From positions 7,425 to 71,424 of IMG/VR virus record IMGVR_UViG_2974599810_000001: a stretch of DNA of 64,000 nt; one strand, given 5' to 3'. A model generated the notes under the pieces. That model ran no database searches and was not told the DNA's origin. It saw only the letters and a program-made list of their open reading frames with translations. Positions within the stretch are counted from its first letter, which is position 1, and each line of letters opens with the position of its first letter. Positions 1 to 64,000 of this stretch are shown here, one piece after another. Position numbers and translations under genes: made by a program. The stretch comes from a virus. Its lineage: Duplodnaviria > Heunggongvirae > Uroviricota > Caudoviricetes > Demerecviridae.

Positions 1-13
1 TATTAATTCCGTC

Positions 14-190
14 ATGAAATTAATTATTAAATATGGTGGCGCGGAAATAATTGGCAATAAAGCGGTAATATACGCAAACCGATTAAAACAGCTTGTTTAT
101 ATTCCTGATAGTACCCGATGGGATGAATATGCTATCTTGCATGACGAACTGAAACGATGTTTCAATGTTGAATCCTTACAGGTAGTTTAG
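14..190 (+). CDS. small hypothetical protein (58 aa from first ATG; open frame continues to window start so may be 5'-partial)
   Basis: Stop-free frame from pos 2 to TAG at 188-190; followed by a rho-independent terminator. Confidence 0.4.
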   Translation: MKLIIKYGGAEIIGNKAVIYANRLKQLVYIPDSTRWDEYAILHDELKRCFNVESLQVV

Positions 191-202
191 TGTAAAGTTT
201 TG

Positions 203-232
203 TAAAGGTCGCCTTTTATGGCGGCCTTTTTT
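203..232 (+). terminator. rho-independent terminator (GGTCGCC..GGCGGCC stem + TTTTTTGTT)
   Basis: GC hairpin followed by T-run seen directly; lies inside the N-terminal part of track ORF 218..526. Confidence 0.6.
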
Positions 233-295
233 GTTATAATGCCTTTACACCAAAACGGTGGATTGAAAATTTTCCCAAAAATTTGGAGGCTTAAA

Positions 296-526
296 ATGGT
301 TGCTTATTCTTCTGCTAGTCATCTGTTTACCGCTCAAGGCTGGGTGTCTAACCGCGTCATCATTCATGACATGGTGCAGGAGTTCGGCATTGCTAAAACT
401 TATAACACCATCCAAGAACTATACAACGCCGATAAAATCGATCAGCAAACGGCTGGCTTTTTGCTGGATACCCTGAAAGCGGAACACTGTACCAAAAAAC
501 AAGCGGCAAAAATTGTTTTAATGTAA
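296..526 (+). CDS. hypothetical protein (76 aa)
   Basis: In-frame ATG at 296 preceded by GGAGG RBS; the upstream part of the listed ORF is a terminator plus TATAAT. Confidence 0.55.
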   Translation: MVAYSSASHLFTAQGWVSNRVIIHDMVQEFGIAKTYNTIQELYNADKIDQQTAGFLLDTLKAEHCTKKQAAKIVLM

Positions 527-575
527 TTAATAACGGGGCGTTACTTTCGCCCCACTAACTAGGGGAGTATTACAA

Positions 576-758
576 ATGGTTATTTTTCGAGCTATTCTGG
601 CGGGTATCTTGGGCGCTATTTTGACTCTTTTCGCCACCGCTTATGGTATTCAGGATTCCTACTGCGGTCTAGTAAATACAAAACCAATGGTTACTATTGG
701 TGCTGGCATTGCTGTATTTTCTTATCTGCTGGGCTGCATGACTAGTAAAGGAGAATAA
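576..758 (+). CDS. small membrane protein (60 aa, hydrophobic)
   Basis: RBS GGGGAG 7 nt upstream; two hydrophobic segments. Confidence 0.5.
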   Translation: MVIFRAILAGILGAILTLFATAYGIQDSYCGLVNTKPMVTIGAGIAVFSYLLGCMTSKGE

Positions 759-760
759 AA

Positions 761-973
761 ATGATCCGCAACGTTTCTCTTGCACGTTCGAAAGGCTTTA
801 AGCTGGTGGATGTTAACACGTTCGAGCGGGAAGATTGTAAAATCGAATATGTAGCACGTAACAAAAATGCCTTTCGTGTTACCGAGAAAAAATTTGATAA
901 GCGCGGCAACGTGATCGCTGAAACGGTTAAACACTTTGCCACCTTTTACGCTGCGTTTCGTGGGGTACTATGA
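761..973 (+). CDS. hypothetical protein (70 aa)
   Basis: RBS AAAGGAGAA upstream of ATG. Confidence 0.5.
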   Translation: MIRNVSLARSKGFKLVDVNTFEREDCKIEYVARNKNAFRVTEKKFDKRGNVIAETVKHFATFYAAFRGVL

Positions 974-1110
974 AAAGCGTTATCGTTATTGCCCTTGCAA
1001 TGGTTGGCGGTTTTACCGCCACCTTATTCAAAAATGACCCCATTTCGTTGGGGATCTTTATGTTATTATCTGGCTATCTAATTGGGAGGCTGTCAAATGG
1101 TTATTTATGA
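970..1110 (+). CDS. small hydrophobic peptide (46 aa), ATGA-coupled to the upstream gene
   Basis: ATG overlaps the TGA stop of 761..973; translated by hand; below the size cutoff of the ORF track. Confidence 0.3.
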   Translation: MKSVIVIALAMVGGFTATLFKNDPISLGIFMLLSGYLIGRLSNGYL

Positions 1111-1441
1111 GGGCAATCGTTTTGTTGCTAATTGCCGCCCAGCATTATTAGCAAACTATTTGAATCAGCTTTCACCAGCTTATAAGGGCGTTATTAATAT
1201 TTATGAGGGCAAGGCGCATTATAAAATCAATGCGGTCGTTGCCCGTGAACTAGCATTTCAATTTTTAACTTTTGCATCTTGTGACGTTCAAGTTATGGGT
1301 GAAGCATTAATTGCAGAAAATGAAGATGATTTTATTAATATTTTCCGCAAAGTATGCACTGAGCGCCTGATAATGAAAGGCGCGTATATTCAATCCACTG
1401 CGGATAGTATTGAAACAGCGTTTCGAAAGGTGGCGCAATGA
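1097..1441 (+). CDS. hypothetical protein (114 aa)
   Basis: ATG at 1097 preceded by GGGAGG; same frame as listed 1082..1441. Confidence 0.5.
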   Translation: MVIYEGNRFVANCRPALLANYLNQLSPAYKGVINIYEGKAHYKINAVVARELAFQFLTFASCDVQVMGEALIAENEDDFINIFRKVCTERLIMKGAYIQSTADSIETAFRKVAQ

Positions 1442-1653
1442 GTGAAATTACTTGGAATATGTTGCTAAAGGTTAAACGGGTAAAATTAACACAGGATTTA
1501 TGGGGAGTAGGTAAAATAGGGGATGTATTCAATGTATTTAAAGACGCTCATCATAGATTTATAAGAAGAAATAATAATACTGGCACAGCGTTTTATTTAA
1601 TTGATTTAATCAAATTATATGGTGAGGATATTTTCGAGCTAGAATATGAGTAA
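1438..1653 (+). CDS. hypothetical protein (71 aa)
   Basis: ATGA overlap with upstream stop; RBS AAAGGTGG. Confidence 0.5.
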   Translation: MSEITWNMLLKVKRVKLTQDLWGVGKIGDVFNVFKDAHHRFIRRNNNTGTAFYLIDLIKLYGEDIFELEYE

Positions 1654-1705
1654 CTATATAATTTTGGTGTATTGCAATGAGATTATATAGTAACGGAGCG
1701 TTATT

Positions 1706-1900
1706 ATGAGCAATAAAATTGTTGTAACCAAAATCAGTACAATGGTTGATGTTTTTTACGTGCCCGATACGCCTGAGAATCGGCAAGCGGTCGAGCGTGG
1801 CGATTATGATAAAGTGATTTATGATCACGATGGGTATTATCAGCATTTGGTGGATTCCTACGGGGAGGAGGAAAAAATCACGCATCGACTACCAGACTAA
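1706..1900 (+). CDS. hypothetical protein (64 aa)
   Basis: RBS ACGGAG upstream; last gene before the non-coding repeat region. Confidence 0.5.
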   Translation: MSNKIVVTKISTMVDVFYVPDTPENRQAVERGDYDKVIYDHDGYYQHLVDSYGEEEKITHRLPD

Positions 1901-1939
1901 TAATCACGGGGCGCAACTATCAGGAAGTGCCCCCAATTC

Positions 1940-1962
1940 TCAAATGAGAATGATTCTCATTT
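1940..1962. promoter_or_regulatory. perfect palindrome AAATGAGAATGATTCTCATTTG (operator-like; loosely Fur-box-like)
   Basis: Exact inverted repeat seen; related half-sites AAATG(A/C)GAAT recur at about 2296, 2355, 2401 and 2437. Confidence 0.5.
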
Positions 1963-2139
1963 GACCGCGCCCGCGATGGTTAGCCTGCTAATGATTAGGG
2001 TGTTACGTGTAGCCTTGTGTGATCGTTAGCGGGCTAACTAATTTTCAAGCCTCCTCCAATTTTGCCCTTGTTTTAGTATCCCCACCAAAATTAAACGCGT
2101 TAGAATGCGATCTAGGACGTTTTAGCGGTATATTAGAAT

Positions 2140-2275
2140 TATCCACTGCGTAGGAATACTGTGTATTTATACAGTAGGATAAGCTGTGGATAAGTCTGTT
2201 AATAACGCCTCAAAATGGCTAGGATTTTGTCAAGTCAAATCGTGCTGTTAATAAGTCTGTGGATAACTTAAATAA
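2140..2275. promoter_or_regulatory. cluster of three DnaA boxes (TTATCCAC(t), TGTGGATAA x2) with duplicated flank TTAATAAGTCTGTGGATAA
   Basis: Two matches to the E. coli DnaA-box consensus TTATCCACA (as TGTGGATAA) and one near-match, within 140 bp, seen directly. Confidence 0.6.
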
Positions 2276-2289
2276 TAGTGTTTCTCACT

Positions 2290-2465
2290 TCCATTCTTAA
2301 ATGCGAATCATTATCATTTGTATTTCACTATCTAACTAATAATCATTCCACTTTTTAAATGAGAATCGTTTCACTTCCTGAATAATTTTCGTTTCACTTT
2401 CTAAATGCGAATTATTATCATTCTCATTCCGCTTTTTAAATGAGAATGATTCTTATTATCATTCG
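2290..2465. repeat. array of about 5 AAATG(A/C)GAAT(C/G/T)ATT half-site repeats (GATAAT/ATCATT-rich, Fur-box-like)
   Basis: Direct repeats seen in sequence. Confidence 0.5.
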
Positions 2466-2471
2466 TATTTA

Positions 2472-2493
2472 GCGCAGGGCAATTGCCCTGCGC
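2472..2493. repeat. perfect GC-rich palindrome GCGCAGGGCAATTGCCCTGCGC
   Basis: 22-nt exact inverted repeat. Confidence 0.6.
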
Positions 2494-2499
2494 TTTTGT

Positions 2500-3110
2500 G
2501 CAAATCCGACATTGCTCCACGGGTGTTACGTGCGGGCGTGTATGTGCGAATCCGACAATTTTTGGTAGTGTGCAAATCCGACCCGAAAAATTTTTATAGT
2601 GTGCGAATCCGACAATGAATTTTCCCAAAAACTCCAGCAATCTCGAACTGCGTTCGAATCCTGTGGGGTATGTGCAAATCCGACATGGTTTTTCTAGGAT
2701 TAAGATGTGCGAAACCGACAAGATTTTTGTGACTCCGATTGGAGGATGTGTAATTGTGTGAGTTTGGAGAGAAGTTGAGAGAGCGAGAGAAAATTAGGGG
2801 AGAAGCTAGAGGGGCGCATGTTTGGTGCGAGGCACCCGATTTGCGGGGATTTTGGGGAAGAGTTGAGATAATTTGGGTTAATTGGGCTTGGGGCGAGATA
2901 AAGTAAAATTTTATTAGCAAAATGGGGCAAAATAGCTTGACAAGTGAAAATTTCTGTGGCTCTAAAAACTCAGGCAATCATGGGCCTTCGGCCCGAAATA
3001 ATGCTGCCATTTTCAGGAGATTATATATTCCTAAAAACTTAGGCAATTGTGCAAATCCGACCATAAATTTCTAGAAATACAATGTGCAAATCCGACAATA
3101 AAATCCGAAA
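2500..3110. repeat. iteron array: about 9 copies of TGTGC(A/G)AA(T/A)CCGAC(A/C) with irregular spacing
   Basis: Copies at about 2501, 2553, 2577, 2599, 2671, 2706, 3048, 3082 and 3090 seen directly. Confidence 0.6.
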
Positions 3111-3129
3111 ATGTGTTTTCAAAAAATGT

Positions 3130-3225
3130 CTCCTAGAAATAACCGCCCCCCCCATAACCGCCCTGTATTAACCGCCTAGTATATGTTCCTAGAAACTTAG
3201 GAGAACCGCCCACTAGAAGTGTGGT
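3130..3225. repeat. (A/T)AACCGCC iterons (4 copies) and CCTAGAAA/CTAAAAACTYAGGCAAT repeats
   Basis: Seen in sequence. Confidence 0.45.
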
Positions 3226-3575
3226 ATTTCGTGAGAACTCTGGGGTTTCTAGGAAAGTGTATGTGATCCTAGAGATGGAGAGCGGCAACAGGTGTATCAT
3301 CTTGAATGTAAATTATGTGGACAAAAGTTTTACCTTTTATTTAAATAAAAGATCCCCCAATCTCGTAAGTCTGCTGCTCTAGGCGTTCAAGATCTGTATG
3401 CTAATCCCGTGAAAACTGCTGCAGAATACATCCTAACGCCAGGGGCGCTGGTGTACTCTTCGAGTTGGGATAGCAATAATCTTGTTGCCTAGAGCTAAAA
3501 ACAGAAGTTGTTTTTAATCTATGAGATTATTATAACATGTGCCTTAATGAGTTGTCAAGAAGATTTTGTTAACGT

Positions 3576-4307
3576 TTATTCCTTCCGCTTGTATTTGAGA
3601 ACGATACCCTTCGAGACCATGAAGAGGAAAGTTGCAAGATAGGAATGTGGGGATTTTAGCGCATCATAATCTACAGTTCCGAAAGAACCTTCGCCAAATA
3701 CCTCAGAGTTCTCAAATGTAGGAAGTAAACGTGCCAATCCGACAGCTCCTATAATCTTAAAGAATTGATCCCAGTCATTTAACATTGCTTTATGCGCAGA
3801 CTGTAAGATTAATGGCATCTCTAAGTTCTTTTCGAGACATAGATGAACCTGCGCAATCGTAGAAGCAATCCCTAGCAACACTTCATCTTTTGTATAAGGG
3901 AATCCAGTATCTTTTCTTTGGAGTCTAGGAAGATGATCATATTCACAACGTTTAGGTGGGATGAACTTTTCCTCAGGATATAATTCTAATGCAACTCTAA
4001 CGTTTCCCTCTTTAAATACTGGAAGTTCCTGATCTGCAAAGACATGATATGAATCTGCCTTGAACCCTACAATCTTATCACCAACAGAATTGATGATCTT
4101 TCTCATTGCAATATAAGAAGGGGATAGAGTTACGAATTTTTCTTCTTTATTATATTTAACAACTCCAGCTTCTGTATAAGCTGCGGGATGAAACTCAGAA
4201 CAGAATGCTACTGCATGAGCTTCATCAGGAGTTAGTTCAGAAACACATTTGCCGTCTGCATTCTTAGCCAGCTTAATAATAGTCTTTAAATTCTCACTAA
4301 TACTCAT
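3576..4307 (-). CDS. hypothetical protein (243 aa)
   Basis: Long ORF; TAATG-type coupling to the downstream gene. Confidence 0.55.
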   Translation of the reverse strand: MSISENLKTIIKLAKNADGKCVSELTPDEAHAVAFCSEFHPAAYTEAGVVKYNKEEKFVTLSPSYIAMRKIINSVGDKIVGFKADSYHVFADQELPVFKEGNVRVALELYPEEKFIPPKRCEYDHLPRLQRKDTGFPYTKDEVLLGIASTIAQVHLCLEKNLEMPLILQSAHKAMLNDWDQFFKIIGAVGLARLLPTFENSEVFGEGSFGTVDYDALKSPHSYLATFLFMVSKGIVLKYKRKE

Positions 4308-4308
4308 A

Positions 4309-4692
4309 TTAAGCCTCCTGAACTTTGTCTTCCGGATAGAAATCTTCTAGTGAATTGTAGTGAGCAGTAAAGAACTCAAAACTTAAGTAATCAGCAGTAT
4401 TCTGGATGTAACGCAGTTCATTAATAAAAGACTCTTTGAAGATCTTACGATTAGGTTTGAGCTTTATGATTTCTTCTACCAAAATCTCTAGGATCTTTTT
4501 TGCATCTTCAACCTGAGGTACAGCTAAGGCTTGAGATTCATAGATTACTTCATCCACTCCATTAGTAACTAAAGATACTTCTATGATTATTCCCTCCTCT
4601 TCTGGATGGACTCTATTTGCATCCAGCTCACGAATGATAACACGAGTTTGACTAGTTATTTGACGATTTAATGCGATTGTGTAATGTAACAT
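4309..4692 (-). CDS. hypothetical protein (127 aa)
   Basis: ORF with RBS-like GGAG upstream. Confidence 0.5.
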   Translation of the reverse strand: MLHYTIALNRQITSQTRVIIRELDANRVHPEEEGIIIEVSLVTNGVDEVIYESQALAVPQVEDAKKILEILVEEIIKLKPNRKIFKESFINELRYIQNTADYLSFEFFTAHYNSLEDFYPEDKVQEA

Positions 4693-4763
4693 AATTTCTC
4701 CTAATATGCCTCCCCTGTTAAAAGGTCTGGAGAGGCGTAGACCTATAAATTAGTTAACGATCT

Positions 4764-5381
4764 TTATTGATCTTTTTTACTCTCGTTAATAGCAGCTCCC
4801 AACGCTTCAAAGATAGCATCACTTACACTCCCAGGCTTAAGATTATTAAAGTGAGTAACATAGATGGGACTTCTAAAACCCTTAGCATCCGCAGGTGCTA
4901 CGCTTCGCATATCAGATTCAAAAGCTTCTTGAGTATGTTTCAACTGTACAGAAGGGCCGTAATCTTCCGCAAACTTATATGACTGCGTACTACTTACCAC
5001 ACCCCCACAAGGAACATTGTGCATATCCGACATTAATCTTTTATCGGAGTTATTCAGCATTGAGATTGTCCCTGACTGCCACGGATCTCTAATAGTCACT
5101 GGAGTACTAGGGCGGTTCACCTCAGTCTTCACAAGTTTGTACCCTGCATCGATTAATGCGTTAATTAGATTATCAGCTGGGATGCGAGCCTTACCAAAAA
5201 TCTTACGAGCATCTTCGAGCTTACCTTCAAAATCTTTACACGCGCTAAGGTCGGTGTGCGCAAATGTTAGCTTCATAGATTTAAATTGTACAGTAGCAGT
5301 TAAATCTTTAAAGCTATAATCCCATGTGTTCAGTTCATGATCTGGCACTACTTGAATAGATTGTTGCGCATTAAAAGTCAT
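4764..5381 (-). CDS. hypothetical protein (205 aa)
   Basis: ORF; ATGA overlap with the next gene. Confidence 0.55.
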   Translation of the reverse strand: MTFNAQQSIQVVPDHELNTWDYSFKDLTATVQFKSMKLTFAHTDLSACKDFEGKLEDARKIFGKARIPADNLINALIDAGYKLVKTEVNRPSTPVTIRDPWQSGTISMLNNSDKRLMSDMHNVPCGGVVSSTQSYKFAEDYGPSVQLKHTQEAFESDMRSVAPADAKGFRSPIYVTHFNNLKPGSVSDAIFEALGAAINESKKDQ

Positions 5382-5566
5382 TATTTATTCTCCAGTTTGT
5401 CTAACAGTTTATGGGCTGCTAGATTATATTGTTTGAGTTCACGATTAAGGATTTGGTTTTCACACTTTAACTCTAGATTCTTGTTGTTAAGAATATTGCA
5501 GATTAGTAGAAGTGCTAGTATTAGTAACAGAGAACCTACGAGCATTAAAAGAAAAAGAGTTTCCAT
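5381..5566 (-). CDS. small membrane/coiled-coil protein (61 aa)
   Basis: Hydrophobic N-terminus LLMLVGSLLLILALLLI. Confidence 0.4.
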   Translation of the reverse strand: METLFLLMLVGSLLLILALLLICNILNNKNLELKCENQILNRELKQYNLAAHKLLDKLENK

Positions 5567-6030
5567 TATTTTATCTCCATTCTTAACTTTGAAAACTTAT
5601 TATACCAAACTATATGATTATCGTCAATTACAAATTTATGATAACATGCTGGTACGGTATAAGTTCCATAATCCGTGACACGCTGCACAACCTTGTGTGC
5701 GCACAGTCGACAACCATGCCCTTCTAAATGAGATCTAGCAGTTTGCCAGTAATAACCCTCATGATCTGGACAATAGATCTCGACTTGCTGTTGCATTGTT
5801 TTGTAATTTACACGCTCATATCCAAAGAAAGCTCCATGAACTGCAACAGCTTTCTTGATAAATATAAGGTTTAGTGCTTCTTGTTGAAAGTCGGGATGTA
5901 GCTGTTTAATCTTAGTTCTATTAATAGATCCATCCGATTTGATAAACCTATTTATTGGGAAGTTGTTAGCTTCCTCGATTAGTAATTCATTTACTTTTTC
6001 TCTCATAATATACACAAAAGGCCAGAACAA
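5566..6030 (-). CDS. Cys/His-rich putative zinc-binding protein (154 aa; possible nuclease-like)
   Basis: CPDHEGYYW..HLEGHGCRLCAH motif cluster. Confidence 0.45.
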   Translation of the reverse strand: MFWPFVYIMREKVNELLIEEANNFPINRFIKSDGSINRTKIKQLHPDFQQEALNLIFIKKAVAVHGAFFGYERVNYKTMQQQVEIYCPDHEGYYWQTARSHLEGHGCRLCAHKVVQRVTDYGTYTVPACYHKFVIDDNHIVWYNKFSKLRMEIK

Positions 6031-6046
6031 TTAAGCCCTGGCCTCT
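6021..6046 (-). terminator. rho-independent terminator (GGCCAGG stem, T-run on minus strand)
   Basis: Hairpin plus TTTTGTGT on minus strand downstream of 6051.. Confidence 0.5.
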
Positions 6047-6050
6047 AGAA

Positions 6051-6422
6051 TTAATGAAGTTGTTTACCACTTCTTAAAATAGTGGCCGTTTCCATAAGGT
6101 TTAACGTTGTATCGCGCTTTTTGATTTGTTTGTCGAGTTCATCGGTACGTTTGCCAATGTAAGCGTTAATAGCCATATTCATAGCTGAGGCGAGGTCTTC
6201 TTTGGTTATCTCTTCATCATCTAAAGCTAATTTAGCCAAAGAATCGAAAGTACTAGAAAGTCCTATAAGATCAGAAGCTTCACCGGCCAAAATAGGGTTA
6301 ACATTATCTATTGTTACTTCTAACATGGAGTTAACAATATCTTCACCGTCTACTAGACCAGATTCAATATTACTCTCCCATTCCTTCATCTGCTCCAGCA
6401 ATGGATTTTTCTTTTCTGTCAT
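6051..6422 (-). CDS. acidic hypothetical protein (about 123 aa; start moved to MTEKK with RBS AGGAAAC)
   Basis: Internal Met with good RBS; the listed 6488 start would overlap the neighbour by 119 nt. Confidence 0.45.
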   Translation of the reverse strand: MTEKKNPLLEQMKEWESNIESGLVDGEDIVNSMLEVTIDNVNPILAGEASDLIGLSSTFDSLAKLALDDEEITKEDLASAMNMAINAYIGKRTDELDKQIKKRDTTLNLMETATILRSGKQLH

Positions 6423-6831
6423 GGTAGAGGTTTCCTGTGTCAGTTGGTAAGAAGGACGATTGAGCTTTAGGTGGATGTTGTTTAGCAATCCAGTTAAGAA
6501 TCAGTACACGACTAGGAACAATATCAGTGTTGTGCCAGAAATCATGAACCCATTGACGAGCATCCTCAAACTTACCAAATTTATATGCTTTCTTAAACAA
6601 TTCAAACCCAAAACAATCTGGTGTAAAGTCTACTTCACGATATTGAACTACTTTAGAACCAGTTAGATCTTGGATCGCTGCATTAATTTCTGTATGCGAG
6701 AATTTTGTTTCGTGAAACTTATTAAAGAATCGGTAGTTGAAGCGTCCGTTCGTTTCGACAAACAACTGGATGAAGAGATCGTTAAATTGGTTATCAAACC
6801 AGTAATTCTGTAGTTGTTGTAGTGCTGTCAT
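6370..6831 (-). CDS. hypothetical protein (153 aa)
   Basis: ORF; overlaps the downstream gene start by about 50 nt. Confidence 0.45.
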   Translation of the reverse strand: MTALQQLQNYWFDNQFNDLFIQLFVETNGRFNYRFFNKFHETKFSHTEINAAIQDLTGSKVVQYREVDFTPDCFGFELFKKAYKFGKFEDARQWVHDFWHNTDIVPSRVLILNWIAKQHPPKAQSSFLPTDTGNLYHDRKEKSIAGADEGMGE

Positions 6832-7028
6832 TTACGAACTCCGTTAATTGCCACGATGATGCCTTCGTACATAAAAGGAAGTAGTCCAGAAGTGTAGAAG
6901 ATATTTTCTGTTATTCCTAGATGTCGAAAAAATATATTAAATAATGCTATTAGAAATACAATCTGAGGCAGTAATACAAAATACTCAGTTACAATCTTTG
7001 GTGCCTGATAAACAAGACGTTTTATCAT
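6828..7028 (-). CDS. small membrane protein (66 aa)
   Basis: Hydrophobic; ATGA overlap. Confidence 0.35.
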   Translation of the reverse strand: MIKRLVYQAPKIVTEYFVLLPQIVFLIALFNIFFRHLGITENIFYTSGLLPFMYEGIIVAINGVRK

Positions 7029-7127
7029 TGTTTTTAAGTCTCCTTATTACTTTGGCCTGCTCCACAATAATAAAAACTGCAAGCACTAATAGTGCTAATA
7101 GCCCCGCAGTAATTGGTACTAAATCAA

Positions 7128-7454
7128 TCATGGGAGACGCCATACGTAATTAGCTGTCTGTAGGATCTTAGGTGTGTCATCACTATACATTACTACAGAC
7201 TTTGGTGAATAGCTATCAGCTAGTTCTTTACGAATCATTTCACACTCTTCACCAGTATCAATATTTTTAACTATCACTTTCATATTAAGTGGTGTTAATA
7301 CAGAAAGTGGTTTCCAGGAGTCCTCAATCTCAATTCCTACCTTTTTCTCAATTATCATGAGAACTTCTAATGTATCATCCGGAATACTAATATTATTATT
7401 CACAAACTGTAATATCTCATGTAAGGTATTTAATTCATTAAAATTAAGCTTCAT
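7128..7454 (-). CDS. hypothetical protein (108 aa)
   Basis: ORF. Confidence 0.45.
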   Translation of the reverse strand: MKLNFNELNTLHEILQFVNNNISIPDDTLEVLMIIEKKVGIEIEDSWKPLSVLTPLNMKVIVKNIDTGEECEMIRKELADSYSPKSVVMYSDDTPKILQTANYVWRLP

Positions 7455-7689
7455 CTTTAAGAATATCCTCTACCATATCACAAGACTGTTGCAATTCATC
7501 AGCAATACGTTTAATATCGGTTTTTGTTACTTTACCAACTAACATCACCAGTAACATAGAAAAGATAATAAGTGGAACTGGAATAATAAATAATGCTACC
7601 TTAACAACATTCTTTGGCGTCCATGTATGGTATTTAGTGACTAGTACACCAACCACAATCAAATAAAATGCGAGAATAAACATCATCAT
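7444..7689 (-). CDS. membrane protein (81 aa, two TM segments)
   Basis: Hydrophobic segments. Confidence 0.45.
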   Translation of the reverse strand: MMMFILAFYLIVVGVLVTKYHTWTPKNVVKVALFIIPVPLIIFSMLLVMLVGKVTKTDIKRIADELQQSCDMVEDILKDEA

Positions 7690-7967
7690 TTTTTAATCTC
7701 CGTAATTATCTGTGCACGCATTACTTTATTAGGTAATTTTGTATTCCCAGCTATTGCTTCAATATTGTTTAGTTTTTCTTTTAGAATATCTGAGCGTCTC
7801 TGTGCTAGTTCAATATCTTGTTCTTGTTCTATTAAGCGGCCGTGAAGTCCACTATTAGTAATAAGCATACTCTCCATATTTTTTCGTATGCTTACAATAC
7901 CAATAATCCCACCTATAGCTACTAGTGTCATAAGCACTAGCAATCCAATGAGAATTTCTGTAATCAT
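7686..7967 (-). CDS. membrane-anchored coiled-coil protein (93 aa)
   Basis: N-terminal TM plus coiled coil; ATGA coupling on both sides. Confidence 0.45.
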   Translation of the reverse strand: MITEILIGLLVLMTLVAIGGIIGIVSIRKNMESMLITNSGLHGRLIEQEQDIELAQRRSDILKEKLNNIEAIAGNTKLPNKVMRAQIITEIKK

Positions 7968-8500
7968 TTATTTAATTCCTCTAAAGTAGGTAAGGGTTTT
8001 GTATGATCAAAAGTTTCTATAACAGCAGTAGGCCCATGTAATTCTAACCGTAGCTCGTTAGCTCTTTTAACCGCTAATTCTAAATCTAGGTAATCAAAGA
8101 GTCCGCCATACACAGGTTTTTTATTAATATCTTTATTTTGTACTTGCCATTTTTGGGCAGCTTTATGCCAAGAGATCCCTAAATAACCTGAGTTACTATA
8201 GCTAGTTCTATTTTTGTTATTTTCACTAGAAGTAATATCTCTCAGGTTATCCCATCTATTATCCCATGTAATCCTATTTTTATGGTCAACTTCTTCGGGA
8301 ATTTTACCCTCCATGTACAAAAAGGCCAGTCGGTGAGCTTTATACCTTTCCCTATCGATACCTATGATAATATATCCATCTTTATCTGATGTTCCAGCTA
8401 CAGAGCCTGCCTTAGCTCGGCCTCTGCTCACTCTCCTAATAAATTCGCCCGTTTCCGGGCGGTATTCAAATAGTTCTTTTAATCTTTCTTGTGTTAGCAT
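7964..8500 (-). CDS. HNH homing endonuclease with AP2 DNA-binding domain
   Basis: HRLAF..VDHKNRITWDNRWDNLR (HNH_3) and GYLGISWHKAAQKWQ (AP2). Confidence 0.75.
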   Translation of the reverse strand: MLTQERLKELFEYRPETGEFIRRVSRGRAKAGSVAGTSDKDGYIIIGIDRERYKAHRLAFLYMEGKIPEEVDHKNRITWDNRWDNLRDITSSENNKNRTSYSNSGYLGISWHKAAQKWQVQNKDINKKPVYGGLFDYLDLELAVKRANELRLELHGPTAVIETFDHTKPLPTLEELNK

Positions 8501-8790
8501 TTTTTCTTTAATTGCTTAACTTCACGCTCAAAGCTAGCTGCTCGGCGTTCTGCCACTGCTTGATGCTCCTTAGCAAAGCGTGCCTCTTGTTTTGCTAAGT
8601 TAAAGGCCATAGCGTTCTTGTTAAGGGAATCATACATCTTCTTCATTGCTGGAATAGACATTTTCATCAGTTGCCCCTCAAATCCTTGCATATCGAGGAG
8701 AATCGCTAATACATTGGCCATCTCAGTCTTAGTAAGGTTAGAGGCGTCGAAGTCTTTAGTCATGTTTTCCATTAGAATTTCCTCTCTCAT
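8494..8790 (-). CDS. hypothetical protein (98 aa)
   Basis: ORF directly downstream of a conserved early promoter. Confidence 0.5.
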   Translation of the reverse strand: MREEILMENMTKDFDASNLTKTEMANVLAILLDMQGFEGQLMKMSIPAMKKMYDSLNKNAMAFNLAKQEARFAKEHQAVAERRAASFEREVKQLKKKC

Positions 8791-8804
8791 TAATTTATGA
8801 ACTT

Positions 8805-8833
8805 ATTATACAGAATTTTAAGGCTTAAAGCAA
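8805..8833 (-). promoter_or_regulatory. conserved early sigma70 promoter (TTGCTT-17-TATAAT) with conserved leader TTTATAAATTGATGAGAGG
   Basis: -35/-10 hexamers with 17-nt spacer on minus strand; member of a family repeated more than 25 times. Confidence 0.65.
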
Positions 8834-8850
8834 CTGAATTTTTTAATTAC

Positions 8851-9282
8851 TTACCAATCGTTAACAACGCCGGAGAACTCAGAAGCAAAAACTTTTTCAA
8901 ATTTCTCTGCAATTTCAGGATGATCTTTGCAAATCAGCTCAATACAGGCTTCTGGAGTCATTCCTTCATCTTCAGGATCACCATAGTATTTATCCCAAAG
9001 ATCATCAGGAATGATATGCTCCGCCAAATCTTGGAAAGAGATTAACTGATAACGTTCTGCCTCCTCAGCGACAAGAATTTCGCACAGATCTTTATCTATA
9101 TCGCTACGATAATCCGCAATTAATAGGGCATTGCAAGCATGACATTCCCAGACCATCAAACGTTCAGAGATGGGGTTAGACTTATCTTGAACGTAAGACT
9201 GGAACAAGGTTCGGAAAGTCGCCTTAACTTGTTCAAACTTATCTGCTGCTGCGAAAACTAGAGCTTTATCAACTTTGTTCAT
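8851..9282 (-). CDS. hypothetical protein (143 aa)
   Basis: ORF downstream of the promoter at 9313. Confidence 0.5.
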   Translation of the reverse strand: MNKVDKALVFAAADKFEQVKATFRTLFQSYVQDKSNPISERLMVWECHACNALLIADYRSDIDKDLCEILVAEEAERYQLISFQDLAEHIIPDDLWDKYYGDPEDEGMTPEACIELICKDHPEIAEKFEKVFASEFSGVVNDW

Positions 9283-9312
9283 TTTTATTCCTTCTCATCA
9301 ATTTATAAAGTA

Positions 9313-9341
9313 ATTATACAGAAACTTAAGCATTTTAGCAA
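9313..9341 (-). promoter_or_regulatory. conserved early promoter (TTGCTA-17-TATAAT)
   Basis: Hexamers seen on minus strand. Confidence 0.65.
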
Positions 9342-9449
9342 ATAAAACTTTTAATTAAAATGCCTAATCCTGTACCAATAGCAATACAAATGATTATAAG
9401 TATTGCTATCGCTTGTACGATTCGTTTAATAATAGCCTCAGCTATATAC

Positions 9450-9971
9450 TTAGACATCTAACATCCAACTAGTTTTATCATGAGAGGTGTACTTACCACT
9501 CATGATGTCTTCCAGACGTACTGGTGATTTTGCATACTCGACACAAACGTTAATATAACGAGGATCCCCCATTAGCTCAAAGTGAGTATGCCCATGTAAG
9601 TTCTTCTTACCTCTCAGCTCCCCATGGTGTATTGGGGCATGGGAAAGCCAGAAGTTTTTATACTTAACTAGTGATTGTACGTTATCTACAATCCCTATTA
9701 AGTCTTTGAAAGATAATCCTTCTCGTTCTAAGTCGTGGTTTCCCAAAACTAACGTAGTTCTAACATTGCCAAAGAGTTTTTCGAACTTCTCCAAACCATT
9801 TCTAGATACAAATGCGTCTCCTAAAATATAGAATACTGTACGCTTATCTTTCACGGATGTAATAGTATCCATAATAAATTCGTCATGCTCTTCCATAGTA
9901 GAGAAGATTGGTCTGAATTTAGTAATATTTGCATGCCCCAAGTGGAGATCACTCCAAAAGCGAACTTTCAT
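9450..9971 (-). CDS. calcineurin-like metallophosphoesterase
   Basis: Motifs DLHLGH, GDAFVSR, GNHD, GHTH. Confidence 0.7.
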   Translation of the reverse strand: MKVRFWSDLHLGHANITKFRPIFSTMEEHDEFIMDTITSVKDKRTVFYILGDAFVSRNGLEKFEKLFGNVRTTLVLGNHDLEREGLSFKDLIGIVDNVQSLVKYKNFWLSHAPIHHGELRGKKNLHGHTHFELMGDPRYINVCVEYAKSPVRLEDIMSGKYTSHDKTSWMLDV

Positions 9972-10846
9972 TAAAGAATCCTCTGTACACCGCAGCTATC
10001 TTCCCGGAGTGTAGTAAATGTGGTGATTTTGCCGGTTTCATCATTAACTTGCGCAACCGTCAACTGCCCGTTGAAAACACCGCCAGTATCAAGATAAACA
10101 CGGTTTTTATAGAGAAGTGGGTAAGGAACCCCAGTATGTCCGTGAAATACGAAATCTACCCCTTTAACCTCTGGCACTTCTACCATGTATTTTTCTTTAA
10201 ATCCTGCATAACGCTGGAAATACGGGTGTTCCTCACCGTTTTTGGACAAGTAGAAGCCTATTTCTTGGATTACATCTCGATCCCATAAATATGGCTCAAT
10301 ATGGTATCCAGGATGATCATGTGGGTCTTCCTTAGCTGCTTCTACTTGTGCAATAAGATTATCCCATACTGGGGTTTCTACTTCATTACCGCATTCTTTG
10401 TATGTAAAAGGTACACCACCGTGAACAACACCAAATTTCTTACCACGATGTCTAACAGTTAGGAATATTGGCATTTTTTCAGCCATATCTTCGGCAATAT
10501 TTTTAATGGTGTCTGCATCCAGCTCATTCATAGCCCACATACCACCGTTATACATCCAATTAGCCCAATCTCCTACAATCATAAATTGGTCATGATTACC
10601 ACGGACACTGATAAAACGTGGATTATACAAGAATTTGGCTAAAACTTGTAAGTTTTGTGTGCCTCGATCAATTAAGTCACCAACACATACTACACAATCT
10701 TTTTTGCTATTATACCCAGCTAATTTCAACGCATCTTCTAGTAAATCGTTGCATCCATGAATATCACCAACGAAAAACAGGTTGGCGTCATCTGGCACTA
10801 CTAGAGTTTTATGTACATTAAATTCTTTTTTCATAATTATTCCCAA
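9971..10846 (-). CDS. Ser/Thr protein phosphatase (PPP/lambda-PPase-like)
   Basis: GDIHG, GDLIDRG, GNHD signature motifs. Confidence 0.85.
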   Translation of the reverse strand: MGIIMKKEFNVHKTLVVPDDANLFFVGDIHGCNDLLEDALKLAGYNSKKDCVVCVGDLIDRGTQNLQVLAKFLYNPRFISVRGNHDQFMIVGDWANWMYNGGMWAMNELDADTIKNIAEDMAEKMPIFLTVRHRGKKFGVVHGGVPFTYKECGNEVETPVWDNLIAQVEAAKEDPHDHPGYHIEPYLWDRDVIQEIGFYLSKNGEEHPYFQRYAGFKEKYMVEVPEVKGVDFVFHGHTGVPYPLLYKNRVYLDTGGVFNGQLTVAQVNDETGKITTFTTLREDSCGVQRIL

Positions 10847-11082
10847 ATAACAGTTAAAATAGTTGTGCCATAATCATTAGATAGTTGGAGAGTATAACCT
10901 TCTTTATATAGAGCTTTTATAGCTTCATAACTAATTTCATCACGATTAAACTGTACAAAAGAACCCCCAATCTCCACAGAAGAAACTATTCTCTTTTTAA
11001 CGTATTTATATGGTTTCTTTCTACTCTTAAGGAGTGTAGCTCTATTTATCCTGGCTAAACGTTTTGCTTGTTCCGCTAACAT
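10837..11082 (-). CDS. hypothetical protein (81 aa)
   Basis: ORF. Confidence 0.45.
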   Translation of the reverse strand: MLAEQAKRLARINRATLLKSRKKPYKYVKKRIVSSVEIGGSFVQFNRDEISYEAIKALYKEGYTLQLSNDYGTTILTVIWE

Positions 11083-11086
11083 TTAA

Positions 11087-11464
11087 TTATCTCCAGTGGT
11101 TAGTATGCTTTTCAGCTTCCTCATCGTTAGGCTCAAAGACAACATGGCAGTCAACTGCTTCCCAAAAAGCCTCACGGATTAAAGAGTTTTTAACTGAAAT
11201 GTCCAATTCTCCCCACTCTTCTAAAGTCTCTAGGTCTGTATCAACTTCGGTATCACAGCCAACCAACCCCAAAGAAACAACAATAGTAACGCGATCTTCA
11301 CGTTGTTCGGGATAAACATCAGCATATTCCCAAGCAGCTTCTTCAACATAATATTGTTGTTCCTTTTCTGGCAGTGACTTATACTTTTCTTCTGTAATAC
11401 CCATCTCAACGGCGCGAGTACCACAAACTACATTGTTATTAATAATTAGATATGCATAGTTCAT
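11087..11464 (-). CDS. acidic hypothetical protein (about 125 aa; start at MNYAYL with RBS AGGAA)
   Basis: Internal Met with RBS; the listed start overlaps the promoter leader. Confidence 0.5.
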   Translation of the reverse strand: MNYAYLIINNNVVCGTRAVEMGITEEKYKSLPEKEQQYYVEEAAWEYADVYPEQREDRVTIVVSLGLVGCDTEVDTDLETLEEWGELDISVKNSLIREAFWEAVDCHVVFEPNDEEAEKHTNHWR

Positions 11465-11575
11465 CGTAATATTCCTGTTTCTTGAAGGGCAAAGAAAGCC
11501 ATTAATATGACTAAAATCCATACAAAGATATGTGACATAATCATATTAATGTCTCTCTCATCAATTTATATAAGT

Positions 11576-11604
11576 ATTATACCAAAATTTTTAGCAAAAA
11601 GCAA
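11576..11604 (-). promoter_or_regulatory. conserved early promoter (TTGCTT-17-TATAAT)
   Basis: Hexamers seen. Confidence 0.65.
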
Positions 11605-11611
11605 GTAAAAT

Positions 11612-11640
11612 AAAAGCCTGATCAGCTAAGATCAGGCTTT
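11612..11640 (-). terminator. rho-independent terminator (AGCCTGATC..GATCAGGCT, T-run on minus)
   Basis: Hairpin plus TTTATTTT downstream of 11646..11936. Confidence 0.55.
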
Positions 11641-11645
11641 GTTTA

Positions 11646-11936
11646 TTAGTCCTCTGGATTATCATCCAGGAAATTTTTAATAGCTTCGTGCATAGTTTCT
11701 TTACGAAGCTGACGTCCAATCAGAATATGATTAGCTTCTACTCGACCATTAGGTAAGCGATCCGCCAGAACCACTACAGGAACTTGGCGCACTCCAAATT
11801 TCTGCATTAATTCTGTATTATCAGTCTCTTTATGGATTTCCAAATTATAATCACTGACTACTTTATCAAATACTGGCTCAAACATTTTGCAAGGATTGCA
11901 AGTGGAACCTTTCAATAGATATACTAATTTACTCAT
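11646..11936 (-). CDS. thioredoxin/glutaredoxin-like protein (CNPC active site)
   Basis: CxxC motif in N-terminal region, typical size (96 aa). Confidence 0.55.
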   Translation of the reverse strand: MSKLVYLLKGSTCNPCKMFEPVFDKVVSDYNLEIHKETDNTELMQKFGVRQVPVVVLADRLPNGRVEANHILIGRQLRKETMHEAIKNFLDDNPED

Positions 11937-12360
11937 AGTTATTAATGGCCTCTAAGAAGTTTCTCATAGTTTTTACGGTTGCGGTGCTCAGATCAAGATT
12001 TACACCCAAACACTCGGTTAATGCTTCCTGATAAGGAGCTTTTAATCTGCCTTCTGGGACTTCTACCTTTTTATACTCTTTATTTTTGACCTTTTTAATC
12101 ATAGTCTCTAGTACAAGAAGCGGTAATTTAGCACCTTCAATATCAGTACCCAAAAGTTCAGTTAAAATTTTATTAAGATCAAGACGAGTTAACTTTTTGC
12201 CCTTAGACATAGATGCACCTACCTTTGTATCAATAGATTTTTCCGCTTTCTTTTCGAGCTTTTTGTACTCAGGAGAGTCATGATCACGGAGTGCAATGTT
12301 TAGCTCGTAATGTGGTATACGAAAATGTTCCGCCATTTGAGTATAGAAACGATCAGACAT
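11929..12360 (-). CDS. hypothetical protein (143 aa)
   Basis: ORF downstream of the promoter at 12394. Confidence 0.5.
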   Translation of the reverse strand: MSDRFYTQMAEHFRIPHYELNIALRDHDSPEYKKLEKKAEKSIDTKVGASMSKGKKLTRLDLNKILTELLGTDIEGAKLPLLVLETMIKKVKNKEYKKVEVPEGRLKAPYQEALTECLGVNLDLSTATVKTMRNFLEAINNYE

Positions 12361-12393
12361 AATATATACCTCTCTTAACTAATTTATGTATAT

Positions 12394-12422
12394 ATTATAT
12401 AATAACTAGGGCTAAAAGTCAA
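12394..12422 (-). promoter_or_regulatory. early promoter (TTGACT-17-TATAAT)
   Basis: Hexamers seen. Confidence 0.6.
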
Positions 12423-12435
12423 CTACTTTTTTATC

Positions 12436-12852
12436 TTAATCTACTACATGTATAAATCTTTTCCTAACTAGATACATAGTTATTGGGTAAATTGAGTACA
12501 TAAGTATCGGGGAGAAAAGGGTGAAATACGCTGTAACTCCCCCAGCTAACATCAAAGGTATTAATGCTAGAGTAAGGGCCATAAGAATCATGCCGAATGA
12601 AACAGCCAAAGCTATGGATATAGGATTCTCTAGTTCCATCCATAACCAACAATATTTCGTATCTCTATGGCAATTGCATTTACAAACGCCGAATGAACCC
12701 ATAATTATATACTCTAGTCCGTGAATAACCTTTATTAATAAGCTATTTCGGGTAGTTAATGCAATGATAGTAAAGACTATCATTAAAACGAATACTACTA
12801 GACTTATCTTCCAGATACCTAGCAGCATCATAGTGAATAGTTCTGCAAACAT
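12436..12852 (-). CDS. polytopic membrane protein (138 aa)
   Basis: Multiple hydrophobic helices. Confidence 0.5.
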   Translation of the reverse strand: MFAELFTMMLLGIWKISLVVFVLMIVFTIIALTTRNSLLIKVIHGLEYIIMGSFGVCKCNCHRDTKYCWLWMELENPISIALAVSFGMILMALTLALIPLMLAGGVTAYFTLFSPILMYSIYPITMYLVRKRFIHVVD

Positions 12853-12929
12853 GGCTTTCTCCTATCTTCAAAAATTATTAAAGCCCCCTTTGCCTAAAAA
12901 GGCGGGAATATTCCCGCCTCAGTTATTAA

Positions 12930-13343
12930 TTAAACTAGTTCGACATGACCGCCATCATAGGTACCACGTTTTATTTCATCGTGATAATCTCCCGAAGCAT
13001 TCCAATCAGCACCAAAGCGAAGTTTAATGCCTAGTTCTTTACCCGCTTGTTCAAAAGCCTTTTTAACTGCCCAAAATGCTTCTAAATCATTCCAATCAAT
13101 TTTGCCATTAATGTATGGAGCAAAATCAAGGGCATCCCCAGTAATATGCTTGCTTTTACTAGGATCTTTTAAAAATGAAGTACCATTAGCAATATTCTGG
13201 GCACTTTGTGCTACTGTACGAATACCCTGTACGATCGTGAAATCATATGGAGATAATTCTAAAGCTCTACGAGCTACTTTTTGTAGCTCTGGCTTAACGG
13301 TAGCTAATTGTTTTTCGCTATTTTTACCAAATTTAAAACTCAT
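12930..13343 (-). CDS. lys: endolysin, zinc L-alanyl-D-glutamate peptidase (peptidase M15 family)
   Basis: HITGDALDFAP and DGGHVEL metal-ligand motifs; 137 aa matches the reported size of the T5 endolysin. Confidence 0.8.
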   Translation of the reverse strand: MSFKFGKNSEKQLATVKPELQKVARRALELSPYDFTIVQGIRTVAQSAQNIANGTSFLKDPSKSKHITGDALDFAPYINGKIDWNDLEAFWAVKKAFEQAGKELGIKLRFGADWNASGDYHDEIKRGTYDGGHVELV

Positions 13344-13996
13344 ATTGATCTACCTAAAGATCTCTGTTGTGGGGAACAGAGCTTTGTTAAATACTCGTTA
13401 AATTTCTCAGAATCGGCTGCATCTACAGGATTATCTTTCCAAGCAATACCAATATATCCAGCATAGATATTGTTTAGATTGAAATACGGACAAGTGTATA
13501 TGTAATTAAAAGTAACGTTCTTAAACGCAGGTATATTTAACCCCATGTATTTATTTACTTTTACACTTAAATCCGATGCGTAGTTGAAGCCGTCTAAGTG
13601 ACGTCTATATAGCTCAGACGTTTTATTTACCGCTTTATCAGCCAAGTCAGCCCTATCTAATTGCGCATTGCTTTCCCATGCAATAATGTTAGAATAATCA
13701 TTAACGGCATCGGGTTTATACTTGACGACAAAAACAGCATCCGCACCCGTTTGGGAGAAAAGCACCATGCTCTTTTCTCTAGCTACGTTAGGAAAATTAC
13801 TTATCCTTTGAGTTTGAACATCCTGTAGAACCGCAGACGTGGAGAAAGTCTTTAAGAAAGACATCACCTCGCTAGTATTACTAACAAATAAGAAAATAAT
13901 GACAGCAACTAAGATAGTTAGCAGACGTTTAAGAAGCGACGCTGGATCTTTCGCTTCTTGGAGCAGTACCGTTAATAATTGTAAGAACTTTTCCAA
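13340..13996 (-). CDS. putative holin (218 aa, N-terminal TM)
   Basis: Immediately upstream of and overlapping the endolysin; TM LLTILVAVIIFLFV. Confidence 0.5.
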   Translation of the reverse strand: MEKFLQLLTVLLQEAKDPASLLKRLLTILVAVIIFLFVSNTSEVMSFLKTFSTSAVLQDVQTQRISNFPNVAREKSMVLFSQTGADAVFVVKYKPDAVNDYSNIIAWESNAQLDRADLADKAVNKTSELYRRHLDGFNYASDLSVKVNKYMGLNIPAFKNVTFNYIYTCPYFNLNNIYAGYIGIAWKDNPVDAADSEKFNEYLTKLCSPQQRSLGRSI

Positions 13997-14112
13997 TTGT
14001 AACCTCCTCTAACCAGTACCATTATACTAATTTTGGAGGAAAATTACAATGTGTTTTTAAAGATCACTTCTGGAGCATAAAATTTTGTCGTTGTCAAGAA
14101 GAATTTTAGATA

Positions 14113-14140
14113 AAAGAAAAGCCAGGGTCGTTAAACCCTG
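14113..14140 (-). terminator. rho-independent terminator (AGCCAGGG..CCCTGGCT)
   Basis: Hairpin plus T-run on minus strand. Confidence 0.55.
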
Positions 14141-14152
14141 GCTTAAAACTAC

Positions 14153-14752
14153 TTACTCTTCGTTGTGCTCCTCGAATTGAGGTAATTGGGCTTTATTATA
14201 TTGCTCAGATCGATATTTTGCCAGGATTTCAATACGCTTATGGATTTCTTTGCTATCTAGATAGATATTTTTGTTGTCTTTTACCATCTCGTCGATTTCA
14301 TCTATTGAGAAGAATGGATAGTAGACATCTAGCATCATATCTTCTACAAACTTGTTGTAGGATTCATAGGCTTTCTTGATTTCTTGACCTTTCTCACAGA
14401 ACCCGCCAGAGAACGTGTGTCCCATTAGCGTAGCATGTGGATGTACTACCCATCCATGACAGGATAGGAAAATTGTGCAGTAAGCAGAAGCACTAGGACC
14501 AATCAGGTGTCCTATAACTGTTCCACGGCAATTAGCAATTAAGTTAGATAACTGTGCAGCAGTATCAACATAACCACCCGGGCCATTAATCATCAGATTA
14601 ATTTCGTCGTCCTCATTTGCCTGCATAAGTACCATTGATAAATCACGGTATTCATCAGGCGGACCTAATTCTTCATCAAAGAAAAAGGTATACTCGTTAG
14701 ATTGGCGAATGGAGTGAAACAGGTTAGTCTTTTCTTCTTTTTTATTAGTCAT
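14153..14752 (-). CDS. ClpP-like serine protease
   Basis: MINGPGGYVD (ClpP INSPGG-like), GPSASAY Ser and HPHATLMGH His motifs. Confidence 0.6.
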   Translation of the reverse strand: MTNKKEEKTNLFHSIRQSNEYTFFFDEELGPPDEYRDLSMVLMQANEDDEINLMINGPGGYVDTAAQLSNLIANCRGTVIGHLIGPSASAYCTIFLSCHGWVVHPHATLMGHTFSGGFCEKGQEIKKAYESYNKFVEDMMLDVYYPFFSIDEIDEMVKDNKNIYLDSKEIHKRIEILAKYRSEQYNKAQLPQFEEHNEE

Positions 14753-14764
14753 AGCGATCCTTGA

Positions 14765-15517
14765 TTATCCAACTAGTGGTTCTAGCTCTAAGTCACAGAA
14801 GTTATAAACTTCTAGTTTAAGGTTATTGATACCATCGAATTTATTAACTAATTCATGAGTAATATATTTTGCAGGAATACCACTTTCAGATGGATGATCT
14901 GATTTAATAGTGAACTTCTGCTCAGCGGGTACTACATTTACTATCAAAGAATCCATATCTAAATGGTTTGTTTCTCTGAGTAACTCTCCTTCATTGGGGA
15001 ATCTAACATCTGTTATTACGGCGACATCTGGGTCGTCTTTAGCGATGGATTGCTCCAGAATTATGAGCCAAATGCGTTCATGCACCAGCTGCCTTCCTAG
15101 CTCTGTCCCTACGAGCTGTAACATTTTTCTCGGAGAAATAAATAAACTATAAAGTCCGTCTTCTTTATTCTCTGAGATAAGTTGTTGAGGATTAAGATAT
15201 TTTTCCTCAAAAATAGGCCAAACGTACGAGAAGTCTTCAAACTTATCGATACCGTACTTAAACCACACATCCCTGGCTCGCTCCAATTGAGATTGTGTGA
15301 CCGTAAACCATTGGTCAATCTCTTTTCCTCTGCGCTCTCCTAGAAACTCTGGAGTTACACCGAGGATTACGGATGCAAGTTCATAAACGGGCTTAGCAAA
15401 ACTGTAACGACGGGGTAAACACGTTGGATACGTGTCATTACACCAATCGATAATTAATTTTGCAACGGTATCTTTTCCCGAACCAGCTTCACCATGTAAA
15501 CCGACTAATACTGACAT
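14765..15517 (-). CDS. deoxynucleoside monophosphate kinase-like P-loop kinase
   Basis: Walker A GEAGSGKDT at N-terminus; 250 aa as in T5-like dNMP kinases (from memory). Confidence 0.6.
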   Translation of the reverse strand: MSVLVGLHGEAGSGKDTVAKLIIDWCNDTYPTCLPRRYSFAKPVYELASVILGVTPEFLGERRGKEIDQWFTVTQSQLERARDVWFKYGIDKFEDFSYVWPIFEEKYLNPQQLISENKEDGLYSLFISPRKMLQLVGTELGRQLVHERIWLIILEQSIAKDDPDVAVITDVRFPNEGELLRETNHLDMDSLIVNVVPAEQKFTIKSDHPSESGIPAKYITHELVNKFDGINNLKLEVYNFCDLELEPLVG

Positions 15518-15870
15518 TAATCTTTCCTATTTGTAATGGGTGGATAGTAAACTAAGCAACGTTTTTCTTGTAAATCTTGACGATAGAAGCAGACCATACC
15601 AGTCAGTCGTGAAATGTAAGAGTAAACTGCTTCCTCACATTTTGCTTTTGCATTCCAATCTTTGTATGGTATAACAACTACTACGCCGTCTTCTCCATTT
15701 GTAGCTAATTTCTTTTCAAACCTAAAATTAAAGCTACAAGGTTGAAGTCCTTTAGGCCAGTCTACATGAGCTTGCTTTAACTCATGAGATGGCTCTGGTT
15801 TTATTTCTTCTGCACAGCCTGTGATTGTGATTGTGGCTGCGAGCAGTACTCCAAGTTTCCAGTTAAACAT
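15517..15870 (-). CDS. lipoprotein (LxxC lipobox; o-spanin candidate)
   Basis: Signal plus ITITGC lipobox; 5' end overlapped by the upstream coiled-coil gene. Confidence 0.45.
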   Translation of the reverse strand: MFNWKLGVLLAATITITGCAEEIKPEPSHELKQAHVDWPKGLQPCSFNFRFEKKLATNGEDGVVVVIPYKDWNAKAKCEEAVYSYISRLTGMVCFYRQDLQEKRCLVYYPPITNRKD

Positions 15871-16244
15871 GCTAATCTTTCCTCGAACTCTTTATTCTGC
15901 TTTTTAGCAATTAATGTTACCAATCCAGGCTTTGCAGCGATAACATCTTGACGACTAAGAGCTTTATCTAGCTGCTTAATCTTTTTGTCTAGATCTGCTT
16001 GCGAAATATTATTCATTGTGAAATACTGGTTCATTCGAGTCTCCCGAAGTTCGCTCTCAGCTTTCACCTTATTAAGGGAAGTTTCTAGAGAAGAGATCTT
16101 TTTAGCAGCTACTGCAAGATCTCCCGCTAAAGTCTCCACTTTATCTACTAAGTGATAAGCACCGAACCCGATGCCTATCGCTAGACCTGCTCCCAGGATA
16201 TACATCTTGTTATTCCAAACTAAGTCTACAAACCATTTCCGCAT
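15801..16244 (-). CDS. N-terminal TM plus periplasmic coiled-coil protein (i-spanin candidate)
   Basis: TM MYILGAGLAIGIGFGAYHLV followed by coiled coil; overlaps the lipoprotein gene as in Rz/Rz1 pairs. Confidence 0.45.
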   Translation of the reverse strand: MRKWFVDLVWNNKMYILGAGLAIGIGFGAYHLVDKVETLAGDLAVAAKKISSLETSLNKVKAESELRETRMNQYFTMNNISQADLDKKIKQLDKALSRQDVIAAKPGLVTLIAKKQNKEFEERLACLTGNLEYCSQPQSQSQAVQKK

Positions 16245-16741
16245 TAGCCTGTACTCGCAAACTCACCATGGAGTTCTTTGAGTTTGGTATCCCGCCATTT
16301 TATAGCCTCTTCCAAACTCTTAAGTGTTTTCGAAACTTGCTTACCATGTTTGGTAATTCTTACTTGGTAAGTCCCATTTGTTTTTCTATGGATATTTTTA
16401 ACGCCTAAATGGTTATCACTTCTTACTTTTTGGTTACAAGCATTATCAGATCTTGTAGCAGGTCTTAGATTCTCAAATCTATCATTAGTTGAGTCTTTGT
16501 CCTTGTGATCAACTATTTCAGGCCATTCTCCAGTATGCCATGCATAGATTAATCTATGTGCCCCTATAGCTATGGAACCATTATATAGTTCAACTACTCT
16601 ATGCCCTGTACTTTGTCTAGATCCTGCTACTGTTCCGGCGAATATCTTATTAAAATGTTCGTCCCCTTCCCTGGGTTTCCAGATAAGATTACCATCTTCT
16701 TGGTAATCGAACATTCTTCTTAGCTCTTCCTTACTGATCAT
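16244..16741 (-). CDS. HNH homing endonuclease with AP2 domain
   Basis: HRLIYAW..VDHKDKDSTNDRFENLR plus C-terminal AP2-like segment. Confidence 0.75.
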   Translation of the reverse strand: MISKEELRRMFDYQEDGNLIWKPREGDEHFNKIFAGTVAGSRQSTGHRVVELYNGSIAIGAHRLIYAWHTGEWPEIVDHKDKDSTNDRFENLRPATRSDNACNQKVRSDNHLGVKNIHRKTNGTYQVRITKHGKQVSKTLKSLEEAIKWRDTKLKELHGEFASTG

Positions 16742-17436
16742 CTTTTCATATTCCTAAAAGAAGTAACAGTATCAAATCCATGTGCAGCTAAGCGATCCTT
16801 ATCGGAAATCGTAATAGTATTTGGTTCACCGGTTCCTAACACGCCCCAGATATATTGCTCGATCATCTGGTGTAAACGGTATAAGTTACTTTCAATTTCC
16901 TGCCACGGAATACCGGACTGATGGAAACGAATGTTAGTCTGAATTACGAAGTTACGAACATCATCATTATCGTTCTTTTTAATACCTTTCACATATGCAA
17001 TCGGTACACGCAGTTCGGATAAGATACGTTCTGCTTTAGGTTTTGCTTCAGCGAGCAAATCACGCATTGTTTCACGAACATCTCCGCGATTCTTATCCAT
17101 TAAATAAGAGCGGGCATGCAATCCCATCTCTTCCATTTTATCGAACATAGTGTCGAGGTTGAACGTTTTGAAGCTAAATGCCGGATGCCAGCAGTACAGC
17201 TCGTGTAACCAGTAAACTTCACCTGCAACAAATAGTGGGTTTACAAAATATTCGAAATCACCACGAAAAGATAGCGAGCCATCACGAAATACCTGGCGAG
17301 TATGCACAATGTTCTTTTCTGCATCATCGGTTACTTTAACCAGCAACTCTTCAGTTTTACGCTCCCAAACACGATCTGGGTCGAACAAACTGTTCTGCAA
17401 ATCATACACATCGGCGAACTTAGAAATAATCCTCAT
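16738..17436 (-). CDS. hypothetical protein (232 aa)
   Basis: ORF downstream of the promoter at 17468. Confidence 0.55.
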   Translation of the reverse strand: MRIISKFADVYDLQNSLFDPDRVWERKTEELLVKVTDDAEKNIVHTRQVFRDGSLSFRGDFEYFVNPLFVAGEVYWLHELYCWHPAFSFKTFNLDTMFDKMEEMGLHARSYLMDKNRGDVRETMRDLLAEAKPKAERILSELRVPIAYVKGIKKNDNDDVRNFVIQTNIRFHQSGIPWQEIESNLYRLHQMIEQYIWGVLGTGEPNTITISDKDRLAAHGFDTVTSFRNMKR

Positions 17437-17467
17437 ATTTAATCCTCTTGCCTCAATCTATAAACAT

Positions 17468-17496
17468 ATTATACAAAAGTTTGGGCATCTAAGCAA
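17468..17496 (-). promoter_or_regulatory. conserved early promoter (TTGCTT-17-TATAAT)
   Basis: Hexamers seen. Confidence 0.65.
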
Positions 17497-17520
17497 CTAA
17501 AATTTTATTATAAAAATAGC

Positions 17521-17549
17521 CCAGTCGCAAAAGTGCAGGCTGGGCTTTG
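17521..17549. terminator. bidirectional-looking terminator hairpin AGCCCAG..CTGGGCT
   Basis: GC stem with T-rich flanks on both strands. Confidence 0.5.
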
Positions 17550-17590
17550 TCATTATTTGCTTTTGCTAGTAAGTTGACTTAGTGTCAATC

Positions 17591-17971
17591 TTATGTAATA
17601 TTAGTTTTTCTAGCTTTGTGCAGTACCCCTGCATTTCTCCACAATTTGATGTCAGCAACTGTTTCCTTATATGGAGCAATGGTGGAACCAATTGGGCCAG
17701 CAACTAATAGTCCAAAGAACCCTACAATACGCATATAGAACAAACATTCTTTGGCTGTCATATTATTTACTGCTTTTTTCTGTCTTTCATCTTTAAACTC
17801 ATGTTCTTGATCATCAATACGCAGATACTTAACAAACCATTCAGCAGAATATTCATCCAAATGTCTAATAATAGCTATTGCATATCCAGCACCGATTAAA
17901 AACCAGGTTGTAACAAGAATTAGTAATATAGTCATATTATCTCCAGTTAGGGCTAGCAGCCACCTCACCAC
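17591..17971 (-). CDS. membrane protein (126 aa)
   Basis: Hydrophobic helices. Confidence 0.5.
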   Translation of the reverse strand: MVRWLLALTGDNMTILLILVTTWFLIGAGYAIAIIRHLDEYSAEWFVKYLRIDDQEHEFKDERQKKAVNNMTAKECLFYMRIVGFFGLLVAGPIGSTIAPYKETVADIKLWRNAGVLHKARKTNIT

Positions 17972-18045
17972 TTACCGCACTAAGGGGCACGACTCCCTTA
18001 TCCGTAACAGTTGCAGGTGACGCAACTCGGTCCTACGCGAGTTCT

Positions 18046-18330
18046 TTAGGTATTCTGCATTTCAGCTTTAAATTTTTTCATATTACGAGTTTTTCTATAA
18101 AAGAAAAACACAGATGTTGGGCCTAGAAGAATATCCACAATAAATATCATAGATCTAGCACATCTGAGTAATGTTTTATCATCAAGAGGAGGCAGATCTA
18201 ACGGTCGAGTTTTATGTATAACGTATAATATTACATCTTTATTCTTAGAAATATACAGATCATCAACCAAGCTGTAAATAGCTACTATAGATCCAATGAC
18301 GAACCAAAGAGCAAATGGAGAGATAATCAT
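18046..18330 (-). CDS. membrane protein (94 aa)
   Basis: Hydrophobic. Confidence 0.4.
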   Translation of the reverse strand: MIISPFALWFVIGSIVAIYSLVDDLYISKNKDVILYVIHKTRPLDLPPLDDKTLLRCARSMIFIVDILLGPTSVFFFYRKTRNMKKFKAEMQNT

Positions 18331-18623
18331 TTCAGATCCTTTTCATTAATTAGAATATTAGTAAACAGTGGAGTAACTCCTAGACTCATAGTGGGTCCAA
18401 ACGTATTCAGGGCTACCCACAATTGCATAGTAATCATCCCATCTTTAATCTCTGGATCTTTATATTCTTCGATACGTTTTTTGGCAAAGGCAACTACATC
18501 TGGATTATTTTTATTTTCCTGAATATAGTCATGCCAAAACTGGGTATTCTCACTACGTAGGAATGTTAAAACATCCTTAGTTGCTGGAATCTGCACCGTG
18601 CTATTGATGTTTAGTCTTTTCAC
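18327..18623 (-). CDS. hypothetical protein (98 aa)
   Basis: ORF, ATGA coupling. Confidence 0.45.
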   Translation of the reverse strand: MKRLNINSTVQIPATKDVLTFLRSENTQFWHDYIQENKNNPDVVAFAKKRIEEYKDPEIKDGMITMQLWVALNTFGPTMSLGVTPLFTNILINEKDLK

Positions 18624-19020
18624 GTTCTTCTCTCCTACGTTTACTTTCTTTCATCATATGAGCTGCTACAACTTCATGGTAGTAGTCATTAATGTTACCT
18701 TCTGGTAAGAAATGCTTAATAGTCTCTAGCTGACAAATAACTCGATGAAGATGGTTATTTGGTAGACACAATTTTATACCTGCAACAAATCCAGAGAAGC
18801 CTGGAACACTGAACATGGGTTGGGCTTCTACTCTACCTTCAGAGTTGATATTAAGCTCAATTGAGATACCCATTTTCATACTATAAAGCTGGCAATATTC
18901 TCCATTACCAGACCTTGACCAAACAGTGAAATCCTCATCAATTTGATCTTGGATTTCTGTAATTGCAAATTTAATTCTAGGGTCTAAATTATTCATCTTC
19001 ACCTTCAAAGTCGCAATCAT
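18601..19020 (-). CDS. hypothetical protein (139 aa)
   Basis: ORF. Confidence 0.5.
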   Translation of the reverse strand: MIATLKVKMNNLDPRIKFAITEIQDQIDEDFTVWSRSGNGEYCQLYSMKMGISIELNINSEGRVEAQPMFSVPGFSGFVAGIKLCLPNNHLHRVICQLETIKHFLPEGNINDYYHEVVAAHMMKESKRRREEREKTKHQ

Positions 19021-19354
19021 AACGACAAGTAAAAGAACTGGAGCTATTAGTACGTTGAGTGGTTATTTCACCGCGTTTGCTAATAGTAACGGCTGGAGTA
19101 GAGAAGTTTTTATTAGTATAGATTTCTACTTTACCATTACGTTCCTTAACATCACGAACTTTACCATACTCGGTAATAATTCCGTTCTGTTGAACTTTAA
19201 CATTACCATTTTTCATAGAAACTTTGGTAGATGCCAGAGAACCGAAACTAACTGCGGAGATCATCAGTGCAATAATAAACTTATTCATCTTCATCCTCCC
19301 CACTACAATCACGACATACATCATAATCGTTGAAAGAACGTTCGTGAGCTTCAC
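18989..19354 (-). CDS. secreted/periplasmic protein with signal peptide (121 aa)
   Basis: N-terminal signal-like hydrophobic stretch ending SLAST. Confidence 0.45.
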   Translation of the reverse strand: MKLTNVLSTIMMYVVIVVGRMKMNKFIIALMISAVSFGSLASTKVSMKNGNVKVQQNGIITEYGKVRDVKERNGKVEIYTNKNFSTPAVTISKRGEITTQRTNSSSSFTCRYDCDFEGEDE

Positions 19355-19562
19355 ACCACCAAGAACAAGAATCGCAGAGAAACATTTCGGTTTTCTCCAG
19401 TGCTTGGCCTAAAAGATCATCAGCTTCCTCAGTAGTAATCTTCAATCCGCACACATCTGCCACACGTTCTTTAATTAAACGACCTGCTTCGTGGTAAGAC
19501 ATACAGGTTCCCGCAACATTATGTTCAAGAACATGAACAGCACAGTCTAGACGAGTTTTCAT
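19281..19562 (-). CDS. Cys-rich acidic protein (93 aa)
   Basis: CDSCSWWC..CRDCSG motifs. Confidence 0.45.
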   Translation of the reverse strand: MKTRLDCAVHVLEHNVAGTCMSYHEAGRLIKERVADVCGLKITTEEADDLLGQALEKTEMFLCDSCSWWCEAHERSFNDYDVCRDCSGEDEDE

Positions 19563-19592
19563 TTCAAACCTCTCTCATCAATTTATAAACAT

Positions 19593-19621
19593 ATTATAGC
19601 AAGAAAAGAGAGGTTTAGCAA
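19593..19621 (-). promoter_or_regulatory. conserved early promoter (TTGCTA-17-TATAAT)
   Basis: Hexamers seen. Confidence 0.65.
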
Positions 19622-19638
19622 ATGAATTATTTCAGAAT

Positions 19639-19986
19639 TTAGTCATAGCACCACCATAATCCACGCTTACGCATGTCATGATCGCGATTATAATCATAAT
19701 TTTCTGGATCTTTCATCACGCGGTGGAGTTCTTGACGATTTCCTTGACGAACCATTTTATTAGAATGCCACTTAACATTCTTACTAATAGAATTCCAGTT
19801 ATAACCATCCTTTTTCTCATTACGAATGGTTGCTTCCTTCATTTCTTTCTTGATGTCGTCCCAAGATTTGGCATAAATAACACGAATCCAGTAGCCATTT
19901 TCTTTGAGGAAAGAATATTCTTGAGAGAATTGTTCTTTAGACTTCCACCACTGATCACCAGATTGTTTACGATAAGTACGGCTCAT
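19639..19986 (-). CDS. hypothetical basic protein (115 aa)
   Basis: ORF. Confidence 0.5.
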   Translation of the reverse strand: MSRTYRKQSGDQWWKSKEQFSQEYSFLKENGYWIRVIYAKSWDDIKKEMKEATIRNEKKDGYNWNSISKNVKWHSNKMVRQGNRQELHRVMKDPENYDYNRDHDMRKRGLWWCYD

Positions 19987-20069
19987 ATTACCTCCATTAA
20001 GTCTTTTAAATTAACCTAATGTGGATGAATTTTATTATACATATATTATGTACCTTTATACAGAAAAAC

Positions 20070-20098
20070 CCCAGACTACTTATTCAATAGCTGGGGTT
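20070..20098 (-). terminator. rho-independent terminator (CCCCAG..CTGGGG + T-run)
   Basis: Hairpin plus TTTTTCTG on minus strand. Confidence 0.55.
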
Positions 20099-20107
20099 TG
20101 TTATTAA

Positions 20108-20413
20108 TTACAGATCAGGGCGTTCATCTTCGAACGCCACGAAGCCATCAAATTCATCATTTGAAATACCACCAGTATAGGTGATGTCCGCAATCATCGC
20201 TTCCATTTTCCGGATCTCCGAGGTTTTCATGCCTGCTTTGCTATTCTTATAGTATTTGCGAGGGTTCCCACACATCCAACAAGAACAGATGCAAGGAGTA
20301 GTAGTGACAATACCTAACCGCTTAGGGCTTTCTTCATGTGGAAAGACTGTCCAATACTTCTTGCGGTTGTTCTTCACACGTTGCCGGTGATGACGTCTTA
20401 ATGCTCGATCCAC
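20108..20413 (-). CDS. hypothetical Cys-containing protein (101 aa)
   Basis: ORF. Confidence 0.45.
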   Translation of the reverse strand: MDRALRRHHRQRVKNNRKKYWTVFPHEESPKRLGIVTTTPCICSCWMCGNPRKYYKNSKAGMKTSEIRKMEAMIADITYTGGISNDEFDGFVAFEDERPDL

Positions 20414-20494
20414 ACATTTCTCCTAAAACTTGGGAGATAAATGGAGTTTGCTCGACTACCTTGCGTAGTTCGGAGAAACCGTATCCAAACCCCA

Positions 20495-20863
20495 TTACAT
20501 CGCCTGAGTAAATGTACGACTAATAACGTCGTTCTGTTGTTCACGAGTCAGTGCATTAAATCGAACAGCGTAGCCAGAGACACGGATGGTCAACTGAGGA
20601 TATTTTTCAGGATGTTTCTGCGCATCCAAAAGCTGATCACGGCTTAACACATTGACATTTAGGTGCTGACCACCTTCGATTTGAGGGGCGACTTCCACTT
20701 TGACTTCACGGAAGGCTTCGGGATCGAATTGTGGTGTGATACCTTCTAGATCTTCAACTAGAACTTTCTGTTTAAGTTCACCATTGTCGGAGTATAGCTG
20801 AATAATCTGATTTTCATGAACAAGGTTAATTACGCCAGATTTAAGATTTTGATATGCTTTCAT
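20495..20863 (-). CDS. grcA: autonomous glycyl-radical cofactor (GrcA/YfiD-like)
   Basis: C-terminal [29 protein letters not shown] matches the glycyl-radical fingerprint [10 protein letters not shown] of E. coli YfiD; about 122 aa. Confidence 0.8.
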
Positions 20864-20905
20864 TAGATCTCCCCGATGTTAGAATTTGGCTCAGCTCTTT
20901 ATTCT

Positions 20906-21100
20906 TTATACTTTCCCATAGTATACGGAAACTGTCTTACCAGTTTGGTTCATGACGTATGCTACTTCATCTTCTTTTAAAAAGATGGCTTGATCTACTC
21001 CAACTATAGCCAATCTCTTATTTCTAGGATTAAAGCTTACGCTTTTGACCGTATGGATATGTTCACCATTCTTGGCTGACATTATTTTAATTGTTAACAT
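20906..21100 (-). CDS. hypothetical protein (64 aa)
   Basis: ORF. Confidence 0.4.
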   Translation of the reverse strand: MLTIKIMSAKNGEHIHTVKSVSFNPRNKRLAIVGVDQAIFLKEDEVAYVMNQTGKTVSVYYGKV

Positions 21101-21137
21101 AGCTGCTCCTAAATTTAGCTATCTCTAGCTATTTTAA

Positions 21138-21213
21138 TGGTAGTTAGTAGTGGATTTGAACCACTGTAGTCGCTCCGTATGAAGGAGGTGCATAACCACT
21201 CTGCCAACTAACT
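21138..21213 (-). tRNA. tRNA anticodon CAU (Met or Ile2-lysidine)
   Basis: Cloverleaf folded by hand: acceptor AGTTAGT/ACTAACT, T-loop TTCAAAT, anticodon loop TTCATAC, CCA encoded. Confidence 0.65.
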
Positions 21214-21309
21214 GTTATGTTTTACTAGACTAAGTAAGTATTCTTTATACTCTTTAGACCAATTAGCTTTTTTAAACTTTCCTGGACGCATAGTCTTAAT
21301 TCCTAAATT

Positions 21310-21386
21310 TGGTACTCCGGGAGGGATTTAAACCCCCGATCTCTCGGTTATCAGCCGAGTGCTTTAGATCGCTAAGCTACCGAAGC
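21310..21386 (-). tRNA. tRNA-Ile (GAU)
   Basis: Acceptor GCTTCGG/CCGGAGT (2 G-U), anticodon arm CTCGG-CTGATAA-CCGAG, T-arm GGGGG-TTTAAAT-CCCTC. Confidence 0.65.
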
Positions 21387-21387
21387 A

Positions 21388-21615
21388 TTAATATTTAATT
21401 GCAGAACGTTTACCATTTCTAGGCGCACCTGGAAGTCGTGCACGTTCTGCCATTCTTCGCTTAATCTTTGAGATATTTTCTAGTATTTGTTCTTCAGGCT
21501 TAATACCTGAAACACTACACCACTGATTACCATCCCATGCGGTAATGATCATAACACCATTACCCATAATCTTTTCTGTGAAAGTAATTCTCATTATAGC
21601 AACTCGTCTAAGCAA
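21388..21615 (-). CDS. hypothetical protein (75 aa)
   Basis: ORF. Confidence 0.4.
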   Translation of the reverse strand: MLRRVAIMRITFTEKIMGNGVMIITAWDGNQWCSVSGIKPEEQILENISKIKRRMAERARLPGAPRNGKRSAIKY

Positions 21616-21887
21616 GAGGTATATTTAAGTTTACCATCTTTATCTACTTTGATTTCGACTTCCGCTCGTGGTACTTGACGAACTACACCATGAATCATCT
21701 TATAGCGAATGCCTTTAGCTGGTTCACGATCTTTTGGAAATACTTGCTTAACCGTTACTACCTTGAAACCCTCACGCGGTGTTAACACTACTACTTGATC
21801 ACCTTCTTTGATTTTCCAAGAAGATGGAAATTCATATGTATAGCGTTGACCACCAGTTTGGAACACAACAGAAAGATAACGTTTCAT
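21594..21887 (-). CDS. hypothetical protein (97 aa)
   Basis: ORF downstream of the promoter at 21918. Confidence 0.45.
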   Translation of the reverse strand: MKRYLSVVFQTGGQRYTYEFPSSWKIKEGDQVVVLTPREGFKVVTVKQVFPKDREPAKGIRYKMIHGVVRQVPRAEVEIKVDKDGKLKYTSCLDELL

Positions 21888-21917
21888 TTGGTTTCCCTCT
21901 CATTAATTTATATAAAT

Positions 21918-21946
21918 ATTATAACAAGAAATAAGAGAGAAAGCAA
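21918..21946 (-). promoter_or_regulatory. conserved early promoter (TTGCTT-17-TATAAT)
   Basis: Hexamers seen. Confidence 0.65.
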
Positions 21947-22136
21947 ATGAATTTTTAATAAAGTTTAGTCACTTCATAAACTATACTACGAGATTCTTTA
22001 TTACGTTGTATTAAATTAGCATATGCTTCTTCAGCTTCATTTTTAGTATTAAAGTCTATAACGTGAGAGGTATTAGCTCTATTTGATTGGCTATACCAGA
22101 TAACTACTAGGAGTTTAAACATACTAGTCCTTAAAT

Positions 22137-22223
22137 TGGTGCTGGGCACAGGATTCGAACCTGCAACGGGATTACTCCTCCTGATTACAAATCAGGTGCA
22201 TTCAACCATTCTGCCAACCCAGC
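22137..22223 (-). tRNA. tRNA with anticodon UGU (Thr) and a 15-nt variable arm carrying a GGA-GTAA-TCC mini-hairpin
   Basis: Acceptor GCTGGGT/GCCCAGC, anticodon arm CCTGA-TTTGTAA-TCAGG, T-arm GCAGG-TTCGAAT-CCTGT, CCA encoded; 87 nt. Confidence 0.55.
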
Positions 22224-22388
22224 AGAACCCGTTATTTCAACGGGATTTCTTTTTCAATAACAGGAGACTTATCAGTCATGACTGCCATTGCCATTTGTTG
22301 TAGAAACTCAAAGGTGAAGGCTACACGTTCTTCACCAATCTCTACTTCTACACGTTTCTTTTGTTTATCGATCTTGACTTTTAGGTTA

Positions 22389-22610
22389 TCAGCCATCTTC
22401 GGGTTCTCGTTGCTGCGCTACTTCTAGCCAGTCTGGTAGAAGAAACTTTGTACGAAATTCTTCGTAAGTTTCTTTGGGATAAAAGCTAAAACCTCCTTTC
22501 TCGTCATTCAGGATAACAGAGCCGTCAGTTTGTTCGTATGCTCGGTATGTTTCTCCAATAACAATAACTCGTTTATCGGTACTTTTATTACGAAATTCAA
22601 AAACGTGCAT
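22389..22610 (-). CDS. hypothetical protein (73 aa)
   Basis: ORF between tRNAs. Confidence 0.4.
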   Translation of the reverse strand: MHVFEFRNKSTDKRVIVIGETYRAYEQTDGSVILNDEKGGFSFYPKETYEEFRTKFLLPDWLEVAQQREPEDG

Positions 22611-22625
22611 AACGTTTCCTTAAAG

Positions 22626-22702
22626 TTGGAGCGGCTAGAGGGAATCGAACCCTACTCAGCGAGGCTTGGAAGGCCTGCGACACAACCCGTGTGCTTAACC
22701 GC
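22626..22702 (-). tRNA. tRNA-Gly (UCC)
   Basis: Acceptor GCGGTTA/TAGCCGC, anticodon loop CTTCCAA, T-arm AGGG-TTCGATT-CCCT. Confidence 0.6.
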
Positions 22703-22710
22703 TTATTGTT

Positions 22711-22786
22711 TGGCTGGAGAAGGAGGAATCGAACCTACCATTAACGGAGTCAAAGGCCGTTGTGCTAACCGTTACACTACTCTCCA
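22711..22786 (-). tRNA. tRNA-Gln (UUG)
   Basis: U1-A72 and G73 (as in E. coli tRNA-Gln); anticodon loop CTTTGAC. Confidence 0.65.
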
Positions 22787-22792
22787 ATTATT

Positions 22793-22868
22793 TGGCTGGA
22801 GTGCCTGGGATCGAACCAGGAACCTTCGGAGTCAGAGGCCGACGATCTGCCAATTGATCTACACTCCA
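22793..22868 (-). tRNA. tRNA-Gln (CUG)
   Basis: Acceptor TGGAGTG/CACTCCA, G73, anticodon loop CTCTGAC, T-arm CCTGG-TTCGATC-CCAGG. Confidence 0.7.
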
Positions 22869-22876
22869 ATAACCCT

Positions 22877-23077
22877 TTACTCTACAGGAACCGTGGCGAT
22901 TGGTTCTGGATCTTCTAAACGTTTGCCTTCATGATCTACTCGAATAACTCCGCATCCTTCGCAAATCACAACAGCACCGTAGCCTTCTTTAACTTCAGCT
23001 TCTGTAATCAAACCAGAAAGATCACCAGTATCTCTGCCCCACATATCAATGGAGCATTGTTTGCAGAAATCAGCCAT
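22877..23077 (-). CDS. zinc-ribbon protein (66 aa; CxxC..CxxC)
   Basis: CKQC and CEGC pairs. Confidence 0.4.
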   Translation of the reverse strand: MADFCKQCSIDMWGRDTGDLSGLITEAEVKEGYGAVVICEGCGVIRVDHEGKRLEDPEPIATVPVE

Positions 23078-23102
23078 ATTTTATTTCCTATTTAAGTTAA
23101 TT

Positions 23103-23179
23103 TGGGGTGGCTAGTGGAATTCGAATCCACATAGGCCTGATTCACAATCAGGATCATTAACCAATTATGATATAGCCAC
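23103..23179 (-). tRNA. tRNA-His (GUG)
   Basis: Perfect acceptor GTGGCTA/TAGCCAC, C73, anticodon loop TTGTGAA, T-arm GTGGA-TTCGAAT-TCCAC; no encoded G-1. Confidence 0.7.
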
Positions 23180-23548
23180 AATTGAAAACTCGCAGGGTTA
23201 GCGAAACCTTCCTCAATTAGCATGTTCTAGAATACTAATCAAGTTATCTCCTATTGCACGCAGCTCAAGACGAGTACGAATTTTCAATTGTGGCGGCTCT
23301 CCGAAACTCTTCTACCCTAGCCTTAGCAGCTTACTCCCGAACGCATGTCGGGGAAGTCTTACTAAGAGCATCAAATAGCACCGTTACACTTTGAGCCATA
23401 GATATATCAAGAAGCAGAAGGACTTGAACCTTCACGAGATAGACCATTTATCTCAGCCGCTTTATGAGGTATGTTGCAAGGAGTGGATGTTCCTTATAAA
23501 CCTTTTAGGCAGCCCCGTCTACCGATTCCGGCATACTTCAAGAATTAT

Positions 23549-23752
23549 TTAAAACTTGTAACCTTCAGGAACCTTATCTTTAACACCGTCATATTTAGCC
23601 TGAATGTAGTAGTCAGGTACATGATCTTTCGGCAGATTCTTATTAGTATCATGAACTTCAGCTCTAGCTTCTTCTTCAGAATCAAAACCACGATACCAGA
23701 TTTCACCACCCCAACCACGTTCGCTTTCGGTATACTTAACAATGTGTTTCAT
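23549..23752 (-). CDS. hypothetical acidic protein (67 aa)
   Basis: RBS AAGGAAAA upstream; protein-like composition. Confidence 0.5.
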   Translation of the reverse strand: MKHIVKYTESERGWGGEIWYRGFDSEEEARAEVHDTNKNLPKDHVPDYYIQAKYDGVKDKVPEGYKF

Positions 23753-23770
23753 AAGGTTTTCCTTATTAGT

Positions 23771-23865
23771 TGGAGGTAGGTAAGGGGATCGAACCCTTAC
23801 ACCGTATCACTACGATCAACCGATTTCAAGTCGGAGTCCAGCGCCAGCCATTGGATTGACCTACC
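23771..23865 (-). tRNA. tRNA-Ser (UGA), class II
   Basis: Acceptor GGTAGGT/ACCTACC, anticodon loop CTTGAAA, long variable arm, T-arm AAGGG-TTCGATC-CCCTT. Confidence 0.6.
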
Positions 23866-23877
23866 ATATAAGTTGTT

Positions 23878-23968
23878 TGGCGGAAGAGGAGAGATTTGAA
23901 CTCTCAAGCCGTTTTACCAGTCAGCCACTTTCCAAGCGGTTTTCGTCACCAATTCGATTTGCTCTTCC
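23878..23968 (-). tRNA. tRNA-Ser (GGA), class II
   Basis: Acceptor GGAAGAG/CTCTTCC, anticodon arm ACCGC-TTGGAAA-GTGGC (like E. coli serV), T-arm GAGAG-TTCAAAT-CTCTC. Confidence 0.6.
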
Positions 23969-24081
23969 AATAATAAGATGATGCCTCTATCACACCAGGC
24001 AGTTACGCCTCGCTGGGATTCGAACCCATTAAAACAGCTCAACCGAGATAGTAGGTTTAATTTACTCTGACCATCAAATTT

Positions 24082-24158
24082 GGTGCGTGACAAGGGATTC
24101 GAACCCTCAAAACCCGACTTCTAAGGACGGTATGTATGCCAATTCCATCAATCACGCA
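24082..24158 (-). tRNA. tRNA with anticodon UAG (Leu) but class-I architecture (5-nt variable loop GTTTT)
   Basis: Acceptor GCGTGAT/GTCACGC, A73, anticodon arm CCGTC-CTTAGAA-GTCGG (one U-U), T-arm GAGGG-TTCGAAT-CCCTT. Confidence 0.55.
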
Positions 24159-24163
24159 TGTTT

Positions 24164-24242
24164 GGTGGAGAATAACGGAATCGAACCGTTCTGATGTCCT
24201 CGGTGCAAGCGAGGTGTCCACTCCATGCAGACCCATTCCCCA
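24164..24242 (-). tRNA. tRNA-Ala (UGC)
   Basis: Acceptor GGGGAAT/ATTCTCC with G3-U70, anticodon arm CCTCG-CTTGCAC-CGAGG, T-arm AACGG-TTCGATT-CCGTT. Confidence 0.65.
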
Positions 24243-24479
24243 AATTCTTTAGTTTACTAAGGCTATTAGCTCGGCGTAACTACAGCACCTTCGCTTCAAG
24301 CGGAAGGAACCGCGTCATCTCGCAAACCCGATACACTATTCAGTTGCCGCTGAATCTAGTGGACTAATCTAGAACTTCTCCCGAATCGTAGGGATCGTGC
24401 TTTTTGGCAGCCAGTCCTAGGTCGAGCTAATACCTTAGTGAACTATGATGAGGATTTCTCCTCATCAATTTATATAAAT

Positions 24480-24509
24480 ATTATAACAAGAAATTAAGCA
24501 TCAAGCAAG
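24480..24509 (-). promoter_or_regulatory. conserved early promoter driving the ncRNA plus tRNA cluster (Ala..Ser) leftward
   Basis: TTGCTT-18-TATAAT on minus strand overlapping the 3' end of gene 24501..24869; leader forms the hairpin TGATGAGGA-gaaa-TCCTCATCA. Confidence 0.55.
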
Positions 24510-24869
24510 TACATTTTTAGCGATTTCTTGTAGTTCCTTTACATCACGAACGTAAAGGTAATCAGAGCTTCCAGAGTGCATACTTTGCATAACCACACCT
24601 TCATCTGGTGCATTATCCTTCAGAGTAATTCCTAACCAGAACTCGGCAAAACTAGGTGTTACCTCACCTTGACTTGCCTTGAACACATCATATTCTGTAA
24701 TTTCTTGACCAGTAGATAAACCCAAATAGGCAGAACTAAGATCAATCTCTTTATGAGACTCATAAAATTCCGACAGATCTTTTTCCATATCCCAGCCATG
24801 CTGTAACGCGAACTCCATTGTCACATGACCGAAATAACCTTGAATCTTGCTTGATAATTGCATTTGCAA
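24501..24869 (-). CDS. hypothetical protein (122 aa)
   Basis: ORF. Confidence 0.5.
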   Translation of the reverse strand: MQMQLSSKIQGYFGHVTMEFALQHGWDMEKDLSEFYESHKEIDLSSAYLGLSTGQEITEYDVFKASQGEVTPSFAEFWLGITLKDNAPDEGVVMQSMHSGSSDYLYVRDVKELQEIAKNVLA

Positions 24870-24888
24870 TTCCTTACTTTGAGTTAAT

Positions 24889-24962
24889 TGGTACTCGGTG
24901 ATAGAATCGAACTATCGCAACCGCCGTGTAAAGACGGGGTTCTCCCATTAAACTAACCGAGC
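24889..24962 (-). tRNA. tRNA-Val (UAC)
   Basis: Acceptor GCTCGGT/ACCGAGT, anticodon arm CCGTC-TTTACAC-GGCGG, T-arm ATAG-TTCGATT-CTAT. Confidence 0.6.
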
Positions 24963-24966
24963 AATT

Positions 24967-25045
24967 TGGTAGACCGCCTGGGACTCGAACCCAGAACCTT
25001 CCGATTAAAAGTCGGATGCTACTAAACCTATTGAGCTAGCGATCT
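24967..25045 (-). tRNA. tRNA-Lys (UUU)
   Basis: Anticodon arm TCCGA-CTTTTAA-TCGGA, T-arm CTGGG-TTCGAGT-CCCAG. Confidence 0.6.
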
Positions 25046-25234
25046 ATTAGTAACCATTATATACTTCTTTAATAGAGTGAACTTTCAAGTAAGGGTGATT
25101 AGTATTAAATTCTACCATTACTTCATCCCAATTTTTACCATAATGAGCAAGTAAGGATTTTGATGTATTCTTACCTGAACGTTTGTCACTTACTACTAAT
25201 CGAAATACTTTCATTTCGAAATCCTCTATTAAAA

Positions 25235-25312
25235 TGGAAGCGGGTGTAGGAATCGAACCTACCTCTTTCTAGCTTATGAGACTAGCGATCTCTACCAGAG
25301 ATCTAACCCGCA
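25235..25312 (-). tRNA. tRNA anticodon CAU (Met/Ile2) with a U1-U72 mismatch and a 6-bp D-stem
   Basis: Anticodon arm CTAGT-CTCATAA-GCTAG, T-arm GTAGG-TTCGATT-CCTAC, CCA encoded. Confidence 0.55.
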
Positions 25313-25318
25313 ATTGTT

Positions 25319-25394
25319 TGGTCAGTGCGGCAGGACTCGAACCTGCGACCCGAAGCATCCAAGGCTCCCACGCTACCAACTGCGCTACGCACTG
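25319..25394 (-). tRNA. tRNA-Pro (UGG)
   Basis: Acceptor CAGTGCG/CGCACTG, anticodon arm GGAGC-CTTGGAT-GCTTC, T-arm GCAGG-TTCGAGT-CCTGC. Confidence 0.65.
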
Positions 25395-25424
25395 TTAATT
25401 TTGTTAACTCACTTTATAAAATAT

Positions 25425-25453
25425 ATTATACAGATAATTAAGCAGAATAGCAA
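25425..25453 (-). promoter_or_regulatory. conserved early promoter driving the tRNA-Pro/Met/Lys/Val cluster
   Basis: TTGCTA-17-TATAAT on minus strand. Confidence 0.6.
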
Positions 25454-25599
25454 ATGAATTTTTAATAAATTTACTTATTGTGTAGGCCACCTGGAGGCTA
25501 TCAACCCCACGGCTGACAAAGAAGTTTGCGAGACCTCTCTTAAATGCCAGAATAGACCCGCCGATCTACCGGAACCTACATAATAAGTAAACTTTATAG

Positions 25600-25725
25600 T
25601 GTCATTCTAGACAGGACTCGAACCTGTTATCACTTGTGCGGACTTACGAGAACCATTCTTTCACTCGAATCGAACGAGCTTCTGCCCTCGCCAAGCTGGT
25701 TTCCCCATCAACCACGCTAGAATGT
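25600..25725 (-). ncRNA. tRNA-like element of about 121 nt (ATTCTAG..CTAGAAT acceptor-like pairing, D-arm-like and canonical T-arm ACAGG-TTCGAGT-CCTGT) with about 45 extra nt in the anticodon region
   Basis: Folded by hand; an internal second T-arm-like hairpin GCTCG-TTCGATT-CGAGT; not a canonical tRNA. Confidence 0.35.
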
Positions 25726-25845
25726 TTGATTGTTTTCAGTGCAAGAGTCCGAGTCTTGGACACGACCGCTTCGCAAGTACATAGGCAGCTTATCATGAGT
25801 CGGCACTTCCGAATTGCTAGCTCCGTGTTCTGCACTGAAATTTTG

Positions 25846-26193
25846 TTAATTTAATAGTAAAGTACGATCTACTTCACCATTAATTGTTCGGCATTCTTCT
25901 GGGATTGCTGGGGTGGCCTTGTATTCCCACCACTCAGAACCATCATATTCACCACGTTCTAACCAAGTCCCATCAGTAAACCACACGTTACCATAAAGCA
26001 ATTGCCCACCATAACCAGAATCATATTTAAAGTCTAGATTATTTAGAAAATCTTCAATATCTTTTTCTGTATAACCTACTGGTAATACCCAAACTTCTTT
26101 GTTCCCATAATAACCGAATTCTATCTTAATACACTTAACTTCAGACTTAGTATTCTTTAGGGCAAGTAACAATTCTTCTTTAGCATTAATCAT
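25846..26193 (-). CDS. hypothetical protein (115 aa)
   Basis: ORF. Confidence 0.5.
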   Translation of the reverse strand: MINAKEELLLALKNTKSEVKCIKIEFGYYGNKEVWVLPVGYTEKDIEDFLNNLDFKYDSGYGGQLLYGNVWFTDGTWLERGEYDGSEWWEYKATPAIPEECRTINGEVDRTLLLN

Positions 26194-26219
26194 AGCATAT
26201 TTCCCGTGCTAGTTTAATT

Positions 26220-26296
26220 TGGCGCGACCGATGGGATTCGAACCCACATTCTCTCCCGTGACAGGGGAGTACCATTACCAAGCCAGCCCCGGTCGC
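26220..26296 (-). tRNA. tRNA-Asp (GUC)
   Basis: Acceptor GCGACCG/CGGTCGC, G73, anticodon arm CTCCC-CTGTCAC-GGGAG, T-arm ATGGG-TTCGAAT-CCCAT. Confidence 0.7.
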
Positions 26297-26305
26297 ATAA
26301 TTCAT

Positions 26306-26491
26306 TTACTCAGCTTTGAGTTTTTCAATAGCTGCATTAAGTTCCTTAAGAAACTCTTTTCGTACATTAAGACGATTAAGACTTACTAGTATATCATGTT
26401 TAAGTTCTTCGATGTATTTCTTCTCAACTTCAATATTGTTGATAGTGCTATCACGATGAACTTCTAGCTGCGCAATTACATTCTTGGACAT
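26306..26491 (-). CDS. small coiled-coil protein (61 aa)
   Basis: ORF. Confidence 0.35.
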   Translation of the reverse strand: MSKNVIAQLEVHRDSTINNIEVEKKYIEELKHDILVSLNRLNVRKEFLKELNAAIEKLKAE

Positions 26492-26593
26492 GCTTGTTTC
26501 CTCAGTTATTAATGAAAATGGTATCTGTGTCTGAATTCGATGTCAGCAATGATAGCTGGTTGGCTACCGGTTTACTTAACTCTACACAGAATT

Positions 26594-26676
26594 TGGCGGG
26601 CCGTGTAGGATTCGAACCTACGTTGTCTTTCGACATGGATTAACAGTCCACCGCCAAACCGCTTGGCTAACGACCC
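26594..26676 (-). tRNA. tRNA-Asn (GUU) with a 13-nt variable arm containing a GTC-GAAA-GAC tetraloop hairpin
   Basis: Acceptor GGGTCGT/ACGGCCC, anticodon arm GTGGA-CTGTTAA-TCCAT, T-arm GTAGG-TTCGAAT-CCTAC; 83 nt. Confidence 0.55.
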
Positions 26677-26828
26677 TAAATTTATATTGCTGACTAGGAT
26701 TTTCACCTAGACGGAGTTAGCACCGTAGCGTGTAGCGGCATACCTCTCCAAACCGTGCCTCATCTTTCAATTACGGAGACAGTGTTCCTACGCGTGCCTG
26801 AATTGATTTAACAATTCTTTCAGCAAAT

Positions 26829-26904
26829 TGGACGACCGCATGAGATTTGAACTCACATAAAAAGGATTTGCAATCCTTCGCCTAAGCCATTCAGCCAACG
26901 GTCG
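26829..26904 (-). tRNA. tRNA-Cys (GCA)
   Basis: U73 discriminator, anticodon arm AAGGA-TTGCAAA-TCCTT, T-arm GTGAG-TTCAAAT-CTCAT. Confidence 0.65.
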
Positions 26905-26952
26905 ATTTATCTTGTTCTGTCATGTTGCTTCTCCAGTTCAATTTATGTAATT

Positions 26953-26981
26953 ATTATACAGAACTTTTGGAAACTAAGCAA
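26953..26981 (-). promoter_or_regulatory. conserved early promoter driving the tRNA-Cys/Asn/Asp cluster
   Basis: TTGCTT-17-TATAAT on minus strand. Confidence 0.6.
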
Positions 26982-27261
26982 CTACATTTTTTAAGAATTT
27001 GATGCCTTTCTTTTTCTTCTTATATTTCCATGTTAAGGGATTCTGTCGATTATGAACGCTTGAGATCTTCGTCTCGTCAAAGTTCTTCAATATCATGTAA
27101 TCACAAGATAATTGTTCTAGTGGAATGTGATCACCGTCAAAAGCGTATACATAAGGCTGTTGACTAGCACGATAATGATAGACTTTGTTAATTCTACGTT
27201 TCAGCGACTTATCAGCGCAGTAAATAAAGAAGTTTTCAGGATGCATCAGCAGCTCCTTCAA
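26974..27261 (-). CDS. hypothetical basic protein (95 aa)
   Basis: ORF. Confidence 0.45.
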   Translation of the reverse strand: MKELLMHPENFFIYCADKSLKRRINKVYHYRASQQPYVYAFDGDHIPLEQLSCDYMILKNFDETKISSVHNRQNPLTWKYKKKKKGIKFLKNVVA

Positions 27262-27263
27262 TT

Positions 27264-27338
27264 TGGTGCACCCTGTTCGAATCGAACGAACCTCTCAAGC
27301 TCTTCAGGCAAGCGCTAATCCATCTCAGCTAAAGGTGC
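27264..27338 (-). tRNA. tRNA-Phe-like (GAA); anticodon stem contains two U-U mismatches
   Basis: Acceptor GCACCTT/AGGGTGC, A73, anticodon loop CTGAAGA, T-arm GTTCG-TTCGATT-CGAAC. Confidence 0.45.
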
Positions 27339-27344
27339 AAATTT

Positions 27345-27421
27345 TGGCAAACCTACTAGGACTCGAACCTAGACCGTACGGTTTTGGAGACCGACATGCT
27401 GTCCAGTAACACTCTAGGAAT
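27345..27421 (-). tRNA. tRNA-Trp-like (CCA); acceptor stem has two U-U mismatches (possible pseudogene)
   Basis: Anticodon arm TCGGT-CTCCAAA-ACCGT, D-arm GTGT..GCAT, T-arm CTAGG-TTCGAGT-CCTAG, G73, CCA encoded. Confidence 0.45.
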
Positions 27422-27429
27422 GCAGAAAT

Positions 27430-27506
27430 TGGCGTCCTGTGCGGGGATCGAACCCGCAAATCCTACCTTGAAAGGGTAGTGACTTTACCAGTTTGTCTAA
27501 CAGGAC
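27430..27506 (-). tRNA. tRNA-Glu (UUC)
   Basis: Acceptor GTCCTGT/ACAGGAC, anticodon arm CTACC-CTTTCAA-GGTAG, T-arm GCGGG-TTCGATC-CCCGC. Confidence 0.7.
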
Positions 27507-27512
27507 TTAAAT

Positions 27513-27600
27513 TGGTGGGGAAAGATGGAGTCGAACCACCCGAGTCGCAATGACAACTGATTTACAGTCAGCTCTGCTACCACTTACAGAATATTTCCCC
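27513..27600 (-). tRNA. tRNA-Tyr (GUA), class II
   Basis: Acceptor GGGGAAA/TTTCCCC, A73, anticodon arm GCTGA-CTGTAAA-TCAGT, long variable arm, T-arm GGTGG-TTCGACT-CCATC. Confidence 0.65.
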
Positions 27601-27731
27601 ATATTTAGAAGTATTCAAAAAATTCTAATTTAAACACTTTTAAATATGTTTCCAAATTAGATAAATATTATACCAAGTTTTAAGGCACTGAGCAAGTCAA
27701 ATTTTAAAGAACTTGCTCAGTGCTGTATTAG

Positions 27732-28007
27732 TTAGTCGAACTTAGGAGTGACAGTTAAGGAAAACGGAAGTTCGAAAACTTCTTCCCCCTCATCACTAAC
27801 AGTAATTACACGACCTTTAAGTTCAGACATTGAAATATCAATATCAGCTTTTGCATCTGGAGCCATGCCAGCTTCAATACATTTAGCTTTAATTTCCGGC
27901 AGAAGTTCTACATCGTAGAAATAAAGCCATTCAATCTCACCTTCCCAGCCTTCCCAGGATTTACAGATTGCACTTTCAATACCAGCTGCTATAACACGAT
28001 TTTGCAT
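27732..28007 (-). CDS. hypothetical acidic protein (91 aa)
   Basis: ORF downstream of the promoter at 28038. Confidence 0.45.
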   Translation of the reverse strand: MQNRVIAAGIESAICKSWEGWEGEIEWLYFYDVELLPEIKAKCIEAGMAPDAKADIDISMSELKGRVITVSDEGEEVFELPFSLTVTPKFD

Positions 28008-28037
28008 TCGTTAACTCCTTCATCAATTTATATAACT

Positions 28038-28067
28038 ATTATATCAGAAATTTAAAGCAAAAGGCAA
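28038..28067 (-). promoter_or_regulatory. early promoter (TTGCCT-18-TATAAT)
   Basis: Hexamers seen. Confidence 0.5.
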
Positions 28068-28097
28068 GTACATTTTTAAAAATTCTGTTTGGAGGAG

Positions 28098-28304
28098 CTA
28101 AACTCCAGATTCTTCAGCCAAGTCTAGACTAATAAGAGATATAGCCATAATTGCCGCTCCATGCTCTTTTTCTCCAGTCTCTTTAGCTAGAGTTATAATG
28201 TCAAGAAATTGCTTATGAAAATCTGCAACCTCTTGAGTTATACCTGCCTCAGCAATCATGCCTTTAAGCATGAAACGTTGCGCTGTAATTTCAGGATTAG
28301 CCAT
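28098..28304 (-). CDS. hypothetical protein (68 aa)
   Basis: ORF. Confidence 0.4.
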   Translation of the reverse strand: MANPEITAQRFMLKGMIAEAGITQEVADFHKQFLDIITLAKETGEKEHGAAIMAISLISLDLAEESGV

Positions 28305-28479
28305 ATTGTTTCTCCAGTTTCATCTTTAATAGTCTACAAATAAAATCAATGTCTTCATCCGTGCCTAGATCTCTGTCTTCAAGAGTTGCCTTGAAGTTTT
28401 TAGTCAATTCCATGAGAATAACTTCTCTAGAACGACGTGTTGGCGGAGGTGGATGTCTATACATCTTATTTCCTTAATT

Positions 28480-28556
28480 TGGTAGGGGTGGTGGGATTCG
28501 AACCCACAAAACCTGAATTTTAAGTCCAGTACCTATGCCAATTCGATTACACCCCC
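28480..28556 (-). tRNA. tRNA with anticodon UAA (Leu) but class-I architecture (variable loop GTTTT)
   Basis: Acceptor GGGGGTG/CACCCCT, A73, anticodon arm CTGGA-CTTAAAA-TTCAG, T-arm GTGGG-TTCGAAT-CCCAC. Confidence 0.55.
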
Positions 28557-28563
28557 GTGTAGT

Positions 28564-28752
28564 TTAGTCAATTACTTTTGAGGCTTCAAGGTAGTCGATA
28601 TAGTGTACGTTTTCTACCGTAATCATATAATCCGCCACTTTATCCATAGCTTGGGCTTCAGAGGTAGCTCTGGCTAACCTATATCCTTTTTTATATTCAT
28701 CCGGGTATTCTCTATCTTGAATAAACACAACATAAACTATATATAGATCCAT
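28564..28752 (-). CDS. hypothetical protein (62 aa)
   Basis: ORF. Confidence 0.4.
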   Translation of the reverse strand: MDLYIVYVVFIQDREYPDEYKKGYRLARATSEAQAMDKVADYMITVENVHYIDYLEASKVID

Positions 28753-28770
28753 TTGTGACCTCTATTTAAT

Positions 28771-28848
28771 TGGTGGCTCCCCGAGGATTCGAACCTACGT
28801 ACCTTCCGGTTATGAGCCGGGTGCTCATACCATATGAGCTTGAGAACC
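28771..28848 (-). tRNA. tRNA anticodon CAU (third CAU species; T-stem imperfect)
   Basis: Acceptor GGTTCTC/GGGAGCC, D-arm GCTCATA..TATGAGC, anticodon arm CCCGG-CTCATAA-CCGG. Confidence 0.45.
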
Positions 28849-28854
28849 AAAATC

Positions 28855-28943
28855 TGGCGGAAGAAGTGGGAATCGAACCCACAAGGCTATATTTCAAACC
28901 GACAGATTAGCAATCTGCTGCAATACCGTTATGCTATTCTTCC
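28855..28943 (-). tRNA. tRNA-Ser (GCU), class II
   Basis: Acceptor GGAAGAA/TTCTTCC, G73, anticodon arm GCAGA-TTGCTAA-TCTGT, 19-nt variable arm, T-arm GTGGG-TTCGATT-CCCAC. Confidence 0.65.
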
Positions 28944-28964
28944 GAATTTATAAGATATATTATA

Positions 28965-29483
28965 TTAGAAATTTAGCTTCATAGCAAGAAAATTTTTCAA
29001 GTTTTCGGTAGACATCTCATCCACATCTACAGGAGAAACAAAGCCGTTTAATTTTCTAGCAAATTTTTCACCATCGGGATCATTGTCCCCGACAGCTACC
29101 AATTTAAAAGGTAGTAATTTCAGTTGCTTTAATAACGCTTTTCCTGGAGAAGAACCCAACATTGCCAGGGCTGGATAACCCGCATTATGTAACGCAACTG
29201 CCTTAAATACAGATTCAGCAATCAATACTACTTTTTCATCTCCATTGAGAGTTTCTAGTCCCCATACACACTGTGTAGTAGAGTAGGTAAAATATTTAGC
29301 CTCAAAGGGGCATTTACCATGCCCTTTTGGAGCAGAAGGATTATACGTCTGATAGCCCCTCAACATCCCAGAGAAGTCATACAATGGGACTGTTAGCCAC
29401 CCTTCCGGGCTTAACCAGCAATGATATTTATCTGTATCAAATCCTCTAGATAAGAGGTGCTGTGTTAGCTCATCAACATTCAT
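28965..29483 (-). CDS. Toprim-domain protein (about 173 aa from the MNVDEL start)
   Basis: LVAVGDNDPDGEKFA (Toprim DxD) and AESVFKAVAL motifs; internal Met with RBS GAGAGAGGAA; start coordinate +/-1. Confidence 0.5.
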   Translation of the reverse strand: MNVDELTQHLLSRGFDTDKYHCWLSPEGWLTVPLYDFSGMLRGYQTYNPSAPKGHGKCPFEAKYFTYSTTQCVWGLETLNGDEKVVLIAESVFKAVALHNAGYPALAMLGSSPGKALLKQLKLLPFKLVAVGDNDPDGEKFARKLNGFVSPVDVDEMSTENLKNFLAMKLNF

Positions 29484-29514
29484 ATCTGATTCCTCTCTCA
29501 AATTTATAGATATA

Positions 29515-29543
29515 TTATACAGAGAATTTAGCATTCAAGCAAT
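29515..29543 (-). promoter_or_regulatory. conserved early promoter (TTGCTT-17-TATAAT)
   Basis: Hexamers seen. Confidence 0.6.
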
Positions 29544-29660
29544 CAAAATTTTTAATTTTTTAGAGAAAAATCATAGGGCACTTAAGGGTAGCGGATAAGT
29601 GGTGAGGACCAAAATTTGTGACCCCACTAAAAATCCGGGGGCAATTTTTAAAGACCCCTT

Positions 29661-29689
29661 GACATTTTCGCTGGGGTAGTGTAAAGTAT
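29661..29689 (+). promoter_or_regulatory. plus-strand sigma70 promoter (TTGACA-17-TAAAGT) for the low-complexity cassette
   Basis: Consensus -35 with a plausible -10; followed by AGGAGGTG RBS and ATG at 29750. Confidence 0.55.
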
Positions 29690-29749
29690 ATGTTATGGAT
29701 GAGTGATCAAAGAGACACACATTTTCTATATACTAGGAGGTGTCAAAAA

Positions 29750-30742
29750 ATGACAGAAGAAGTAGCTAAGAGTCCTGAGACCGTCGCTAGCGTTGCAGCA
29801 GAACTGCACCGTCACGAGGAATCAGATAAGAAAAAGTGGGAGAAGGTCAGAGCCTACGAAGAGAAACATCGTGAACACGATGAAGATGATGAAGAAGATG
29901 ACGATGATGAGTATTGTCATAAATATGGAAAACGTAAAATGCAAGAACCAGTAAACGTATTCACTAGTGGCTTCCCTGGCCTAATGGGTGGTTACCCAGC
30001 AAACGCAGGTGCTTTTGGTGGTGAAGGTATGGGTCTATTCGGAGCTATCCTAATCGGTGCTCTATTAACAGGCGGATTCGGTGGTTTCGGTGGATTCGGT
30101 GGACGTGGTGTAGTTGGTGATGGTACCGCAGTTGATGCAGTACTTCAGAACCAAGATACCGCTAGTATTCTAGCAGCTATTAACACTACTCGTACAGAAG
30201 CTAATCAGGGTACTGGAGCTGTTTTAAGCGCAGTTAACAATGGTTTTAGCCAGACATCCCAAAACCAGAGCCGTGATACTCAGTCTGTACTAACTACGAT
30301 CTATGGTACAGGTGCTAATCTGTCTAATCAGATCTGTCAGGAAACTCGCAACGTTATTCAGGGTCAGTTCGATCTTTCTCGCCAGATTGATCAATCTTTC
30401 GCAGCTAACCAGATAGCTCGTGCGCAAGATAAGTTTGATTCTGCACAGATCGCTTTCCAGCAGACTTTACAAACTAATAACCAGTTTGCCGCTGTTCAGG
30501 CTCAGATGTGTGCTAACCAGAACTCTCTGGAACGTCAGATCGCTGAATGTTGCTGTGAACTTCAGACTGCGATCGCTGGTGTAACTACTGCGCGTATCCA
30601 GGATGAGTTAGACGCATGTCGCCTACGTGAAGCAATCGCTGCGGGTAGCGGTGCTAACGGTCAGGTAATTAATCAAATCGCTTTAAGTCTTGGTGCTATC
30701 ACTCAGACTCTGGCTGGTCTGCAGGCTAAACTGCCGGCTTAA
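29750..30742 (+). CDS. low-complexity protein (330 aa): acidic N-terminus (DEDDEEDDDDE), glycine-zipper/TM-like segment (GLFGAILIGALLTGGFGGFGGFGG), long Q/N/A/S/T-rich C-terminal region
   Basis: ATG at 29750 with AGGAGGTG RBS, in frame with listed ORF 29690..; host-optimal codons (CTG, CGT, GGT, CAG). Confidence 0.6.
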   Translation: MTEEVAKSPETVASVAAELHRHEESDKKKWEKVRAYEEKHREHDEDDEEDDDDEYCHKYGKRKMQEPVNVFTSGFPGLMGGYPANAGAFGGEGMGLFGAILIGALLTGGFGGFGGFGGRGVVGDGTAVDAVLQNQDTASILAAINTTRTEANQGTGAVLSAVNNGFSQTSQNQSRDTQSVLTTIYGTGANLSNQICQETRNVIQGQFDLSRQIDQSFAANQIARAQDKFDSAQIAFQQTLQTNNQFAAVQAQMCANQNSLERQIAECCCELQTAIAGVTTARIQDELDACRLREAIAAGSGANGQVINQIALSLGAITQTLAGLQAKLPA

Positions 30743-30763
30743 TATTAAGGGGAGGAGCCCATT

Positions 30764-31192
30764 ATGAGTAAATATGGTTTTGTAAATAACGGACTTAATC
30801 AAAGTATGGGCTCCCAGCAGCCCATTCCGGGTCTAGATAACCCCTACTTACAACAATTGCAACAGCGTTTAGCAGAAGCGCAACAGATGCAGCAACAACT
30901 CCAGCAAAACCCTGGAAGTGTGAGTCCTATGCAAATGATGCAGCAAATGAATGGGCAGTCGCAAATGCCCCAACAAATGCAGCAACAGATGCAGCAACAG
31001 ATGCCGCAGCAGCAAGTTCAGCAACAAACCCAACAACCGCAGGTTTCTGCGGAAGGACAGGCAGTACTAGCCCTTTTCGAAGACTTCGCAAAGACAGAGG
31101 ATGGGAAGCAGCTTGTATCACTTATGGGTAAGTTTAATAGCTTCTGCCAAAGCCAAGTTGCAAAAGCTCAAAATGGTGGTAATAACTCCTAA
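30764..31192 (+). CDS. polyQ/M-rich protein (142 aa; QQMQQQMQQQMPQQQVQQQTQQPQ)
   Basis: RBS GGGGAGGAG upstream; extreme Q content. Confidence 0.55.
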   Translation: MSKYGFVNNGLNQSMGSQQPIPGLDNPYLQQLQQRLAEAQQMQQQLQQNPGSVSPMQMMQQMNGQSQMPQQMQQQMQQQMPQQQVQQQTQQPQVSAEGQAVLALFEDFAKTEDGKQLVSLMGKFNSFCQSQVAKAQNGGNNS

Positions 31193-31201
31193 GGAGGAAT
31201 T

Positions 31202-31396
31202 ATGTGTTGCAGAAAATCTGTTTCGTGCTGCCCAATGCCTGTAGCACGTTGTTGCTCTTCAGCAATGTTTACACAAATACCGGCGTTCAATCCGTTTGCC
31301 TTTAAGCCTACTCTTATCCTGCCCCCTAGAGTAGATTTTCAGTCAAGGTTGGCCTCCCGTATGGGTGGTTGCTGTAATAAGAGTATATGGTTCTAA
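31202..31396 (+). CDS. small Cys-rich protein (64 aa; four CC doublets)
   Basis: RBS AAGGAGGAA upstream; MCCRKSVSCCPMPVARCCSS..GGCCNK. Confidence 0.45.
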   Translation: MCCRKSVSCCPMPVARCCSSAMFTQIPAFNPFAFKPTLILPPRVDFQSRLASRMGGCCNKSIWF

Positions 31397-31409
31397 AGAA
31401 CCAAACAAT

Positions 31410-31445
31410 AAAGCCCCTAGTCGAAAGACTTAGGGGCTTTTCTTT
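31410..31445 (+). terminator. rho-independent terminator (AAGCCCCTAG..CTAGGGGCTT + TTTCTTTT)
   Basis: Perfect 10-bp stem plus T-run closing the plus-strand cassette. Confidence 0.7.
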
Positions 31446-31460
31446 TATCTTAAATACAGA

Positions 31461-31495
31461 AAAACCCTGCGCTCTTCAGGGAACGCAGGGCTTAC
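31461..31495 (-). terminator. rho-independent terminator for the minus-strand SPFH gene (GCCCTGCG..CGCAGGG + T-run)
   Basis: Hairpin plus TTTTTC on minus strand; faces the plus-strand terminator. Confidence 0.6.
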
Positions 31496-31516
31496 TTCAG
31501 ATGTTACATGCGGGTA

Positions 31517-32464
31517 TTATTTATTACGCATATCCATGATCATTTGACCATCGTAGCCAGTACCTACCACAGTCTGGGGTACACCACCTTGATATTTCTG
31601 AGCACGAATCATTTCGACTTCCAGTTGCTTCCAGCGAATCATCTCAGGAGTAATGGTACGTTGTAATGCGGCGTTAGCTTCAGCTTCTTTCTTAGCTGCG
31701 TATAGTTTAGCATCTGCGTCACGTTCATTGGCAATAGCTTGGTTGTTGCGGGCTTCACGATCTGCTTCTGCTTGTTTAACTTTTTGCTGTGCTTCCTGCT
31801 CAACACGAGCTAATTCAGCTTTAGCAGCATTAACCTGTTCTTCACGAACTTTGGTATTCTGTACCTGTTCCATGATTACCGGTGGCAAAGTAATATCCTG
31901 AAGGAACACCTGCTTAACTGTGTAACCATATGGGCGTGCGTACTCTTCAACTTCCTGTTGAATTGCAGTTTGCAATTGAGCCTGAATTTTAGCATCAAAC
32001 AAATCTTGTGCTTTAGGTACAGACTTACCAAACTCACGAATAGTAGACAGTAATTTTTCAGTTACATATTTGTCTAACGCTTGATCCTGAGTACCTGCAT
32101 TAATACGGTTAATCGGTGCCTTAGAACCATCAAACTGCAACATAACAGTCAGGTCAACAGTGGATTTAAACTTATCCTGACTAGGAACCTGAAGTTTATC
32201 TAATTTTAGAGCAATATCTTTTGTACTAAAAGTATCGAAAGAAGCAAAAGGATTTACAATATGAAAGCCGGGTAATACTGGATTAGGGTCTACTTTACCC
32301 AGGAAAGTCTGGGTTTTAACAGTACCGTCTTGAACAACAGTATAGGAGTTAAGGGCCAGAACTAAACCTACCAAACCAACTGCAGCACCAATACCCCAAC
32401 GTTTGATATTACGCATCAATTTTTGCTCATAAGTCAGTTCTTTAGTGTTTTTAGTAGCAAACAT
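31517..32464 (-). CDS. SPFH/band-7 (prohibitin/HflK/C-like) membrane protein
   Basis: N-terminal TM, then YTVVQDGTV..FLGKV..LPGFHI..PF band-7 core, long coiled-coil C-terminus. Confidence 0.7.
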   Translation of the reverse strand: MFATKNTKELTYEQKLMRNIKRWGIGAAVGLVGLVLALNSYTVVQDGTVKTQTFLGKVDPNPVLPGFHIVNPFASFDTFSTKDIALKLDKLQVPSQDKFKSTVDLTVMLQFDGSKAPINRINAGTQDQALDKYVTEKLLSTIREFGKSVPKAQDLFDAKIQAQLQTAIQQEVEEYARPYGYTVKQVFLQDITLPPVIMEQVQNTKVREEQVNAAKAELARVEQEAQQKVKQAEADREARNNQAIANERDADAKLYAAKKEAEANAALQRTITPEMIRWKQLEVEMIRAQKYQGGVPQTVVGTGYDGQMIMDMRNK

Positions 32465-32498
32465 ATATTTCCTTTGTTTTAGTTACAGTTAATAAAAT

Positions 32499-32573
32499 TG
32501 GCCGAGGTGACAGGATTCGAACCTGCATAAAGGAATTTAGAAGACTCCTGCCTCTCCCTTAGACTACACCCCG
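32499..32573 (-). tRNA. tRNA-Arg (UCU)
   Basis: Acceptor CGGGGTG/CACCTCG, G73, anticodon arm GGAGT-CTTCTAA-ATTCC, T-arm GCAGG-TTCGAAT-CCTGT. Confidence 0.65.
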
Positions 32574-33370
32574 TTTAAGTATTTTTAAGAACTCTCGTAA
32601 AAACTCTTAAAAATACAGACGATACCGGGAGAGTCATAAGTCTCACTCATTAAGTATTTCAAGACAAAATACGGTAACGTCTATTATTTTCCAGTTTAAG
32701 TCAGGGTGACTTAGTGGTTATGTCCTGCGGTATATTGAGGACTCGGTTAGGCTTGGGGTCATGACTTCCCGCCTTTTGCTGCTACTCAACAGGAGTTATC
32801 GCGAATTACCTGTGATATTGTGCACCATTAGTGACATCTCTCATGTCAGCATTTCCCACTTTGTGGATAGCTTGAAAAACTACTCCGATATGGAGGAAGA
32901 ACTTCACTATCCTAGAATACCTTCTAAAGTTCTTCTTTAGCCTGGACATAGTTAAATCGTAATAAAACTATTCAGCAGACTGGTTGGTTAGTCTGGAACC
33001 AACTACCGCGTGGTTTAGGCAGTGCGCAACTAACCTCGGAAGCTTTTACATTAAAAGCACCAGTTATCCAGTTCTTACCGACCGTAGGATTCGAACCTAC
33101 ATCTTCCACCAGTTACGGCTTGATAATACCAATTATATTAGGACGGCAGTGTTACTACATAAGTGATTTCCACACCCCACTATTTATAAATTAGAGAAGA
33201 GTTTAGGGGAGAGGTTTCAGACGCCTCATTTTACACGTTCTAGCCACTAACCGGGATTGCCGCCCCCTGTGTACTAGTTTTACAACTAACCCACCGACTC
33301 TATTCAATGCGCTCCGGTTGGGATTCTGCACTCAGCGTAATCGGCTCGCTGTTCCCTAATTTATGAATAT

Positions 33371-33399
33371 ATTATACAGAATTTAAATGCATTTAGCAA
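33371..33399 (-). promoter_or_regulatory. conserved early promoter pointing into the 800-nt ORF-free region and tRNA-Arg
   Basis: TTGCTA-17-TATAAT on minus strand. Confidence 0.55.
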
Positions 33400-33407
33400 A
33401 TAAATTT

Positions 33408-33851
33408 TTAATTAAATTCGCCAGCAATCTGAGCAGCAGTACCACCATCATAACGCCCAGGAAATTCTTCCTTAATCGCTTTCATCAGCATACCTTTTGT
33501 AATTCCAGGGTTTAGCTTAACTAATTCTGCAAAGTATTTACGAATCTCAGTATCAGATAACTGAGGAGGCAGATACTCCTGCAACCACTTATTTAGAATG
33601 TATTCATACTGAGCAGACTGCAAGCTATAACTATCAAGATCTTGACCATGAAGTTTAGCTTTCATCTGGTTAATGCTTTTTAGTTGAGCTTTGAGATAAG
33701 ACACAAATTGTTCAGAAGTGATGAAATCTTTATCAATACGCTGAAGATCCCCAATTATGGTCTGATAGCTTTTAGCGACTTCTTTATCAGAACCATTAAA
33801 CTTAGAATCCTGCAAAGCTCTACGCAAAACATCTAAAATATTCTCTTCCAT
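33408..33851 (-). CDS. GatB/YqeY-domain-like protein (147 aa)
   Basis: Helical protein ending ..GRYDGGTAAQIAGEFN, reminiscent of YqeY domain proteins; weak. Confidence 0.4.
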   Translation of the reverse strand: MEENILDVLRRALQDSKFNGSDKEVAKSYQTIIGDLQRIDKDFITSEQFVSYLKAQLKSINQMKAKLHGQDLDSYSLQSAQYEYILNKWLQEYLPPQLSDTEIRKYFAELVKLNPGITKGMLMKAIKEEFPGRYDGGTAAQIAGEFN

Positions 33852-33855
33852 TATT

Positions 33856-34023
33856 TCATTCCTAACGCTTGGTTAAAAGATTGTTCTGTCATAACTGCTG
33901 AGACTTTGGCGAAATCAAACTTTTTAGGGTTCGTAGTGATTTCAGCAACGTTAGAAGTTTTAACAGTTTTCGTAGTACGAATACCGCGAGTGTTAACACC
34001 AATAATTACAACTGATTTCATAC
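33856..34023 (-). CDS. small protein MKSVVIIGVNTRGIRTT.. (about 56 aa, below the track cutoff)
   Basis: Hand translation; RBS GAGAGGAAG upstream; sits between promoter 34053 and gene 33408.. Confidence 0.35.
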
Positions 34024-34052
34024 TTCGCTTCCTCTCATTAATTTATGGAAGT

Positions 34053-34081
34053 ATTATACGGAAATTTAAGTATTTAAGCAA
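34053..34081 (-). promoter_or_regulatory. conserved early promoter
   Basis: TTGCTT-17-TATAAT. Confidence 0.6.
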
Positions 34082-34089
34082 GTAAATTT

Positions 34090-34557
34090 TTAAGTTTTAG
34101 TGACAACAGGTTTATAAAACGTATGTCCCTTAATCTTAGTTGTTTTCTTAAACTTCTTTGTCCAGTAAGGTTTATCTTTACCACTATGGAAGTATAGTGC
34201 TCCATATGTAGGATCTTGTGGTAAATCAACGTAGTATATCACTCTAGCTAAATTCTTAGCGGTTTGCCAAGCCTCATCAGTTTTATCAACTTTTGGTCTC
34301 TTAGATACCCAAGAGAACTGGTTAGACTGATATACTACTTTACAGTAGGAATCTGGGAATTTACCGGAGTTTACACGGTTTTTAGTAACATGTGCAATCG
34401 CCGTCATTCCCTTTATGCCCTCACCACGACTCTCGAAATAGATATTTTTAGCAATGCAATCTATTTCTTTTGCATCGTGCGATGCCTGACTACTAAAGCT
34501 GAAGGTAAGGGCAGCTACTAAAAGCAAAGCTGCCTTCATTCTTTTTACTCCTGCCAA
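34090..34557 (-). CDS. secreted cell-wall hydrolase (SleB/CwlJ Hydrolase_2-like)
   Basis: Signal peptide; NIYFESRGEG..AIAHVTKNR..YQSNQFSW motifs. Confidence 0.6.
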   Translation of the reverse strand: MAGVKRMKAALLLVAALTFSFSSQASHDAKEIDCIAKNIYFESRGEGIKGMTAIAHVTKNRVNSGKFPDSYCKVVYQSNQFSWVSKRPKVDKTDEAWQTAKNLARVIYYVDLPQDPTYGALYFHSGKDKPYWTKKFKKTTKIKGHTFYKPVVTKT

Positions 34558-34862
34558 TCATATTCAACACGATTGGGATTTTCTTTATACCCTAAGTCAA
34601 GCAAATCATTACGCATATTTTGCTTAGCTACTGGGTTCGAGGTTACTAGTACCACTTTCTTTGGTCTCTGCCCAAATTCTAAGAGTAAACGAAGAATTTG
34701 ATAACCTTCCATACCATCTACAGCCAAGTCATTATCCATATAAACGAAATGGCCTGTGGTATCAGTTTTATTCAGAAACTCTACAGCGGCTTCTGGGGTT
34801 CGAATGATAATGTCCATTCCGTGAAGATTACGCACATCATCAATCAAAATATGAAAAGTCAT
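34545..34862 (-). CDS. CheY-like receiver-domain-like protein (105 aa)
   Basis: ILIDDV..DIIIRT..FVYMDNDL..GMEGYQIL..KVVLVTSN pattern resembles the receiver fold; weak. Confidence 0.35.
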   Translation of the reverse strand: MTFHILIDDVRNLHGMDIIIRTPEAAVEFLNKTDTTGHFVYMDNDLAVDGMEGYQILRLLLEFGQRPKKVVLVTSNPVAKQNMRNDLLDLGYKENPNRVEYDWQE

Positions 34863-34892
34863 AATAGCCTCGTTTCATCAATTTAAAAATAT

Positions 34893-34921
34893 ATTATACA
34901 TATAATTTAGTAGATTAGCAA
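34893..34921 (-). promoter_or_regulatory. conserved early promoter
   Basis: TTGCTA-17-TATAAT. Confidence 0.6.
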
Positions 34922-35304
34922 ATACATTTTTAAATTGTGAAACTAGTAAACCGATAAACAGCCTAGAGGCGCCACAGGCCATATCTTATGAGCCATGTAC
35001 CTTTGATCTAGGGTTTGAATCATCAACGAATACTTTGCATCTTTTAGCTTTAGAAGTTTAGAAGTTTGAGTTCTTTAAACTTTTCAGCTTTCATACTTAA
35101 ATGTTGATCTTTGAAGTTGTGTCGGTAATATCAACGACGCTTTGTTCTTACGTGTCAGCTTAAAAGGCTGGTGTAATAAACATAATCTCCAATAGATTAT
35201 ACTTTATAGTATGGTCAGCGGTCCTATTTAACCTCGTATTTCAACCGCTGCTGCGAGGTAAGATGCTTGGGCTTTCGTCTACCGATTTACTAGCTTTTAA
35301 ATTA

Positions 35305-35943
35305 TTACTCTACTTCAATGAAGGTAGAGGCGTTAGACTCGGACAGAACAAAGTCAACATTTGTTGCAAAGTCCTGGTATTCCTCGTCATGCTGCTTAAT
35401 CAGCTTTTCCAGTTCCAGCGGATCAATCAAGAATGGAGTATTCTTGAGTTCCAGCAGGTTGAGCTGCATTTTAACTTCATCTTCGGAAGTTTTCTTATCG
35501 CGGGTAGCCATGCTATCCTGCAAACGCTCATATTTAGCATCAAACTGTGCTTTCTGCGTATTAAACTTAACCGTAGCGGCATGGAACTGCTTACGCATGT
35601 TAGCCAGCAGTTGAGCTTTAAGCTCCATAGAACGCTTAGCTTCAATTGCTTCCGCAACAGTCATTTTACGAGAACCGATCTCAACTATTGTTTCTGCATT
35701 GCTCTTAATCAGAGCAGATTTGATACTATCACGCTTAGACATCATATCCAGTAGAGACTGGAAATCAGTCTTAATACGAGTAGACAGGGCATCTATTTCG
35801 ATTGCAGCGCCAACTACAACCTGGTTTTTATCCTTACCTTCACCAACAGCAATCAGGAGCTGTTGTTCAGTAGCTTTACGGATTTTAGCTTCCAGAGATT
35901 TGATAGTTGCCAGAGCGCGAGTTTTAGAAATACGAGTAGTCAT
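35305..35943 (-). CDS. coiled-coil hypothetical protein (212 aa)
   Basis: Long ORF, helical composition. Confidence 0.5.
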   Translation of the reverse strand: MTTRISKTRALATIKSLEAKIRKATEQQLLIAVGEGKDKNQVVVGAAIEIDALSTRIKTDFQSLLDMMSKRDSIKSALIKSNAETIVEIGSRKMTVAEAIEAKRSMELKAQLLANMRKQFHAATVKFNTQKAQFDAKYERLQDSMATRDKKTSEDEVKMQLNLLELKNTPFLIDPLELEKLIKQHDEEYQDFATNVDFVLSESNASTFIEVE

Positions 35944-35996
35944 TATTTGCTTCCTTATATGAAGTTTGAGATTTGAATTTGTTTAAATTTGGTCTA

Positions 35997-36179
35997 TTAC
36001 AGACCAATTGCCAGCAGAGTGCGCAGAACAGTATCGTTACTGTTATCAATTTTAGGATTAGCACGATTTAGCAGATCAAAGATTTTCTGGACACCTGATT
36101 GACGTTCAGCCATACGACGGATACCCAGATTACGAGTAGCTTTCTTACCATTTTTACGAACATTTTTAGATACTGGCAT
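35997..36179 (-). CDS. small basic protein (60 aa)
   Basis: ORF downstream of the promoter at 36220. Confidence 0.4.
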   Translation of the reverse strand: MPVSKNVRKNGKKATRNLGIRRMAERQSGVQKIFDLLNRANPKIDNSNDTVLRTLLAIGL

Positions 36180-36219
36180 ATTTGTTTTCCTTTTATTGTT
36201 TTCTCAAATTTATGAATAT

Positions 36220-36248
36220 ATTATACAGAATTTTGGGGCCGGAAGCAA
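36220..36248 (-). promoter_or_regulatory. conserved early promoter
   Basis: TTGCTT-17-TATAAT. Confidence 0.6.
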
Positions 36249-36249
36249 A

Positions 36250-36951
36250 TCAAATTTTCATTTTTTCGATCATAGCTGCAACACAATAGCTCTCAACTAA
36301 GGCATCGAATGCTGGGTCGTGCTTAACCGGATAGATCCCATAACGAATGGTGTCCATCTTCTCCATTTTAGCTTTTGCCCAGCTAACACCTTCAGCCTCT
36401 AGATCTTTGTAACTATAACCCGCTTGCATCCAGAGATTACGAAGAGATCGAACATTGCCCAAATTCCAGAATTTCCACGGAACTACTTCTCCATTGGTTC
36501 CAGCATGGAACGTGTTTGCAGAGTAGATAGTCATATCAAACTCTGGACCATTACCATAATACAAAGCATTTTCGCCTAGAGCCAACTCCATAATATTTTG
36601 AGCCATAGAGAAGGCAGCATAGTTTGAGCCTAATTTATTAGTGCAATGATGTTTACCATTTTGGAAGGCAATCAGTTTTGGATTACGTTCCCTCATAGCT
36701 TCCATAATGTGGATAGCAGACGGGCTATTTTTAGCTTGATCCATCCAGAATGCTAGAGTAGATGCTGTAACTTTGGCACCAGAATTAAGTTGATCTTGTA
36801 CATCCAAAGTAACAAATACTAGATCAGGGTCTTTATCAATTCCATGCATAGCCACAAAAGCGAATGAAGGCATTGCTATATGAGTAGTACCACAGTCTCC
36901 TGGAGTTCCTAGAGATTCAATATCTAGCATACCAAATGGTTTTACTTTCAT
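36250..36951 (-). CDS. DEDDh-type 3'-5' exonuclease (DnaQ-like)
   Basis: Exo I MLDIESLG and Exo III YPVKHDPAFDALV motifs. Confidence 0.55.
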   Translation of the reverse strand: MKVKPFGMLDIESLGTPGDCGTTHIAMPSFAFVAMHGIDKDPDLVFVTLDVQDQLNSGAKVTASTLAFWMDQAKNSPSAIHIMEAMRERNPKLIAFQNGKHHCTNKLGSNYAAFSMAQNIMELALGENALYYGNGPEFDMTIYSANTFHAGTNGEVVPWKFWNLGNVRSLRNLWMQAGYSYKDLEAEGVSWAKAKMEKMDTIRYGIYPVKHDPAFDALVESYCVAAMIEKMKI

Positions 36952-36979
36952 AACTTATCCTTTATTGTGTAGAAAACTA

Positions 36980-37216
36980 TTAAAGAGCTGTCTCTTTAAT
37001 AGACTCCCACTTCTTGGGGTCTTTAAAACCAGGAAGCATATCCTCACTGACATCCCAGTTTTCTTCTATAGAGAAGTCGGGCCATTCATTCCAGCTACCT
37101 TCTAGCTCTTCATAACAGGTGTCCATTACCTCATGACTAGAAAGTCGTGTATAATCTCTAGCGGACTTATGAGTGCTAGCACGGTTAAAATCATTCTTTG
37201 CTACAAAATTACGCAT
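36980..37216 (-). CDS. hypothetical acidic protein (78 aa)
   Basis: ORF. Confidence 0.4.
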   Translation of the reverse strand: MRNFVAKNDFNRASTHKSARDYTRLSSHEVMDTCYEELEGSWNEWPDFSIEENWDVSEDMLPGFKDPKKWESIKETAL

Positions 37217-37257
37217 AGTTTCTCCAAATAAGAGGGGCTTTCGCCCCTATTTATCTA

Positions 37258-37773
37258 TTACTTCGCTTTACGCTTGCGAGCTGGTTTAGCAGATTTACGA
37301 GCGGAATCACCCGTGAACTTAATGCCTACACCGTAACACAGAGCACGAACATTATCTTTACTATACTCTACGCCAAAGATATTTGGTTTAACAGAACCAA
37401 ACTGTCCACGAGTATCACGCAATACATCTGCTGTTGGTTTACGCTTCTGGTTAACTGCCTTCTCATAGTCTTTCATAGACATACCATTACGAGAGAACAA
37501 TTCAGCCCCAGCGTTGAAGCTCAGGGAAACTGAGACAGATTTGTGGCCGTAATTTTCTACATACATAACCATTTTGTAGGATTTACGGGTGGCATTTTTA
37601 GCTTTAGGCTTCTGACGAATAGGAGCCGGATTATTCAGTGCTTGCGCAGCCTGAGCATCGGTAGGATGCTTACGCAGGTGGCGTTCCAGACGAGCTTTGC
37701 GATTAGCCTCGGTCTGCGGGAAAGTTTTAACTGCCGGAGCTGCTTGAGTTTTTGCGTTTTTCTGCTTAGCCAT
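37258..37773 (-). CDS. basic hypothetical protein (171 aa; Lys/Ala-rich termini)
   Basis: ORF downstream of the promoter at 37812. Confidence 0.5.
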   Translation of the reverse strand: MAKQKNAKTQAAPAVKTFPQTEANRKARLERHLRKHPTDAQAAQALNNPAPIRQKPKAKNATRKSYKMVMYVENYGHKSVSVSLSFNAGAELFSRNGMSMKDYEKAVNQKRKPTADVLRDTRGQFGSVKPNIFGVEYSKDNVRALCYGVGIKFTGDSARKSAKPARKRKAK

Positions 37774-37811
37774 TATTTGTTTTCCTTTTTGTTTATCAAT
37801 TTATGAAGTAT

Positions 37812-37840
37812 ATTATACGAGAATTTGAAGCGTTTAGCAA
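37812..37840 (-). promoter_or_regulatory. conserved early promoter
   Basis: TTGCTA-17-TATAAT. Confidence 0.6.
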
Positions 37841-37856
37841 ATGAATTTTTTAAAAA

Positions 37857-38135
37857 TTATCTACCAACCATCTTAGCTTGTTCGGCATCTGAGACATATT
37901 GATACGCTCCTTTATTATACGCTGGAGCAGTACACATTTTCTTACGCTCAATCTCTTCTTGAGCTTTTCTTTCGCGTTCAGCTAATTCTTCGTCCAGATA
38001 AACTAAACGTTGTTCTGGAGGAGGTGGAAGTCGTGTCTCTGGCTCACCAATATTAGCCTTTCTTATTTGACGAGGTGATTGTGCACGTTTTCTCAATGGT
38101 TTAAATCCTAATGAATTTGAGTTATAGATCCGCAT
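37857..38135 (-). CDS. hypothetical protein (92 aa)
   Basis: ORF. Confidence 0.45.
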   Translation of the reverse strand: MRIYNSNSLGFKPLRKRAQSPRQIRKANIGEPETRLPPPPEQRLVYLDEELAERERKAQEEIERKKMCTAPAYNKGAYQYVSDAEQAKMVGR

Positions 38136-38160
38136 AAAGCCCTCCTCACTTTCAATACGA

Positions 38161-38189
38161 ATATTATACTAAATTAGAAGGCTTTAAGC
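38161..38189 (-). promoter_or_regulatory. conserved early promoter
   Basis: TTGCTT-17-TATAAT. Confidence 0.6.
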
Positions 38190-38212
38190 AAGAAAATTTT
38201 TTAATTTATTTA

Positions 38213-38689
38213 TCACATCTCGGCAAGTTCTTGCTCAGTAATAACTGTGTTACATAAGGCATCTACAGCTTCATTACCACTAATACCAGAATGTCCTTTA
38301 ACCTTAATAAAGGTAGGGTTAGTATTATGAAAGTTGATATACTGCTGTGTTAATTTAAATGCTTCCTGCCAAAGTTCTAGATTAAGAGGAACTTCACCAT
38401 CTGCTTTCTTCCAGCCTTTCCTTTGCCAAGAAAACATCCAACTTTCCATGCCATTTTTGCAATAAGCAGAGTCAGTATAGATAGCAATTGGTCTATTATC
38501 TTTTTTAACGGACCAACGTAGAGCTTCTACAATAGCTGTGAGTTCCATCTCATTATTTGTGGTTTTAGGATTATAACCAGATTTAGAGCCTAAACGATCG
38601 TCGTTATCATTATAGACAATAAAACCCCAAGCACCTGGACCTGGGTTAGACTTACAAGCACCATCTGTGTAAATGTGGAAAACCGACAT
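38213..38689 (-). CDS. rnh: ribonuclease H (RNase HI-like)
   Basis: HIYTDGAC, ELTAIVEAL, IYTDSAY motifs; start at MSVFH with GGGAGG RBS (TAATG coupling). Confidence 0.85.
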   Translation of the reverse strand: MSVFHIYTDGACKSNPGPGAWGFIVYNDNDDRLGSKSGYNPKTTNNEMELTAIVEALRWSVKKDNRPIAIYTDSAYCKNGMESWMFSWQRKGWKKADGEVPLNLELWQEAFKLTQQYINFHNTNPTFIKVKGHSGISGNEAVDALCNTVITEQELAEM

Positions 38690-38970
38690 TATACCTCCCA
38701 ACTAATTTTAAGACCCATGTCTACAAAGGCAGCTTCTCGGTAGTATTGAGAGATATGATACCCCTTATCCGATAAGGTTTTTAGTACCGATTTAGCTGCC
38801 CCTGGCATTTCTCTAGGATTATATAGCCACCTAGCGTAAGGATTATCTCGAATAATTACTTCTGTATTTCCAGACTTAGCAGCTTCTACAATCTTTTCTT
38901 CTATAAACTTTAGAAATGCTGGTACTTCTGTTAATCCTGCAAGTTCTTGAGCTTCTTTGGCTGAAATCAT
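38689..38970 (-). CDS. hypothetical protein (93 aa)
   Basis: ORF downstream of the promoter at 38996. Confidence 0.5.
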   Translation of the reverse strand: MISAKEAQELAGLTEVPAFLKFIEEKIVEAAKSGNTEVIIRDNPYARWLYNPREMPGAAKSVLKTLSDKGYHISQYYREAAFVDMGLKISWEV

Positions 38971-38995
38971 TATATACCTCCAATTTATAAAATAT

Positions 38996-39024
38996 ATTAT
39001 ATTTAAATCTCACTAAATAAGCAA
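38996..39024 (-). promoter_or_regulatory. conserved early promoter
   Basis: TTGCTT-17-TATAAT. Confidence 0.6.
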
Positions 39025-39063
39025 ATGAAATTTAAATATAATAGCCCCGAAGGGCTATTTGAG

Positions 39064-39417
39064 TTAAATTATAATTAAGATTATGAGAGCATAGGTTAAG
39101 TAATGGAGTAACTGATCAAATCCTAAAGCTATCCAAAACCTGGAATCACTTATATCGTATTTACAGCATTGTGCTTTCCAGTAATCTATGATAAAGTGTA
39201 GAATTAATTCCATTATAGCTAAAGTTATAGCCATTCCTAGTGATGTGAACATAGTAAGAATTATAAAGGTTAGTCCAGCATGTACTAGAGAATGGGTTAG
39301 TAATGGAAGTTTCCATCCTATTTTGTTGGTCTTCCTTAACATGTATGGAGTTTGGAGGGGATAATCAGCCATAAAATGTTTCAAGAAGAATATAACAAAT
39401 AATAATATTGTCAACAT
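39064..39417 (-). CDS. membrane protein (117 aa)
   Basis: Hydrophobic helices. Confidence 0.5.
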   Translation of the reverse strand: MLTILLFVIFFLKHFMADYPLQTPYMLRKTNKIGWKLPLLTHSLVHAGLTFIILTMFTSLGMAITLAIMELILHFIIDYWKAQCCKYDISDSRFWIALGFDQLLHYLTYALIILIII

Positions 39418-39420
39418 ATA

Positions 39421-40275
39421 TTATACCGTAAAGGGATATGCAATAGCAGGGTGGTGTTCGTAACCACGAACAGTAAAATCATCCTTACTTACCCAGGTCA
39501 ATACATCCTCTAGAGTTCGGATATTTGGATTGATTTCTAGAGTAGGATGTGCAAAAGGTTTACGATCGAATTGCTTATGCTCCATCAAAACATTATACTG
39601 ATCCTCATAGATATGAAGATTGATAATCTTCTGGCGTGCAATTCCAGGTTTAAGGCCTGTAATCTGTGCCATTAATGCTAGAAGCGTATAGCACTGAACC
39701 ATGTTAAATACTTGGCCTAACAGGAAGTCATTAGATCTCTGGAAAGAGTTCAGGTATAACGTATCTCCCAAAATAGAGAACTGATGAGTGTGCATACATG
39801 GACGTAAGCAACCCTTTGAGAACTCTCCCGGATTCCAGAATGTTAGAATTTCCCCACGATCATCAATGCCCTTCTTCAGGTTATGATAAATCTTGGCTAG
39901 TTGGTCAAACATAAGACCATCGGAATTAGTCCACTGACGTCCTTGAACACCATAGACTCGTCCCATATCATCCTCACCTTTACGGTATGGATTGTCTAGC
40001 CAAGCTAAGTTTTCATTTGCATTAGCATTCCATGTGTTAACACCAATAGCGCGGAATTGTGCTGCTGAGTCATACCCACGTAGATACCCAATCATTTCCA
40101 TTATTGCTTGTTTTGCAAACGCCTTACGGGTAGTAATAAGGGGAAATTCACCTGCACCTACGTTAAAAGTAAAATCTGCATCAATAATAGTTAGGCAACG
40201 AACCCCTGTTCTAGGATTCGTTACCCACTGACCTTCTGATAGAATACGTTTTCCAACTTCGATATACTGATCCAT
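39421..40275 (-). CDS. thyA: thymidylate synthase
   Basis: [10 protein letters not shown] (catalytic Cys) and [18 protein letters not shown] motifs. Confidence 0.9.
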
Positions 40276-40808
40276 TAATAAGTAACCAATTCCTGTACAA
40301 ATCGCAGGCTGTTATCACTGTTTGCGCCGGTTGCGTAAACTAAACGAGTAGATTCATAGTTGTAATCTAGAATCATATTATCCAGATGTACATCTGCCTC
40401 TAGTTTTTGATTACTAAAGATTGTTGATACAAAAGCACTTTCAATATGTCCATGAATATACATTTCGTACAGTAATGTTGCGCCACCTAAAACCACTGTC
40501 TGTTGATCTTTTAAGAATGTAGGTAATGTATCCCCAATCTTAGAAATTGGAGTGTAAATACTATGTTTAATATCATCAGGCAGAGGACGATCCGCACGAA
40601 TAAAGAGGTCAGATTCTCCAATCATACGTTGCCGAACAACTTCTGGAAGTGCTAAATAAGTACCCGCACCAATGATGATGTTATCTGGATTCAACACGTC
40701 CAGTTGAGAGTAGAAAGCATCTAGTTCTTCTTTGAAGGAACCCCATGGAAGTTTACCTCGGAGGCCGAACTCCCCGTTCGGCCCAACTGCATATATTGCT
40801 GTAATCAT
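40275..40808 (-). CDS. folA: dihydrofolate reductase
   Basis: [23 protein letters not shown]-terminal DHFR signature; ATGA coupling to thyA. Confidence 0.85.
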
Positions 40809-41950
40809 AAGAAATCTCCAAATTCATTACCCAGATCTTTCAGAGTATCCGTAGAGGTCTCAGTTACCTGACCTACACGGTAGGCTGCACCAATCTGGAT
40901 TTCTTGTGGAGCAGGCTGTAAAGAAGTGGTATCCAACCAGTTCATGATCCACGGAATAGGGTTTTTGGTGATTACTGGTAAATGACTAGGCCATTCTACA
41001 CCAATGTGCATAAACGCATTACGTCCCACAAAGTACAAATACTCTTCTAGAAGTTCTGCATTCAGGCCAATCAGACTACGACCTTTGAAAATGAAGTGAC
41101 CCCATTCAATTTCAGTTTTCAGAGTTTTCAGGAGCTGTGCTGGTGCTTTAGCCACTGCTTCATCCACCAGGTCTTTGTCAAACTGCTGGAACATAATCTG
41201 GATGATTGCTTTGGACATCTGAGTGTGCAGAGCTTCATCTTTAGCGATTAATTGCAGATTTTTAGCAATACCTTGCAGAATATCGTTCTCTGCTAATGCA
41301 AAGGTACATGCAAAGGATGCGTAAAACTGCATTGCTTCCAGACCATAGATCGCAAAGTAAGCGTCTAATAACTTAGCCTGAGTTTCACGTTTAACTTCAG
41401 GGAACTCAGTTTCTGGGTATGTATTGTCGCCACGATGATCGCGTACTGCAATGAAATACTGACCTAACTGGTACAGTTCATCGAATAGTTCAACAGAATC
41501 AGCGATGCGTGCGAATGCTTCTTGGTTTTTGGTTACAGAATCAATAAATTCTGCTGGATCAGTTAACACATTACGAATAATATTGCTATAAGCACGACTA
41601 TGCAGATCTTCAAAATAGCTCCACTGCTTGAGCATACCTTCCAATTCTGGACGACTTACAAGCGGCATAATAGCTGCTTCAGGAGCACGACTGATAAAGG
41701 AATCAGTTTGAGTCTGCCATGCTAAGTTCAGGAGTGTAATTTCCTGAATTTCACGCGGGAGATTAGGCCATTGTTTCTTATCTGCTTCCAGACTGATTTC
41801 AGTTTCAGTCCAAAATTGAGAGCGTTGCAGAAGTGCCAGACGTTCTAGTTCTGGATGTGCTACACGTACATAATCTGCGATACCGAGAGAATCTCCCAGG
41901 AAAAGGTCAGCGTTAGTATGATCCCAATTCAGGTTTAGTAAAGTAGTCAT
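40805..41950 (-). CDS. nrdB: ribonucleotide reductase class Ia small subunit
   Basis: Ferritin-like di-iron motifs (..DEALHT.., EAMQFYASFA..); adjacent to nrdA. Confidence 0.9.
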   Translation of the reverse strand: MTTLLNLNWDHTNADLFLGDSLGIADYVRVAHPELERLALLQRSQFWTETEISLEADKKQWPNLPREIQEITLLNLAWQTQTDSFISRAPEAAIMPLVSRPELEGMLKQWSYFEDLHSRAYSNIIRNVLTDPAEFIDSVTKNQEAFARIADSVELFDELYQLGQYFIAVRDHRGDNTYPETEFPEVKRETQAKLLDAYFAIYGLEAMQFYASFACTFALAENDILQGIAKNLQLIAKDEALHTQMSKAIIQIMFQQFDKDLVDEAVAKAPAQLLKTLKTEIEWGHFIFKGRSLIGLNAELLEEYLYFVGRNAFMHIGVEWPSHLPVITKNPIPWIMNWLDTTSLQPAPQEIQIGAAYRVGQVTETSTDTLKDLGNEFGDFL

Positions 41951-41981
41951 TGATTTTCCTCTTTCTCACTATTTCAGGAAT

Positions 41982-42010
41982 ATTATAGCAAATCTGGTAG
42001 CGATTAGCAA
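41982..42010 (-). promoter_or_regulatory. conserved early promoter upstream of nrdB
   Basis: TTGCTA-17-TATAAT. Confidence 0.6.
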
Positions 42011-42056
42011 GTAAAATTTCAAAGAAAAAGGAGACCCGAAGATCTCCTTGTTTTTA

Positions 42057-44387
42057 TTAAATAGTACAACCACCGGATGCACAACCGGCTGCTTCTTCTC
42101 CAGCACCTCCACCATTTGCGGTATTGAAGTTAGCATAGTAGAAAGTTTTCCACCCATACTTAACAGCAGTCATGAAATCACGAACTACTACTGGGCCAGG
42201 AATGATTTCATTCTCAAACTTGGTGTAGTCATAGTACATATTCGTACTGATAGACTGACTGAAGAATTTCTGCATAGTTGCTACCCATTTGATCCACTCG
42301 ATACGATCTACGTCATAAGCCAGTTTATAGCTCATTAACGTTTCCCAATCGGTTGCACCTGGAGCAATTGCAATTACTTTATTTACTGCACTACCCTTGA
42401 TAGATACAATCTTACGAGGTGGTTCGATAGAGTTAGTAACACCTAATAGAACAGAAGAACTTTCTCCTGGCATCTGAGCAGTCAGAACAGAGTTACGCAT
42501 ACCATATTTCAGAATATCCGCACGCAGAGACTCCCAATCCATTTCTAGACCTACGGATACCAGTTCATCAACAGTTTTCTTGTACGTATCGATTACTAGA
42601 ATTCCTTTAGATGGTTTAGTATGATCAAACCACTCACATGCACCCTGTTCCTTAGCCAGGCGTACAGAGGCTTTATGCAGGAAGTAAGACAGTTTTTCAG
42701 CCTCACGGTGAATCCAGTTACGGGCTTCAATACCTTCGTAAGCCAGACCTTCTGCTGCCATTGCACCTGCTGCATTCATCAGGCCAATACCAACATTACG
42801 ACGTTTCTTAGCCGTATATTCCATAGTTGGGAACGGATAATCCTGAATTTCAATAATTGTATCAACGAATTTCAGGAGGATGTAGCAAGTTTTTTCCCAC
42901 TCAGCCAGAGATTCCATGCGCCCAAGTACAACACCACCTAAGTTACACAGAGATACTTCACCAATATCCTCCGGCTTCATTTGATCAAGCTGCTCTTTTG
43001 TCTTGTACAGCTCTGTAATGTGATGGAACGGGCGTGTAGGCTGAGTAATTTCAACACAAAGGTTTGTCATACGGATCGGATCAAGGAAGTTACCGTGACG
43101 ATTAGATTCCCCGATGTGATGAGCATACATACGTCCTGTTTCCATTCGGATACGTAGCCAAGTATCTAGGATTTCTTTTGCAGAGACTTTAGGAGCTGCT
43201 GGAACTGTTTTTCCTTCGTGGTCGATCTTTGTAAGAGATGCCACACGTTTCTCCGCTGCCACGTAGATTTCTTCAAATTTAGCCTCGTCATCACTATAAA
43301 ACGCTTCATGAACTTCTGGAGCATAGAAGTATGACATTAGCGTAATATCTTCGTTTTTAAGATAACGTTTTAACAAAAGATTGTTAAAGCTCAGAGAATA
43401 ATCCATCTTATCGATTTTATTCTCATCTGTAGCACGTTGCTGCTTAACCTGCATCAATTGAATGATTTCAGGGTCGAAGTATGGATAAGACACTGTGGCA
43501 GAACCACCACGAGTTTGCTGAGTATTGGCCTTTACTGAGCGGTCAATGTGTCGATAATATGGCAGTTTTCCGGAATGCGGGAATGCCCCATTTCGCACCG
43601 GATCAGCAATTGATCGACTTTCAAGATGATACCCGATTCCCGCTCTGGCTGCGACCATTTTGAAGACGATGTGCTCGGCGGTGTCGATTGAATCCAACGT
43701 GTCAGTGGAATCCACGAGGCAGCAACTAGCAAATCCACGGTCACTAGAGCGCAGACCAACCAGTGGCGGCGTAGGAACGTTAATTTTGTGGAGTGACATT
43801 GCGTTGTAGAGGTCGATTGCATCTAGAATTGTCCAGTTAGGTTGAGATAGCATCGCCATTGCCATACCCATGTAGGCAAACTGCGGAGTTTCATAAACTT
43901 CACCAGTGGCTATGTTGCGACGAGAATACTTATCAAAGAACTGCTTCAGTCCACCACTAGTAAAAAGACGGTCACGATCATGGTCGATAACCTGATTCAG
44001 AGCTTCAAATTGCTCATCGGTAATCCATGCACTCATGTCTTCCCATGCACCTACGCTAACCATGTGATCATGGAAGAAGCGTAGAGAAGGTGGTTCGAAA
44101 GAATCATAAAGGCGTTTACGCATTTGCGCAAGACGTAATTCCTTTGCTGGCACATCATATGCTGGATTATCTTTAATAAGACTTTCAGCAGCTTTAATTA
44201 ATGCATCCATCAGAGTGTCGGAATCTACAACCCCTTTAGGCAGAGTTTTTTGAGCAGCCATAGTAATGGCTGACCAACTTACATCAACTGTTTTGCAACC
44301 ATACTCTGCCCAACCATTGATTTTTTCAGGAGCAAAGTCTTCTACAGTACCGTCACGTTTAATTACTTTTTCAATGCGATGGCTCAT
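42057..44387 (-). CDS. nrdA: ribonucleotide reductase class Ia large subunit
   Basis: ATP-cone at MSHRIEKVIKRDG (start with AAGGAAAG RBS), NLCVEI active-site motif; the listed ORF extends 35 aa further upstream. Confidence 0.9.
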   Translation of the reverse strand: MSHRIEKVIKRDGTVEDFAPEKINGWAEYGCKTVDVSWSAITMAAQKTLPKGVVDSDTLMDALIKAAESLIKDNPAYDVPAKELRLAQMRKRLYDSFEPPSLRFFHDHMVSVGAWEDMSAWITDEQFEALNQVIDHDRDRLFTSGGLKQFFDKYSRRNIATGEVYETPQFAYMGMAMAMLSQPNWTILDAIDLYNAMSLHKINVPTPPLVGLRSSDRGFASCCLVDSTDTLDSIDTAEHIVFKMVAARAGIGYHLESRSIADPVRNGAFPHSGKLPYYRHIDRSVKANTQQTRGGSATVSYPYFDPEIIQLMQVKQQRATDENKIDKMDYSLSFNNLLLKRYLKNEDITLMSYFYAPEVHEAFYSDDEAKFEEIYVAAEKRVASLTKIDHEGKTVPAAPKVSAKEILDTWLRIRMETGRMYAHHIGESNRHGNFLDPIRMTNLCVEITQPTRPFHHITELYKTKEQLDQMKPEDIGEVSLCNLGGVVLGRMESLAEWEKTCYILLKFVDTIIEIQDYPFPTMEYTAKKRRNVGIGLMNAAGAMAAEGLAYEGIEARNWIHREAEKLSYFLHKASVRLAKEQGACEWFDHTKPSKGILVIDTYKKTVDELVSVGLEMDWESLRADILKYGMRNSVLTAQMPGESSSVLLGVTNSIEPPRKIVSIKGSAVNKVIAIAPGATDWETLMSYKLAYDVDRIEWIKWVATMQKFFSQSISTNMYYDYTKFENEIIPGPVVVRDFMTAVKYGWKTFYYANFNTANGGGAGEEAAGCASGGCTI

Positions 44388-44508
44388 TTGGCTTTCCTTT
44401 TTATAGTTATCAGGATTTAAGGAATATTCTACTTTATTATCGGTCATTAGGCAAATAAAATTTTCTGATAGAAAAGGCCCGAGTATTTTCATACCCAGGC
44501 CCTGTATA

Positions 44509-44751
44509 TTACCAGTCTAGCTTTTTAGCTTGTTCAATTACTTTAGCTCTAGCTGCCTCTTTTAATAGAATATCTATGGAGGTGCTCAACTCGTTATAAT
44601 TGAATGGTTTATTTGGATTTGAGGTTACAATTTTCCACGCTAGGGTTGTCTTAGGACTTTCTTCCCCTTCCTTACGTGTAATCATATTAGCAGCACTCAG
44701 TGAAGTACGATGTATTTTAGTTTTACGGCTCAGATGAACGACGTTTCCCAT
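44509..44751 (-). CDS. hypothetical basic protein (about 80 aa; start MGNVVHL)
   Basis: Internal Met with GGGGAAGGTG RBS; TAATG coupling to phoH stop. Confidence 0.4.
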   Translation of the reverse strand: MGNVVHLSRKTKIHRTSLSAANMITRKEGEESPKTTLAWKIVTSNPNKPFNYNELSTSIDILLKEAARAKVIEQAKKLDW

Positions 44752-44752
44752 A

Positions 44753-45505
44753 TTACACCTTCCCCATGTCTTTAAAAATATCATAGAATGCTTTAGACTC
44801 AACAGAACGAACGTTATCAATCAATTCGATCATTGAGAATGGGGCATTTTCGTATTTTTCATAGACTTCCATAAGGAGTGCTAGACCTGAGTCACCTTTA
44901 ATGTCTTTCTGAGCTATATCTCCGCAGATAATTAAACGGCAGTCTTGTCCTACACGAGTTAGGAGACAAATCATTGCCTCAACGGAAATATTCTGAGCTT
45001 CATCGACAATTACATAGGAGTTGTTGAAAGTTCTGCCACGAGCATGTTCGACAGCCAAAAATTTAATTTTTTGACGTTCGACATATCCTTTATACGCATG
45101 ATCGCCGATGGCCCATTTCATACCATCAGCTATTGGCTCCAACCAAGGCTCTAGCTTTTCCGCTAGATCACCAGGAAGCATACCAAGAGACTTACCTAGA
45201 GGTTCATTAGGACGTACGAGGATCACTTGCTCAATATCTGAGTGAATGTCTACGAGTTCCTGAGCTGCAAGAACGGACGGAATAAAGGTTTTACCAGTAC
45301 CTGGCTCACCGATACCCACAGTCACTGTGTTGTTCTTGATCATATTGATATATGATTTTTGCTCGCGGTTTTTACCTACTAGGGATTTAGCAACTGGGTT
45401 AGCGTAATCAGTAGAAAAATCAGCCTGAATTACGTTGTTCTCATATTTGTTGCCACGCTTTCTTGAACCATTGCGGTTCTCTCTTTTTTGACGTGCTTTT
45501 CCCAT
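44753..45505 (-). CDS. phoH: PhoH-like ATPase
   Basis: Walker A GIGEPGTGKTF; Walker B VIVDEAQN; start at M4 with GGAG RBS. Confidence 0.85.
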   Translation of the reverse strand: MGKARQKRENRNGSRKRGNKYENNVIQADFSTDYANPVAKSLVGKNREQKSYINMIKNNTVTVGIGEPGTGKTFIPSVLAAQELVDIHSDIEQVILVRPNEPLGKSLGMLPGDLAEKLEPWLEPIADGMKWAIGDHAYKGYVERQKIKFLAVEHARGRTFNNSYVIVDEAQNISVEAMICLLTRVGQDCRLIICGDIAQKDIKGDSGLALLMEVYEKYENAPFSMIELIDNVRSVESKAFYDIFKDMGKV

Positions 45506-45578
45506 AAATAACACTCCTATAGTGTACTTCGCTAACAGAGGATCAACAAAAAGATCTTGTTTATCAACTTACAAATAT

Positions 45579-45607
45579 ATTATACCAATATATACAGTAA
45601 AAAGCAA
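45579..45607 (-). promoter_or_regulatory. conserved early promoter upstream of phoH
   Basis: TTGCTT-17-TATAAT. Confidence 0.6.
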
Positions 45608-45798
45608 CTACAATTTTAAATAAGCCTATGATATTGCATTTAAATAAAAAATTTGCTTGCTTTTAACGTGAGATGTGTGATACTAGATAATCATTTTATA
45701 TCGCGTGCACGAGTGCGTGATTATACAATTTTTAATAGAAATTGGCAAATAAAATTTTTTGACTCAGATCATGTTACAGAACCTTATAGTAAAATATT

Positions 45799-45827
45799 GT
45801 TGACATCCGCCCTCGAATGAGTTATAA
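45799..45827 (+). promoter_or_regulatory. consensus sigma70 promoter (TTGACA-17-TATAAT) upstream of nrdD; further promoter-like sites at about 45655 and 45745
   Basis: Perfect hexamers seen. Confidence 0.7.
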
Positions 45828-45857
45828 TAGTAGTCTTAGTTAGAGAAGGAGAGTATA

Positions 45858-47732
45858 ATGAATCGCAATGAAGAACTAAAGTATAAAGAAATGCAGGCGT
45901 TAATTAGAAACTGCAAAGAGATTATCGAAGGGTCAGCAGATGAAGAGCTGCTGTTTAATAATGCCAATAAACCCTCAGAACGTTTCCCTACACAAAGGGA
46001 TATGCTTGCAGGTGAATTGAGTAAGTATCTGATTCTAGAAGAAATGCCAATTCAGATTCGAAATGCTCACATGATTGGGGATATTCATTTCCATGATGCT
46101 GATTATGCTGCATTAGGCATGACTAACTGTTGTCTGGTAGCTCTGGAAGATATGTTGAAGAATGGTATGAAGGTTGGTAATGCTGAAATTAGCACTCCAA
46201 ACTCTATCACTACTGCGGCGGCTATTACTGCTCAGATTATCACTCAGGTTAGCTCCCATCAGTATGGTGGTACTTCTGTAGATCGCCTTGATGAAGTATT
46301 AGCCCCTTATGTTCGTAAATCCTATGACAAAAATCATGCGTTTGCAAAACGTTGGACTAAGGATGAAGCCAAAGCATCCGTAATGGCTACGGAGATGACT
46401 GAAAAAGAAGTCTATGATGCCTGTCAAGGTCTGGAGTATGAAATCAATACGATGTTCAACTCTAATGGTCAGAGTCCATTTATTACCTTTGGTTTTGGTC
46501 TAGGAACTTCTTGGGAAGCACGTCTAGTACAGAAAGCAATACTGAAAGTACGCATGGATGGTTTAGGTATCAATAAACGTACAGCTATCTTCCCGAAACT
46601 GGTATTTGTACTTCGTGATGGTGTTAACATGAAACCGGGAGATGTTAATTATGACATCAAGAAGTTAGCTATGAAATGTACTGCTGAACGTATGTATCCA
46701 GATTATATCAGCTATGACAAGGTTGTAGAAGTTACTGGAGACTACAAAGTTTCTATGGGCTGCCGTTCATTCCTAGCTGCTACAGAAGATGGTGAAACTG
46801 CCGGTCGTAATAACTTAGGTGTTGTTTCTGTAAACTTGCCTAGAATTGCTATCGAAGCTGAAGGAAATATTGACCTATTCTTTGATTTGCTTGAGCTACG
46901 TGTAGATACAGCGTTAAAAGCGTTGGAGTGGAGAGTTGATCGCTTAAAATACATTCAAGCCAAAGCCGCACCCATCCTCTATATGTCAGGAGCCTTTGGG
47001 TTACGCTTGGGGCCTGAGGAATATGTATTCGATCATTTCTATAACCGTGCTTCTGTATCTCTAGGGTATATTGGCTGCCATGAAATGCTACAGTTCATGT
47101 TTGGCAAAGATGTAGATACAATGTCCGAGACCTGCATCAAGTTTGTTCAGCGTGTATTGCAGTACATGCGGGATAGGGTCGATCAGAAGAAGGAAGAAAC
47201 TAAATTAGGTTATAGCCTGTATGCTACACCATCAGAATCCCTATGTGACCGTTTTTGTCGTCTAGACCGTGAATATTTCCCGGAGCATGAAGATATTCTG
47301 TCCAAAGGATACTACACTAACTCTCACCACCTTGATGTGGAACGTAAAGTTGCTCCTAACGTGAAATTTGATTATGAGTCTAACTTTACTCCGATTGCTT
47401 CTGGTGGGTGCATTTCCTATGTAGAACTACCGGATATGAAACGATTCCCAGATGCACTGGAATGGGTTATTAATTATGCTGCTAGTAAGGTTCATTACTT
47501 CGGTATTAATACTCCAGTGGATTCTTGTGGTAAATGTGGATTCTTAGGTGAAACAATAGCATCCGAAGATGGATTTAAGTGCCCTATCTGTGGTAATCAT
47601 GACCCCGAAACTCTTGAAGTAACTCGTCGAGTTTGTGGGTATCTTGGAAATCCGGGTGCTCGTCCATTTAACCCCGGCAAACAGCACGAGGTGATGGGCA
47701 GAGTGAAACATCAGGATATTCGAGCTAAATAA
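45858..47732 (+). CDS. nrdD: anaerobic ribonucleoside-triphosphate reductase (class III RNR)
   Basis: C-terminal zinc ribbon CGKCGF..CPICG and glycyl-radical motif RVCGYLGNP; size 624 aa. Confidence 0.9.
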   Translation: MNRNEELKYKEMQALIRNCKEIIEGSADEELLFNNANKPSERFPTQRDMLAGELSKYLILEEMPIQIRNAHMIGDIHFHDADYAALGMTNCCLVALEDMLKNGMKVGNAEISTPNSITTAAAITAQIITQVSSHQYGGTSVDRLDEVLAPYVRKSYDKNHAFAKRWTKDEAKASVMATEMTEKEVYDACQGLEYEINTMFNSNGQSPFITFGFGLGTSWEARLVQKAILKVRMDGLGINKRTAIFPKLVFVLRDGVNMKPGDVNYDIKKLAMKCTAERMYPDYISYDKVVEVTGDYKVSMGCRSFLAATEDGETAGRNNLGVVSVNLPRIAIEAEGNIDLFFDLLELRVDTALKALEWRVDRLKYIQAKAAPILYMSGAFGLRLGPEEYVFDHFYNRASVSLGYIGCHEMLQFMFGKDVDTMSETCIKFVQRVLQYMRDRVDQKKEETKLGYSLYATPSESLCDRFCRLDREYFPEHEDILSKGYYTNSHHLDVERKVAPNVKFDYESNFTPIASGGCISYVELPDMKRFPDALEWVINYAASKVHYFGINTPVDSCGKCGFLGETIASEDGFKCPICGNHDPETLEVTRRVCGYLGNPGARPFNPGKQHEVMGRVKHQDIRAK

Positions 47733-47737
47733 GCTAA

Positions 47738-47775
47738 TCAGCCGGGTTGCTAGTCGACCTGGCTTTTATTTTATT
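47738..47775 (+). terminator. rho-independent terminator after nrdD
   Basis: AGCCGGG..CCTGGCT stem plus TTTATTTTATTT. Confidence 0.6.
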
Positions 47776-47803
47776 TGCTTTCAGCCAAAAATTTATATAT
47801 AAT
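47775..47803 (+). promoter_or_regulatory. conserved early promoter (plus-strand copy: TTGCTT-17-TATAAT + leader TTTATAAATTTGAGAGGAG)
   Basis: Same element family as the minus-strand promoters. Confidence 0.65.
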
Positions 47804-47831
47804 AGATTTATAAATTTGAGAGGAGAAAGCT

Positions 47832-48113
47832 ATGAGCGAATTGCTTCCTAAAGTAGATGTCTCCCATCTTGGAGAGCCTAGTGAAGAACGTAAGGCTCTA
47901 GATTGGTTGGGCGGATTTGATTATCGTCGTGTTGTTGCAACATGGAATGATAAGAAAGTTAAGAAGTTTCGGGTACATTATGTAGGTAAAGACAAGTGGC
48001 TCTGGATTGATTATGAAGAATCGAAGGGGTCTACTAAGGCTGTGAAAATTTATCGTATGTATGGGTATTATTATGCTCACTGTGATAAGAATGAATTTAC
48101 AGTACAGAACTAA
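47832..48113 (+). CDS. hypothetical protein (93 aa)
   Basis: RBS GAGAGGAG upstream. Confidence 0.55.
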   Translation: MSELLPKVDVSHLGEPSEERKALDWLGGFDYRRVVATWNDKKVKKFRVHYVGKDKWLWIDYEESKGSTKAVKIYRMYGYYYAHCDKNEFTVQN

Positions 48114-48122
48114 GGAACAAGA

Positions 48123-48326
48123 ATGAAAAACGTAAAACATCTTAAATATCGCTTAATTTACAACGGACGTATGGAAACAGAAGATCTGGCCCAATTAGCT
48201 ATTAATTCTAATGAGGTTACAGTGCGTGCGCTGGCAATTGAAAAGTTGCGTGCCTCTTATGAAAATCGTGTTATGGAACTAGAGGAGAAACTGTATGGCA
48301 TTCTCGAAGCCGATGCTACCAGATAA
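48123..48326 (+). CDS. hypothetical protein (67 aa)
   Basis: ORF with AAGGAA RBS. Confidence 0.45.
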   Translation: MKNVKHLKYRLIYNGRMETEDLAQLAINSNEVTVRALAIEKLRASYENRVMELEEKLYGILEADATR

Positions 48327-48516
48327 GGGGTTAAACGCCGCTTTGGAAAATGCATTAATGCAGCAGTGGGAAACGGGCTATAAGGATGGTGTTGAATCCT
48401 GTGCTACTATGCTAGAAGTTATTGCTAATACCTTAATGGAGAAAGGCAATAAAGAATTAGCTGAGCTATTAGACAGTATTGGGCAAAACTTCAGAGAACA
48501 GGTGAGAAGTGCGTAG
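48295..48516 (+). CDS. hypothetical protein (73 aa)
   Basis: ORF overlapping its neighbours. Confidence 0.4.
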   Translation: MAFSKPMLPDKGLNAALENALMQQWETGYKDGVESCATMLEVIANTLMEKGNKELAELLDSIGQNFREQVRSA

Positions 48517-49324
48517 ATTAATTATTATTAGTGGTGCAGGTTTGAGTGTTGAAAGTGGTGTACGAGCTTTTCGTACTGATACTGCTAGCGGTAAAGCATT
48601 GTGGGATGATTATGATCTAGAAGAAGTATGTAATATTCATGCCTTTCGTGGTAATTTTTATCATAAAACCCATATGTTTTACAACAAGCGTCGTGAAGAG
48701 CTAAAAACTGTTGAACCCAATCTTGCACATTTGCGTATTGGTGAATGGTATAAACAATATCCAGGTCAAGTAGTAAACTTGACTACCAACGTTGATGACC
48801 TTATTGAGCGTGCTGGCGTTCCACATAGTGACATTCTGCACATTCACGGATATTTAAAAGAGGTTGTTGTAGCTGATAGCTACAATAGTAGCAATAAACG
48901 GATTATTGATGTAGGATACAATTCTATTGACCTAGATGATTATAAATGGGTTAAACCTAATGTAATCTTCTTTGGGGAGCATGCTCCTGCATACGCAGAA
49001 ATGTATAATGTTTTTGATGGTATTACCAGTCAAGATATGATCATTGTGGTTGGTTGCTCTAACCAAGTAATTAACTTCTACTGGGAATTATTTCCTGTTC
49101 TTAATTTGACTGCTGCGAAACTTATGGTTGTTAACTACTATGATAGTGCCCTAGCGGCGGAACCGGGCTATCAAGGTATGACTCGTAGTGAGATGTACCA
49201 GCTAGAAGAACGTGGTATCCCCTACTGGAGTAAAGGTGCGGTAGATGCTTTTAGTGACCCTAATTTTATTGCTCGTGTAGAAGCTCATTTAGAGGGTAGA
49301 CCTTATGTGTCAGGAAATAAGTAA
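48509..49324 (+). CDS. Sir2-family (sirtuin-like) NAD-dependent protein
   Basis: N-terminal IISGAGLSVESGVRAFRTD matches the sirtuin GAGIS.ESGIPTFR Rossmann motif. Confidence 0.7.
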   Translation: MRRLIIISGAGLSVESGVRAFRTDTASGKALWDDYDLEEVCNIHAFRGNFYHKTHMFYNKRREELKTVEPNLAHLRIGEWYKQYPGQVVNLTTNVDDLIERAGVPHSDILHIHGYLKEVVVADSYNSSNKRIIDVGYNSIDLDDYKWVKPNVIFFGEHAPAYAEMYNVFDGITSQDMIIVVGCSNQVINFYWELFPVLNLTAAKLMVVNYYDSALAAEPGYQGMTRSEMYQLEERGIPYWSKGAVDAFSDPNFIARVEAHLEGRPYVSGNK

Positions 49325-49817
49325 TACTCCAATTATTTTTCTAGATATTGATGGGGTGCTCAATTCGAGCATCTCCCACCATCATGCACCTGATAATGAA
49401 AAGATTTTCTTTGGAAGTGACTGGGTTTTCAAACCGCTTCTCAAGGCTTTTCAGGATTTTATTCGTCCTTCTCCGATAATGATTGTTGGAGTATCATCTT
49501 GGTTCTCTGTCAGAAATGAGATGGAGAACGTTCAGATTATGACCGGATTAGGTCTTATCGATCGTTTTCTTGGTACAACGGATTTTACTGGGGGTGGATT
49601 ATCTAGGGGTAATTCTGTTCTTCGCTTCGTTGAAAAGCATAAGCTCAAACATTGGTGTGTGCTTGATGATGCGGGTGCTATGATGTATCAGTATCCAACG
49701 GTTATAGTCAACGGTAGGACTGGGATAAATCTTCAAGATCTAAAAGCTGTTAGCTATATGCTAGAATTTAGCCCAGATCTTGAAATGTGTAAATCCTTAC
49801 AACAATTTAAGGTGTAA
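49305..49817 (+). CDS. HAD-superfamily phosphatase-like protein
   Basis: Motif I FLDIDGVLN at the N-terminus; overlaps the Sir2-like gene by 20 nt. Confidence 0.5.
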   Translation: MCQEISNTPIIFLDIDGVLNSSISHHHAPDNEKIFFGSDWVFKPLLKAFQDFIRPSPIMIVGVSSWFSVRNEMENVQIMTGLGLIDRFLGTTDFTGGGLSRGNSVLRFVEKHKLKHWCVLDDAGAMMYQYPTVIVNGRTGINLQDLKAVSYMLEFSPDLEMCKSLQQFKV

Positions 49818-49819
49818 AT

Positions 49820-50248
49820 ATGTTCAATAATGTATTCTCTAAAGAAGCTAACCCAATTTTGGTTAACTTTTGGCGTACTCTCCCAGCTAGCCTGTATAAT
49901 GAGGCTATTAACTCTTTGAAAATATGGTGTGAGAATAACGAAATCTCCTTTGCTTTTAAAGATGATATTGATGAGGCCCCCTGTATTGGTTTAATTGTTC
50001 AGGTAGAGGAGGGTCTTGAAGAGATTGTCGGCTGGAAAGAGTTAGATGAAATGGGCTTAGTTTTTGCGTTAAACTATAAGCTGTTTATGCCTAACAAACA
50101 CCGTATTGCTATTAATTATAAAACAGGTGAATCTCCCGGTTTTCAGGTTAATGAACGTTACGGTTGGTCTTACTCACCGGAAGAAGTGAATGAGGGTATC
50201 CAAAAACTTCGCCGTTTCGGGTATATGATCCCAGGTTTAACTGCTTAA
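49820..50248 (+). CDS. hypothetical protein, paralog A (142 aa)
   Basis: Shares GL(V/I)xALN(Y/F)xLF(M/H)P and G(Y/I)(M/Y)(I/V)PGL blocks with the next gene. Confidence 0.5.
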   Translation: MFNNVFSKEANPILVNFWRTLPASLYNEAINSLKIWCENNEISFAFKDDIDEAPCIGLIVQVEEGLEEIVGWKELDEMGLVFALNYKLFMPNKHRIAINYKTGESPGFQVNERYGWSYSPEEVNEGIQKLRRFGYMIPGLTA

Positions 50249-50257
50249 GGAGGCAGA

Positions 50258-50650
50258 ATGGAACAAGTATATTGGCGTCAGATTGATCCTAGTTTGGTGA
50301 AACGTGCGGAGAAGCTGCTACAACGTTGGTTGGGGGTAAGACAAGCCTCCTTCACTTTTCCGGAGCAGCAAACGGATGATCCCTGTGTTGGTGTTTTCCT
50401 ATCCGGCTATGCGGGGGAATGGGAATTGGATTGGAATGAATTGTCTGCTATAGGTTTAATTGTTGCCCTAAACTTCTCTTTGTTCCATCCACGTGGTTTG
50501 GCCATATGTCGTGTGCCTGGTGACGGTTGTTCGCCCCATCTTTTACAGGTGAAAGATGACATTTGGGAGTACACTCCAGATATTCTCGCAGAAGCTAAAG
50601 AACAATTAAATCGTGTTGGGATCTATGTTCCGGGATTAAATGATGAATGA
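50258..50650 (+). CDS. hypothetical protein, paralog B (130 aa)
   Basis: Tandem paralog of 49820..50248. Confidence 0.5.
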   Translation: MEQVYWRQIDPSLVKRAEKLLQRWLGVRQASFTFPEQQTDDPCVGVFLSGYAGEWELDWNELSAIGLIVALNFSLFHPRGLAICRVPGDGCSPHLLQVKDDIWEYTPDILAEAKEQLNRVGIYVPGLNDE

Positions 50651-50684
50651 TTTTTATTAGCTGAACTCTGATTACCGAGTCATT

Positions 50685-50712
50685 TTGGCTCGGTTTTATC
50701 CGTACTCAAGAC
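50685..50712 (+). terminator. rho-independent terminator (ACCGAG..CTCGGT + TTTT)
   Basis: Hairpin plus T-run. Confidence 0.55.
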
Positions 50713-50741
50713 CAATGATAGCACCATCCGGAAAATTTTAC

Positions 50742-50770
50742 TTGCAGGATGCCCAAAATCTTGATATAAT
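50742..50770 (+). promoter_or_regulatory. sigma70 promoter (TTGCAG-17-TATAAT) at the head of a 500-nt ORF-free region
   Basis: Hexamers seen; no ORF until 51268. Confidence 0.55.
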
Positions 50771-51267
50771 ATTTATATTGAATTGAGAGACATTAGTAAA
50801 AATTGATTTTGCTAATTTTTCTTGTTTACAATCCGCGATACGGAACAGTTAGGCTGCCCCATTAAGGGTTGTTTTAACTATTACTAGTGTTTATATTGCA
50901 TTAGTTAATCTTCAATTAAGTGATCTGTGTACCCTGAATTCGGAAAGGTAAATCCAAACCGTGCATATTTAGCTCGTTATATAGGCAGAGCTTTATATGG
51001 GGGTGCGAACGAAAAGAGCAGCGAATGGCGGCACGTACAGTAGTCACCTACCAATAGGATAGTGAGGACAAATAGAATCGGCTTAGCGGCCAATGACCTA
51101 GGTTCTATTCTGTATATGAGCGAAGAGAGCACAGCACTGAGATATGATAACTTATTCATATTGTTTGATGATAATTGATGTTTACGTAAATAGTAGTAAT
51201 AGTTGTTCTATTCTTTCTGAATAGTCCTAAAGAAAAGATTTCGATTAATCAACACAGGAGTATTGTT

Positions 51268-54057
51268 GTGTTTTCTATCCTCCAAGGTCACGCCGGGTTT
51301 TCTCGTGATTTAGCAACAGGTATTTGGCGAGAAATCAAAGCGGAAGATTATACCTTTGCCAAACGATTCTCGAAAGAGCATCCAGAAGGTAAACCAGCTT
51401 CTATGCCCTTCAAATTTGATGTAATAGAAGAGCACGACCCACAAAGCCTTGCCGAAATGTTACCACTTATGAGACGTTTAACGTCTGACCCTCATATCGT
51501 TGCGATACGAGGTCGATGTCTTGCACCTAAAAATAATGTGCGACGTAAGAAAGGTAACTTTAATGTATCCAATCCTAGCAATATTATTGCTATGGATGTG
51601 GATGGTATCCTAGATACCGGTGGGTACGACAAGTTTAATCTTGTAGGTATGGCCCGCCACATTATTAAGATGTTGAATAGTATTAGTGAGGACATGTTTC
51701 CTCTTGATGCAGGGTTTATTGCTCATGCATCGTCTTCGGCTGGCCTAAAACCAGGTATCCGAATGCACTTAATGCTAGAATCTAACGTCAAGGTAACTCA
51801 AGGTCAGTTAAAGTTCTTATTTACGTCTATCAATGATAGTAGTAAGCAAAAATTCGGTTTTGATATTGCCGACTTAGCTTATTATTCATCTGTCCAGCTT
51901 CACTATTTTGCCGACCCTTTATTTAGTGATGGTATTGTTGATCCGTTTAAAGCGGAGAGTAAGCCACGTCTGGTATATGTTAAGGGTTCGAAGGTAAATT
52001 TGCCTAATAATCTGGTTGACTATGAAACAACTAGAGGTGAGTTTAAGGAGGAGTTTTACTCTTTACTCGATCAAATTAAAGGCAAAAAGATTGCTTCTGA
52101 TAAAGTAGAAGAAACCATCAGCGAATTGGAAGAAGCTGAGGATGGGGTATACTTGCGTATTATCCCCAAACTATACCATAGAGCTTTGGAGGATGGTGTT
52201 GATTTTGCATGGCTAGAACGTGAAATTAAACCCGCTTTGTCTGAATATATTGCAACTAAAGATAACAGTCGTAATATTCAAGATTACTTTAATAACGGTC
52301 GTAAGCAGGCTCTCAAAGCGTTTGTTAATAATTCTAAACGTGAGATCCCATTAAATCTGAAGGGTGTTCCACTCAAGAAATTAGAAGTGGATTCTCCACC
52401 AGAAGTTCCATACCTGAAGATTAACATTGTGCCCCCAAAAGGCCATATAACATTTGTTAAGGCAAGTCTTGGTACTGGTAAAACTACGGCAGTAACTAAA
52501 TGGCTGGACGCAGGTGTTCTTCCTGGCAACTTTTTAGCAGTTACAAATACTAGAGCGCTGGTATCTTCAAATGCTAAGAAATTTAGCGCAGGACAATATG
52601 ATAAGTCTGTAGATATGCTCAACTTTAAACGTGGAGCTATTGATCGTATGTCTACAACTATTCACTCTTTGCATAAGTTCAAAAGTTTTATTGGTCAAAT
52701 AGACACCATCTTTATTGATGAATGTGACGCTGTAATGAATGATCTATTATTCGCCCCAGTTGTTAAACAACGTCGCGAATGTATTCAAGTTCTACGTGAC
52801 ATCCTCATGACAGCTAAAACTGTAATTCTATCAGATGGTGATATTAGTGCCGAAACTATTGAAGCATATGGTTCTCTAATTGATTTTGATAAACCAGTAG
52901 CATTTTATAATCATCATCGTAAAATGCTGTCAAAAGCTCATGCTTATGAGTTCCCTGATGAATCCAGTATTTGGGTTGCACTTCAGACTTCTCTAGAGAT
53001 GGGTGAGAAATCTATCTTAGTATCTGACTGTGGGCCGGATGAGCTGAATGAGAAGGGCATGGCATTGCGTCGTAATACAGGTGCGTTAGTTAAGGAAATC
53101 CACTCAAATTCTACATCGGATGTAGATATTCGACGTATTCTGGATTACACAACTAATGAGCTAATTGATCAACAAATTGATTGCTTATTATGTAGTCCAT
53201 CAGTAACTAGTGGTGTTGACTTCAACTATTTTGATAACGTATTCGTTATTACTAGAACCAGCAACCAAGCGCCAAACATGCGTTTTCAAGCAATCAGGCG
53301 CGACCGTGGCGCTCAGAACATTTATTATTTTATTGATAAATCTACGAGTGGATTCTCCGCAGGTTCTGAGCAATATAACATTGATGAAGGTTGGCTGGAG
53401 TTAGCACAGCAATTATACGCACGTCGTAGAGAGCTGGAATCTAGGAACTATACTAGTACTTTACGTTATTACTTGCTTGATCAGGGTGCAACTATTGATA
53501 TTTTCAGTGAAAGCTGGGGAACTATCGAAGGTGCTGGGAAGGAATATACGGAAGAGCGAATCAAAGCTATTTTATATTCAACCCCTGATTATTGTGCTCC
53601 ACGCCATGCTGATGCGTATGAAGCTAAACTACTTCTTGTTCGCTATTATCATCTTGAGTCTATTAAAGATGTAACAGTTGAGCATGTTGAACAGTATATT
53701 AAGGATAAACCGAATGATCGAGCTGCATTCTTTCATAAGATGCACGAGATGTTCTGGGAAGATATTAAGAAGTGTTCAAATGTCACTATCAAACCATTCA
53801 TAGAAGCTCTGAAAGGTAAGAAGAAAGATTTCTTCCTTAAAACAGGTCAGAGTGCTAACCCAAAATATGCCAGAATGTATCTTGGTATGATGGGTATTGG
53901 TAAGGATATGAACACGGAGAATATTGTAGACTGGTACAGAACCTATTGTAAAATCGAGTGTATGCCAATCCCGTATAAGTTTATGACTGATGAGGAGAAA
54001 CATATGCATGATGAAGCAATGGCAGAGCTAGGTGCTAGAAATGACAGTGAAGAATAA
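51268..54057 (+). CDS. large SF2 helicase-like protein (929 aa), replication-origin-binding-protein-like
   Basis: GTG start with CAGGAG RBS; Walker A SLGTGKTTAV and Walker B IFIDECDAV in the central region. Confidence 0.6.
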   Translation: MFSILQGHAGFSRDLATGIWREIKAEDYTFAKRFSKEHPEGKPASMPFKFDVIEEHDPQSLAEMLPLMRRLTSDPHIVAIRGRCLAPKNNVRRKKGNFNVSNPSNIIAMDVDGILDTGGYDKFNLVGMARHIIKMLNSISEDMFPLDAGFIAHASSSAGLKPGIRMHLMLESNVKVTQGQLKFLFTSINDSSKQKFGFDIADLAYYSSVQLHYFADPLFSDGIVDPFKAESKPRLVYVKGSKVNLPNNLVDYETTRGEFKEEFYSLLDQIKGKKIASDKVEETISELEEAEDGVYLRIIPKLYHRALEDGVDFAWLEREIKPALSEYIATKDNSRNIQDYFNNGRKQALKAFVNNSKREIPLNLKGVPLKKLEVDSPPEVPYLKINIVPPKGHITFVKASLGTGKTTAVTKWLDAGVLPGNFLAVTNTRALVSSNAKKFSAGQYDKSVDMLNFKRGAIDRMSTTIHSLHKFKSFIGQIDTIFIDECDAVMNDLLFAPVVKQRRECIQVLRDILMTAKTVILSDGDISAETIEAYGSLIDFDKPVAFYNHHRKMLSKAHAYEFPDESSIWVALQTSLEMGEKSILVSDCGPDELNEKGMALRRNTGALVKEIHSNSTSDVDIRRILDYTTNELIDQQIDCLLCSPSVTSGVDFNYFDNVFVITRTSNQAPNMRFQAIRRDRGAQNIYYFIDKSTSGFSAGSEQYNIDEGWLELAQQLYARRRELESRNYTSTLRYYLLDQGATIDIFSESWGTIEGAGKEYTEERIKAILYSTPDYCAPRHADAYEAKLLLVRYYHLESIKDVTVEHVEQYIKDKPNDRAAFFHKMHEMFWEDIKKCSNVTIKPFIEALKGKKKDFFLKTGQSANPKYARMYLGMMGIGKDMNTENIVDWYRTYCKIECMPIPYKFMTDEEKHMHDEAMAELGARNDSEE

Positions 54058-54282
54058 AAAATGGGAAACAAGGAAGTTCCCAGTAAAAGAACGTAAAGTT
54101 CCTGTTTACGACACTTCGGAAAAGCTATGTAGGGTGGTACCGCATAGATTAGCTGGCATCCCTAACATATCCGAGTGGTTACTTAAACAACGGAAAAATA
54201 ACGTGTCTCTTCGCATCGGCTTTGAGTTAGATAAAGTCTATGCTGAACTTGCTTCTTTGCTCAAGGAATCGTAAAAATTTAT

Positions 54283-54311
54283 TTGCATAGTGCAAAAAAT
54301 TTCTGTATAAT
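54283..54311 (+). promoter_or_regulatory. conserved early promoter (plus)
   Basis: TTGCAT-17-TATAAT + leader GATTCATAAATTTGAGAGAGGAG. Confidence 0.6.
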
Positions 54312-54342
54312 AGATTCATAAATTTGAGAGAGGAGTTTAAAT

Positions 54343-55047
54343 ATGGCTGGTTCTCGTAGAAAGAAACATATCCATGAAATCCCGGATGAAGTCTTTAAAA
54401 AGGTTATAGAGCATCTGGAGAACGGGGGTACTAAGAAAGCAGCATGTGAAATGCTAGGCGTATCATCCAATCCAACGATGGAAAGGATGATTGAAGAATG
54501 GCAAGACCGCCAGATTCAAGTTGCCGAAATGAAGAAAAAGAAACGTGGCACACTTATTGAAGGCATCGAGTTAGCTAACGTTATTGAGCAGTATTTATCT
54601 GGTGATTCTTTTGAAGAGATTGCCGATCGTAATTATCGCTCTGTAGCAATGGTTAAATCTGTCTTGGAACGCCATGGTGCTCTACTTCGTTTGAACGATA
54701 TTGTAGATCCATTGAATCCTCCAATTATTCCTGATGATGCTGTAGCAGAAGAATTTGCAGTTGGTGAGCTTGTTTGGGTTCCTGGATACCAGTGTATCGG
54801 TGAAATCAAAAAAGCAATGGATAACCCTGTTGGTTGCTACCGTGTATGGCTCCTATCAGAAGGCAAACAACAGAACGTCCATTATATGAATTACGAGCTG
54901 GCTTCTGTTAAACATCTGGAAAAGTTAGGGGTTGACGTAAAATCTCTAGGGTACAAGTGGACTCGCGAAGAAATTATTACGTTGATTAACGAAGCTGTTA
55001 AGGCTGCCCTGAAACTTGATAAAGAAAAAGGAAAACGCCGTGAGTAA
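54343..55047 (+). CDS. HTH DNA-binding protein (234 aa), putative transcription regulator
   Basis: N-terminal NGGTKKAACEMLGVSSNPT helix-turn-helix-like segment. Confidence 0.5.
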   Translation: MAGSRRKKHIHEIPDEVFKKVIEHLENGGTKKAACEMLGVSSNPTMERMIEEWQDRQIQVAEMKKKKRGTLIEGIELANVIEQYLSGDSFEEIADRNYRSVAMVKSVLERHGALLRLNDIVDPLNPPIIPDDAVAEEFAVGELVWVPGYQCIGEIKKAMDNPVGCYRVWLLSEGKQQNVHYMNYELASVKHLEKLGVDVKSLGYKWTREEIITLINEAVKAALKLDKEKGKRRE

Positions 55048-55291
55048 GCTAACAGATTTGCTTAAAGATGGTGAAACAAAAACCGTGTATCGTAAAAGTT
55101 GGGATAACGATAATAACGGTTTAGTATTATTAACTTTGGATACTGATTCGGATGTAGTTACCCAACATACCTGGGTAGCTGGTAATTATCCCTATAGTGA
55201 GGTTGTTACGTTAACAGTATGCGAAGCTATTGCCGACGATTGGGAGATTGCCAGCATTGATGATATGCTCGCTGTTGGCCTGGTGGAGTAA
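55040..55291 (+). CDS. hypothetical protein (83 aa; GTG start)
   Basis: GTG preceded by AAAAAGGAAAA; the listed TTG start lies inside the upstream gene. Confidence 0.4.
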   Translation: MSKLTDLLKDGETKTVYRKSWDNDNNGLVLLTLDTDSDVVTQHTWVAGNYPYSEVVTLTVCEAIADDWEIASIDDMLAVGLVE

Positions 55292-55308
55292 CTACAGAAA
55301 AATTTCAG

Positions 55309-55337
55309 TTGCTTAATCCTATAATTCTTGATATAAT
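55309..55337 (+). promoter_or_regulatory. conserved early promoter (plus)
   Basis: TTGCTT-17-TATAAT. Confidence 0.6.
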
Positions 55338-55394
55338 ATTCTCATAGTTTGAAAGAACTATTCTGTTTAATTCTTAATTAAGGAAATATAAAAT

Positions 55395-55805
55395 ATGACT
55401 ACTCCAACTCAGTGGACTGATGAACTGTTCGAAAAAATGTCTTCCGAATACGTTGCTCGTATGGAGCAATTCCCAGAGGATGAACGTCCGGGTGTTAGCA
55501 TGGAAATTGTTAGCGAAATTGCCCAGGAAAATGGTGTAACTCCGAACGGTTTTCGTATGAAGCTAACTAAAGCAGGTGTGTATATTAAGAAAGCTGCTGG
55601 CTCCGCTGCTAAATCTAGCGCATCTACTGGAGAAAAAGCTTCCGGTGGTTCTCGTACCTCCAAAGCCCAAGCTCATGCCGATCTTCGTTCAGCATTCTCT
55701 GATGCTGGCTTAGCACCAGATTTTCTGGATGATGCAATTATCGACAAACTGACCGGTAAAGCAGCCGCTCATCTGGCAGAAGCAATCCGAGCTATCACTA
55801 AGTAA
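55395..55805 (+). CDS. DNA-binding-like protein (136 aa) with one copy of the HTH-like repeat found fourfold in 58701..59468
   Basis: SMEIVSEIAQENGVTPNGFRMKLTKAGV resembles the repeats of the 255-aa protein; host-optimal codon usage. Confidence 0.5.
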   Translation: MTTPTQWTDELFEKMSSEYVARMEQFPEDERPGVSMEIVSEIAQENGVTPNGFRMKLTKAGVYIKKAAGSAAKSSASTGEKASGGSRTSKAQAHADLRSAFSDAGLAPDFLDDAIIDKLTGKAAAHLAEAIRAITK

Positions 55806-55841
55806 TTTTTAGATAAATCCACCAACAAAAGGAACACAGTT

Positions 55842-56138
55842 ATGACCAAAGCTGAAATTATCGCACAATGTGAAAAATTTGGTGAGTTTTATCTTCATTA
55901 CGAGAAACTTCGTCAGAAAGGAACCACGTACCTTCAGGGTACGATGGAATTTGATCCAGCCCAAGATAAATATCTGGCTGAGCGTATTAAACGTGAACGT
56001 ATTCGTAAAGCGAAAGATGATGAGATCCTTGTCTTCTCTCGTACTAATGATAGCTTCCGTTTTATTCCTGTCGAGAAAGTCCGTCGTGTGACTAGCCTCC
56101 AATCAGAGTTAGATCGTGCTTCTCCAGTAGGCCGATAA
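55842..56138 (+). CDS. hypothetical basic protein (98 aa)
   Basis: RBS AAAGGAA upstream. Confidence 0.5.
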   Translation: MTKAEIIAQCEKFGEFYLHYEKLRQKGTTYLQGTMEFDPAQDKYLAERIKRERIRKAKDDEILVFSRTNDSFRFIPVEKVRRVTSLQSELDRASPVGR

Positions 56139-56149
56139 GAAACCAATTA

Positions 56150-56175
56150 GCCCCTATATGGGGCTTTTTGTGTAT
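56150..56175 (+). terminator. rho-independent terminator (AGCCCC..GGGGCT + TTTTTG)
   Basis: Seen directly. Confidence 0.6.
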
Positions 56176-56188
56176 TTGGGATATGTAA

Positions 56189-56497
56189 ATGAGCGAACAG
56201 GTAAATCAAAACTATGAAGGACACGTTGATGACCAGTCCATCATACTTTGGGAGAAGGAGGGAGAACAAGTAAGATTAACAGTATCTGAATTTCGTGGGA
56301 ATCTATACATGGGTATTCGTTACTGGCTTCTTGATATTAATGATGAGTGGTTTCCAACGAAATCTGGCTTCTCTTTTCCTTACACCCTAGAAACAACATC
56401 ACAGCTTTTCTATGCGTTTACACAGATTCTTAGCGAATCTGAGGTTTTACATGAAGTACAGAAACGAGCTGAAGAACTCAAAGCCAAGAATGCCTAG
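56189..56497 (+). CDS. hypothetical protein (102 aa)
   Basis: ORF; terminator hairpin GCCAAGAA..TTCTTGGC overlaps its 3' end. Confidence 0.5.
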   Translation: MSEQVNQNYEGHVDDQSIILWEKEGEQVRLTVSEFRGNLYMGIRYWLLDINDEWFPTKSGFSFPYTLETTSQLFYAFTQILSESEVLHEVQKRAEELKAKNA

Positions 56498-56524
56498 TTC
56501 TTGGCTTTTTCTTTATAAATGTAT

Positions 56525-56553
56525 TTGCTTTCAACTCAGTTTTGTTATATAAT
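56525..56553 (+). promoter_or_regulatory. conserved early promoter (plus)
   Basis: TTGCTT-17-TATAAT + leader TTTATATAAGTTGATGAGAGG. Confidence 0.6.
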
Positions 56554-56582
56554 ATTTATATAAGTTGATGAGAGGATCAATT

Positions 56583-56771
56583 ATGAACATAACACTTCCA
56601 AAAATTCAAGCAAAGTTAAACCTAGTATCAACTGCTAGAAATAACTATCTAGATAACTTTGGTGGAATCAACGATAAAGCGTACAAAGATGCGTGGTTGA
56701 AAGAAGCGCAAGAGTTAGCCGATCTCACTACTCAGTATAATAAAGAACTACAGGTAGAAATGAATGACTAA
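56583..56771 (+). CDS. small hypothetical protein (62 aa)
   Basis: ATG with GAGAGG RBS; ATGA-type overlap with the ligase N-terminal gene. Confidence 0.4.
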   Translation: MNITLPKIQAKLNLVSTARNNYLDNFGGINDKAYKDAWLKEAQELADLTTQYNKELQVEMND

Positions 56772-57735
56772 TGTAAAAGACTTTATTAAACGTTGTCAAG
56801 AAGCATATTACCAGGGAATGTCTTTAATCTCTGACGAAGAATATGATCGTCTGATTAAAAGATTTCCGTTAGAAGAAGAGATCGGGCCTAAGGGTGATAT
56901 TCCACATCTGTATCGTATGTATTCTTTACAGAAAGTTTATTATAATCGCGGAGATAAACCTCCATTTAATCCATTAGGTCAGGTAGAAACTGATAAGTTA
57001 GATGGTTGTGCGATTTCTCTGTTATATATTAATGGAGAATTTGTTCAAGCACTAACTCGTGGTAATGGTATTCTAGGGAATGATGTCACAAGCAACGTAA
57101 GATTGCTGAACATCCCTAAAAAGATTTCCCAAAAAGTACCTACTCAAATCACTGGTGAAGTTCTAATTACAAAAGAAGTAGAAAATAAACGTAACTTTGC
57201 CTCTGGTGCTATTAACCTAAAAGATAGTGATGATTTCATACAACGTATCGGAGAAGGTGGTTTAATCTTCGTTGCATATGGTATCCAGTGTTCTGCTGAA
57301 TCTGTAGGTATTACAGAAACGTATTTAAAAGATATGCTTTGGCTAGAGAATGAGAACTTCTTAACAGTTGTTAATGTGCGTTCCTTCTTTAAATGGATTC
57401 CGACGGATGGTAAAGTTGTTCGTATTAATGACAACAACAAATTTTTCCGAGAAGGCTGGACTAATAAATTTCCTCGTGGAGCATTCGCTATTAAAGAGGA
57501 TGAAGAAGGCGAGATTACAACTCTTACTAAAGTTGAGTGGCAGGTAGGGGCTTCTGGTAAAGTAACTCCAGTTGGTTATTTCGAACCGGTAATTATTGAT
57601 GATGCTACAATTGTTAAAGCGACTCTTAATAACGTTGATTATATTAACTCTCTCGATCTAGAGATCGGTTGCCAGATTCGAGTAATTCGTGCTGGTGGTG
57701 TAATCCCGTGCATAGTAGAGCGAGTATACGATTAA
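56764..57735 (+). CDS. ligA: NAD-dependent DNA ligase, N-terminal (adenylation/OB) subunit
   Basis: KxDG adenylation motif TDKLDGCAISL; NAD-ligase Ia-like N-terminus; ends before the Zn-finger/HhH/BRCT part. Confidence 0.8.
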   Translation: MTNVKDFIKRCQEAYYQGMSLISDEEYDRLIKRFPLEEEIGPKGDIPHLYRMYSLQKVYYNRGDKPPFNPLGQVETDKLDGCAISLLYINGEFVQALTRGNGILGNDVTSNVRLLNIPKKISQKVPTQITGEVLITKEVENKRNFASGAINLKDSDDFIQRIGEGGLIFVAYGIQCSAESVGITETYLKDMLWLENENFLTVVNVRSFFKWIPTDGKVVRINDNNKFFREGWTNKFPRGAFAIKEDEEGEITTLTKVEWQVGASGKVTPVGYFEPVIIDDATIVKATLNNVDYINSLDLEIGCQIRVIRAGGVIPCIVERVYD

Positions 57736-57784
57736 TACATAACCCTTTGCTACCCATCTACCATATCGGAATTATAAAGTGGTT

Positions 57785-57814
57785 ATTGACATTTTCGCCG
57801 CTTAGGTATATACT
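57785..57814 (+). promoter_or_regulatory. sigma70 promoter (TTGACA-18-TATACT) inside the ligase A/B intergenic region
   Basis: Seen directly. Confidence 0.55.
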
Positions 57815-57878
57815 ATTATCATTCAGTTGAGGGATAGAAAGTTATGGCGAGGGTAAGCAAAGTTAGTTAAAATTGTAG

Positions 57879-57907
57879 TTGCTAAATGCTTAAATACTTG
57901 CTATAAT
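57879..57907 (+). promoter_or_regulatory. conserved early promoter (plus) immediately upstream of the ligase C-terminal gene
   Basis: TTGCTA-17-TATAAT + leader. Confidence 0.6.
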
Positions 57908-57937
57908 ATTTATATAAATTGATAAGGAAGAAATTTG

Positions 57938-58708
57938 ATGAAAATCGAAATTCCAACACAATGTCCCTCTTGTGGTTCTAAGCTAGATCTTGTCAACGGA
58001 CAATTATTCTGTAGGAATAAGTCCAACTGTCCAGCGCAATCAAGTAAGTTAATTGAGAACTTCTGTACAAAAATGAAGTTAAAGGGCTTTGGCCCAAAAA
58101 CTATTGAGAAGCTGGAGCTGACGAAGATTTCAGAACTGTTTTACCTAACCGAAGAAAATTTGGTTAGAGCCGTGGGTAGCAAGGTTGCCGCTAAGTTAAT
58201 TAGCGAATTAAATACTAAAGTTCGCGGAGACATTGACTTTGGTTCAGTTCTCGGTTCTTTAGGAATCCCTCTAATTGGAGAGGTTGCAGCAAAGAAATTA
58301 TCCCAAAATTGCACTAGCTTCCACGATGTGAAGGCTGACGGCAAGGCTGGAGAAAATTATAAAGCCTGGCTAAATTCCCCACAAGGCAAGGATGTTATCG
58401 AACTACCGTGGAAATTCTCAACTGGTGCAAAAGCTAATATCATCATTACAGATGAATTAGTTGCCCAGCCAAATGGAATCGCGGTATGTATTACCGGATC
58501 TTTGCAAGATTTTGCAAATAGAACGGATGCAACAAACTATTTAGAAAGTCTAGGGTATACGGTTAAGAAATCCGTTACTAAAGACGTCAAATACCTAATC
58601 TGTGAGGATGAATCAAAACGTTCTTCCTCATCTTATAAGAAAGCCGAAACGAATGGGATAGAAATCCTGTCGATTAAAGAACTATTGGAGAAAAATAATA
58701 ATGTCTAA
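57938..58708 (+). CDS. ligB: NAD-dependent DNA ligase, C-terminal (Zn-finger/HhH/BRCT) subunit
   Basis: CPSCGSKL..C..C zinc finger, HhH-like GFGPKTIEKL, C-terminal BRCT-like ITGSL..; ATG with AAGGAAG RBS. Confidence 0.75.
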   Translation: MKIEIPTQCPSCGSKLDLVNGQLFCRNKSNCPAQSSKLIENFCTKMKLKGFGPKTIEKLELTKISELFYLTEENLVRAVGSKVAAKLISELNTKVRGDIDFGSVLGSLGIPLIGEVAAKKLSQNCTSFHDVKADGKAGENYKAWLNSPQGKDVIELPWKFSTGAKANIIITDELVAQPNGIAVCITGSLQDFANRTDATNYLESLGYTVKKSVTKDVKYLICEDESKRSSSSYKKAETNGIEILSIKELLEKNNNV

Positions 58709-59468
58709 ACTGAACTGGAACGTAGAAGGTGTAACCGAGTCTCTGAAAGCAAAAGCCACTGCTCTGGGTGTTGCTGTAATCTCCCAAGAACAAGTAGCTG
58801 CTATCGCTGCTGAACTGGCTGCTGAAACTGGCAAAGATGTTACTGCTCGCTCTGTTGGCTCTAAACTGCGTAAAGAAGGTTTTGAAGTACAGAAAGCTAA
58901 CGAAGTACAGAAATCTCCGTGGACTCCTGAGCAGGAAGCTGAACTGGTTGATTTCCTGAACGCTCATGCTGGTCAGTATACCTATGCTGAAATCGCTGCT
59001 GCTGTAGCTGGTGGTCAGTTCGGTGCTAAACAGGTACAGGGTAAGATCCTGAGTCTGGAAATGACCGCTTCTGTTAAACCAACTGAAAAAGCTGCTGCTG
59101 TTCGTTCCTTCACTCCGGATGAAGAAACTGATTTTGTTAATCAGGTTGTTGCTGGTGCTACTATTGAAGCTATCGCTGCTCACTTCGGTCGTAATATCAA
59201 GCAGATCCGTGGTAAAGCTCTGAGCCTGCTTCGTGAAGGTCGTATTGCTGCTATGCCGGTACAGGAAACTTCAAGTGCTAAAACTCGTGAAGATCTGTTA
59301 GAAGGTCTGGATCTGGTTAACATGACTGTTGCTGAGATCGCTGAGAAAACTGGTAAGTCTGAGCGTGGTGTTAAATCTATGCTGTCTCGTCGTGGTCTGG
59401 TTGCTAAGGACTATGATGGTGCCGCTAAGCGTGCTAAACTGGATGCAAAAGCTGCGGCTGCTGAATAA
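58701..59468 (+). CDS. abundant-looking DNA-binding protein with four tandem HTH-like repeats (255 aa)
   Basis: Four repeats of the type (V/I)AAIAAxxGxxxxxVxGKxLSxxRxG; very host-optimal codons (CTG, GCT, CGT, GGT); followed by a strong terminator. Confidence 0.6.
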   Translation: MSKLNWNVEGVTESLKAKATALGVAVISQEQVAAIAAELAAETGKDVTARSVGSKLRKEGFEVQKANEVQKSPWTPEQEAELVDFLNAHAGQYTYAEIAAAVAGGQFGAKQVQGKILSLEMTASVKPTEKAAAVRSFTPDEETDFVNQVVAGATIEAIAAHFGRNIKQIRGKALSLLREGRIAAMPVQETSSAKTREDLLEGLDLVNMTVAEIAEKTGKSERGVKSMLSRRGLVAKDYDGAAKRAKLDAKAAAAE

Positions 59469-59477
59469 TCTGGTAAA

Positions 59478-59515
59478 TTAAACCTAAGGGGAGGGGGCTA
59501 TGCTCCTTCCCCTTT
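59478..59515 (+). terminator. rho-independent terminator (AAGGGGAGG..CCTTCCCCTT + TTTT)
   Basis: Seen directly. Confidence 0.7.
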
Positions 59516-59550
59516 TTGCATTTAGAAGGCACGAAAGCGTGCAAAGGAGA

Positions 59551-61023
59551 ATGACCTTGTTTAACGTGCAAGCTGTAGTGTTGAAGATGCTTCTAGCTTC
59601 TGAACAGAAGCAAATAGCATTGGAAACATTCTCAAAACTGCATAAAGATCATTTTAATGACGCTTTCTCCTCAATTTACCAAGCCGTCCAGAATTATTAT
59701 AAAAAATATAACACAATGCCGTCCATTGACGCACTTATGCTTGAAGCTAATAGGAACGCCCGCCTTTCTCAAGCTCTAGTCGTCTTAGCTAACACTCAAA
59801 TTCCAGAAGTGAGCATGGAACAGGCACTTGAAGTCCTAGAAGCCGAATATACACAGGATTTATTCCTGAAACTTCTAGAAACAGATGTGCTTCAAGATTT
59901 AACAATGCTGGATCAGGGAGAAATTCTCAACCGAGTTGCCTCCCTTCACTTAAAATTAGAAGAGAAAGTAACGAATACTGGAAAAGTATTCAACGCAGAT
60001 AACATGCGTATTTTCCAGAGAGAAGAAGATACCAAACTGAACTTAATCGCTCTTGGTATTTGTAATGAGTTCGACGCTCAAATTGGTTTAGCTCGCACAG
60101 AAACGTTACTGCTTGGTGGTTGGCGTGGTACTGGTAAATCCATTATCTGTTCAAACATACAGGTTCAGCAATATTTGAATGGAGATATTGCTCCATACTT
60201 CTCAATTGAGATGAAAGAACACGAAGTATTTAGACGTAATCTAGCCATGTTAGCAGGTGTATCAGCACTAGCAATGCGTAATAATACTCTAGAAGGTGCA
60301 GCTCTGTTGAGATTAGCCAGAACTAGAGCTAGAATGTTTAATGGTGGTGAAGAGCTTTTCGATAACTTCGTTAAACAGTACACAATGGCTAAGATGAGTG
60401 ATTTCTACGATATGGAGAGTAAGCTAATAGAGGGGTATGAACTACACACTCCTATGATTATTGTTTATGACCCTGAACTGTCCATTACAACAGTTGACGT
60501 AGAATTAAATAAATTAGTTGCTAGATATGGTGATAAAGTTACAGTAGCTTTACTGGACTATATTAACCAAACCCGACTTCCAGACTCTAAAACCATTGAT
60601 ATGTATGACTGGAAAGAACAGATGGTTGTCAGCTCGTCTTTCAAATCTATCTGCCAGAAACATAACGTGGCTGGTGTAGCTCCTTACCAGATCGATCAAG
60701 ATGGTAGAACACGTATGTCAAAGGGGATTCTTGATTCCGCAGACATGGCTGCTAATCTTAATGCTGCAAAAGCTGATAATGGTCAAGGTGCTATTATGTT
60801 TGACTTCGTTAAGACTCGTTCTTCTGATAGCGTGAAGTTTATGCCTAAAATGAACTGGGAAACTCTGCGAATGGATAACACTACCAACCTAGCAATGGAA
60901 GATATATCTCAAATGGAAGCTGAGTTCGTTATCCCTATTGAGAAGGATAAGCCGGCTCAACCTAAACGTGCTAAGAAAGACAAAGCTGAAAATTCAACAG
61001 GTGAACAGGCCAGCGATATATGA
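59551..61023 (+). CDS. DnaB-like replicative helicase (RecA-fold C-terminal domain)
   Basis: Walker A GWRGTGKS; start at ATG 59551 with AAGGAG RBS (the listed start lies inside the terminator). Confidence 0.7.
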   Translation: MTLFNVQAVVLKMLLASEQKQIALETFSKLHKDHFNDAFSSIYQAVQNYYKKYNTMPSIDALMLEANRNARLSQALVVLANTQIPEVSMEQALEVLEAEYTQDLFLKLLETDVLQDLTMLDQGEILNRVASLHLKLEEKVTNTGKVFNADNMRIFQREEDTKLNLIALGICNEFDAQIGLARTETLLLGGWRGTGKSIICSNIQVQQYLNGDIAPYFSIEMKEHEVFRRNLAMLAGVSALAMRNNTLEGAALLRLARTRARMFNGGEELFDNFVKQYTMAKMSDFYDMESKLIEGYELHTPMIIVYDPELSITTVDVELNKLVARYGDKVTVALLDYINQTRLPDSKTIDMYDWKEQMVVSSSFKSICQKHNVAGVAPYQIDQDGRTRMSKGILDSADMAANLNAAKADNGQGAIMFDFVKTRSSDSVKFMPKMNWETLRMDNTTNLAMEDISQMEAEFVIPIEKDKPAQPKRAKKDKAENSTGEQASDI

Positions 61024-61910
61024 GTAGAATAACAGAACTACTTGATCTGAAAGGCATTGAATATAAAGACACAGGTGGGGACATCCTCATCTGTTGTCTC
61101 AATCCAGATCATGACGATAAACACCCAAGTTTGCGTATTGATCCTGAAACAGGTATTATGCACTGCTTGAGTTGTGGCTTCGGTAAAGGTATACCGAGCA
61201 TTTACCATTATTTTAATGAGACTCAGTACCGACAGTCCCCAAGACTATCGCAGGTACGTAAAAAGATTTCAGAGATTAGGAATGGATCTACGAATCTTGC
61301 AATTCCTGAATCTGCTTACCTTTTCGAAGGTGATTTCCGAGGTATAAGTTCTAAGACCTTGAAGAAATATTTTGCTTTCCAACACCAAGCAGACTGGGAA
61401 GGCAGAATTGTATTCCCAATCACAGATGCTGTTGGACGCAATATCCTATTTTTGGGTCGTTCTATAAACAGTTCTGCCCCTCCTAAATACTTAGTAAAAC
61501 CAAAACAAGTTTCACCACCGATTTTCCCTGTACGATATAATACTCCAGTTCTTATTCTAGTTGAAGGTATCTTTGATATGCTGAACCTAGAGGATAATGG
61601 TATAGACTATGCTTCTTGCTGCTTTGGTACACATCAGTTCACTTCAGATAACATTGCAGATAAGTTCAGTCCTTATATTATTGCTGGTGTAAAAGTTGTT
61701 GTTATCTTACTAGATAATGATGCTTCTGGTAATAAAGCTGCACAAGCATTGGCTAAGCTAATTCGTACAAAAACGCGTTTAACACCTGTAGTTGCTAACT
61801 TCCTCCTGCCTGAAGGTAAAGATCCAGGTGATTTAAACAAAGATGAAATTGATATGTTAGCAAAACGTATTGAAATTTTAGTTGCTGAATCGCTTAAAGA
61901 TTTGGTATAA
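61020..61910 (+). CDS. DnaG-like DNA primase (zinc-binding plus Toprim)
   Basis: CHC2-type Zn motif C..H..C..C; Toprim VVILLDNDASGNKAA; ATGA coupling. Confidence 0.8.
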   Translation: MSRITELLDLKGIEYKDTGGDILICCLNPDHDDKHPSLRIDPETGIMHCLSCGFGKGIPSIYHYFNETQYRQSPRLSQVRKKISEIRNGSTNLAIPESAYLFEGDFRGISSKTLKKYFAFQHQADWEGRIVFPITDAVGRNILFLGRSINSSAPPKYLVKPKQVSPPIFPVRYNTPVLILVEGIFDMLNLEDNGIDYASCCFGTHQFTSDNIADKFSPYIIAGVKVVVILLDNDASGNKAAQALAKLIRTKTRLTPVVANFLLPEGKDPGDLNKDEIDMLAKRIEILVAESLKDLV

Positions 61911-61931
61911 TATATTGGTAAGTTAGAGAAG

Positions 61932-61960
61932 AAACACTGAAGTTATACTTACTTACCAAG
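61932..61960 (+). promoter_or_regulatory. 8-bp-stem hairpin (TGGTAAGT..ACTTACCA) immediately upstream of the pol RBS
   Basis: Seen directly; function inferred only. Confidence 0.3.
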
Positions 61961-61971
61961 AGGAGATTAAA

Positions 61972-64000
61972 TTTGAAAATCGCAGTAGTTGATAAAGCTC
62001 TAAATAACACTCGTTACGATAAACATTTCCAGCTATACGGCGAGGAAGTCGATGTATTCCATATGTGTAACGAGAAGTTATCTGGTCGTTTGCTTAAAAA
62101 GCATATTACTATCGGGACTCCGGAAAACCCATTTGACCCGAATGATTATGATTTTGTTATACTGGTAGGTGCCGAACCTTTCCTGTACTTTGCGGGTAAG
62201 AAAGGTATTGGTGATTATACCGGTAAACGTGTAGAGTATAATGGATATGCTAACTGGATTGCTAGTATCAGCCCAGCCCAGTTACACTTTAAGCCTGAAA
62301 TGAAGCCAGTTTTTGATGCAACAGTAGAGAATATCCACGATATTATCAATGGTCGTGAGAAGATTGCAAAAGCTGGTGATTACCGTCCTATTACTGACCC
62401 TGACGAGGCGGAAGAATATATCAAGATGGTATATAATATGGTTATCGGACCTGTCGCATTCGACTCCGAAACCTCAGCACTATACTGTCGAGATGGTTAT
62501 CTGCTTGGTGTTTCTATGTCTCACCAAGAATATCAGGGTGTGTATATTGATTCTGATTGCCTCACAGAAGTTGCAGTATATTATCTCCAGAAAATTCTGG
62601 ATAGTGAAAACCACACTATTGTTTTTCACAACTTGAAGTTTGATATGCACTTTTATAAGTACCACCTGGGACTTACTTTTGATAAAGCACATAAAGAACG
62701 CAGGCTCCATGATACAATGTTGCAGCATTATGTTCTAGATGAGCGTCGTGGTACTCATGGCTTGAAATCTCTAGCAATGAAGTATACCGATATGGGTGAC
62801 TATGACTTTGAACTAGATAAGTTCAAGGAGGATTACTGCAAAGCACATAAAATCAAGAAAGAAGATTTCACCTATGATTTAATTCCGTTTGATATTATGT
62901 GGCCTTACGCTGCAAAAGATACCGATGCCACCATACGTTTGCACAACTTCTTCTTACCTAAAATTGAGAAGAACGAAAAACTTTGCAGTCTGTATTATGA
63001 TGTTTTGATGCCTGGTTGTGTATTTCTCCAGCGTGTTGAGGATCGTGGTGTACCAATTTCTATTGATCGCTTGAAAGAAGCACAGTACCAGTTAACCCAT
63101 AATCTGAATAAAGCTCGTGAAAAGCTGTATACTTATCCAGAAGTCGTTCAACTAGAGAAAGATCAGAACGAGGCGTTTAACCCAAACTCTGTTAAGCAGC
63201 TACGTGTTCTTCTGTTTGATTATGTTGGCTTAACTCCAACAGGTAAATTGACGGATACTGGAGCAGACTCTACAGATGCAGAAGCTCTAAACGAATTGTC
63301 TACGCAGCATCCAATTGCTAAGACTCTGCTAGAGATTCGTAAGCTGACTAAGCTGATCTCTACTTACGTTGAGAAGATTCTTCTGAGCATTGATGCTGAT
63401 GGTTGCATTCGTACTGGCTTCCACGAACACATGACTACTTCTGGTCGTTTGAGTTCTTCTGGTAAACTGAACCTACAACAGTTACCTCGTGATGAATCTA
63501 TTATCAAGGGTTGTGTAGTAGCTCCTCCTGGGTATCGTGTAATTGCATGGGACTTAACAACTGCGGAAGTTTATTATGCTGCTGTTCTATCTGGGGATAG
63601 AAATATGCAACAAGTATTTATCAACATGAGAAATGAACCTGATAAATACCCTGATTTCCACTCTAACATCGCGCACATGGTATTTAAACTCCAATGCGAG
63701 CCTCGTGATGTTAAAAAGTTATTCCCAGCTCTGCGTCAAGCAGCTAAAGCAATCACCTTCGGTATTTTGTACGGTTCTGGTCCGGCTAAAGTAGCTCATT
63801 CTGTTAACGAAGCTCTTTTGGAACAGGCTGCTAAGACAGGCGAACCGTTTGTAGAATGTACGGTTGCAGATGCTAAAGAGTACATTGAAACGTACTTCGG
63901 TCAGTTCCCGCAGCTTAAGCGTTGGATTGATAAATGTCACGACCAGATCAAGAATCATGGATTTATCTATAGTCACTTTGGTCGTAAACGTCGTCTGCAT
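61972..64000 (+). CDS. family-A DNA polymerase (3'-5' exo plus pol), 3'-partial (runs off the window)
   Basis: TTG start with AGGAG RBS; Exo I FDSETSAL, pol motif A DLTTAEVYY, motif B RQAAKAITFGILYG; not in the ORF track because it has no stop. Confidence 0.85.

What the first reader, a model, noticed from the sequence alone, without database searches (positions are those of the whole stretch)
25560..25850. tRNA-like or structured RNA locus without ORF: 121-nt element with acceptor-like and T-arm pairing
The region has only short overlapping ORFs on both strands (25636..25854 and 25644..25835), typical of RNA genes. On the minus strand, ATTCTAG pairs with CTAGAAT flanking a D-arm-like hairpin (TGGTT..AACCA) and a canonical T-arm (ACAGG-TTCGAGT-CCTGT). 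About 45 nt too many lie between them, including a second T-arm-like hairpin. Further upstream, TTCAGTGCA pairs with TGCACTGAA about 130 nt apart. This could be a tRNA with an insertion or intron, a tRNA-derived stable RNA, or a distinct ncRNA.
Basis: seen in the sequence. Interest (0 to 1): 0.6.

Follow-up and report, generated by a model that had tools for sequence, protein, structure and literature searches.

The report
Phage T5 tRNA-like stable RNA2
This is a real non-coding RNA gene, the counterpart in Salmonella phage L6jm of phage T5's already annotated "RNA2", a tRNA-shaped RNA whose anticodon loop is replaced by a conserved branched insert and whose function is still unknown.

Summary
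The window is Salmonella phage L6jm, a T5-like phage. The described pairings exist on the minus strand at 25600-25724, inside the tRNA array. The element is 96.8% identical and syntenic to T5 rna2, which GenBank annotates as a "tRNA-like stable RNA with unknown functions". ARAGORN and Rfam do not call it.

A covariance model and 35 homologues support six helices by compensatory changes. The homologues come from T5-like phages of Salmonella, E. coli, Klebsiella and Pectobacterium, from T4-like Acinetobacter phages, and from uncultured phage contigs. The helices are an 8-bp acceptor stem, the D arm, the T arm, an anticodon-stem-like helix P, a second T-arm-like hairpin (loop UUCGAUU), and a weaker hairpin with a 7-nt loop C-N-C-G-U-A-A.

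It is therefore a tRNA frame carrying a conserved three-way-junction insert. It is not a decoding tRNA, an intron-containing tRNA or a pseudogene.

Function is inferred only. Most likely the tRNA-processing machinery matures it and it acts in trans as a tRNA mimic or decoy for a host tRNA-binding factor, within T5's dispensable tRNA-rich anti-defence region.

The upstream TTCAGTGCA/TGCACTGAA stem is real. It belongs to a separate, unannotated 105-nt element whose structure cannot be tested. Existence is already known; the family-level structure and spread appear undescribed.

The parts
25600..25724 (-). Whole RNA: orthologue of T5 rna2 (125 nt, CAUUCUAG...CUAGAAUGACA)
   Evidence: It is 96.8% identical over 125/125 nt to T5 rna2. 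T5 carries misc_RNA annotations for it. The covariance models score it 108.9 bits (R1) and 137.6 bits (R2).
25717..25724 (-). Acceptor stem, 5' strand (C + AUUCUAG)
   Evidence: It pairs with 25603-25610. All 7 pairs show changes on both sides and 94% of cells are paired. The 8th pair is CG in 20 and UA in 7 sequences.
25697..25714 (-). D arm (UGGUU-GAUGGGGA-AACCA), loop containing GG
   Evidence: All 5 pairs show compensatory changes and 94% of cells are paired.
25692..25696 (-). Helix P, 5' strand (G CUUG), at the position of the anticodon stem
   Evidence: It pairs with 25632-25636. All 5 pairs show changes on both sides and 95% of cells are paired.
25680..25691 (-). Junction strand GCGAGGGCAGAA with the conserved (A/U)GGG motif
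   Evidence: GGG is nearly invariant in alignments A3 and A10. The pairings proposed for this strand are not supported: P2b is 71% paired and S1 81% paired.
25663..25679 (-). Inner T-arm-like hairpin T' (GCUCG-UUCGAUU-CGAGU)
   Evidence: 4 of 5 pairs show changes on both sides and 96% of cells are paired. The loop UUCRAUU is almost invariant.
25656..25662 (-). Junction strand GAAAGAA
   Evidence: GAAAG(A/U)A is conserved in most lineages.
25639..25655 (-). Anticodon-stem-loop-like hairpin: UGGUU-CUCGUAA-GUCCG, 7-nt loop C-N-C-G-U-A-A at 25644-25650
   Evidence: The loop-closing pair is UG in 16, UA in 7, AU in 4 and GU in 3 sequences, and unpaired in 5. The GG/CC pairs are invariant and the internal U.U position is mostly unpaired. 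The helix is 80% paired. RNAalifold recovers only the UGG/CCG core. This is the weakest of the six helices.
25632..25636 (-). Helix P, 3' strand (CAAG U), preceded by the conserved CCGCA
25611..25627 (-). Canonical T arm (ACAGG-UUCGAGU-CCUGU)
   Evidence: 98% of cells are paired and 3 of 5 pairs show compensatory changes.
25600..25610 (-). Acceptor 3' strand CUAGAAUG plus 3' tail ACA
   Evidence: The T5 annotation ends the RNA here. The homologues in INF11, Klebsiella phage GlastoCabaret and metagenomic locus L072 encode N-CCA at this place.
25735..25839 (-). Separate upstream 105-nt non-coding element closed by UUCAGUGCA/UGCACUGAA. It starts 6 nt after the stop codon of the T5.067-like ORF.
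   Evidence: Sequence. Fold z = -1.35. It is unannotated in the T5 records. It occurs in 220 phage records, all at least 90% identical, so no covariation test is possible. It is absent upstream of rna2 in Salmonella phage vB_SenS-3, Pectobacterium phage DU_PP_V and Salmonella phage INF11.
25479..25581 (-). Orthologue of T5 rnaIV (stable RNA of unknown function), immediately downstream
   Evidence: 96.1% identity over 103 nt. Annotated in T5. Fold z = -2.0.
25425..25453 (-). Sigma-70 promoter (TTGCTA-17-TATAAT), counterpart of T5 promoter P13a. It lies downstream of the RNA and drives tRNA-Pro and the genes after it.

Best explanation
The locus encodes a stable, trans-acting tRNA mimic, the L6jm orthologue of T5 RNA2.

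A tRNA frame makes the transcript a substrate for the host tRNA-maturation machinery (RNase P, 3' trimming and CCA repair) and makes it stable. The frame consists of an 8-bp acceptor stem, the D arm, the T arm and a 5-nt variable loop. The RNA has no promoter of its own. It is probably cut out of a polycistronic tRNA/mRNA transcript.

The working part is the conserved insert of about 55 nt that replaces the anticodon loop. It is a three-way junction that displays two things: a second T-loop hairpin, and an anticodon-loop-like heptaloop C-N-C-G-U-A-A. That loop carries C32, U36, A37 and A38, the signature of tRNAs that decode ANN codons. It sits on an arm about 5-6 bp longer than a normal anticodon arm.

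Most likely this surface binds and titrates or blocks a host tRNA-binding protein. The best candidate is a tRNA-directed defence nuclease, because the gene sits in the dispensable tRNA-rich anti-defence region of T5-like phages.

Shown: the structure, its conservation, the genomic location, and dispensability in laboratory hosts. Inferred: the processing route, action in trans, the binding partner and the decoy function.
For: Identity with T5 rna2 and its annotation as a stable RNA come.

The six helices are supported by covariation in 35 family members, none of which is an ordinary tRNA.

Insert motifs are more conserved than the stems of the frame. These are AGGG, the UUCGAUU loop, GAAAG, AUGG, CNCGUAA and CCGCA. 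The acceptor sequence is free to vary, for example AUUCUAG, UACGGGG and GACUUUG.

Ordinary tRNAs match the frame of the models with the insert deleted, at 44 bits or less. Family members score 58-139 bits.

Several homologues encode a 3' N-CCA.

Every homologue whose surroundings were examined lies in or beside a phage tRNA array, and no conserved neighbouring protein exists.

No promoter or terminator flanks the gene.

The T5Mos deletion 30661-38625 removes rna2, and that phage still grows on hosts lacking the PARIS tRNA-cleaving defence system (PMC11464382). The tRNA-rich region holds anti-defence determinants: tRNA-Lys against PARIS, and tRNA-Tyr and ORF75 against retron defence systems (PMC11464382; PMC11555353).

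T5 rna1 has the same design, a class-II tRNA frame with an insert of about 46 nt in place of the anticodon loop.
Against: No partner protein or target has been identified. No experiment links rna2 to any defence system. The defence screens I read mapped rescue to tRNA-Lys, tRNA-Tyr and ORF75, not to this RNA.

Loop position 33 varies (U, A, G or C), so the loop is not a strict anticodon-loop mimic.

The sixth helix is only 80% paired and has an internal U.U mismatch.

The L6jm and T5 copies end in ACA, not CCA.

The Acinetobacter phage Henu6 copy has no convincing acceptor stem, so the tRNA frame may not be essential everywhere.

Transcript stability rests on a GenBank note, not on data I could inspect.
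Confidence: 0.4

Rival explanations
1. It is a cis-acting processing or stabilising module. The tRNA-like fold would serve only as an RNase P/RNase E punctuation mark. It would separate the upstream T5.067-like mRNA from downstream RNAs and protect transcript ends. The excised RNA would be a by-product.
For: It lies inside a polycistronic array with no promoter or terminator of its own. It is flanked by two other structured elements. tRNA-like punctuation is an established principle in mitochondria and in T4 tRNA operons (own knowledge).
Against: Punctuation needs only the acceptor and T arm. Here the insert sequence is what is conserved, across T5-like phages, T4-like phages and uncultured phages in different gene contexts. 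In Klebsiella phages it sits directly between two tRNAs, where no extra punctuation is needed.
Confidence: 0.15
2. It is a truncated tmRNA mimic: a tRNA-like domain, a helix-2-like stem P and a PK1-like pseudoknot, with no tag reading frame. It would interfere with SmpB or trans-translation.
For: After removing the T' hairpin, the insert aligns to E. coli tmRNA nt 43-83 (helix 2d and PK1). The shared blocks are GAGGG, UGG, CUCGUAA and CCGCA. The score is 26 against 15.3 +/- 2.4 for shuffles, and no shuffle of 500 reached it. The corresponding pairings CGAG/CUCG and UGG/CCG would form an H-type pseudoknot of the same topology.
Against: I chose the segment after seeing the resemblance, so the statistic is biased. 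No Rfam match, tmRNA included, was found at E <= 10. Model R2 hits only the tRNA-like domain of tmRNA, at 15 bits. There is no G3.U70 pair and no tag ORF. Helix CGAG/CUCG keeps at most 2 of 4 pairs in loci L058, L063, L075, L076 and L148, and position 36-77 fails in 16 of 36 sequences. The RNA has a full D arm, which tmRNA lacks.
Confidence: 0.08
3. It is a working decoding tRNA. Either it is a tRNA-Thr(CGU)-like molecule with an abnormal anticodon arm, or it is a tRNA whose insert is removed as an intron.
For: It has a complete tRNA frame. The heptaloop CUCGUAA in T5-like phages looks like the anticodon loop of tRNA-Thr(CGU) (loop rules from own knowledge).
Against: ARAGORN and the Rfam tRNA model reject it. 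U33 is present in only about 5 of 16 lineages. The loop sits a helix further from the elbow than any ribosome-compatible anticodon. The acceptor sequences carry no conserved identity elements. The insert is too short for a group I intron and has no Rfam intron match. An intron would not be better conserved than its exons. L6jm and T5 encode ACA, not CCA, whereas all 22 called tRNAs of the window encode CCA.
Confidence: 0.05
4. It is a decaying tRNA pseudogene or fused tRNA remnant with no function, or the overlapping 63-72 aa ORFs are the real genes.
For: Some depositors annotate hypothetical proteins over it. ARAGORN calls the 5' half of the INF11 copy a tRNA by using T' as the T arm. That hints at an origin from fused tRNA genes.
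Against: Compensatory changes maintain six helices over a wide phylogenetic range. Indels of 1-4 nt between lineages break any reading frame. T5 annotators list it as a stable RNA.
Confidence: 0.04

Closest known systems
Bacteriophage T5 rna2 (misc_RNA, AY543070 32959-33083; AY692264 32962-33086), "tRNA-like stable RNA with unknown functions"
   Same: It is the same gene. Identity is 96.8% over 125 nt. The neighbours are the same: tRNA-Asp, the T5.067-like ORF, rna2, rnaIV, promoter P13a and tRNA-Pro.
   Different: It is not annotated in the L6jm record, which has only hypothetical CDSs nearby. There are four substitutions. Two keep pairs (G.U to A-U in helix P, U-A to U.G in the acceptor) and one (A98 to G) turns the outer A-U pair of the T stem into G.U.
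T5 rna1 (144 nt, "tRNA-like stable RNA"); window orthologue at 23398-23542
   Same: The design is the same. A tRNA frame (here class II with a long variable arm) has its anticodon loop replaced by a structured insert of about 46 nt. It lies in the same tRNA region.
   Different: There is no detectable sequence similarity between the inserts. R1 scores it only 9.2 bits.
Phage T4 stable RNAs species 1 and 2 (rnaC, rnaD)
   Same: They are small stable RNAs of unknown function encoded at the end of a phage tRNA cluster. rnaC ends with a T-arm-like hairpin.
   Different: They are not homologous. R1 gives 12.8 bits for rnaC, below ordinary tRNAs, and nothing for rnaD. They have no three-way-junction insert.
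tmRNA (SsrA)
   Same: It has a tRNA-like acceptor and T-arm domain joined to non-tRNA modules through a long helix. There is local sequence resemblance to helix 2d and PK1 of E. coli tmRNA.
   Different: rna2 has no tag ORF, no G3.U70 pair, no PK2-4 and is one third the size. It has a true D arm. It is not recognised by ARAGORN or by any Rfam family, tmRNA included.
Engineered "tRNA scaffold" RNAs, in which a structured RNA is inserted in place of the anticodon loop for stable expression in E. coli (own knowledge, not tested here)
   Same: The architecture is the same. An intact acceptor, D arm and T arm carry a foreign structured insert on the anticodon stem. This explains how such an RNA can be processed and stable.
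   Different: The scaffolds are artificial. rna2 is a natural, evolutionarily conserved case.
YrlA / bacterial Y-RNA-like tRNA mimics
   Same: These are non-coding RNAs that contain tRNA-like D and T arms and also occur in phages (own knowledge).
   Different: The topology is reversed. In YrlA the RNA ends form the Ro-binding stem and the tRNA-like part is internal. No Rfam match was found at E <= 10.

Membership tests
Canonical tRNA (Rfam RF00005 / ARAGORN) | Acceptor stem, D arm and T arm with GG in the D loop and UUCRANY in the T loop | tested here: met
   The sequence shows them. Covariation supports all three helices.
Canonical tRNA (Rfam RF00005 / ARAGORN) | A 5-bp anticodon stem closed by a 7-nt loop with U33, directly after the D arm | tested here: not met
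   Helix P opens into a three-way junction of about 55 nt. The only heptaloop lies one helix further out, and its position 33 varies.
Canonical tRNA (Rfam RF00005 / ARAGORN) | Recognised by tRNA detectors | tested here: not met
   ARAGORN does not call it. Rfam gives nothing at gathering score or at E <= 10.
T5 rna2 stable RNA | Sequence orthology and synteny with the annotated T5 gene | tested here: met
   96.8% identity over the full length. Gene order is the same.
T5 rna2 stable RNA | Accumulates as a discrete stable transcript in infected cells | not testable with these tools
   This rests only on the GenBank notes in AY543070 and AY692264. I could not read the primary papers.
tmRNA | Tag-peptide reading frame with a resume codon | tested here: not met
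   ARAGORN finds no tmRNA in the window. The insert is only about 55 nt.
tmRNA | G3.U70 alanine identity pair in the acceptor stem | tested here: not met
   Position 3:70 is U-A in L6jm and U.G in T5 (reversed orientation), and it varies elsewhere.
tmRNA | PK1 pseudoknot next to helix 2 | tested here: inconclusive
   There is local similarity to E. coli PK1. The helix-3 equivalent is not maintained across the family, and there is no model hit.
tRNA interrupted by a group I intron | Intron of roughly 200 nt or more with a P1-P9 core in the anticodon loop | tested here: not met
   The insert is about 55 nt. No Rfam intron match was found at E <= 10.
T4 species 1/2 RNAs (rnaC/rnaD) | Homology to the T4 RNAs | tested here: not met
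   R1 with filters off gives 12.8 bits for rnaC, below tRNAs, and no match for rnaD.

The most novel reading that the evidence does not exclude
rna2 is the founding member of a widespread, unclassified phage RNA family that is absent from Rfam. It occurs in T5-like phages, in T4-like Acinetobacter phages and in several uncultured large phages. The family would act as a tRNA-mimicking inhibitor of a host tRNA-directed process. That process could be an anticodon-nuclease defence system or, on the tmRNA-PK1 resemblance, trans-translation. This would be an RNA-based counter-defence distinct from the known strategy of supplying nuclease-resistant replacement tRNAs.
Probability: 0.25. Interest if true: 0.75.

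Novelty: already known. Interest (0 to 1): 0.4.

Why it matters
T5 and T4 have long been known to encode stable small RNAs in their tRNA clusters, and none has an assigned function. Recent work shows that the same T5 region is an anti-defence island in which individual tRNAs neutralise tRNA-cleaving immune systems (PARIS, retron Eco7).

This analysis defines a covariation-supported structure for RNA2. It shows that the conserved part is the insert, not the tRNA frame. It also shows that the RNA recurs in unrelated phage lineages. Together these turn "stable RNA of unknown function" into a testable hypothesis. The loop CGUAA and the inner T loop are obvious mutagenesis targets, and the covariance model can be used to annotate the family.

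For genome annotation, the ORFs called over this locus in many T5-like genomes are almost certainly spurious.

Tried and rejected
- Canonical tRNA, or a mis-folded one: rejected by ARAGORN and Rfam.
- Paralogues within the window: BLAST of the intergenic region against the window found only the repeated early-promoter sequence (25399-25477). It found no rna2 paralogue.
- Extra helices inside the insert:
  - GCG/CGC is 71% paired with no compensatory change.
  - CGAG/CUCG is 81% paired, and one position fails in 16 of 36 sequences.
  - A blind scan for covarying column pairs was dominated by phylogenetic noise and gave nothing usable.
- A conserved partner protein in cis: all-against-all BLAST of ORFs within 2.5 kb of 15 divergent copies found only spurious ORFs overlapping tRNAs or the element itself.
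- Homology to T4 rnaC/rnaD: rejected.
- Homology to tmRNA by covariance model: rejected. Only a post hoc local similarity remains.
- Derivation of the frame from one of the phage's own tRNAs: there is no close match. The best is tRNA-Pro, through the T arm only.
- Covariation test of the upstream 105-nt element: impossible, because all 220 copies are at least 90% identical.
- Literature: four full-text searches found no paper on the function of T5 RNA2. The Glukhov 2018 deletion paper is not held.
- Bacterial genomes: one pattern scan found a single true copy, on a 167-kb contig of a metagenome bin that carries a tRNA array and is probably a phage.

Full report
**Origin of the window and the observation**

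The 825-nt interval between tRNA-Pro and tRNA-Asp is 100% identical to Salmonella phage L6jm (MN956514, Tequintavirus). It is at least 95% identical to more than 100 other T5-like phages. The finding lies on the minus strand inside a cluster of 22 tRNA genes, all on the minus strand.

- acceptor ATTCTAG/CTAGAAT
- D arm TGGTT...AACCA
- T arm ACAGG-TTCGAGT-CCTGT
- a second T-arm-like hairpin GCTCG-TTCGATT-CGAGT

The two short overlapping ORFs are also there. Two details are off. The acceptor-to-acceptor span is 120 nt, not 121. The TTCAGTGCA/TGCACTGAA arms are 96 nt apart, not about 130, and they enclose a different element.

**What the standard tools say**

ARAGORN does not call a tRNA or tmRNA here. 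Rfam gives no match, either at gathering thresholds over the whole window or at E <= 10 over 25380-26240. The minimum-free-energy fold of the 125-nt RNA does recover the acceptor, D arm, T arm and inner hairpin. Its energy is unremarkable (z = -1.3). A single-sequence argument is therefore not enough.

**Identity**

The T5 reference record AY543070 annotates two RNAs at the syntenic position. One is rnaIV, a "stable RNA with unknown functions". The other is rna2, a 125-nt "tRNA-like stable RNA with unknown functions". AY692264 does the same. AY587007 and the L6jm record do not.

Window 25600-25724 (minus strand) aligns end to end with T5 rna2 at 96.8% identity, and 25479-25581 aligns with rnaIV at 96.1%. 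The window carries orthologues of all eight T5 misc_RNAs in the stretch examined. The element is therefore already known as a gene. Its function is not known.

**Family and structure**

BLAST with the element found 485 phage records. Besides T5-like phages these include:
- Pectobacterium phage DU_PP_V (Hongcheonvirus)
- Salmonella phage INF11
- Klebsiella Sugarlandvirus phages
- T4-like Acinetobacter phages of the Henu6/ZZ1 type (matching the insert and T arm only)

Pattern scans of viral, metagenomic and genome collections added divergent copies on uncultured contigs: L058, L063, L072, L074, L076, L069/L075/L087, L123, L135, L137 and L148.

I built a covariance model from five sequences (R1) and rebuilt it from 28 (R2). 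R2 scores family members at 58-139 bits and ordinary tRNAs at 44 bits or less. The tRNAs match only the frame, with the insert deleted. That shows directly how tRNA-like the frame is.

On the 35-member alignment A10, which contains no tRNAs, the six helices score as follows:

| Helix | Cells paired | Pairs changed on both sides |
|---|---|---|
| Acceptor | 94% | 7/7 |
| D arm | 94% | 5/5 |
| Helix P (anticodon-stem position) | 95% | 5/5 |
| Inner T'-hairpin | 96% | 4/5 |
| T arm | 98% | 3/5 |
| Hairpin UGGUN-CNCGUAA-NWCCG | 80% | 3/5 |

In the sixth hairpin the loop-closing pair occurs as UG in 16, UA in 7, AU in 4 and GU in 3 sequences. An internal U.U position is mostly unpaired.

No shuffle of 500 reached the observed values, and partner-slid controls gave 30-48% paired. 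The alignment was fitted to the model, which favours it. However, RNAalifold recovers the same helices on its own. It adds an 8th acceptor pair and recovers only the 3-bp UGG/CCG core of the sixth hairpin.

Other pairings that I or the MFE fold suggested inside the insert are not supported.

The most conserved nucleotides are not in the tRNA frame. They are in the insert: (A/U)GGG, the UUCGAUU loop, GAAAG, AUGG, C-N-C-G-U-A-A and CCGCA.

**What it is not**

- *Not a decoding tRNA.* The heptaloop sits one helix beyond the normal anticodon position. Its position 33 is U in only about 5 of 16 lineages. Acceptor sequences are unconstrained. L6jm and T5 encode ACA instead of the CCA encoded by every called tRNA of the window.
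- *Not an intron-containing tRNA.* The insert is too small, has no Rfam intron match, and is better conserved than the would-be exons.
- *Not coding.* Indels of 1-4 nt between lineages break the frames, while the stems are kept by compensatory changes.
- *Not homologous to T4 rnaC/rnaD*.
- *Not detectably a tmRNA*.

One resemblance to tmRNA deserves a record. With the T' hairpin removed, the insert aligns to E. coli tmRNA nt 43-83 (helix 2d plus PK1) better than any of 500 shuffles. I chose that segment after noticing the similarity. The helix that would make it a PK1-like pseudoknot is not kept in the divergent members.

**Context and likely mode of action**

No sigma-70-like promoter or intrinsic terminator flanks the gene. 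The nearest promoter, the P13a counterpart, lies downstream. The RNA is presumably excised from a longer transcript. The tRNA frame is exactly what RNase P and the 3'-end machinery need (established knowledge, not tested here). Several homologues encode N-CCA.

Every homologue whose surroundings were examined sits in or beside a phage tRNA array, and no neighbouring protein is conserved with it. It therefore behaves as an autonomous RNA module.

In T5 the surrounding tRNA-rich region is dispensable in laboratory hosts. T5Mos (deletion 30661-38625) lacks rna2 and still grows on cells without the PARIS defence system (PMC11464382). Spontaneous 8-kb deletions of the region are also viable. The region carries anti-defence determinants: tRNA-Lys against PARIS, and tRNA-Tyr and ORF75 against retrons (PMC11464382; PMC11555353).

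T5 rna1 has the same design with a different insert.

My best explanation, at about 40%, is that rna2 is a tRNA-scaffolded mimic. Its branched, extended "anticodon arm" would be a binding surface for a host tRNA-binding factor, most plausibly a tRNA-directed defence nuclease. It would act as a decoy or inhibitor.

The rivals are pure processing punctuation, a tmRNA or trans-translation mimic, an odd decoding tRNA, and a non-functional remnant. They are listed with their evidence. None of the functional claims is shown.

**The rest of the flagged interval**

It is unannotated in T5. It is restricted to close relatives, all at least 90% identical. It is absent upstream of rna2 in Salmonella phage vB_SenS-3, Pectobacterium phage DU_PP_V and Salmonella phage INF11. 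Its fold is unremarkable (z = -1.35). It may be a further stable RNA or a 3'-UTR structure. That cannot be decided here.

**Verdict**

The interpretation "tRNA-derived stable RNA" is correct. The gene itself is already known from T5. The covariation-supported structure, the finding that the insert is the conserved part, and the spread beyond T5-like phages appear to be undescribed. They make an old open question testable. Interest is moderate.

Noticed in passing
window 22627-22702 (-): This sequence is 100% identical to T5 tRNA-Gly(UCC). Neither ARAGORN nor the Rfam tRNA model lists it in the window. It may be an unusual tRNA structure that escapes both detectors.
   Followed up: partly
window 28771-28848 (-): This is the orthologue of T5 tRNA-Ile2(CAU), at 97.4% identity. 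Rfam finds it at 40.3 bits but ARAGORN misses it.
   Followed up: partly
window 22137-22223 (-): tRNA-Thr(UGU) is 87 nt long here against 75 nt in T5. It carries an extra stretch of about 12 nt in the variable region (GGAGGAGUAAUCCCGUUG).
   Followed up: no
window 23181-23542, 24261-24432, 26519-26591, 32574-33203 (-): These are orthologues of the other T5 stable RNAs of unknown function: rnaIII, rnaI, rna1, rna2H, rna3 and rnaX. None is annotated in the L6jm record. rnaI ends in a 5-bp terminal stem plus GCCA, and rna3 ends in ACCA, so both have acceptor-like ends.
   Followed up: partly
L002 4502-4645 (T5 rna1); window 23398-23542: T5 rna1 folds as a class-II tRNA frame: an acceptor stem, a Leu/Ser-type D arm, a long variable arm and a T arm. 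An insert of about 46 nt replaces the anticodon loop. This is the same design principle as rna2 with an unrelated insert.
   Followed up: partly
window 23770-23866 and 23877-23969 (-): Two tRNA-like matches of 93-97 nt to model R1 (17-20 bits) lie where T5 has tRNA-Ser1 and tRNA-Ser2. ARAGORN and Rfam call nothing there, and only a 43-nt piece resembles T5 tRNA-Ser1. The serine tRNA genes may be diverged or degenerate.
   Followed up: no
L075 4387-4510 (-), uncultured 18-kb phage contig: A second, more distant relative lies on the same contig as a true family member. It has acceptor GCAAGAG/CUCUUGC plus A-CCA, D and T arms, and an inner CUCCG-UUCGAUU-CGGAG hairpin. Its flanking insert sequences differ (CAGUAAGUUC). 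R2 scores it 58.5 bits. This suggests a broader superfamily of tRNA frames carrying a T-loop insert.
   Followed up: partly
L007 1474-1593 (Acinetobacter phage Henu6) and L128 1496-1613 (AB1I1T): The copies in T4-like Acinetobacter phages keep the insert, helix P and the T arm. Henu6 has no convincing acceptor stem, and its element starts right after the stop codon of gp198. AB1I1T has 6 of 7 possible acceptor pairs. These copies also have CCAU in place of CCGC, which makes a perfect AUGG/CCAU stem.
   Followed up: partly
L004 1503-1571 (Salmonella phage INF11): ARAGORN calls the 5' half of the INF11 rna2 homologue "tRNA-Arg(ccg)" by using the inner T' hairpin as the T arm. This is a likely source of mis-annotation. 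It also hints that the RNA arose by fusion of two tRNA genes.
   Followed up: no
window 25465-25486 vs 25575-25597: A 23-nt inverted repeat (91% complementary) flanks the rnaIV orthologue and extends its terminal stem into the AT-rich flanks.
   Followed up: no
window 25399-25477 and at least nine other places (e.g. 34878-34933, 37787-37858, 9298-9358): The T5-type early promoter sequence, about 60-75 nt long, is repeated at 74-86% identity throughout the window.
   Followed up: no

Follow-up and report, generated by a model that had tools for sequence, protein, structure and literature searches.

What is a lone transcription unit doing on the opposite strand in the middle of a long block of T5-like genes, and what might its three products contribute to the phage? 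The unit at 29659-31446 is the only one on the plus strand amid about 42 kb of minus-strand genes in the 64-kb stretch of DNA analysed here, which we refer to as the window. In the GenBank annotation MN956514 (Salmonella phage L6jm, a T5-like phage), all CDSs at window 3576-45505 other than those of the cassette lie on the minus strand, which bears out the initial annotation's description of a lone plus-strand unit within about 40 kb of minus-strand genes. The ORF coordinates likewise agree with the three proteins of 330, 142 and 64 aa described there, here called P1, P2 and P3, and the strong ribosome-binding sites it reported can be read ahead of the three ORFs as AGGAGGTG, AAGGGGAGGAG and AAGGAGG (Table 1).

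Comparison with phage T5 identified the unit. T5.077, T5.078 and T5.079 (T5p075-077 in AY734508) are orthologous to the three genes, with 89% nucleotide identity across the whole unit, and the ORFs, the promoter, the terminator and the flanking genes (the primase-like T5.076 and the SPFH gene T5.080) are all alike, with no material difference between the two phages. Judged by its sequence, the cassette is the T5.077-T5.079 operon as carried by L6jm. The earlier statement that no equivalent is known thus has to be withdrawn, the more so as crAss-like homologues already carry labels, which we discuss below. The T5 copies are likewise annotated as 'hypothetical', and our literature searches found no functional study of T5p075-077 or T5.077-079. 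Among Pfam, NCBIfam, PADLOC and PHROGs, the cassette proteins matched only PHROGs of unknown function, in agreement with the earlier remark that no enzymatic motif is recognisable.

We then considered the signals that delimit the unit. The -35 element TTGACA (29659-29664) is separated by a 17-nt spacer from the -10 element TAAAGT (29682-29687), giving 10 of 12 matches to the consensus and the only sigma-70-like match in 29400-31700. This promoter is annotated as P12 in T5 records and is kept in two distant relatives, L010 and L011, in which P1 is just 43% identical, so that the proposal of a TTGACA promoter belonging to the unit itself is well founded (29659-29687). The discriminator consensus of T5 early promoters is ATATT, which the ATATG of the cassette resembles (PMC7472727); from its sequence, the element looks like a sigma-70 promoter of the T5 early class, both strong and conserved. 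Positions 29678-29737 are almost invariant (mean pairwise difference 0.005 versus 0.05-0.30 elsewhere), and the predicted structure of the leader RNA is not significant (z -1.1). An upstream in-frame ATG at 29690 loses its frame through a 1-nt deletion in five of eight relatives, and we therefore place the start codon of P1 at 29750. At the other end, the terminator folds with -20.2 kcal/mol (z -5.54), and ter1 is annotated in T5 records as an efficient, bidirectional terminator. What had been called a perfect terminator is therefore a strong one, T-run included, but its stem carries a 1-nt bulge.

Table 1. Features of the plus-strand cassette (window coordinates).
Feature	Position	Strand	Details
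Promoter (T5 P12)	29643..29687	+	AT-rich upstream AATTTTTAAAG, -35, spacer, -10, then discriminator ATATG
5' untranslated leader	29688..29749	+	Includes RBS AGGAGGTG (29735-29742)
P1 (ORF1)	29750..30742	+	330 aa; T5.077 orthologue; PHROG 8119
P1 anchor	30032..30100	+	Residues 95-117; glycine-rich, hydrophobic, small-xxx-small GLFGAILIGALLTGGFGGFGGFG
P1 CCC motif	30548..30556	+	Cys267-Cys268-Cys269, inside QIAECCCE
RBS and P2 (ORF2)	30747..31192	+	RBS AAGGGGAGGAG (30747-30757); P2 30764-31192, 142 aa; T5.078 orthologue; PHROG 7894
RBS and P3 (ORF3)	31191..31396	+	RBS AAGGAGG (31191-31197); P3 31202-31396, 64 aa; T5.079 orthologue
Rho-independent terminator (T5 'ter1', bidirectional)	31410..31446	+	13-bp stem, one bulged base, GAAA loop, T-run

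Of 416 phage records with a match to at least some part of the cassette, 218 contain all of it and the rest match the terminator region only, which makes the terminator the one cassette part common to relatives that lack the remainder. The cassette is thus missing from about half of these relatives rather than universal. Phage phiR2-01 appears to lack it, because no plus-strand genes are reported within the early block g011-g090 in the phiR2-01 proteogenomics paper. Epseptimaviruses occur both with and without the cassette (SE24 is without), and on an N4-like contig that also encodes a virion RNA polymerase, promoter, P1 and P2 form a plus-strand island. The deletion in T5st0 (33667-41891) removes the cassette, and this mutant is infectious and commonly employed in structural studies. 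T5Mos (deletion 30661-38625) is also viable (PMC11464382), and a CRISPRi-ART knock-down screen gave each of T5.077, T5.078 and T5.079 the score 'Not Fit' (PMC11879866 supplement). Together, these results show that the cassette is dispensable in the laboratory and variably present. With its own promoter and terminator, its opposite orientation, its patchy presence and its dispensability, the unit has the properties of the autonomous moron-like element that had been proposed. Classical morons, however, are expressed from prophages and by definition benefit the lysogen; the host phage here is a virulent Tequintavirus, and the term therefore holds by analogy only.

The largest product, P1, matches PHROG 8119 with an E-value of 2e-204 and is rich in A, G, Q and T overall. 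Its first 94 residues form a charged domain that includes an acidic tract and a helix predicted with confidence at 12-44, the 24 D/E residues in this stretch confirming the poly-acidic N-terminus described earlier. Hydrophobicity peaks immediately afterwards, at residues 95-113 (GLFGAILIGALLTGGFGGF; Kyte-Doolittle 19-residue maximum 1.72), within a predicted membrane anchor whose glycines are the only invariant columns of alignment A1 and whose pN/pS is 0.17. The initial annotation had read this segment as a glycine zipper. A glycine-rich hydrophobic helix with small-xxx-small spacing is indeed predicted, with G/A/G/T/G/G at every fourth residue and GGF repeats, but it is not a strict GxxxGxxxG, and none of the Pfam Gly-zipper families matched it. 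The suggested envelope association, or one with a membrane, would fit this segment too. As to topology, the charged 94-residue N-domain points to an N-in/C-out arrangement; among 162 family members, K and R prevail on the C-terminal side of the anchor more often than on the N-terminal side (75 versus 14), which points to C-in.

Behind the anchor, P1 consists of about 200 residues of predicted long helices. Two AF2 runs (pLDDT 54 and 62) gave only long helices, with a confidence of 50-75 in the helical domain, and we do not call this domain a coiled coil because its heptad periodicity was not above that of shuffled sequences (97/500). Profile searches of the PDB with P1 returned nothing significant, and a Foldseek search of the PDB returned no match below E 0.8; the top matches, to PspA/Vipp1/ESCRT-III, had E-values of 0.8-3.5, probabilities of at most 0.41 and TM scores of at most 0.38, for a model of pLDDT 62. 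Within the helical domain lies the Cys triplet; glycines aside, its columns alone are invariant or nearly so among 48 diverse members of the P1 family, and in subtype A the triplet is invariant. All three genes had been said to use host-optimal codons; as estimated with a general w table, the codon adaptation index of P1 (0.445) ranks fifth among 68 ORFs, whereas those of P2 (0.236) and P3 (0.214) fall below the window median of 0.275, so that the statement applies to P1 alone.

P2 is composed of 29% Q and 8% M, as its description as polyQ/M-rich had implied. A Q/M/P-rich linker at about residues 46-93, variable in length and sequence, is flanked by two conserved elements, a helix at the N-terminus (YLQQLQQRLxEAQ) and a C-terminal domain (residues 94-134, VSxEGQAVLALFEEFAKTEDGKQLVSxMGKFNSFCQS). 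Its pN/pS of 0.23 divides accordingly into 0.16 for the N-terminal part, 0.34 for the linker and 0.11 for the C-terminal part. No relatives of P2 were found in the PDB or Pfam. P2 accompanied P1 on all the T5-like and N4-like contigs that we examined, and it is found only alongside P1 proteins that bear the N-terminal extension. Neither P2 nor P3 has a hydrophobic signal sequence (Kyte-Doolittle 19-residue maxima 0.45 and 0.89) or a lipobox.

The composition of these two proteins had suggested prion-like, condensate-forming or bacteriocin-like low-complexity proteins, on account of the Q content of P2 and of the GFGGFGGFGG run and Q/N/S/T/A-rich region of P1. Their pattern of constraint, however, makes such a reading very unlikely. 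The pN/pS of P1 is 0.20 overall and 0.11-0.18 in the Q/N/A/S/T-rich region, which is predicted to be helical and shows position-specific conservation under purifying selection. In P2, the polyQ/M stretch varies between conserved ends as a linker does, and it is only in this linker (residues 46-93), and not in P1, that poorly constrained low complexity was found. No colicin or bacteriocin family was matched either, and we found no similarity behind the proposed bacteriocin/colicin translocation domain. By the measure of their overall pN/pS of 0.20 and 0.23, P1 and P2 are real, constrained proteins.

The case of P3 is less straightforward. The predicted protein starts with MCC (MCCRK), contains 12% Cys, is proline-rich, has a net charge of +7 and includes four CC doublets, a feature that had been singled out before. 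ORF3 is intact in eight of eight relatives, and L010 and L011 have MCC-initiated ORFs with a ribosome-binding site at the same place. Its pN/pS (0.40) is the lowest among the six frames. Homologues of P3 form one database cluster only, because gene callers seldom call ORF3. Several observations nevertheless raise the possibility that the region acts mainly as an RNA element (a structured 3' region or an sRNA of the operon) rather than as a protein, or as both. Synonymous divergence in ORF3 is only 0.116, as against 0.34-0.40 in ORF1 and ORF2; bases 31275-31334 are almost invariant; and a long-range hairpin is predicted (-57.8 kcal/mol, z -2.68, with 0 of 200 shuffles as stable). Nine pairs of this fold are variable, six of them kept by one-sided change and one by double change; broken cells occur in three of the nine (one pair has both), two of these lying in the short 3'-terminal helix. 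The covariation is not significant, however (60 of 500 shuffles), Rfam contains no match for the region, and the ORF, MCC start and ribosome-binding site persist in relatives too diverged for RNA alignment. The in-frame pN/pS, lowest of the six frames, also speaks for a coding function. A predominantly RNA role thus remains a minority view, albeit one that we take seriously, and ORF3 is probably a real gene, with weaker support than P1 and P2. The longer subtype-B proteins of the P1 family end in a tail (PxTVPV...GYGY...FWG), and we also tried and rejected the idea that P3 is such a tail become separate: against an HMM of 44 subtype-B tails, P3 homologues scored no better than shuffled sequences, except for the last five residues of the P3 encoded in the window.

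Where else, then, does P1 occur? Profile searches recovered 923 cluster representatives (50% identity clusters) from T5-like, N4-like, crAss-like, myovirus and Firmicutes-phage contigs, and a pattern scan of 185,579 bacterial species genomes found the family at four loci only. These searches show a family that, as far as sequence can tell, is large and phage-restricted. P1 has the glycine-rich hydrophobic anchor, the helical domain of about 200 residues and the invariant CCC that define it. Other members (PHROG 8119, 9288 and 16490 and crAss-like genes) share these features, with the anchor near the N-terminus. Those outside the T5-like and N4-like phages, crAss-like members among them, lack the 90-residue charged N-domain as well as P2 and P3; their gene is followed instead by that of a beta protein of about 97 aa, often together with a ferritin-like protein and DUF7841. 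It lies in blocks of late or structural genes or close to lysis genes, and a small sigma/HTH gene often precedes it. This frequent neighbour in other phages prompted the idea that P1 might be an anti-sigma factor, but P1 contains no anti-sigma motif.

The crAss-like homologues are labelled 'spike protein/glycoprotein' or 'outer capsid protein/viral fiber', and such labels bear on whether P1 belongs to a set of virion or assembly proteins, serving as an ejection, cargo or fibre protein that inserts into a membrane only on infection. Hydrophobic segments are normal in ejection proteins. In line with such a role, one homologue lies directly downstream of the major capsid protein on a crAss-like contig and another between minor capsid protein and scaffold genes on a Clostridiales contig, and other annotators have called homologues 'outer capsid protein/viral fiber'. 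These labels, however, derive from weak similarity to helical rods and are misleading, and T5st0 makes infectious virions without the cassette. Known T5 virion proteins are products of the late region, and in T5-likes the cassette lies in the early/tRNA region behind an early-type promoter. Sixteen virion proteins of T5 are known (PMC8624392). Furthermore, the phiCrAss001 virion atlas makes no mention of gp33, the next by numbering after the major capsid protein gp32, although we found no phiCrAss001 homologue of P1. We consider a place in the virion improbable.

A second set of neighbours suggests an accessory of lysis or envelope fusion, in which P1, as an analogue of a spanin or class I fusogen, would bridge or perturb membranes late in infection. 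Homologues lie 1-4 genes from holin-like/endolysin genes in unrelated phages (L027, L040 and L043), a holin and a LysB-like gene are found upstream of the homologue in cr53_1, and an endolysin Pfam match occurs in 3 of 11 P1-family loci. Like the lambda spanins Rz/Rz1, P1 is membrane-anchored (as predicted), helical, Cys-containing and next to a small Pro-/Cys-rich ORF, and some family members adjoin lysis genes as well. The hexapeptide GLFGAI begins influenza HA2, and a P1-family sequence shares it; the best PDB matches of the family profile are to the HA2 fusion peptide and helix, subtype B ends in a Gly/aromatic tail (...FWG), and the 'spike protein/glycoprotein' label was reached independently. 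As in the class I fusion subunit, a glycine-rich hydrophobic peptide precedes a long helix. These matches are non-significant, however (E 0.06-0.3, the best at 0.062), and no heptads were detected, leaving a resemblance with no sign of common descent. The canonical lysis set of T5-likes, comprising holin, endolysin and a two-component spanin, is encoded elsewhere (PMC4342426), with holin and lysozyme at window 12930-13996, away from the cassette. Plaque formation is unaffected by knock-down or deletion, the promoter looks early rather than late, P2 and P3 lack a lipobox or signal peptide, and some homologues come from contigs of Clostridiales and Eubacteriales, where the host lacks an outer membrane. 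A role in lysis or fusion is therefore unlikely, if somewhat less so than one in the virion. The canonical two-component spanin in particular was rejected: i-spanins have an N-terminal TM domain and, after it, a periplasmic coiled coil, whereas the anchor of P1, at 95-117, stands behind a 94-residue charged domain and the heptads of P1 are not significant; an o-spanin is a small lipoprotein of the outer membrane with a lipobox Cys, whereas the MCCRK start of P3 has no lipobox context. There is thus no lipoprotein partner, and the cassette is dispensable and outside the lysis genes.

The cysteines themselves raise a third possibility, that of a metal or redox module in which P1, through its CCC and its acidic/His-rich N-domain, and P3, through its CC doublets, would act as membrane-located ligands of Fe, Zn or Cu. 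The invariance of CCC across the family, the Cys content of P3 (12%) and the HHHHHEH tracts in the N-domain of some relatives are all consistent with this, and in distant members the product of the module's third gene resembles ferritins along almost their whole length (E 5e-4 to 2e-3). This match, though, is weak and based on six sequences, and the T5-like cassette has no such gene; searches for known metal-binding motifs or families were negative, and the Cys residues could equally form disulfides if periplasmic. As an account of this cassette, we regard metal binding as another long shot.

At the level of the family, a more speculative proposal, which we think could be right but would not favour, is that P1 stands for a so far overlooked class of helical, membrane-anchored proteins, found across phages, whose members share a single conserved, CCC-centred activity at the host cytoplasmic membrane, possibly redox- or metal-dependent membrane remodelling or protection. 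This activity would be plugged into different modules in different phages, the T5-like version being a mobile early operon with P2 as a cytoplasmic adaptor and P3 as a Cys-rich micro-protein. T5.077-079 have been on the map of T5, a model phage, for twenty years, with promoter and terminator mapped, and can now be placed in a family of more than 900 representatives that reaches the crAss-like phages, which are dominant in the human gut virome. A CCC protein that is kept in phages of three phyla and yet dispensable in the laboratory fits genes that matter in nature, and phage-phage competition, or defence and counter-defence, would suit such a profile. The T5 deletion mutants, knock-down tools and easy genetics make the function of the family directly testable in that phage. 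If P1 proves to be just another exclusion protein, the benefit would be modest, namely a better annotation of several hundred phage genomes.

The best explanation of the cassette, which we advance tentatively, is a horizontally mobile accessory operon encoding a membrane complex for exclusion or counter-defence. P1 would be made abundantly, as its codon adaptation suggests, and be held in the cytoplasmic membrane by its glycine-rich helix, where self-association may come about by small-xxx-small packing together with a disulfide- or metal-linked Cys triplet. P2 would be cytoplasmic, its two conserved ends joined by the flexible Q-rich spacer, and might dock on the N-terminal domain that is unique to T5-like and N4-like P1, with P3 as a basic, Cys-rich micro-protein partner; co-occurrence suggests both contacts, of P2 and of P3 with P1. 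The complex would alter the host membrane or envelope in some general way and give a conditional advantage, either by excluding competing phages or by shielding the infected cell from membrane-targeting host defences, and would have no role in an essential step of the lytic cycle.

Morons and superinfection-exclusion proteins provide a parallel for an exclusion or counter-defence operon; examples are T4 Imm/Sp, HK97 gp15 and T5 Llp. Like these, the cassette is an autonomous promoter-gene-terminator unit set against local transcription, non-essential, variably present and encoding a (predicted) membrane protein. No sequence similarity to known exclusion or moron proteins was found, nor any homology link to exclusion or counter-defence, and PADLOC returned nothing tying the cassette proteins to defence. 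To our knowledge, known exclusion proteins are small and lineage-specific, whereas the P1 family is found in phages infecting three or more bacterial phyla; conservation that reaches from Bacteroidota to Proteobacteria and Firmicutes phages is not what one would expect of a rapidly evolving exclusion factor. The neighbourhood, in contrast, counts in favour of exclusion or counter-defence, as it contains accessory and counter-defence genes, including tRNAs. The adjacent T5.076 is listed as anti-retron (PMC11879866 supplement), and NadR-like and PnuC genes lie in the same neighbourhood of Epseptimaviruses.

Bases 29600-31500, which hold the plus-strand cassette and its flanks, match Salmonella phage L6jm (MN956514; Tequintavirus, Demerecviridae) at 100% identity and over 200 further T5-like phages at 83-98%. 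Its three genes, encoding the proteins P1, P2 and P3, are orthologous to T5.077, T5.078 and T5.079 (T5p075-077 in AY734508), and the T5 records mark the unit with 'promoter P12' and an 'efficient bidirectional rho-independent transcription terminator', with a 'major DNA single-chain interruption' annotated just downstream. The existence of the cassette is thus not new, since it is already catalogued as T5.077-079; the orthologues of all three products are labelled 'hypothetical' in every record examined.

In line with the initial annotation, this is the only plus-strand unit in its region: in the GenBank annotation of L6jm all other CDSs across window positions 3576-45505 lie on the minus strand, as do all 22 tRNA genes. 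A consensus scan of 29400-31700 returned the proposed promoter, TTGACA-17-TAAAGT, as its sole sigma-70-like match, and a Shine-Dalgarno sequence precedes each of the three ORFs, as described. Because an upstream ATG in frame with P1 is not kept in frame among relatives, P1 is taken to start at 29750. The terminator, described as perfect, is a strong hairpin (-20.2 kcal/mol, z -5.5) followed by a T-run, but has one bulged base and so is not strictly perfect. Host-optimal codon usage, by CAI values computed with Sharp-Li weights, holds for P1 (0.445, rank 5 of 68 ORFs) but not for P2 (0.236) or P3 (0.214), both of which fall below the window median of 0.275. The compositions described for the three proteins were reproduced when computed; the prion, condensate or bacteriocin reading had composition as its sole basis, and it is contradicted by the conservation pattern.

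The 5' leader hardly varies across seven phages (mean pairwise difference 0.005) whose adjacent coding sequence differs by 5-30%; it has no significant predicted fold (z -1.1), and possibly serves to regulate translation or promoter escape. The -10 box is followed by a discriminator, ATATG, similar to the ATATT characteristic of T5 early promoters (PMC7472727), which suggests that the cassette may be expressed early. Beyond the terminator, a second strong hairpin (-22.4 kcal/mol) serves as the minus-strand terminator of the neighbouring SPFH gene; as a GCGC within it corresponds to the T5 interruption consensus (Pu-pGCGC), a T5-type genome nick probably lies at the very edge of the cassette.

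Features of the cassette and its surroundings (window coordinates)
Feature	Position	Strand	Detail
Rfam tRNA match	28774-28848	-	40 bits
Toprim/primase-like gene	28965-29534	-	T5.076 orthologue
Promoter	29659-29687	+	T5 P12
5' leader	29678-29737	+	
Upstream ATG	29690	+	
ORF1	29750-30742	+	P1, 330 aa
ORF2	30764-31192	+	P2, 142 aa
'ORF79' of MN956514	31189-31290	-	33 aa
ORF3	31202-31396	+	P3, 64 aa
Nearly invariant bases	31275-31334		within ORF3
Terminator hairpin	31410-31440	+	
Second hairpin	31462-31493	-	
GCGC	31469-31472		
SPFH/Band-7 membrane protein gene	31517-32464	-	T5.080 orthologue
Rfam tRNA match	33076-33147	-	35 bits

Comparison of eight Markadamsvirinae, differing by 10-17% in DNA, gave pS 0.34 and pN/pS 0.20 for P1, and pS 0.40 and pN/pS 0.23 for P2. 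All eight keep ORF3 intact, with 64 codons, and its pN/pS of 0.40 is the lowest among the six frames; furthermore, two T5-like metagenomic contigs with a P1 only 43% identical carry at this position a 63-69-codon ORF with an MCC start, an internal CC and its own RBS. From these comparisons we conclude that ORF3 is probably translated, and that the cassette includes a Cys-rich micro-ORF is established. Synonymous divergence in ORF3, at 0.116, amounts to a third of that in ORF1 and ORF2, with one stretch of bases nearly invariant (Table), and folding of its RNA predicts a long-range hairpin (-57.8 kcal/mol, z -2.68) in which most substitutions keep the pairing. Covariation in this hairpin is not statistically significant, and an extra RNA-level role for ORF3 is possible. 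Most relatives' annotations give only two genes in the cassette, while the T5 records have T5.079; MN956514 leaves the plus-strand ORF3 unannotated and places there the minus-strand 'ORF79', which is probably a mis-annotation.

P1 opens with a highly charged N-domain (residues 1-94; 24 D/E, 13 K/R and 5 H) comprising one high-confidence predicted helix (residues 12-44, pLDDT about 90) and a disordered acidic tract. We term residues 95-117 the anchor; they are the sole strongly hydrophobic stretch (Kyte-Doolittle 1.72), and are glycine-rich with a small residue at every fourth position. Long helices are predicted with modest confidence over residues 126-326; we call this domain helical rather than coiled-coil because heptad periodicity was sought in it and could not be demonstrated. 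The last 80 residues, containing QIAECCCE, are the most constrained part (pN/pS 0.11). P1 is very probably membrane-anchored and abundant. Its topology signals conflict, as the charged N-domain argues for N-in, whereas across 162 family members the bias in charge flanking the anchor argues for C-in.

A word-indexed search with P1 found just T5-like relatives and a few distant matches, whereas a profile run against 1.84 billion cluster representatives recovered 923 proteins at E≤1e-3, of which 187 reached E≤1e-10; almost all are 240-335 aa long and match end to end. That P1 belongs to a phage-wide family, very large and unnamed, in which a CCC motif is invariant, is a new result. Two subtypes emerge, and the anchor glycines and the Cys triplet (Cys267-269 in P1) are the sole invariant or nearly invariant positions. 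Members occur in a myovirus-like contig, crAss-like phages, a cultured Bacteroides phage, an N4-like contig with a virion RNA polymerase, and contigs binned with Clostridiales and Eubacteriales. As only four loci turned up in a pattern scan of 185,579 species (one genome each), the family is essentially phage-borne, mostly in virulent phages. In the crAss-like phage cr53_1, genes adjoining the P1 homologue (6702-7749 of that locus) have in-frame stops under genetic code 11, which fit the recoding of stop codons reported in some crAss-like phages.

Most family members begin 10-40 residues ahead of the anchor, and the 90-residue N-domain is found only in T5-like and N4-like proteins. Homologues of P2 are likewise restricted to phages whose P1 bears this domain, namely all T5-like lineages and the N4-like contig. 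Between a conserved N-terminal helix (pN/pS 0.16) and a conserved 40-residue C-terminal domain (pN/pS 0.11), P2 has a Q/M/P-rich stretch of variable length, a few residues in some cases and about 50 at most, with a faster rate of evolution (pN/pS 0.34); judged from this pattern, the polyQ tract is a spacer. P2 is established as a dedicated soluble partner of P1, and its identification as an adaptor-like partner confined to the branch that bears the N-domain is a new result.

Outside the T5 group, the gene 3' of the P1-like gene invariably encodes a protein of about 97 aa that has no Cys (MASPIxVGTTA...FQNTG...) and no Pfam, PHROG or PDB match, often followed by a ferritin-matching protein of about 180 aa (PDB E 5e-4 to 2e-3) and DUF7841; together they form a conserved multi-gene module (loci L004, L021, L024-L028, L033, L038, L040, L042, L043 and L046). 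A small sigma-region-4/HTH gene is often found upstream. A metal- or redox-handling module is one rival reading of the cassette, to be set beside these ferritin-like neighbours and the Cys triplet. A lysis or fusion accessory is another, and endolysin domains lie within 4.5 kb of the P1 homologue in three of 11 loci; in others of the 11 it is capsid or ring proteins that lie nearby, a setting that bears on a third rival, a virion or ejection protein. CrAss-like homologues do carry labels such as 'spike protein/glycoprotein' or 'outer capsid protein/viral fiber', but a PDB profile search of the family gave only non-significant matches to influenza HA2 and other helical rods, which are the likely source of these labels. 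Beyond the T5 group, then, the gene context is late, structural or lysis-proximal and indicates no single function.

The whole cassette is present in 218 of 416 phage records matching any part of the query, the remainder matching the terminator region only. In some Epseptimaviruses it lies between a NadR-like gene and the SPFH gene, and SE24, also an Epseptimavirus, has the same flanks and no cassette. The promoter and an AT-rich upstream stretch are kept even in relatives with a 43%-identical P1, and the N4-like contig likewise has P1 and P2 as an island on the plus strand, complete with a terminator. That the cassette moves between phage families is new. The P1-P2 unit adjoins minus-strand tRNA genes in that contig (4278-4675 and 5001-6314), just as it does in every T5-like lineage, which points either to tRNA clusters as a favoured landing site or to a functional link between them and the cassette.

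In T5 the st0 deletion (33667-41891) takes out the entire cassette, and T5Mos (deletion 30661-38625), which grows normally on permissive cells (PMC11464382), would lack the promoter and half of T5.077 if its coordinates are those of NC_005859. In addition, a genome-wide CRISPRi-ART screen lists T5.077, T5.078 and T5.079 as of 'unknown function' and 'Not Fit' (PMC11879866 supplement). The same supplement lists the upstream neighbour T5.076 as an anti-retron gene that 'subverts retron-mediated defense'; given this, and the NadR-like and PnuC genes that adjoin the cassette in some Epseptimaviruses, the cassette sits among counter-defence and accessory genes. It is established as an autonomous, mobile and dispensable accessory operon, and we rate it as a kind of accessory, moron-like membrane-protein operon; we consider it rather unlikely to be a phage membrane device of a new class. 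On the basis of its moron-like behaviour, its neighbourhood and the lack of a laboratory phenotype, we favour a model in which the cassette would act conditionally at the cytoplasmic membrane, in competitor exclusion or in protection against membrane-targeting defences. Against such a role stand the conservation of the P1 family across phages of three phyla, its different neighbours elsewhere and the conflicting topology signals.

Several further observations concern the surroundings. The SPFH gene runs towards the cassette, with which it shares a terminator region; it has a high CAI (0.424) and is kept in relatives without the cassette. Two Rfam tRNA matches unreported by ARAGORN (Table) fall at the position of T5 tRNA-Ile2(CAU) and in the region of the stable T5 'RNAX', respectively. 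Finally, in Escherichia phage EscoHU1 an inserted HNH endonuclease gene (3387-3917 of that locus) separates ORF3 from the SPFH gene, and T5 carries the HNH gene hegA (T5.075), missing from L6jm, a few genes upstream; homing endonucleases may help to move the cassette region.
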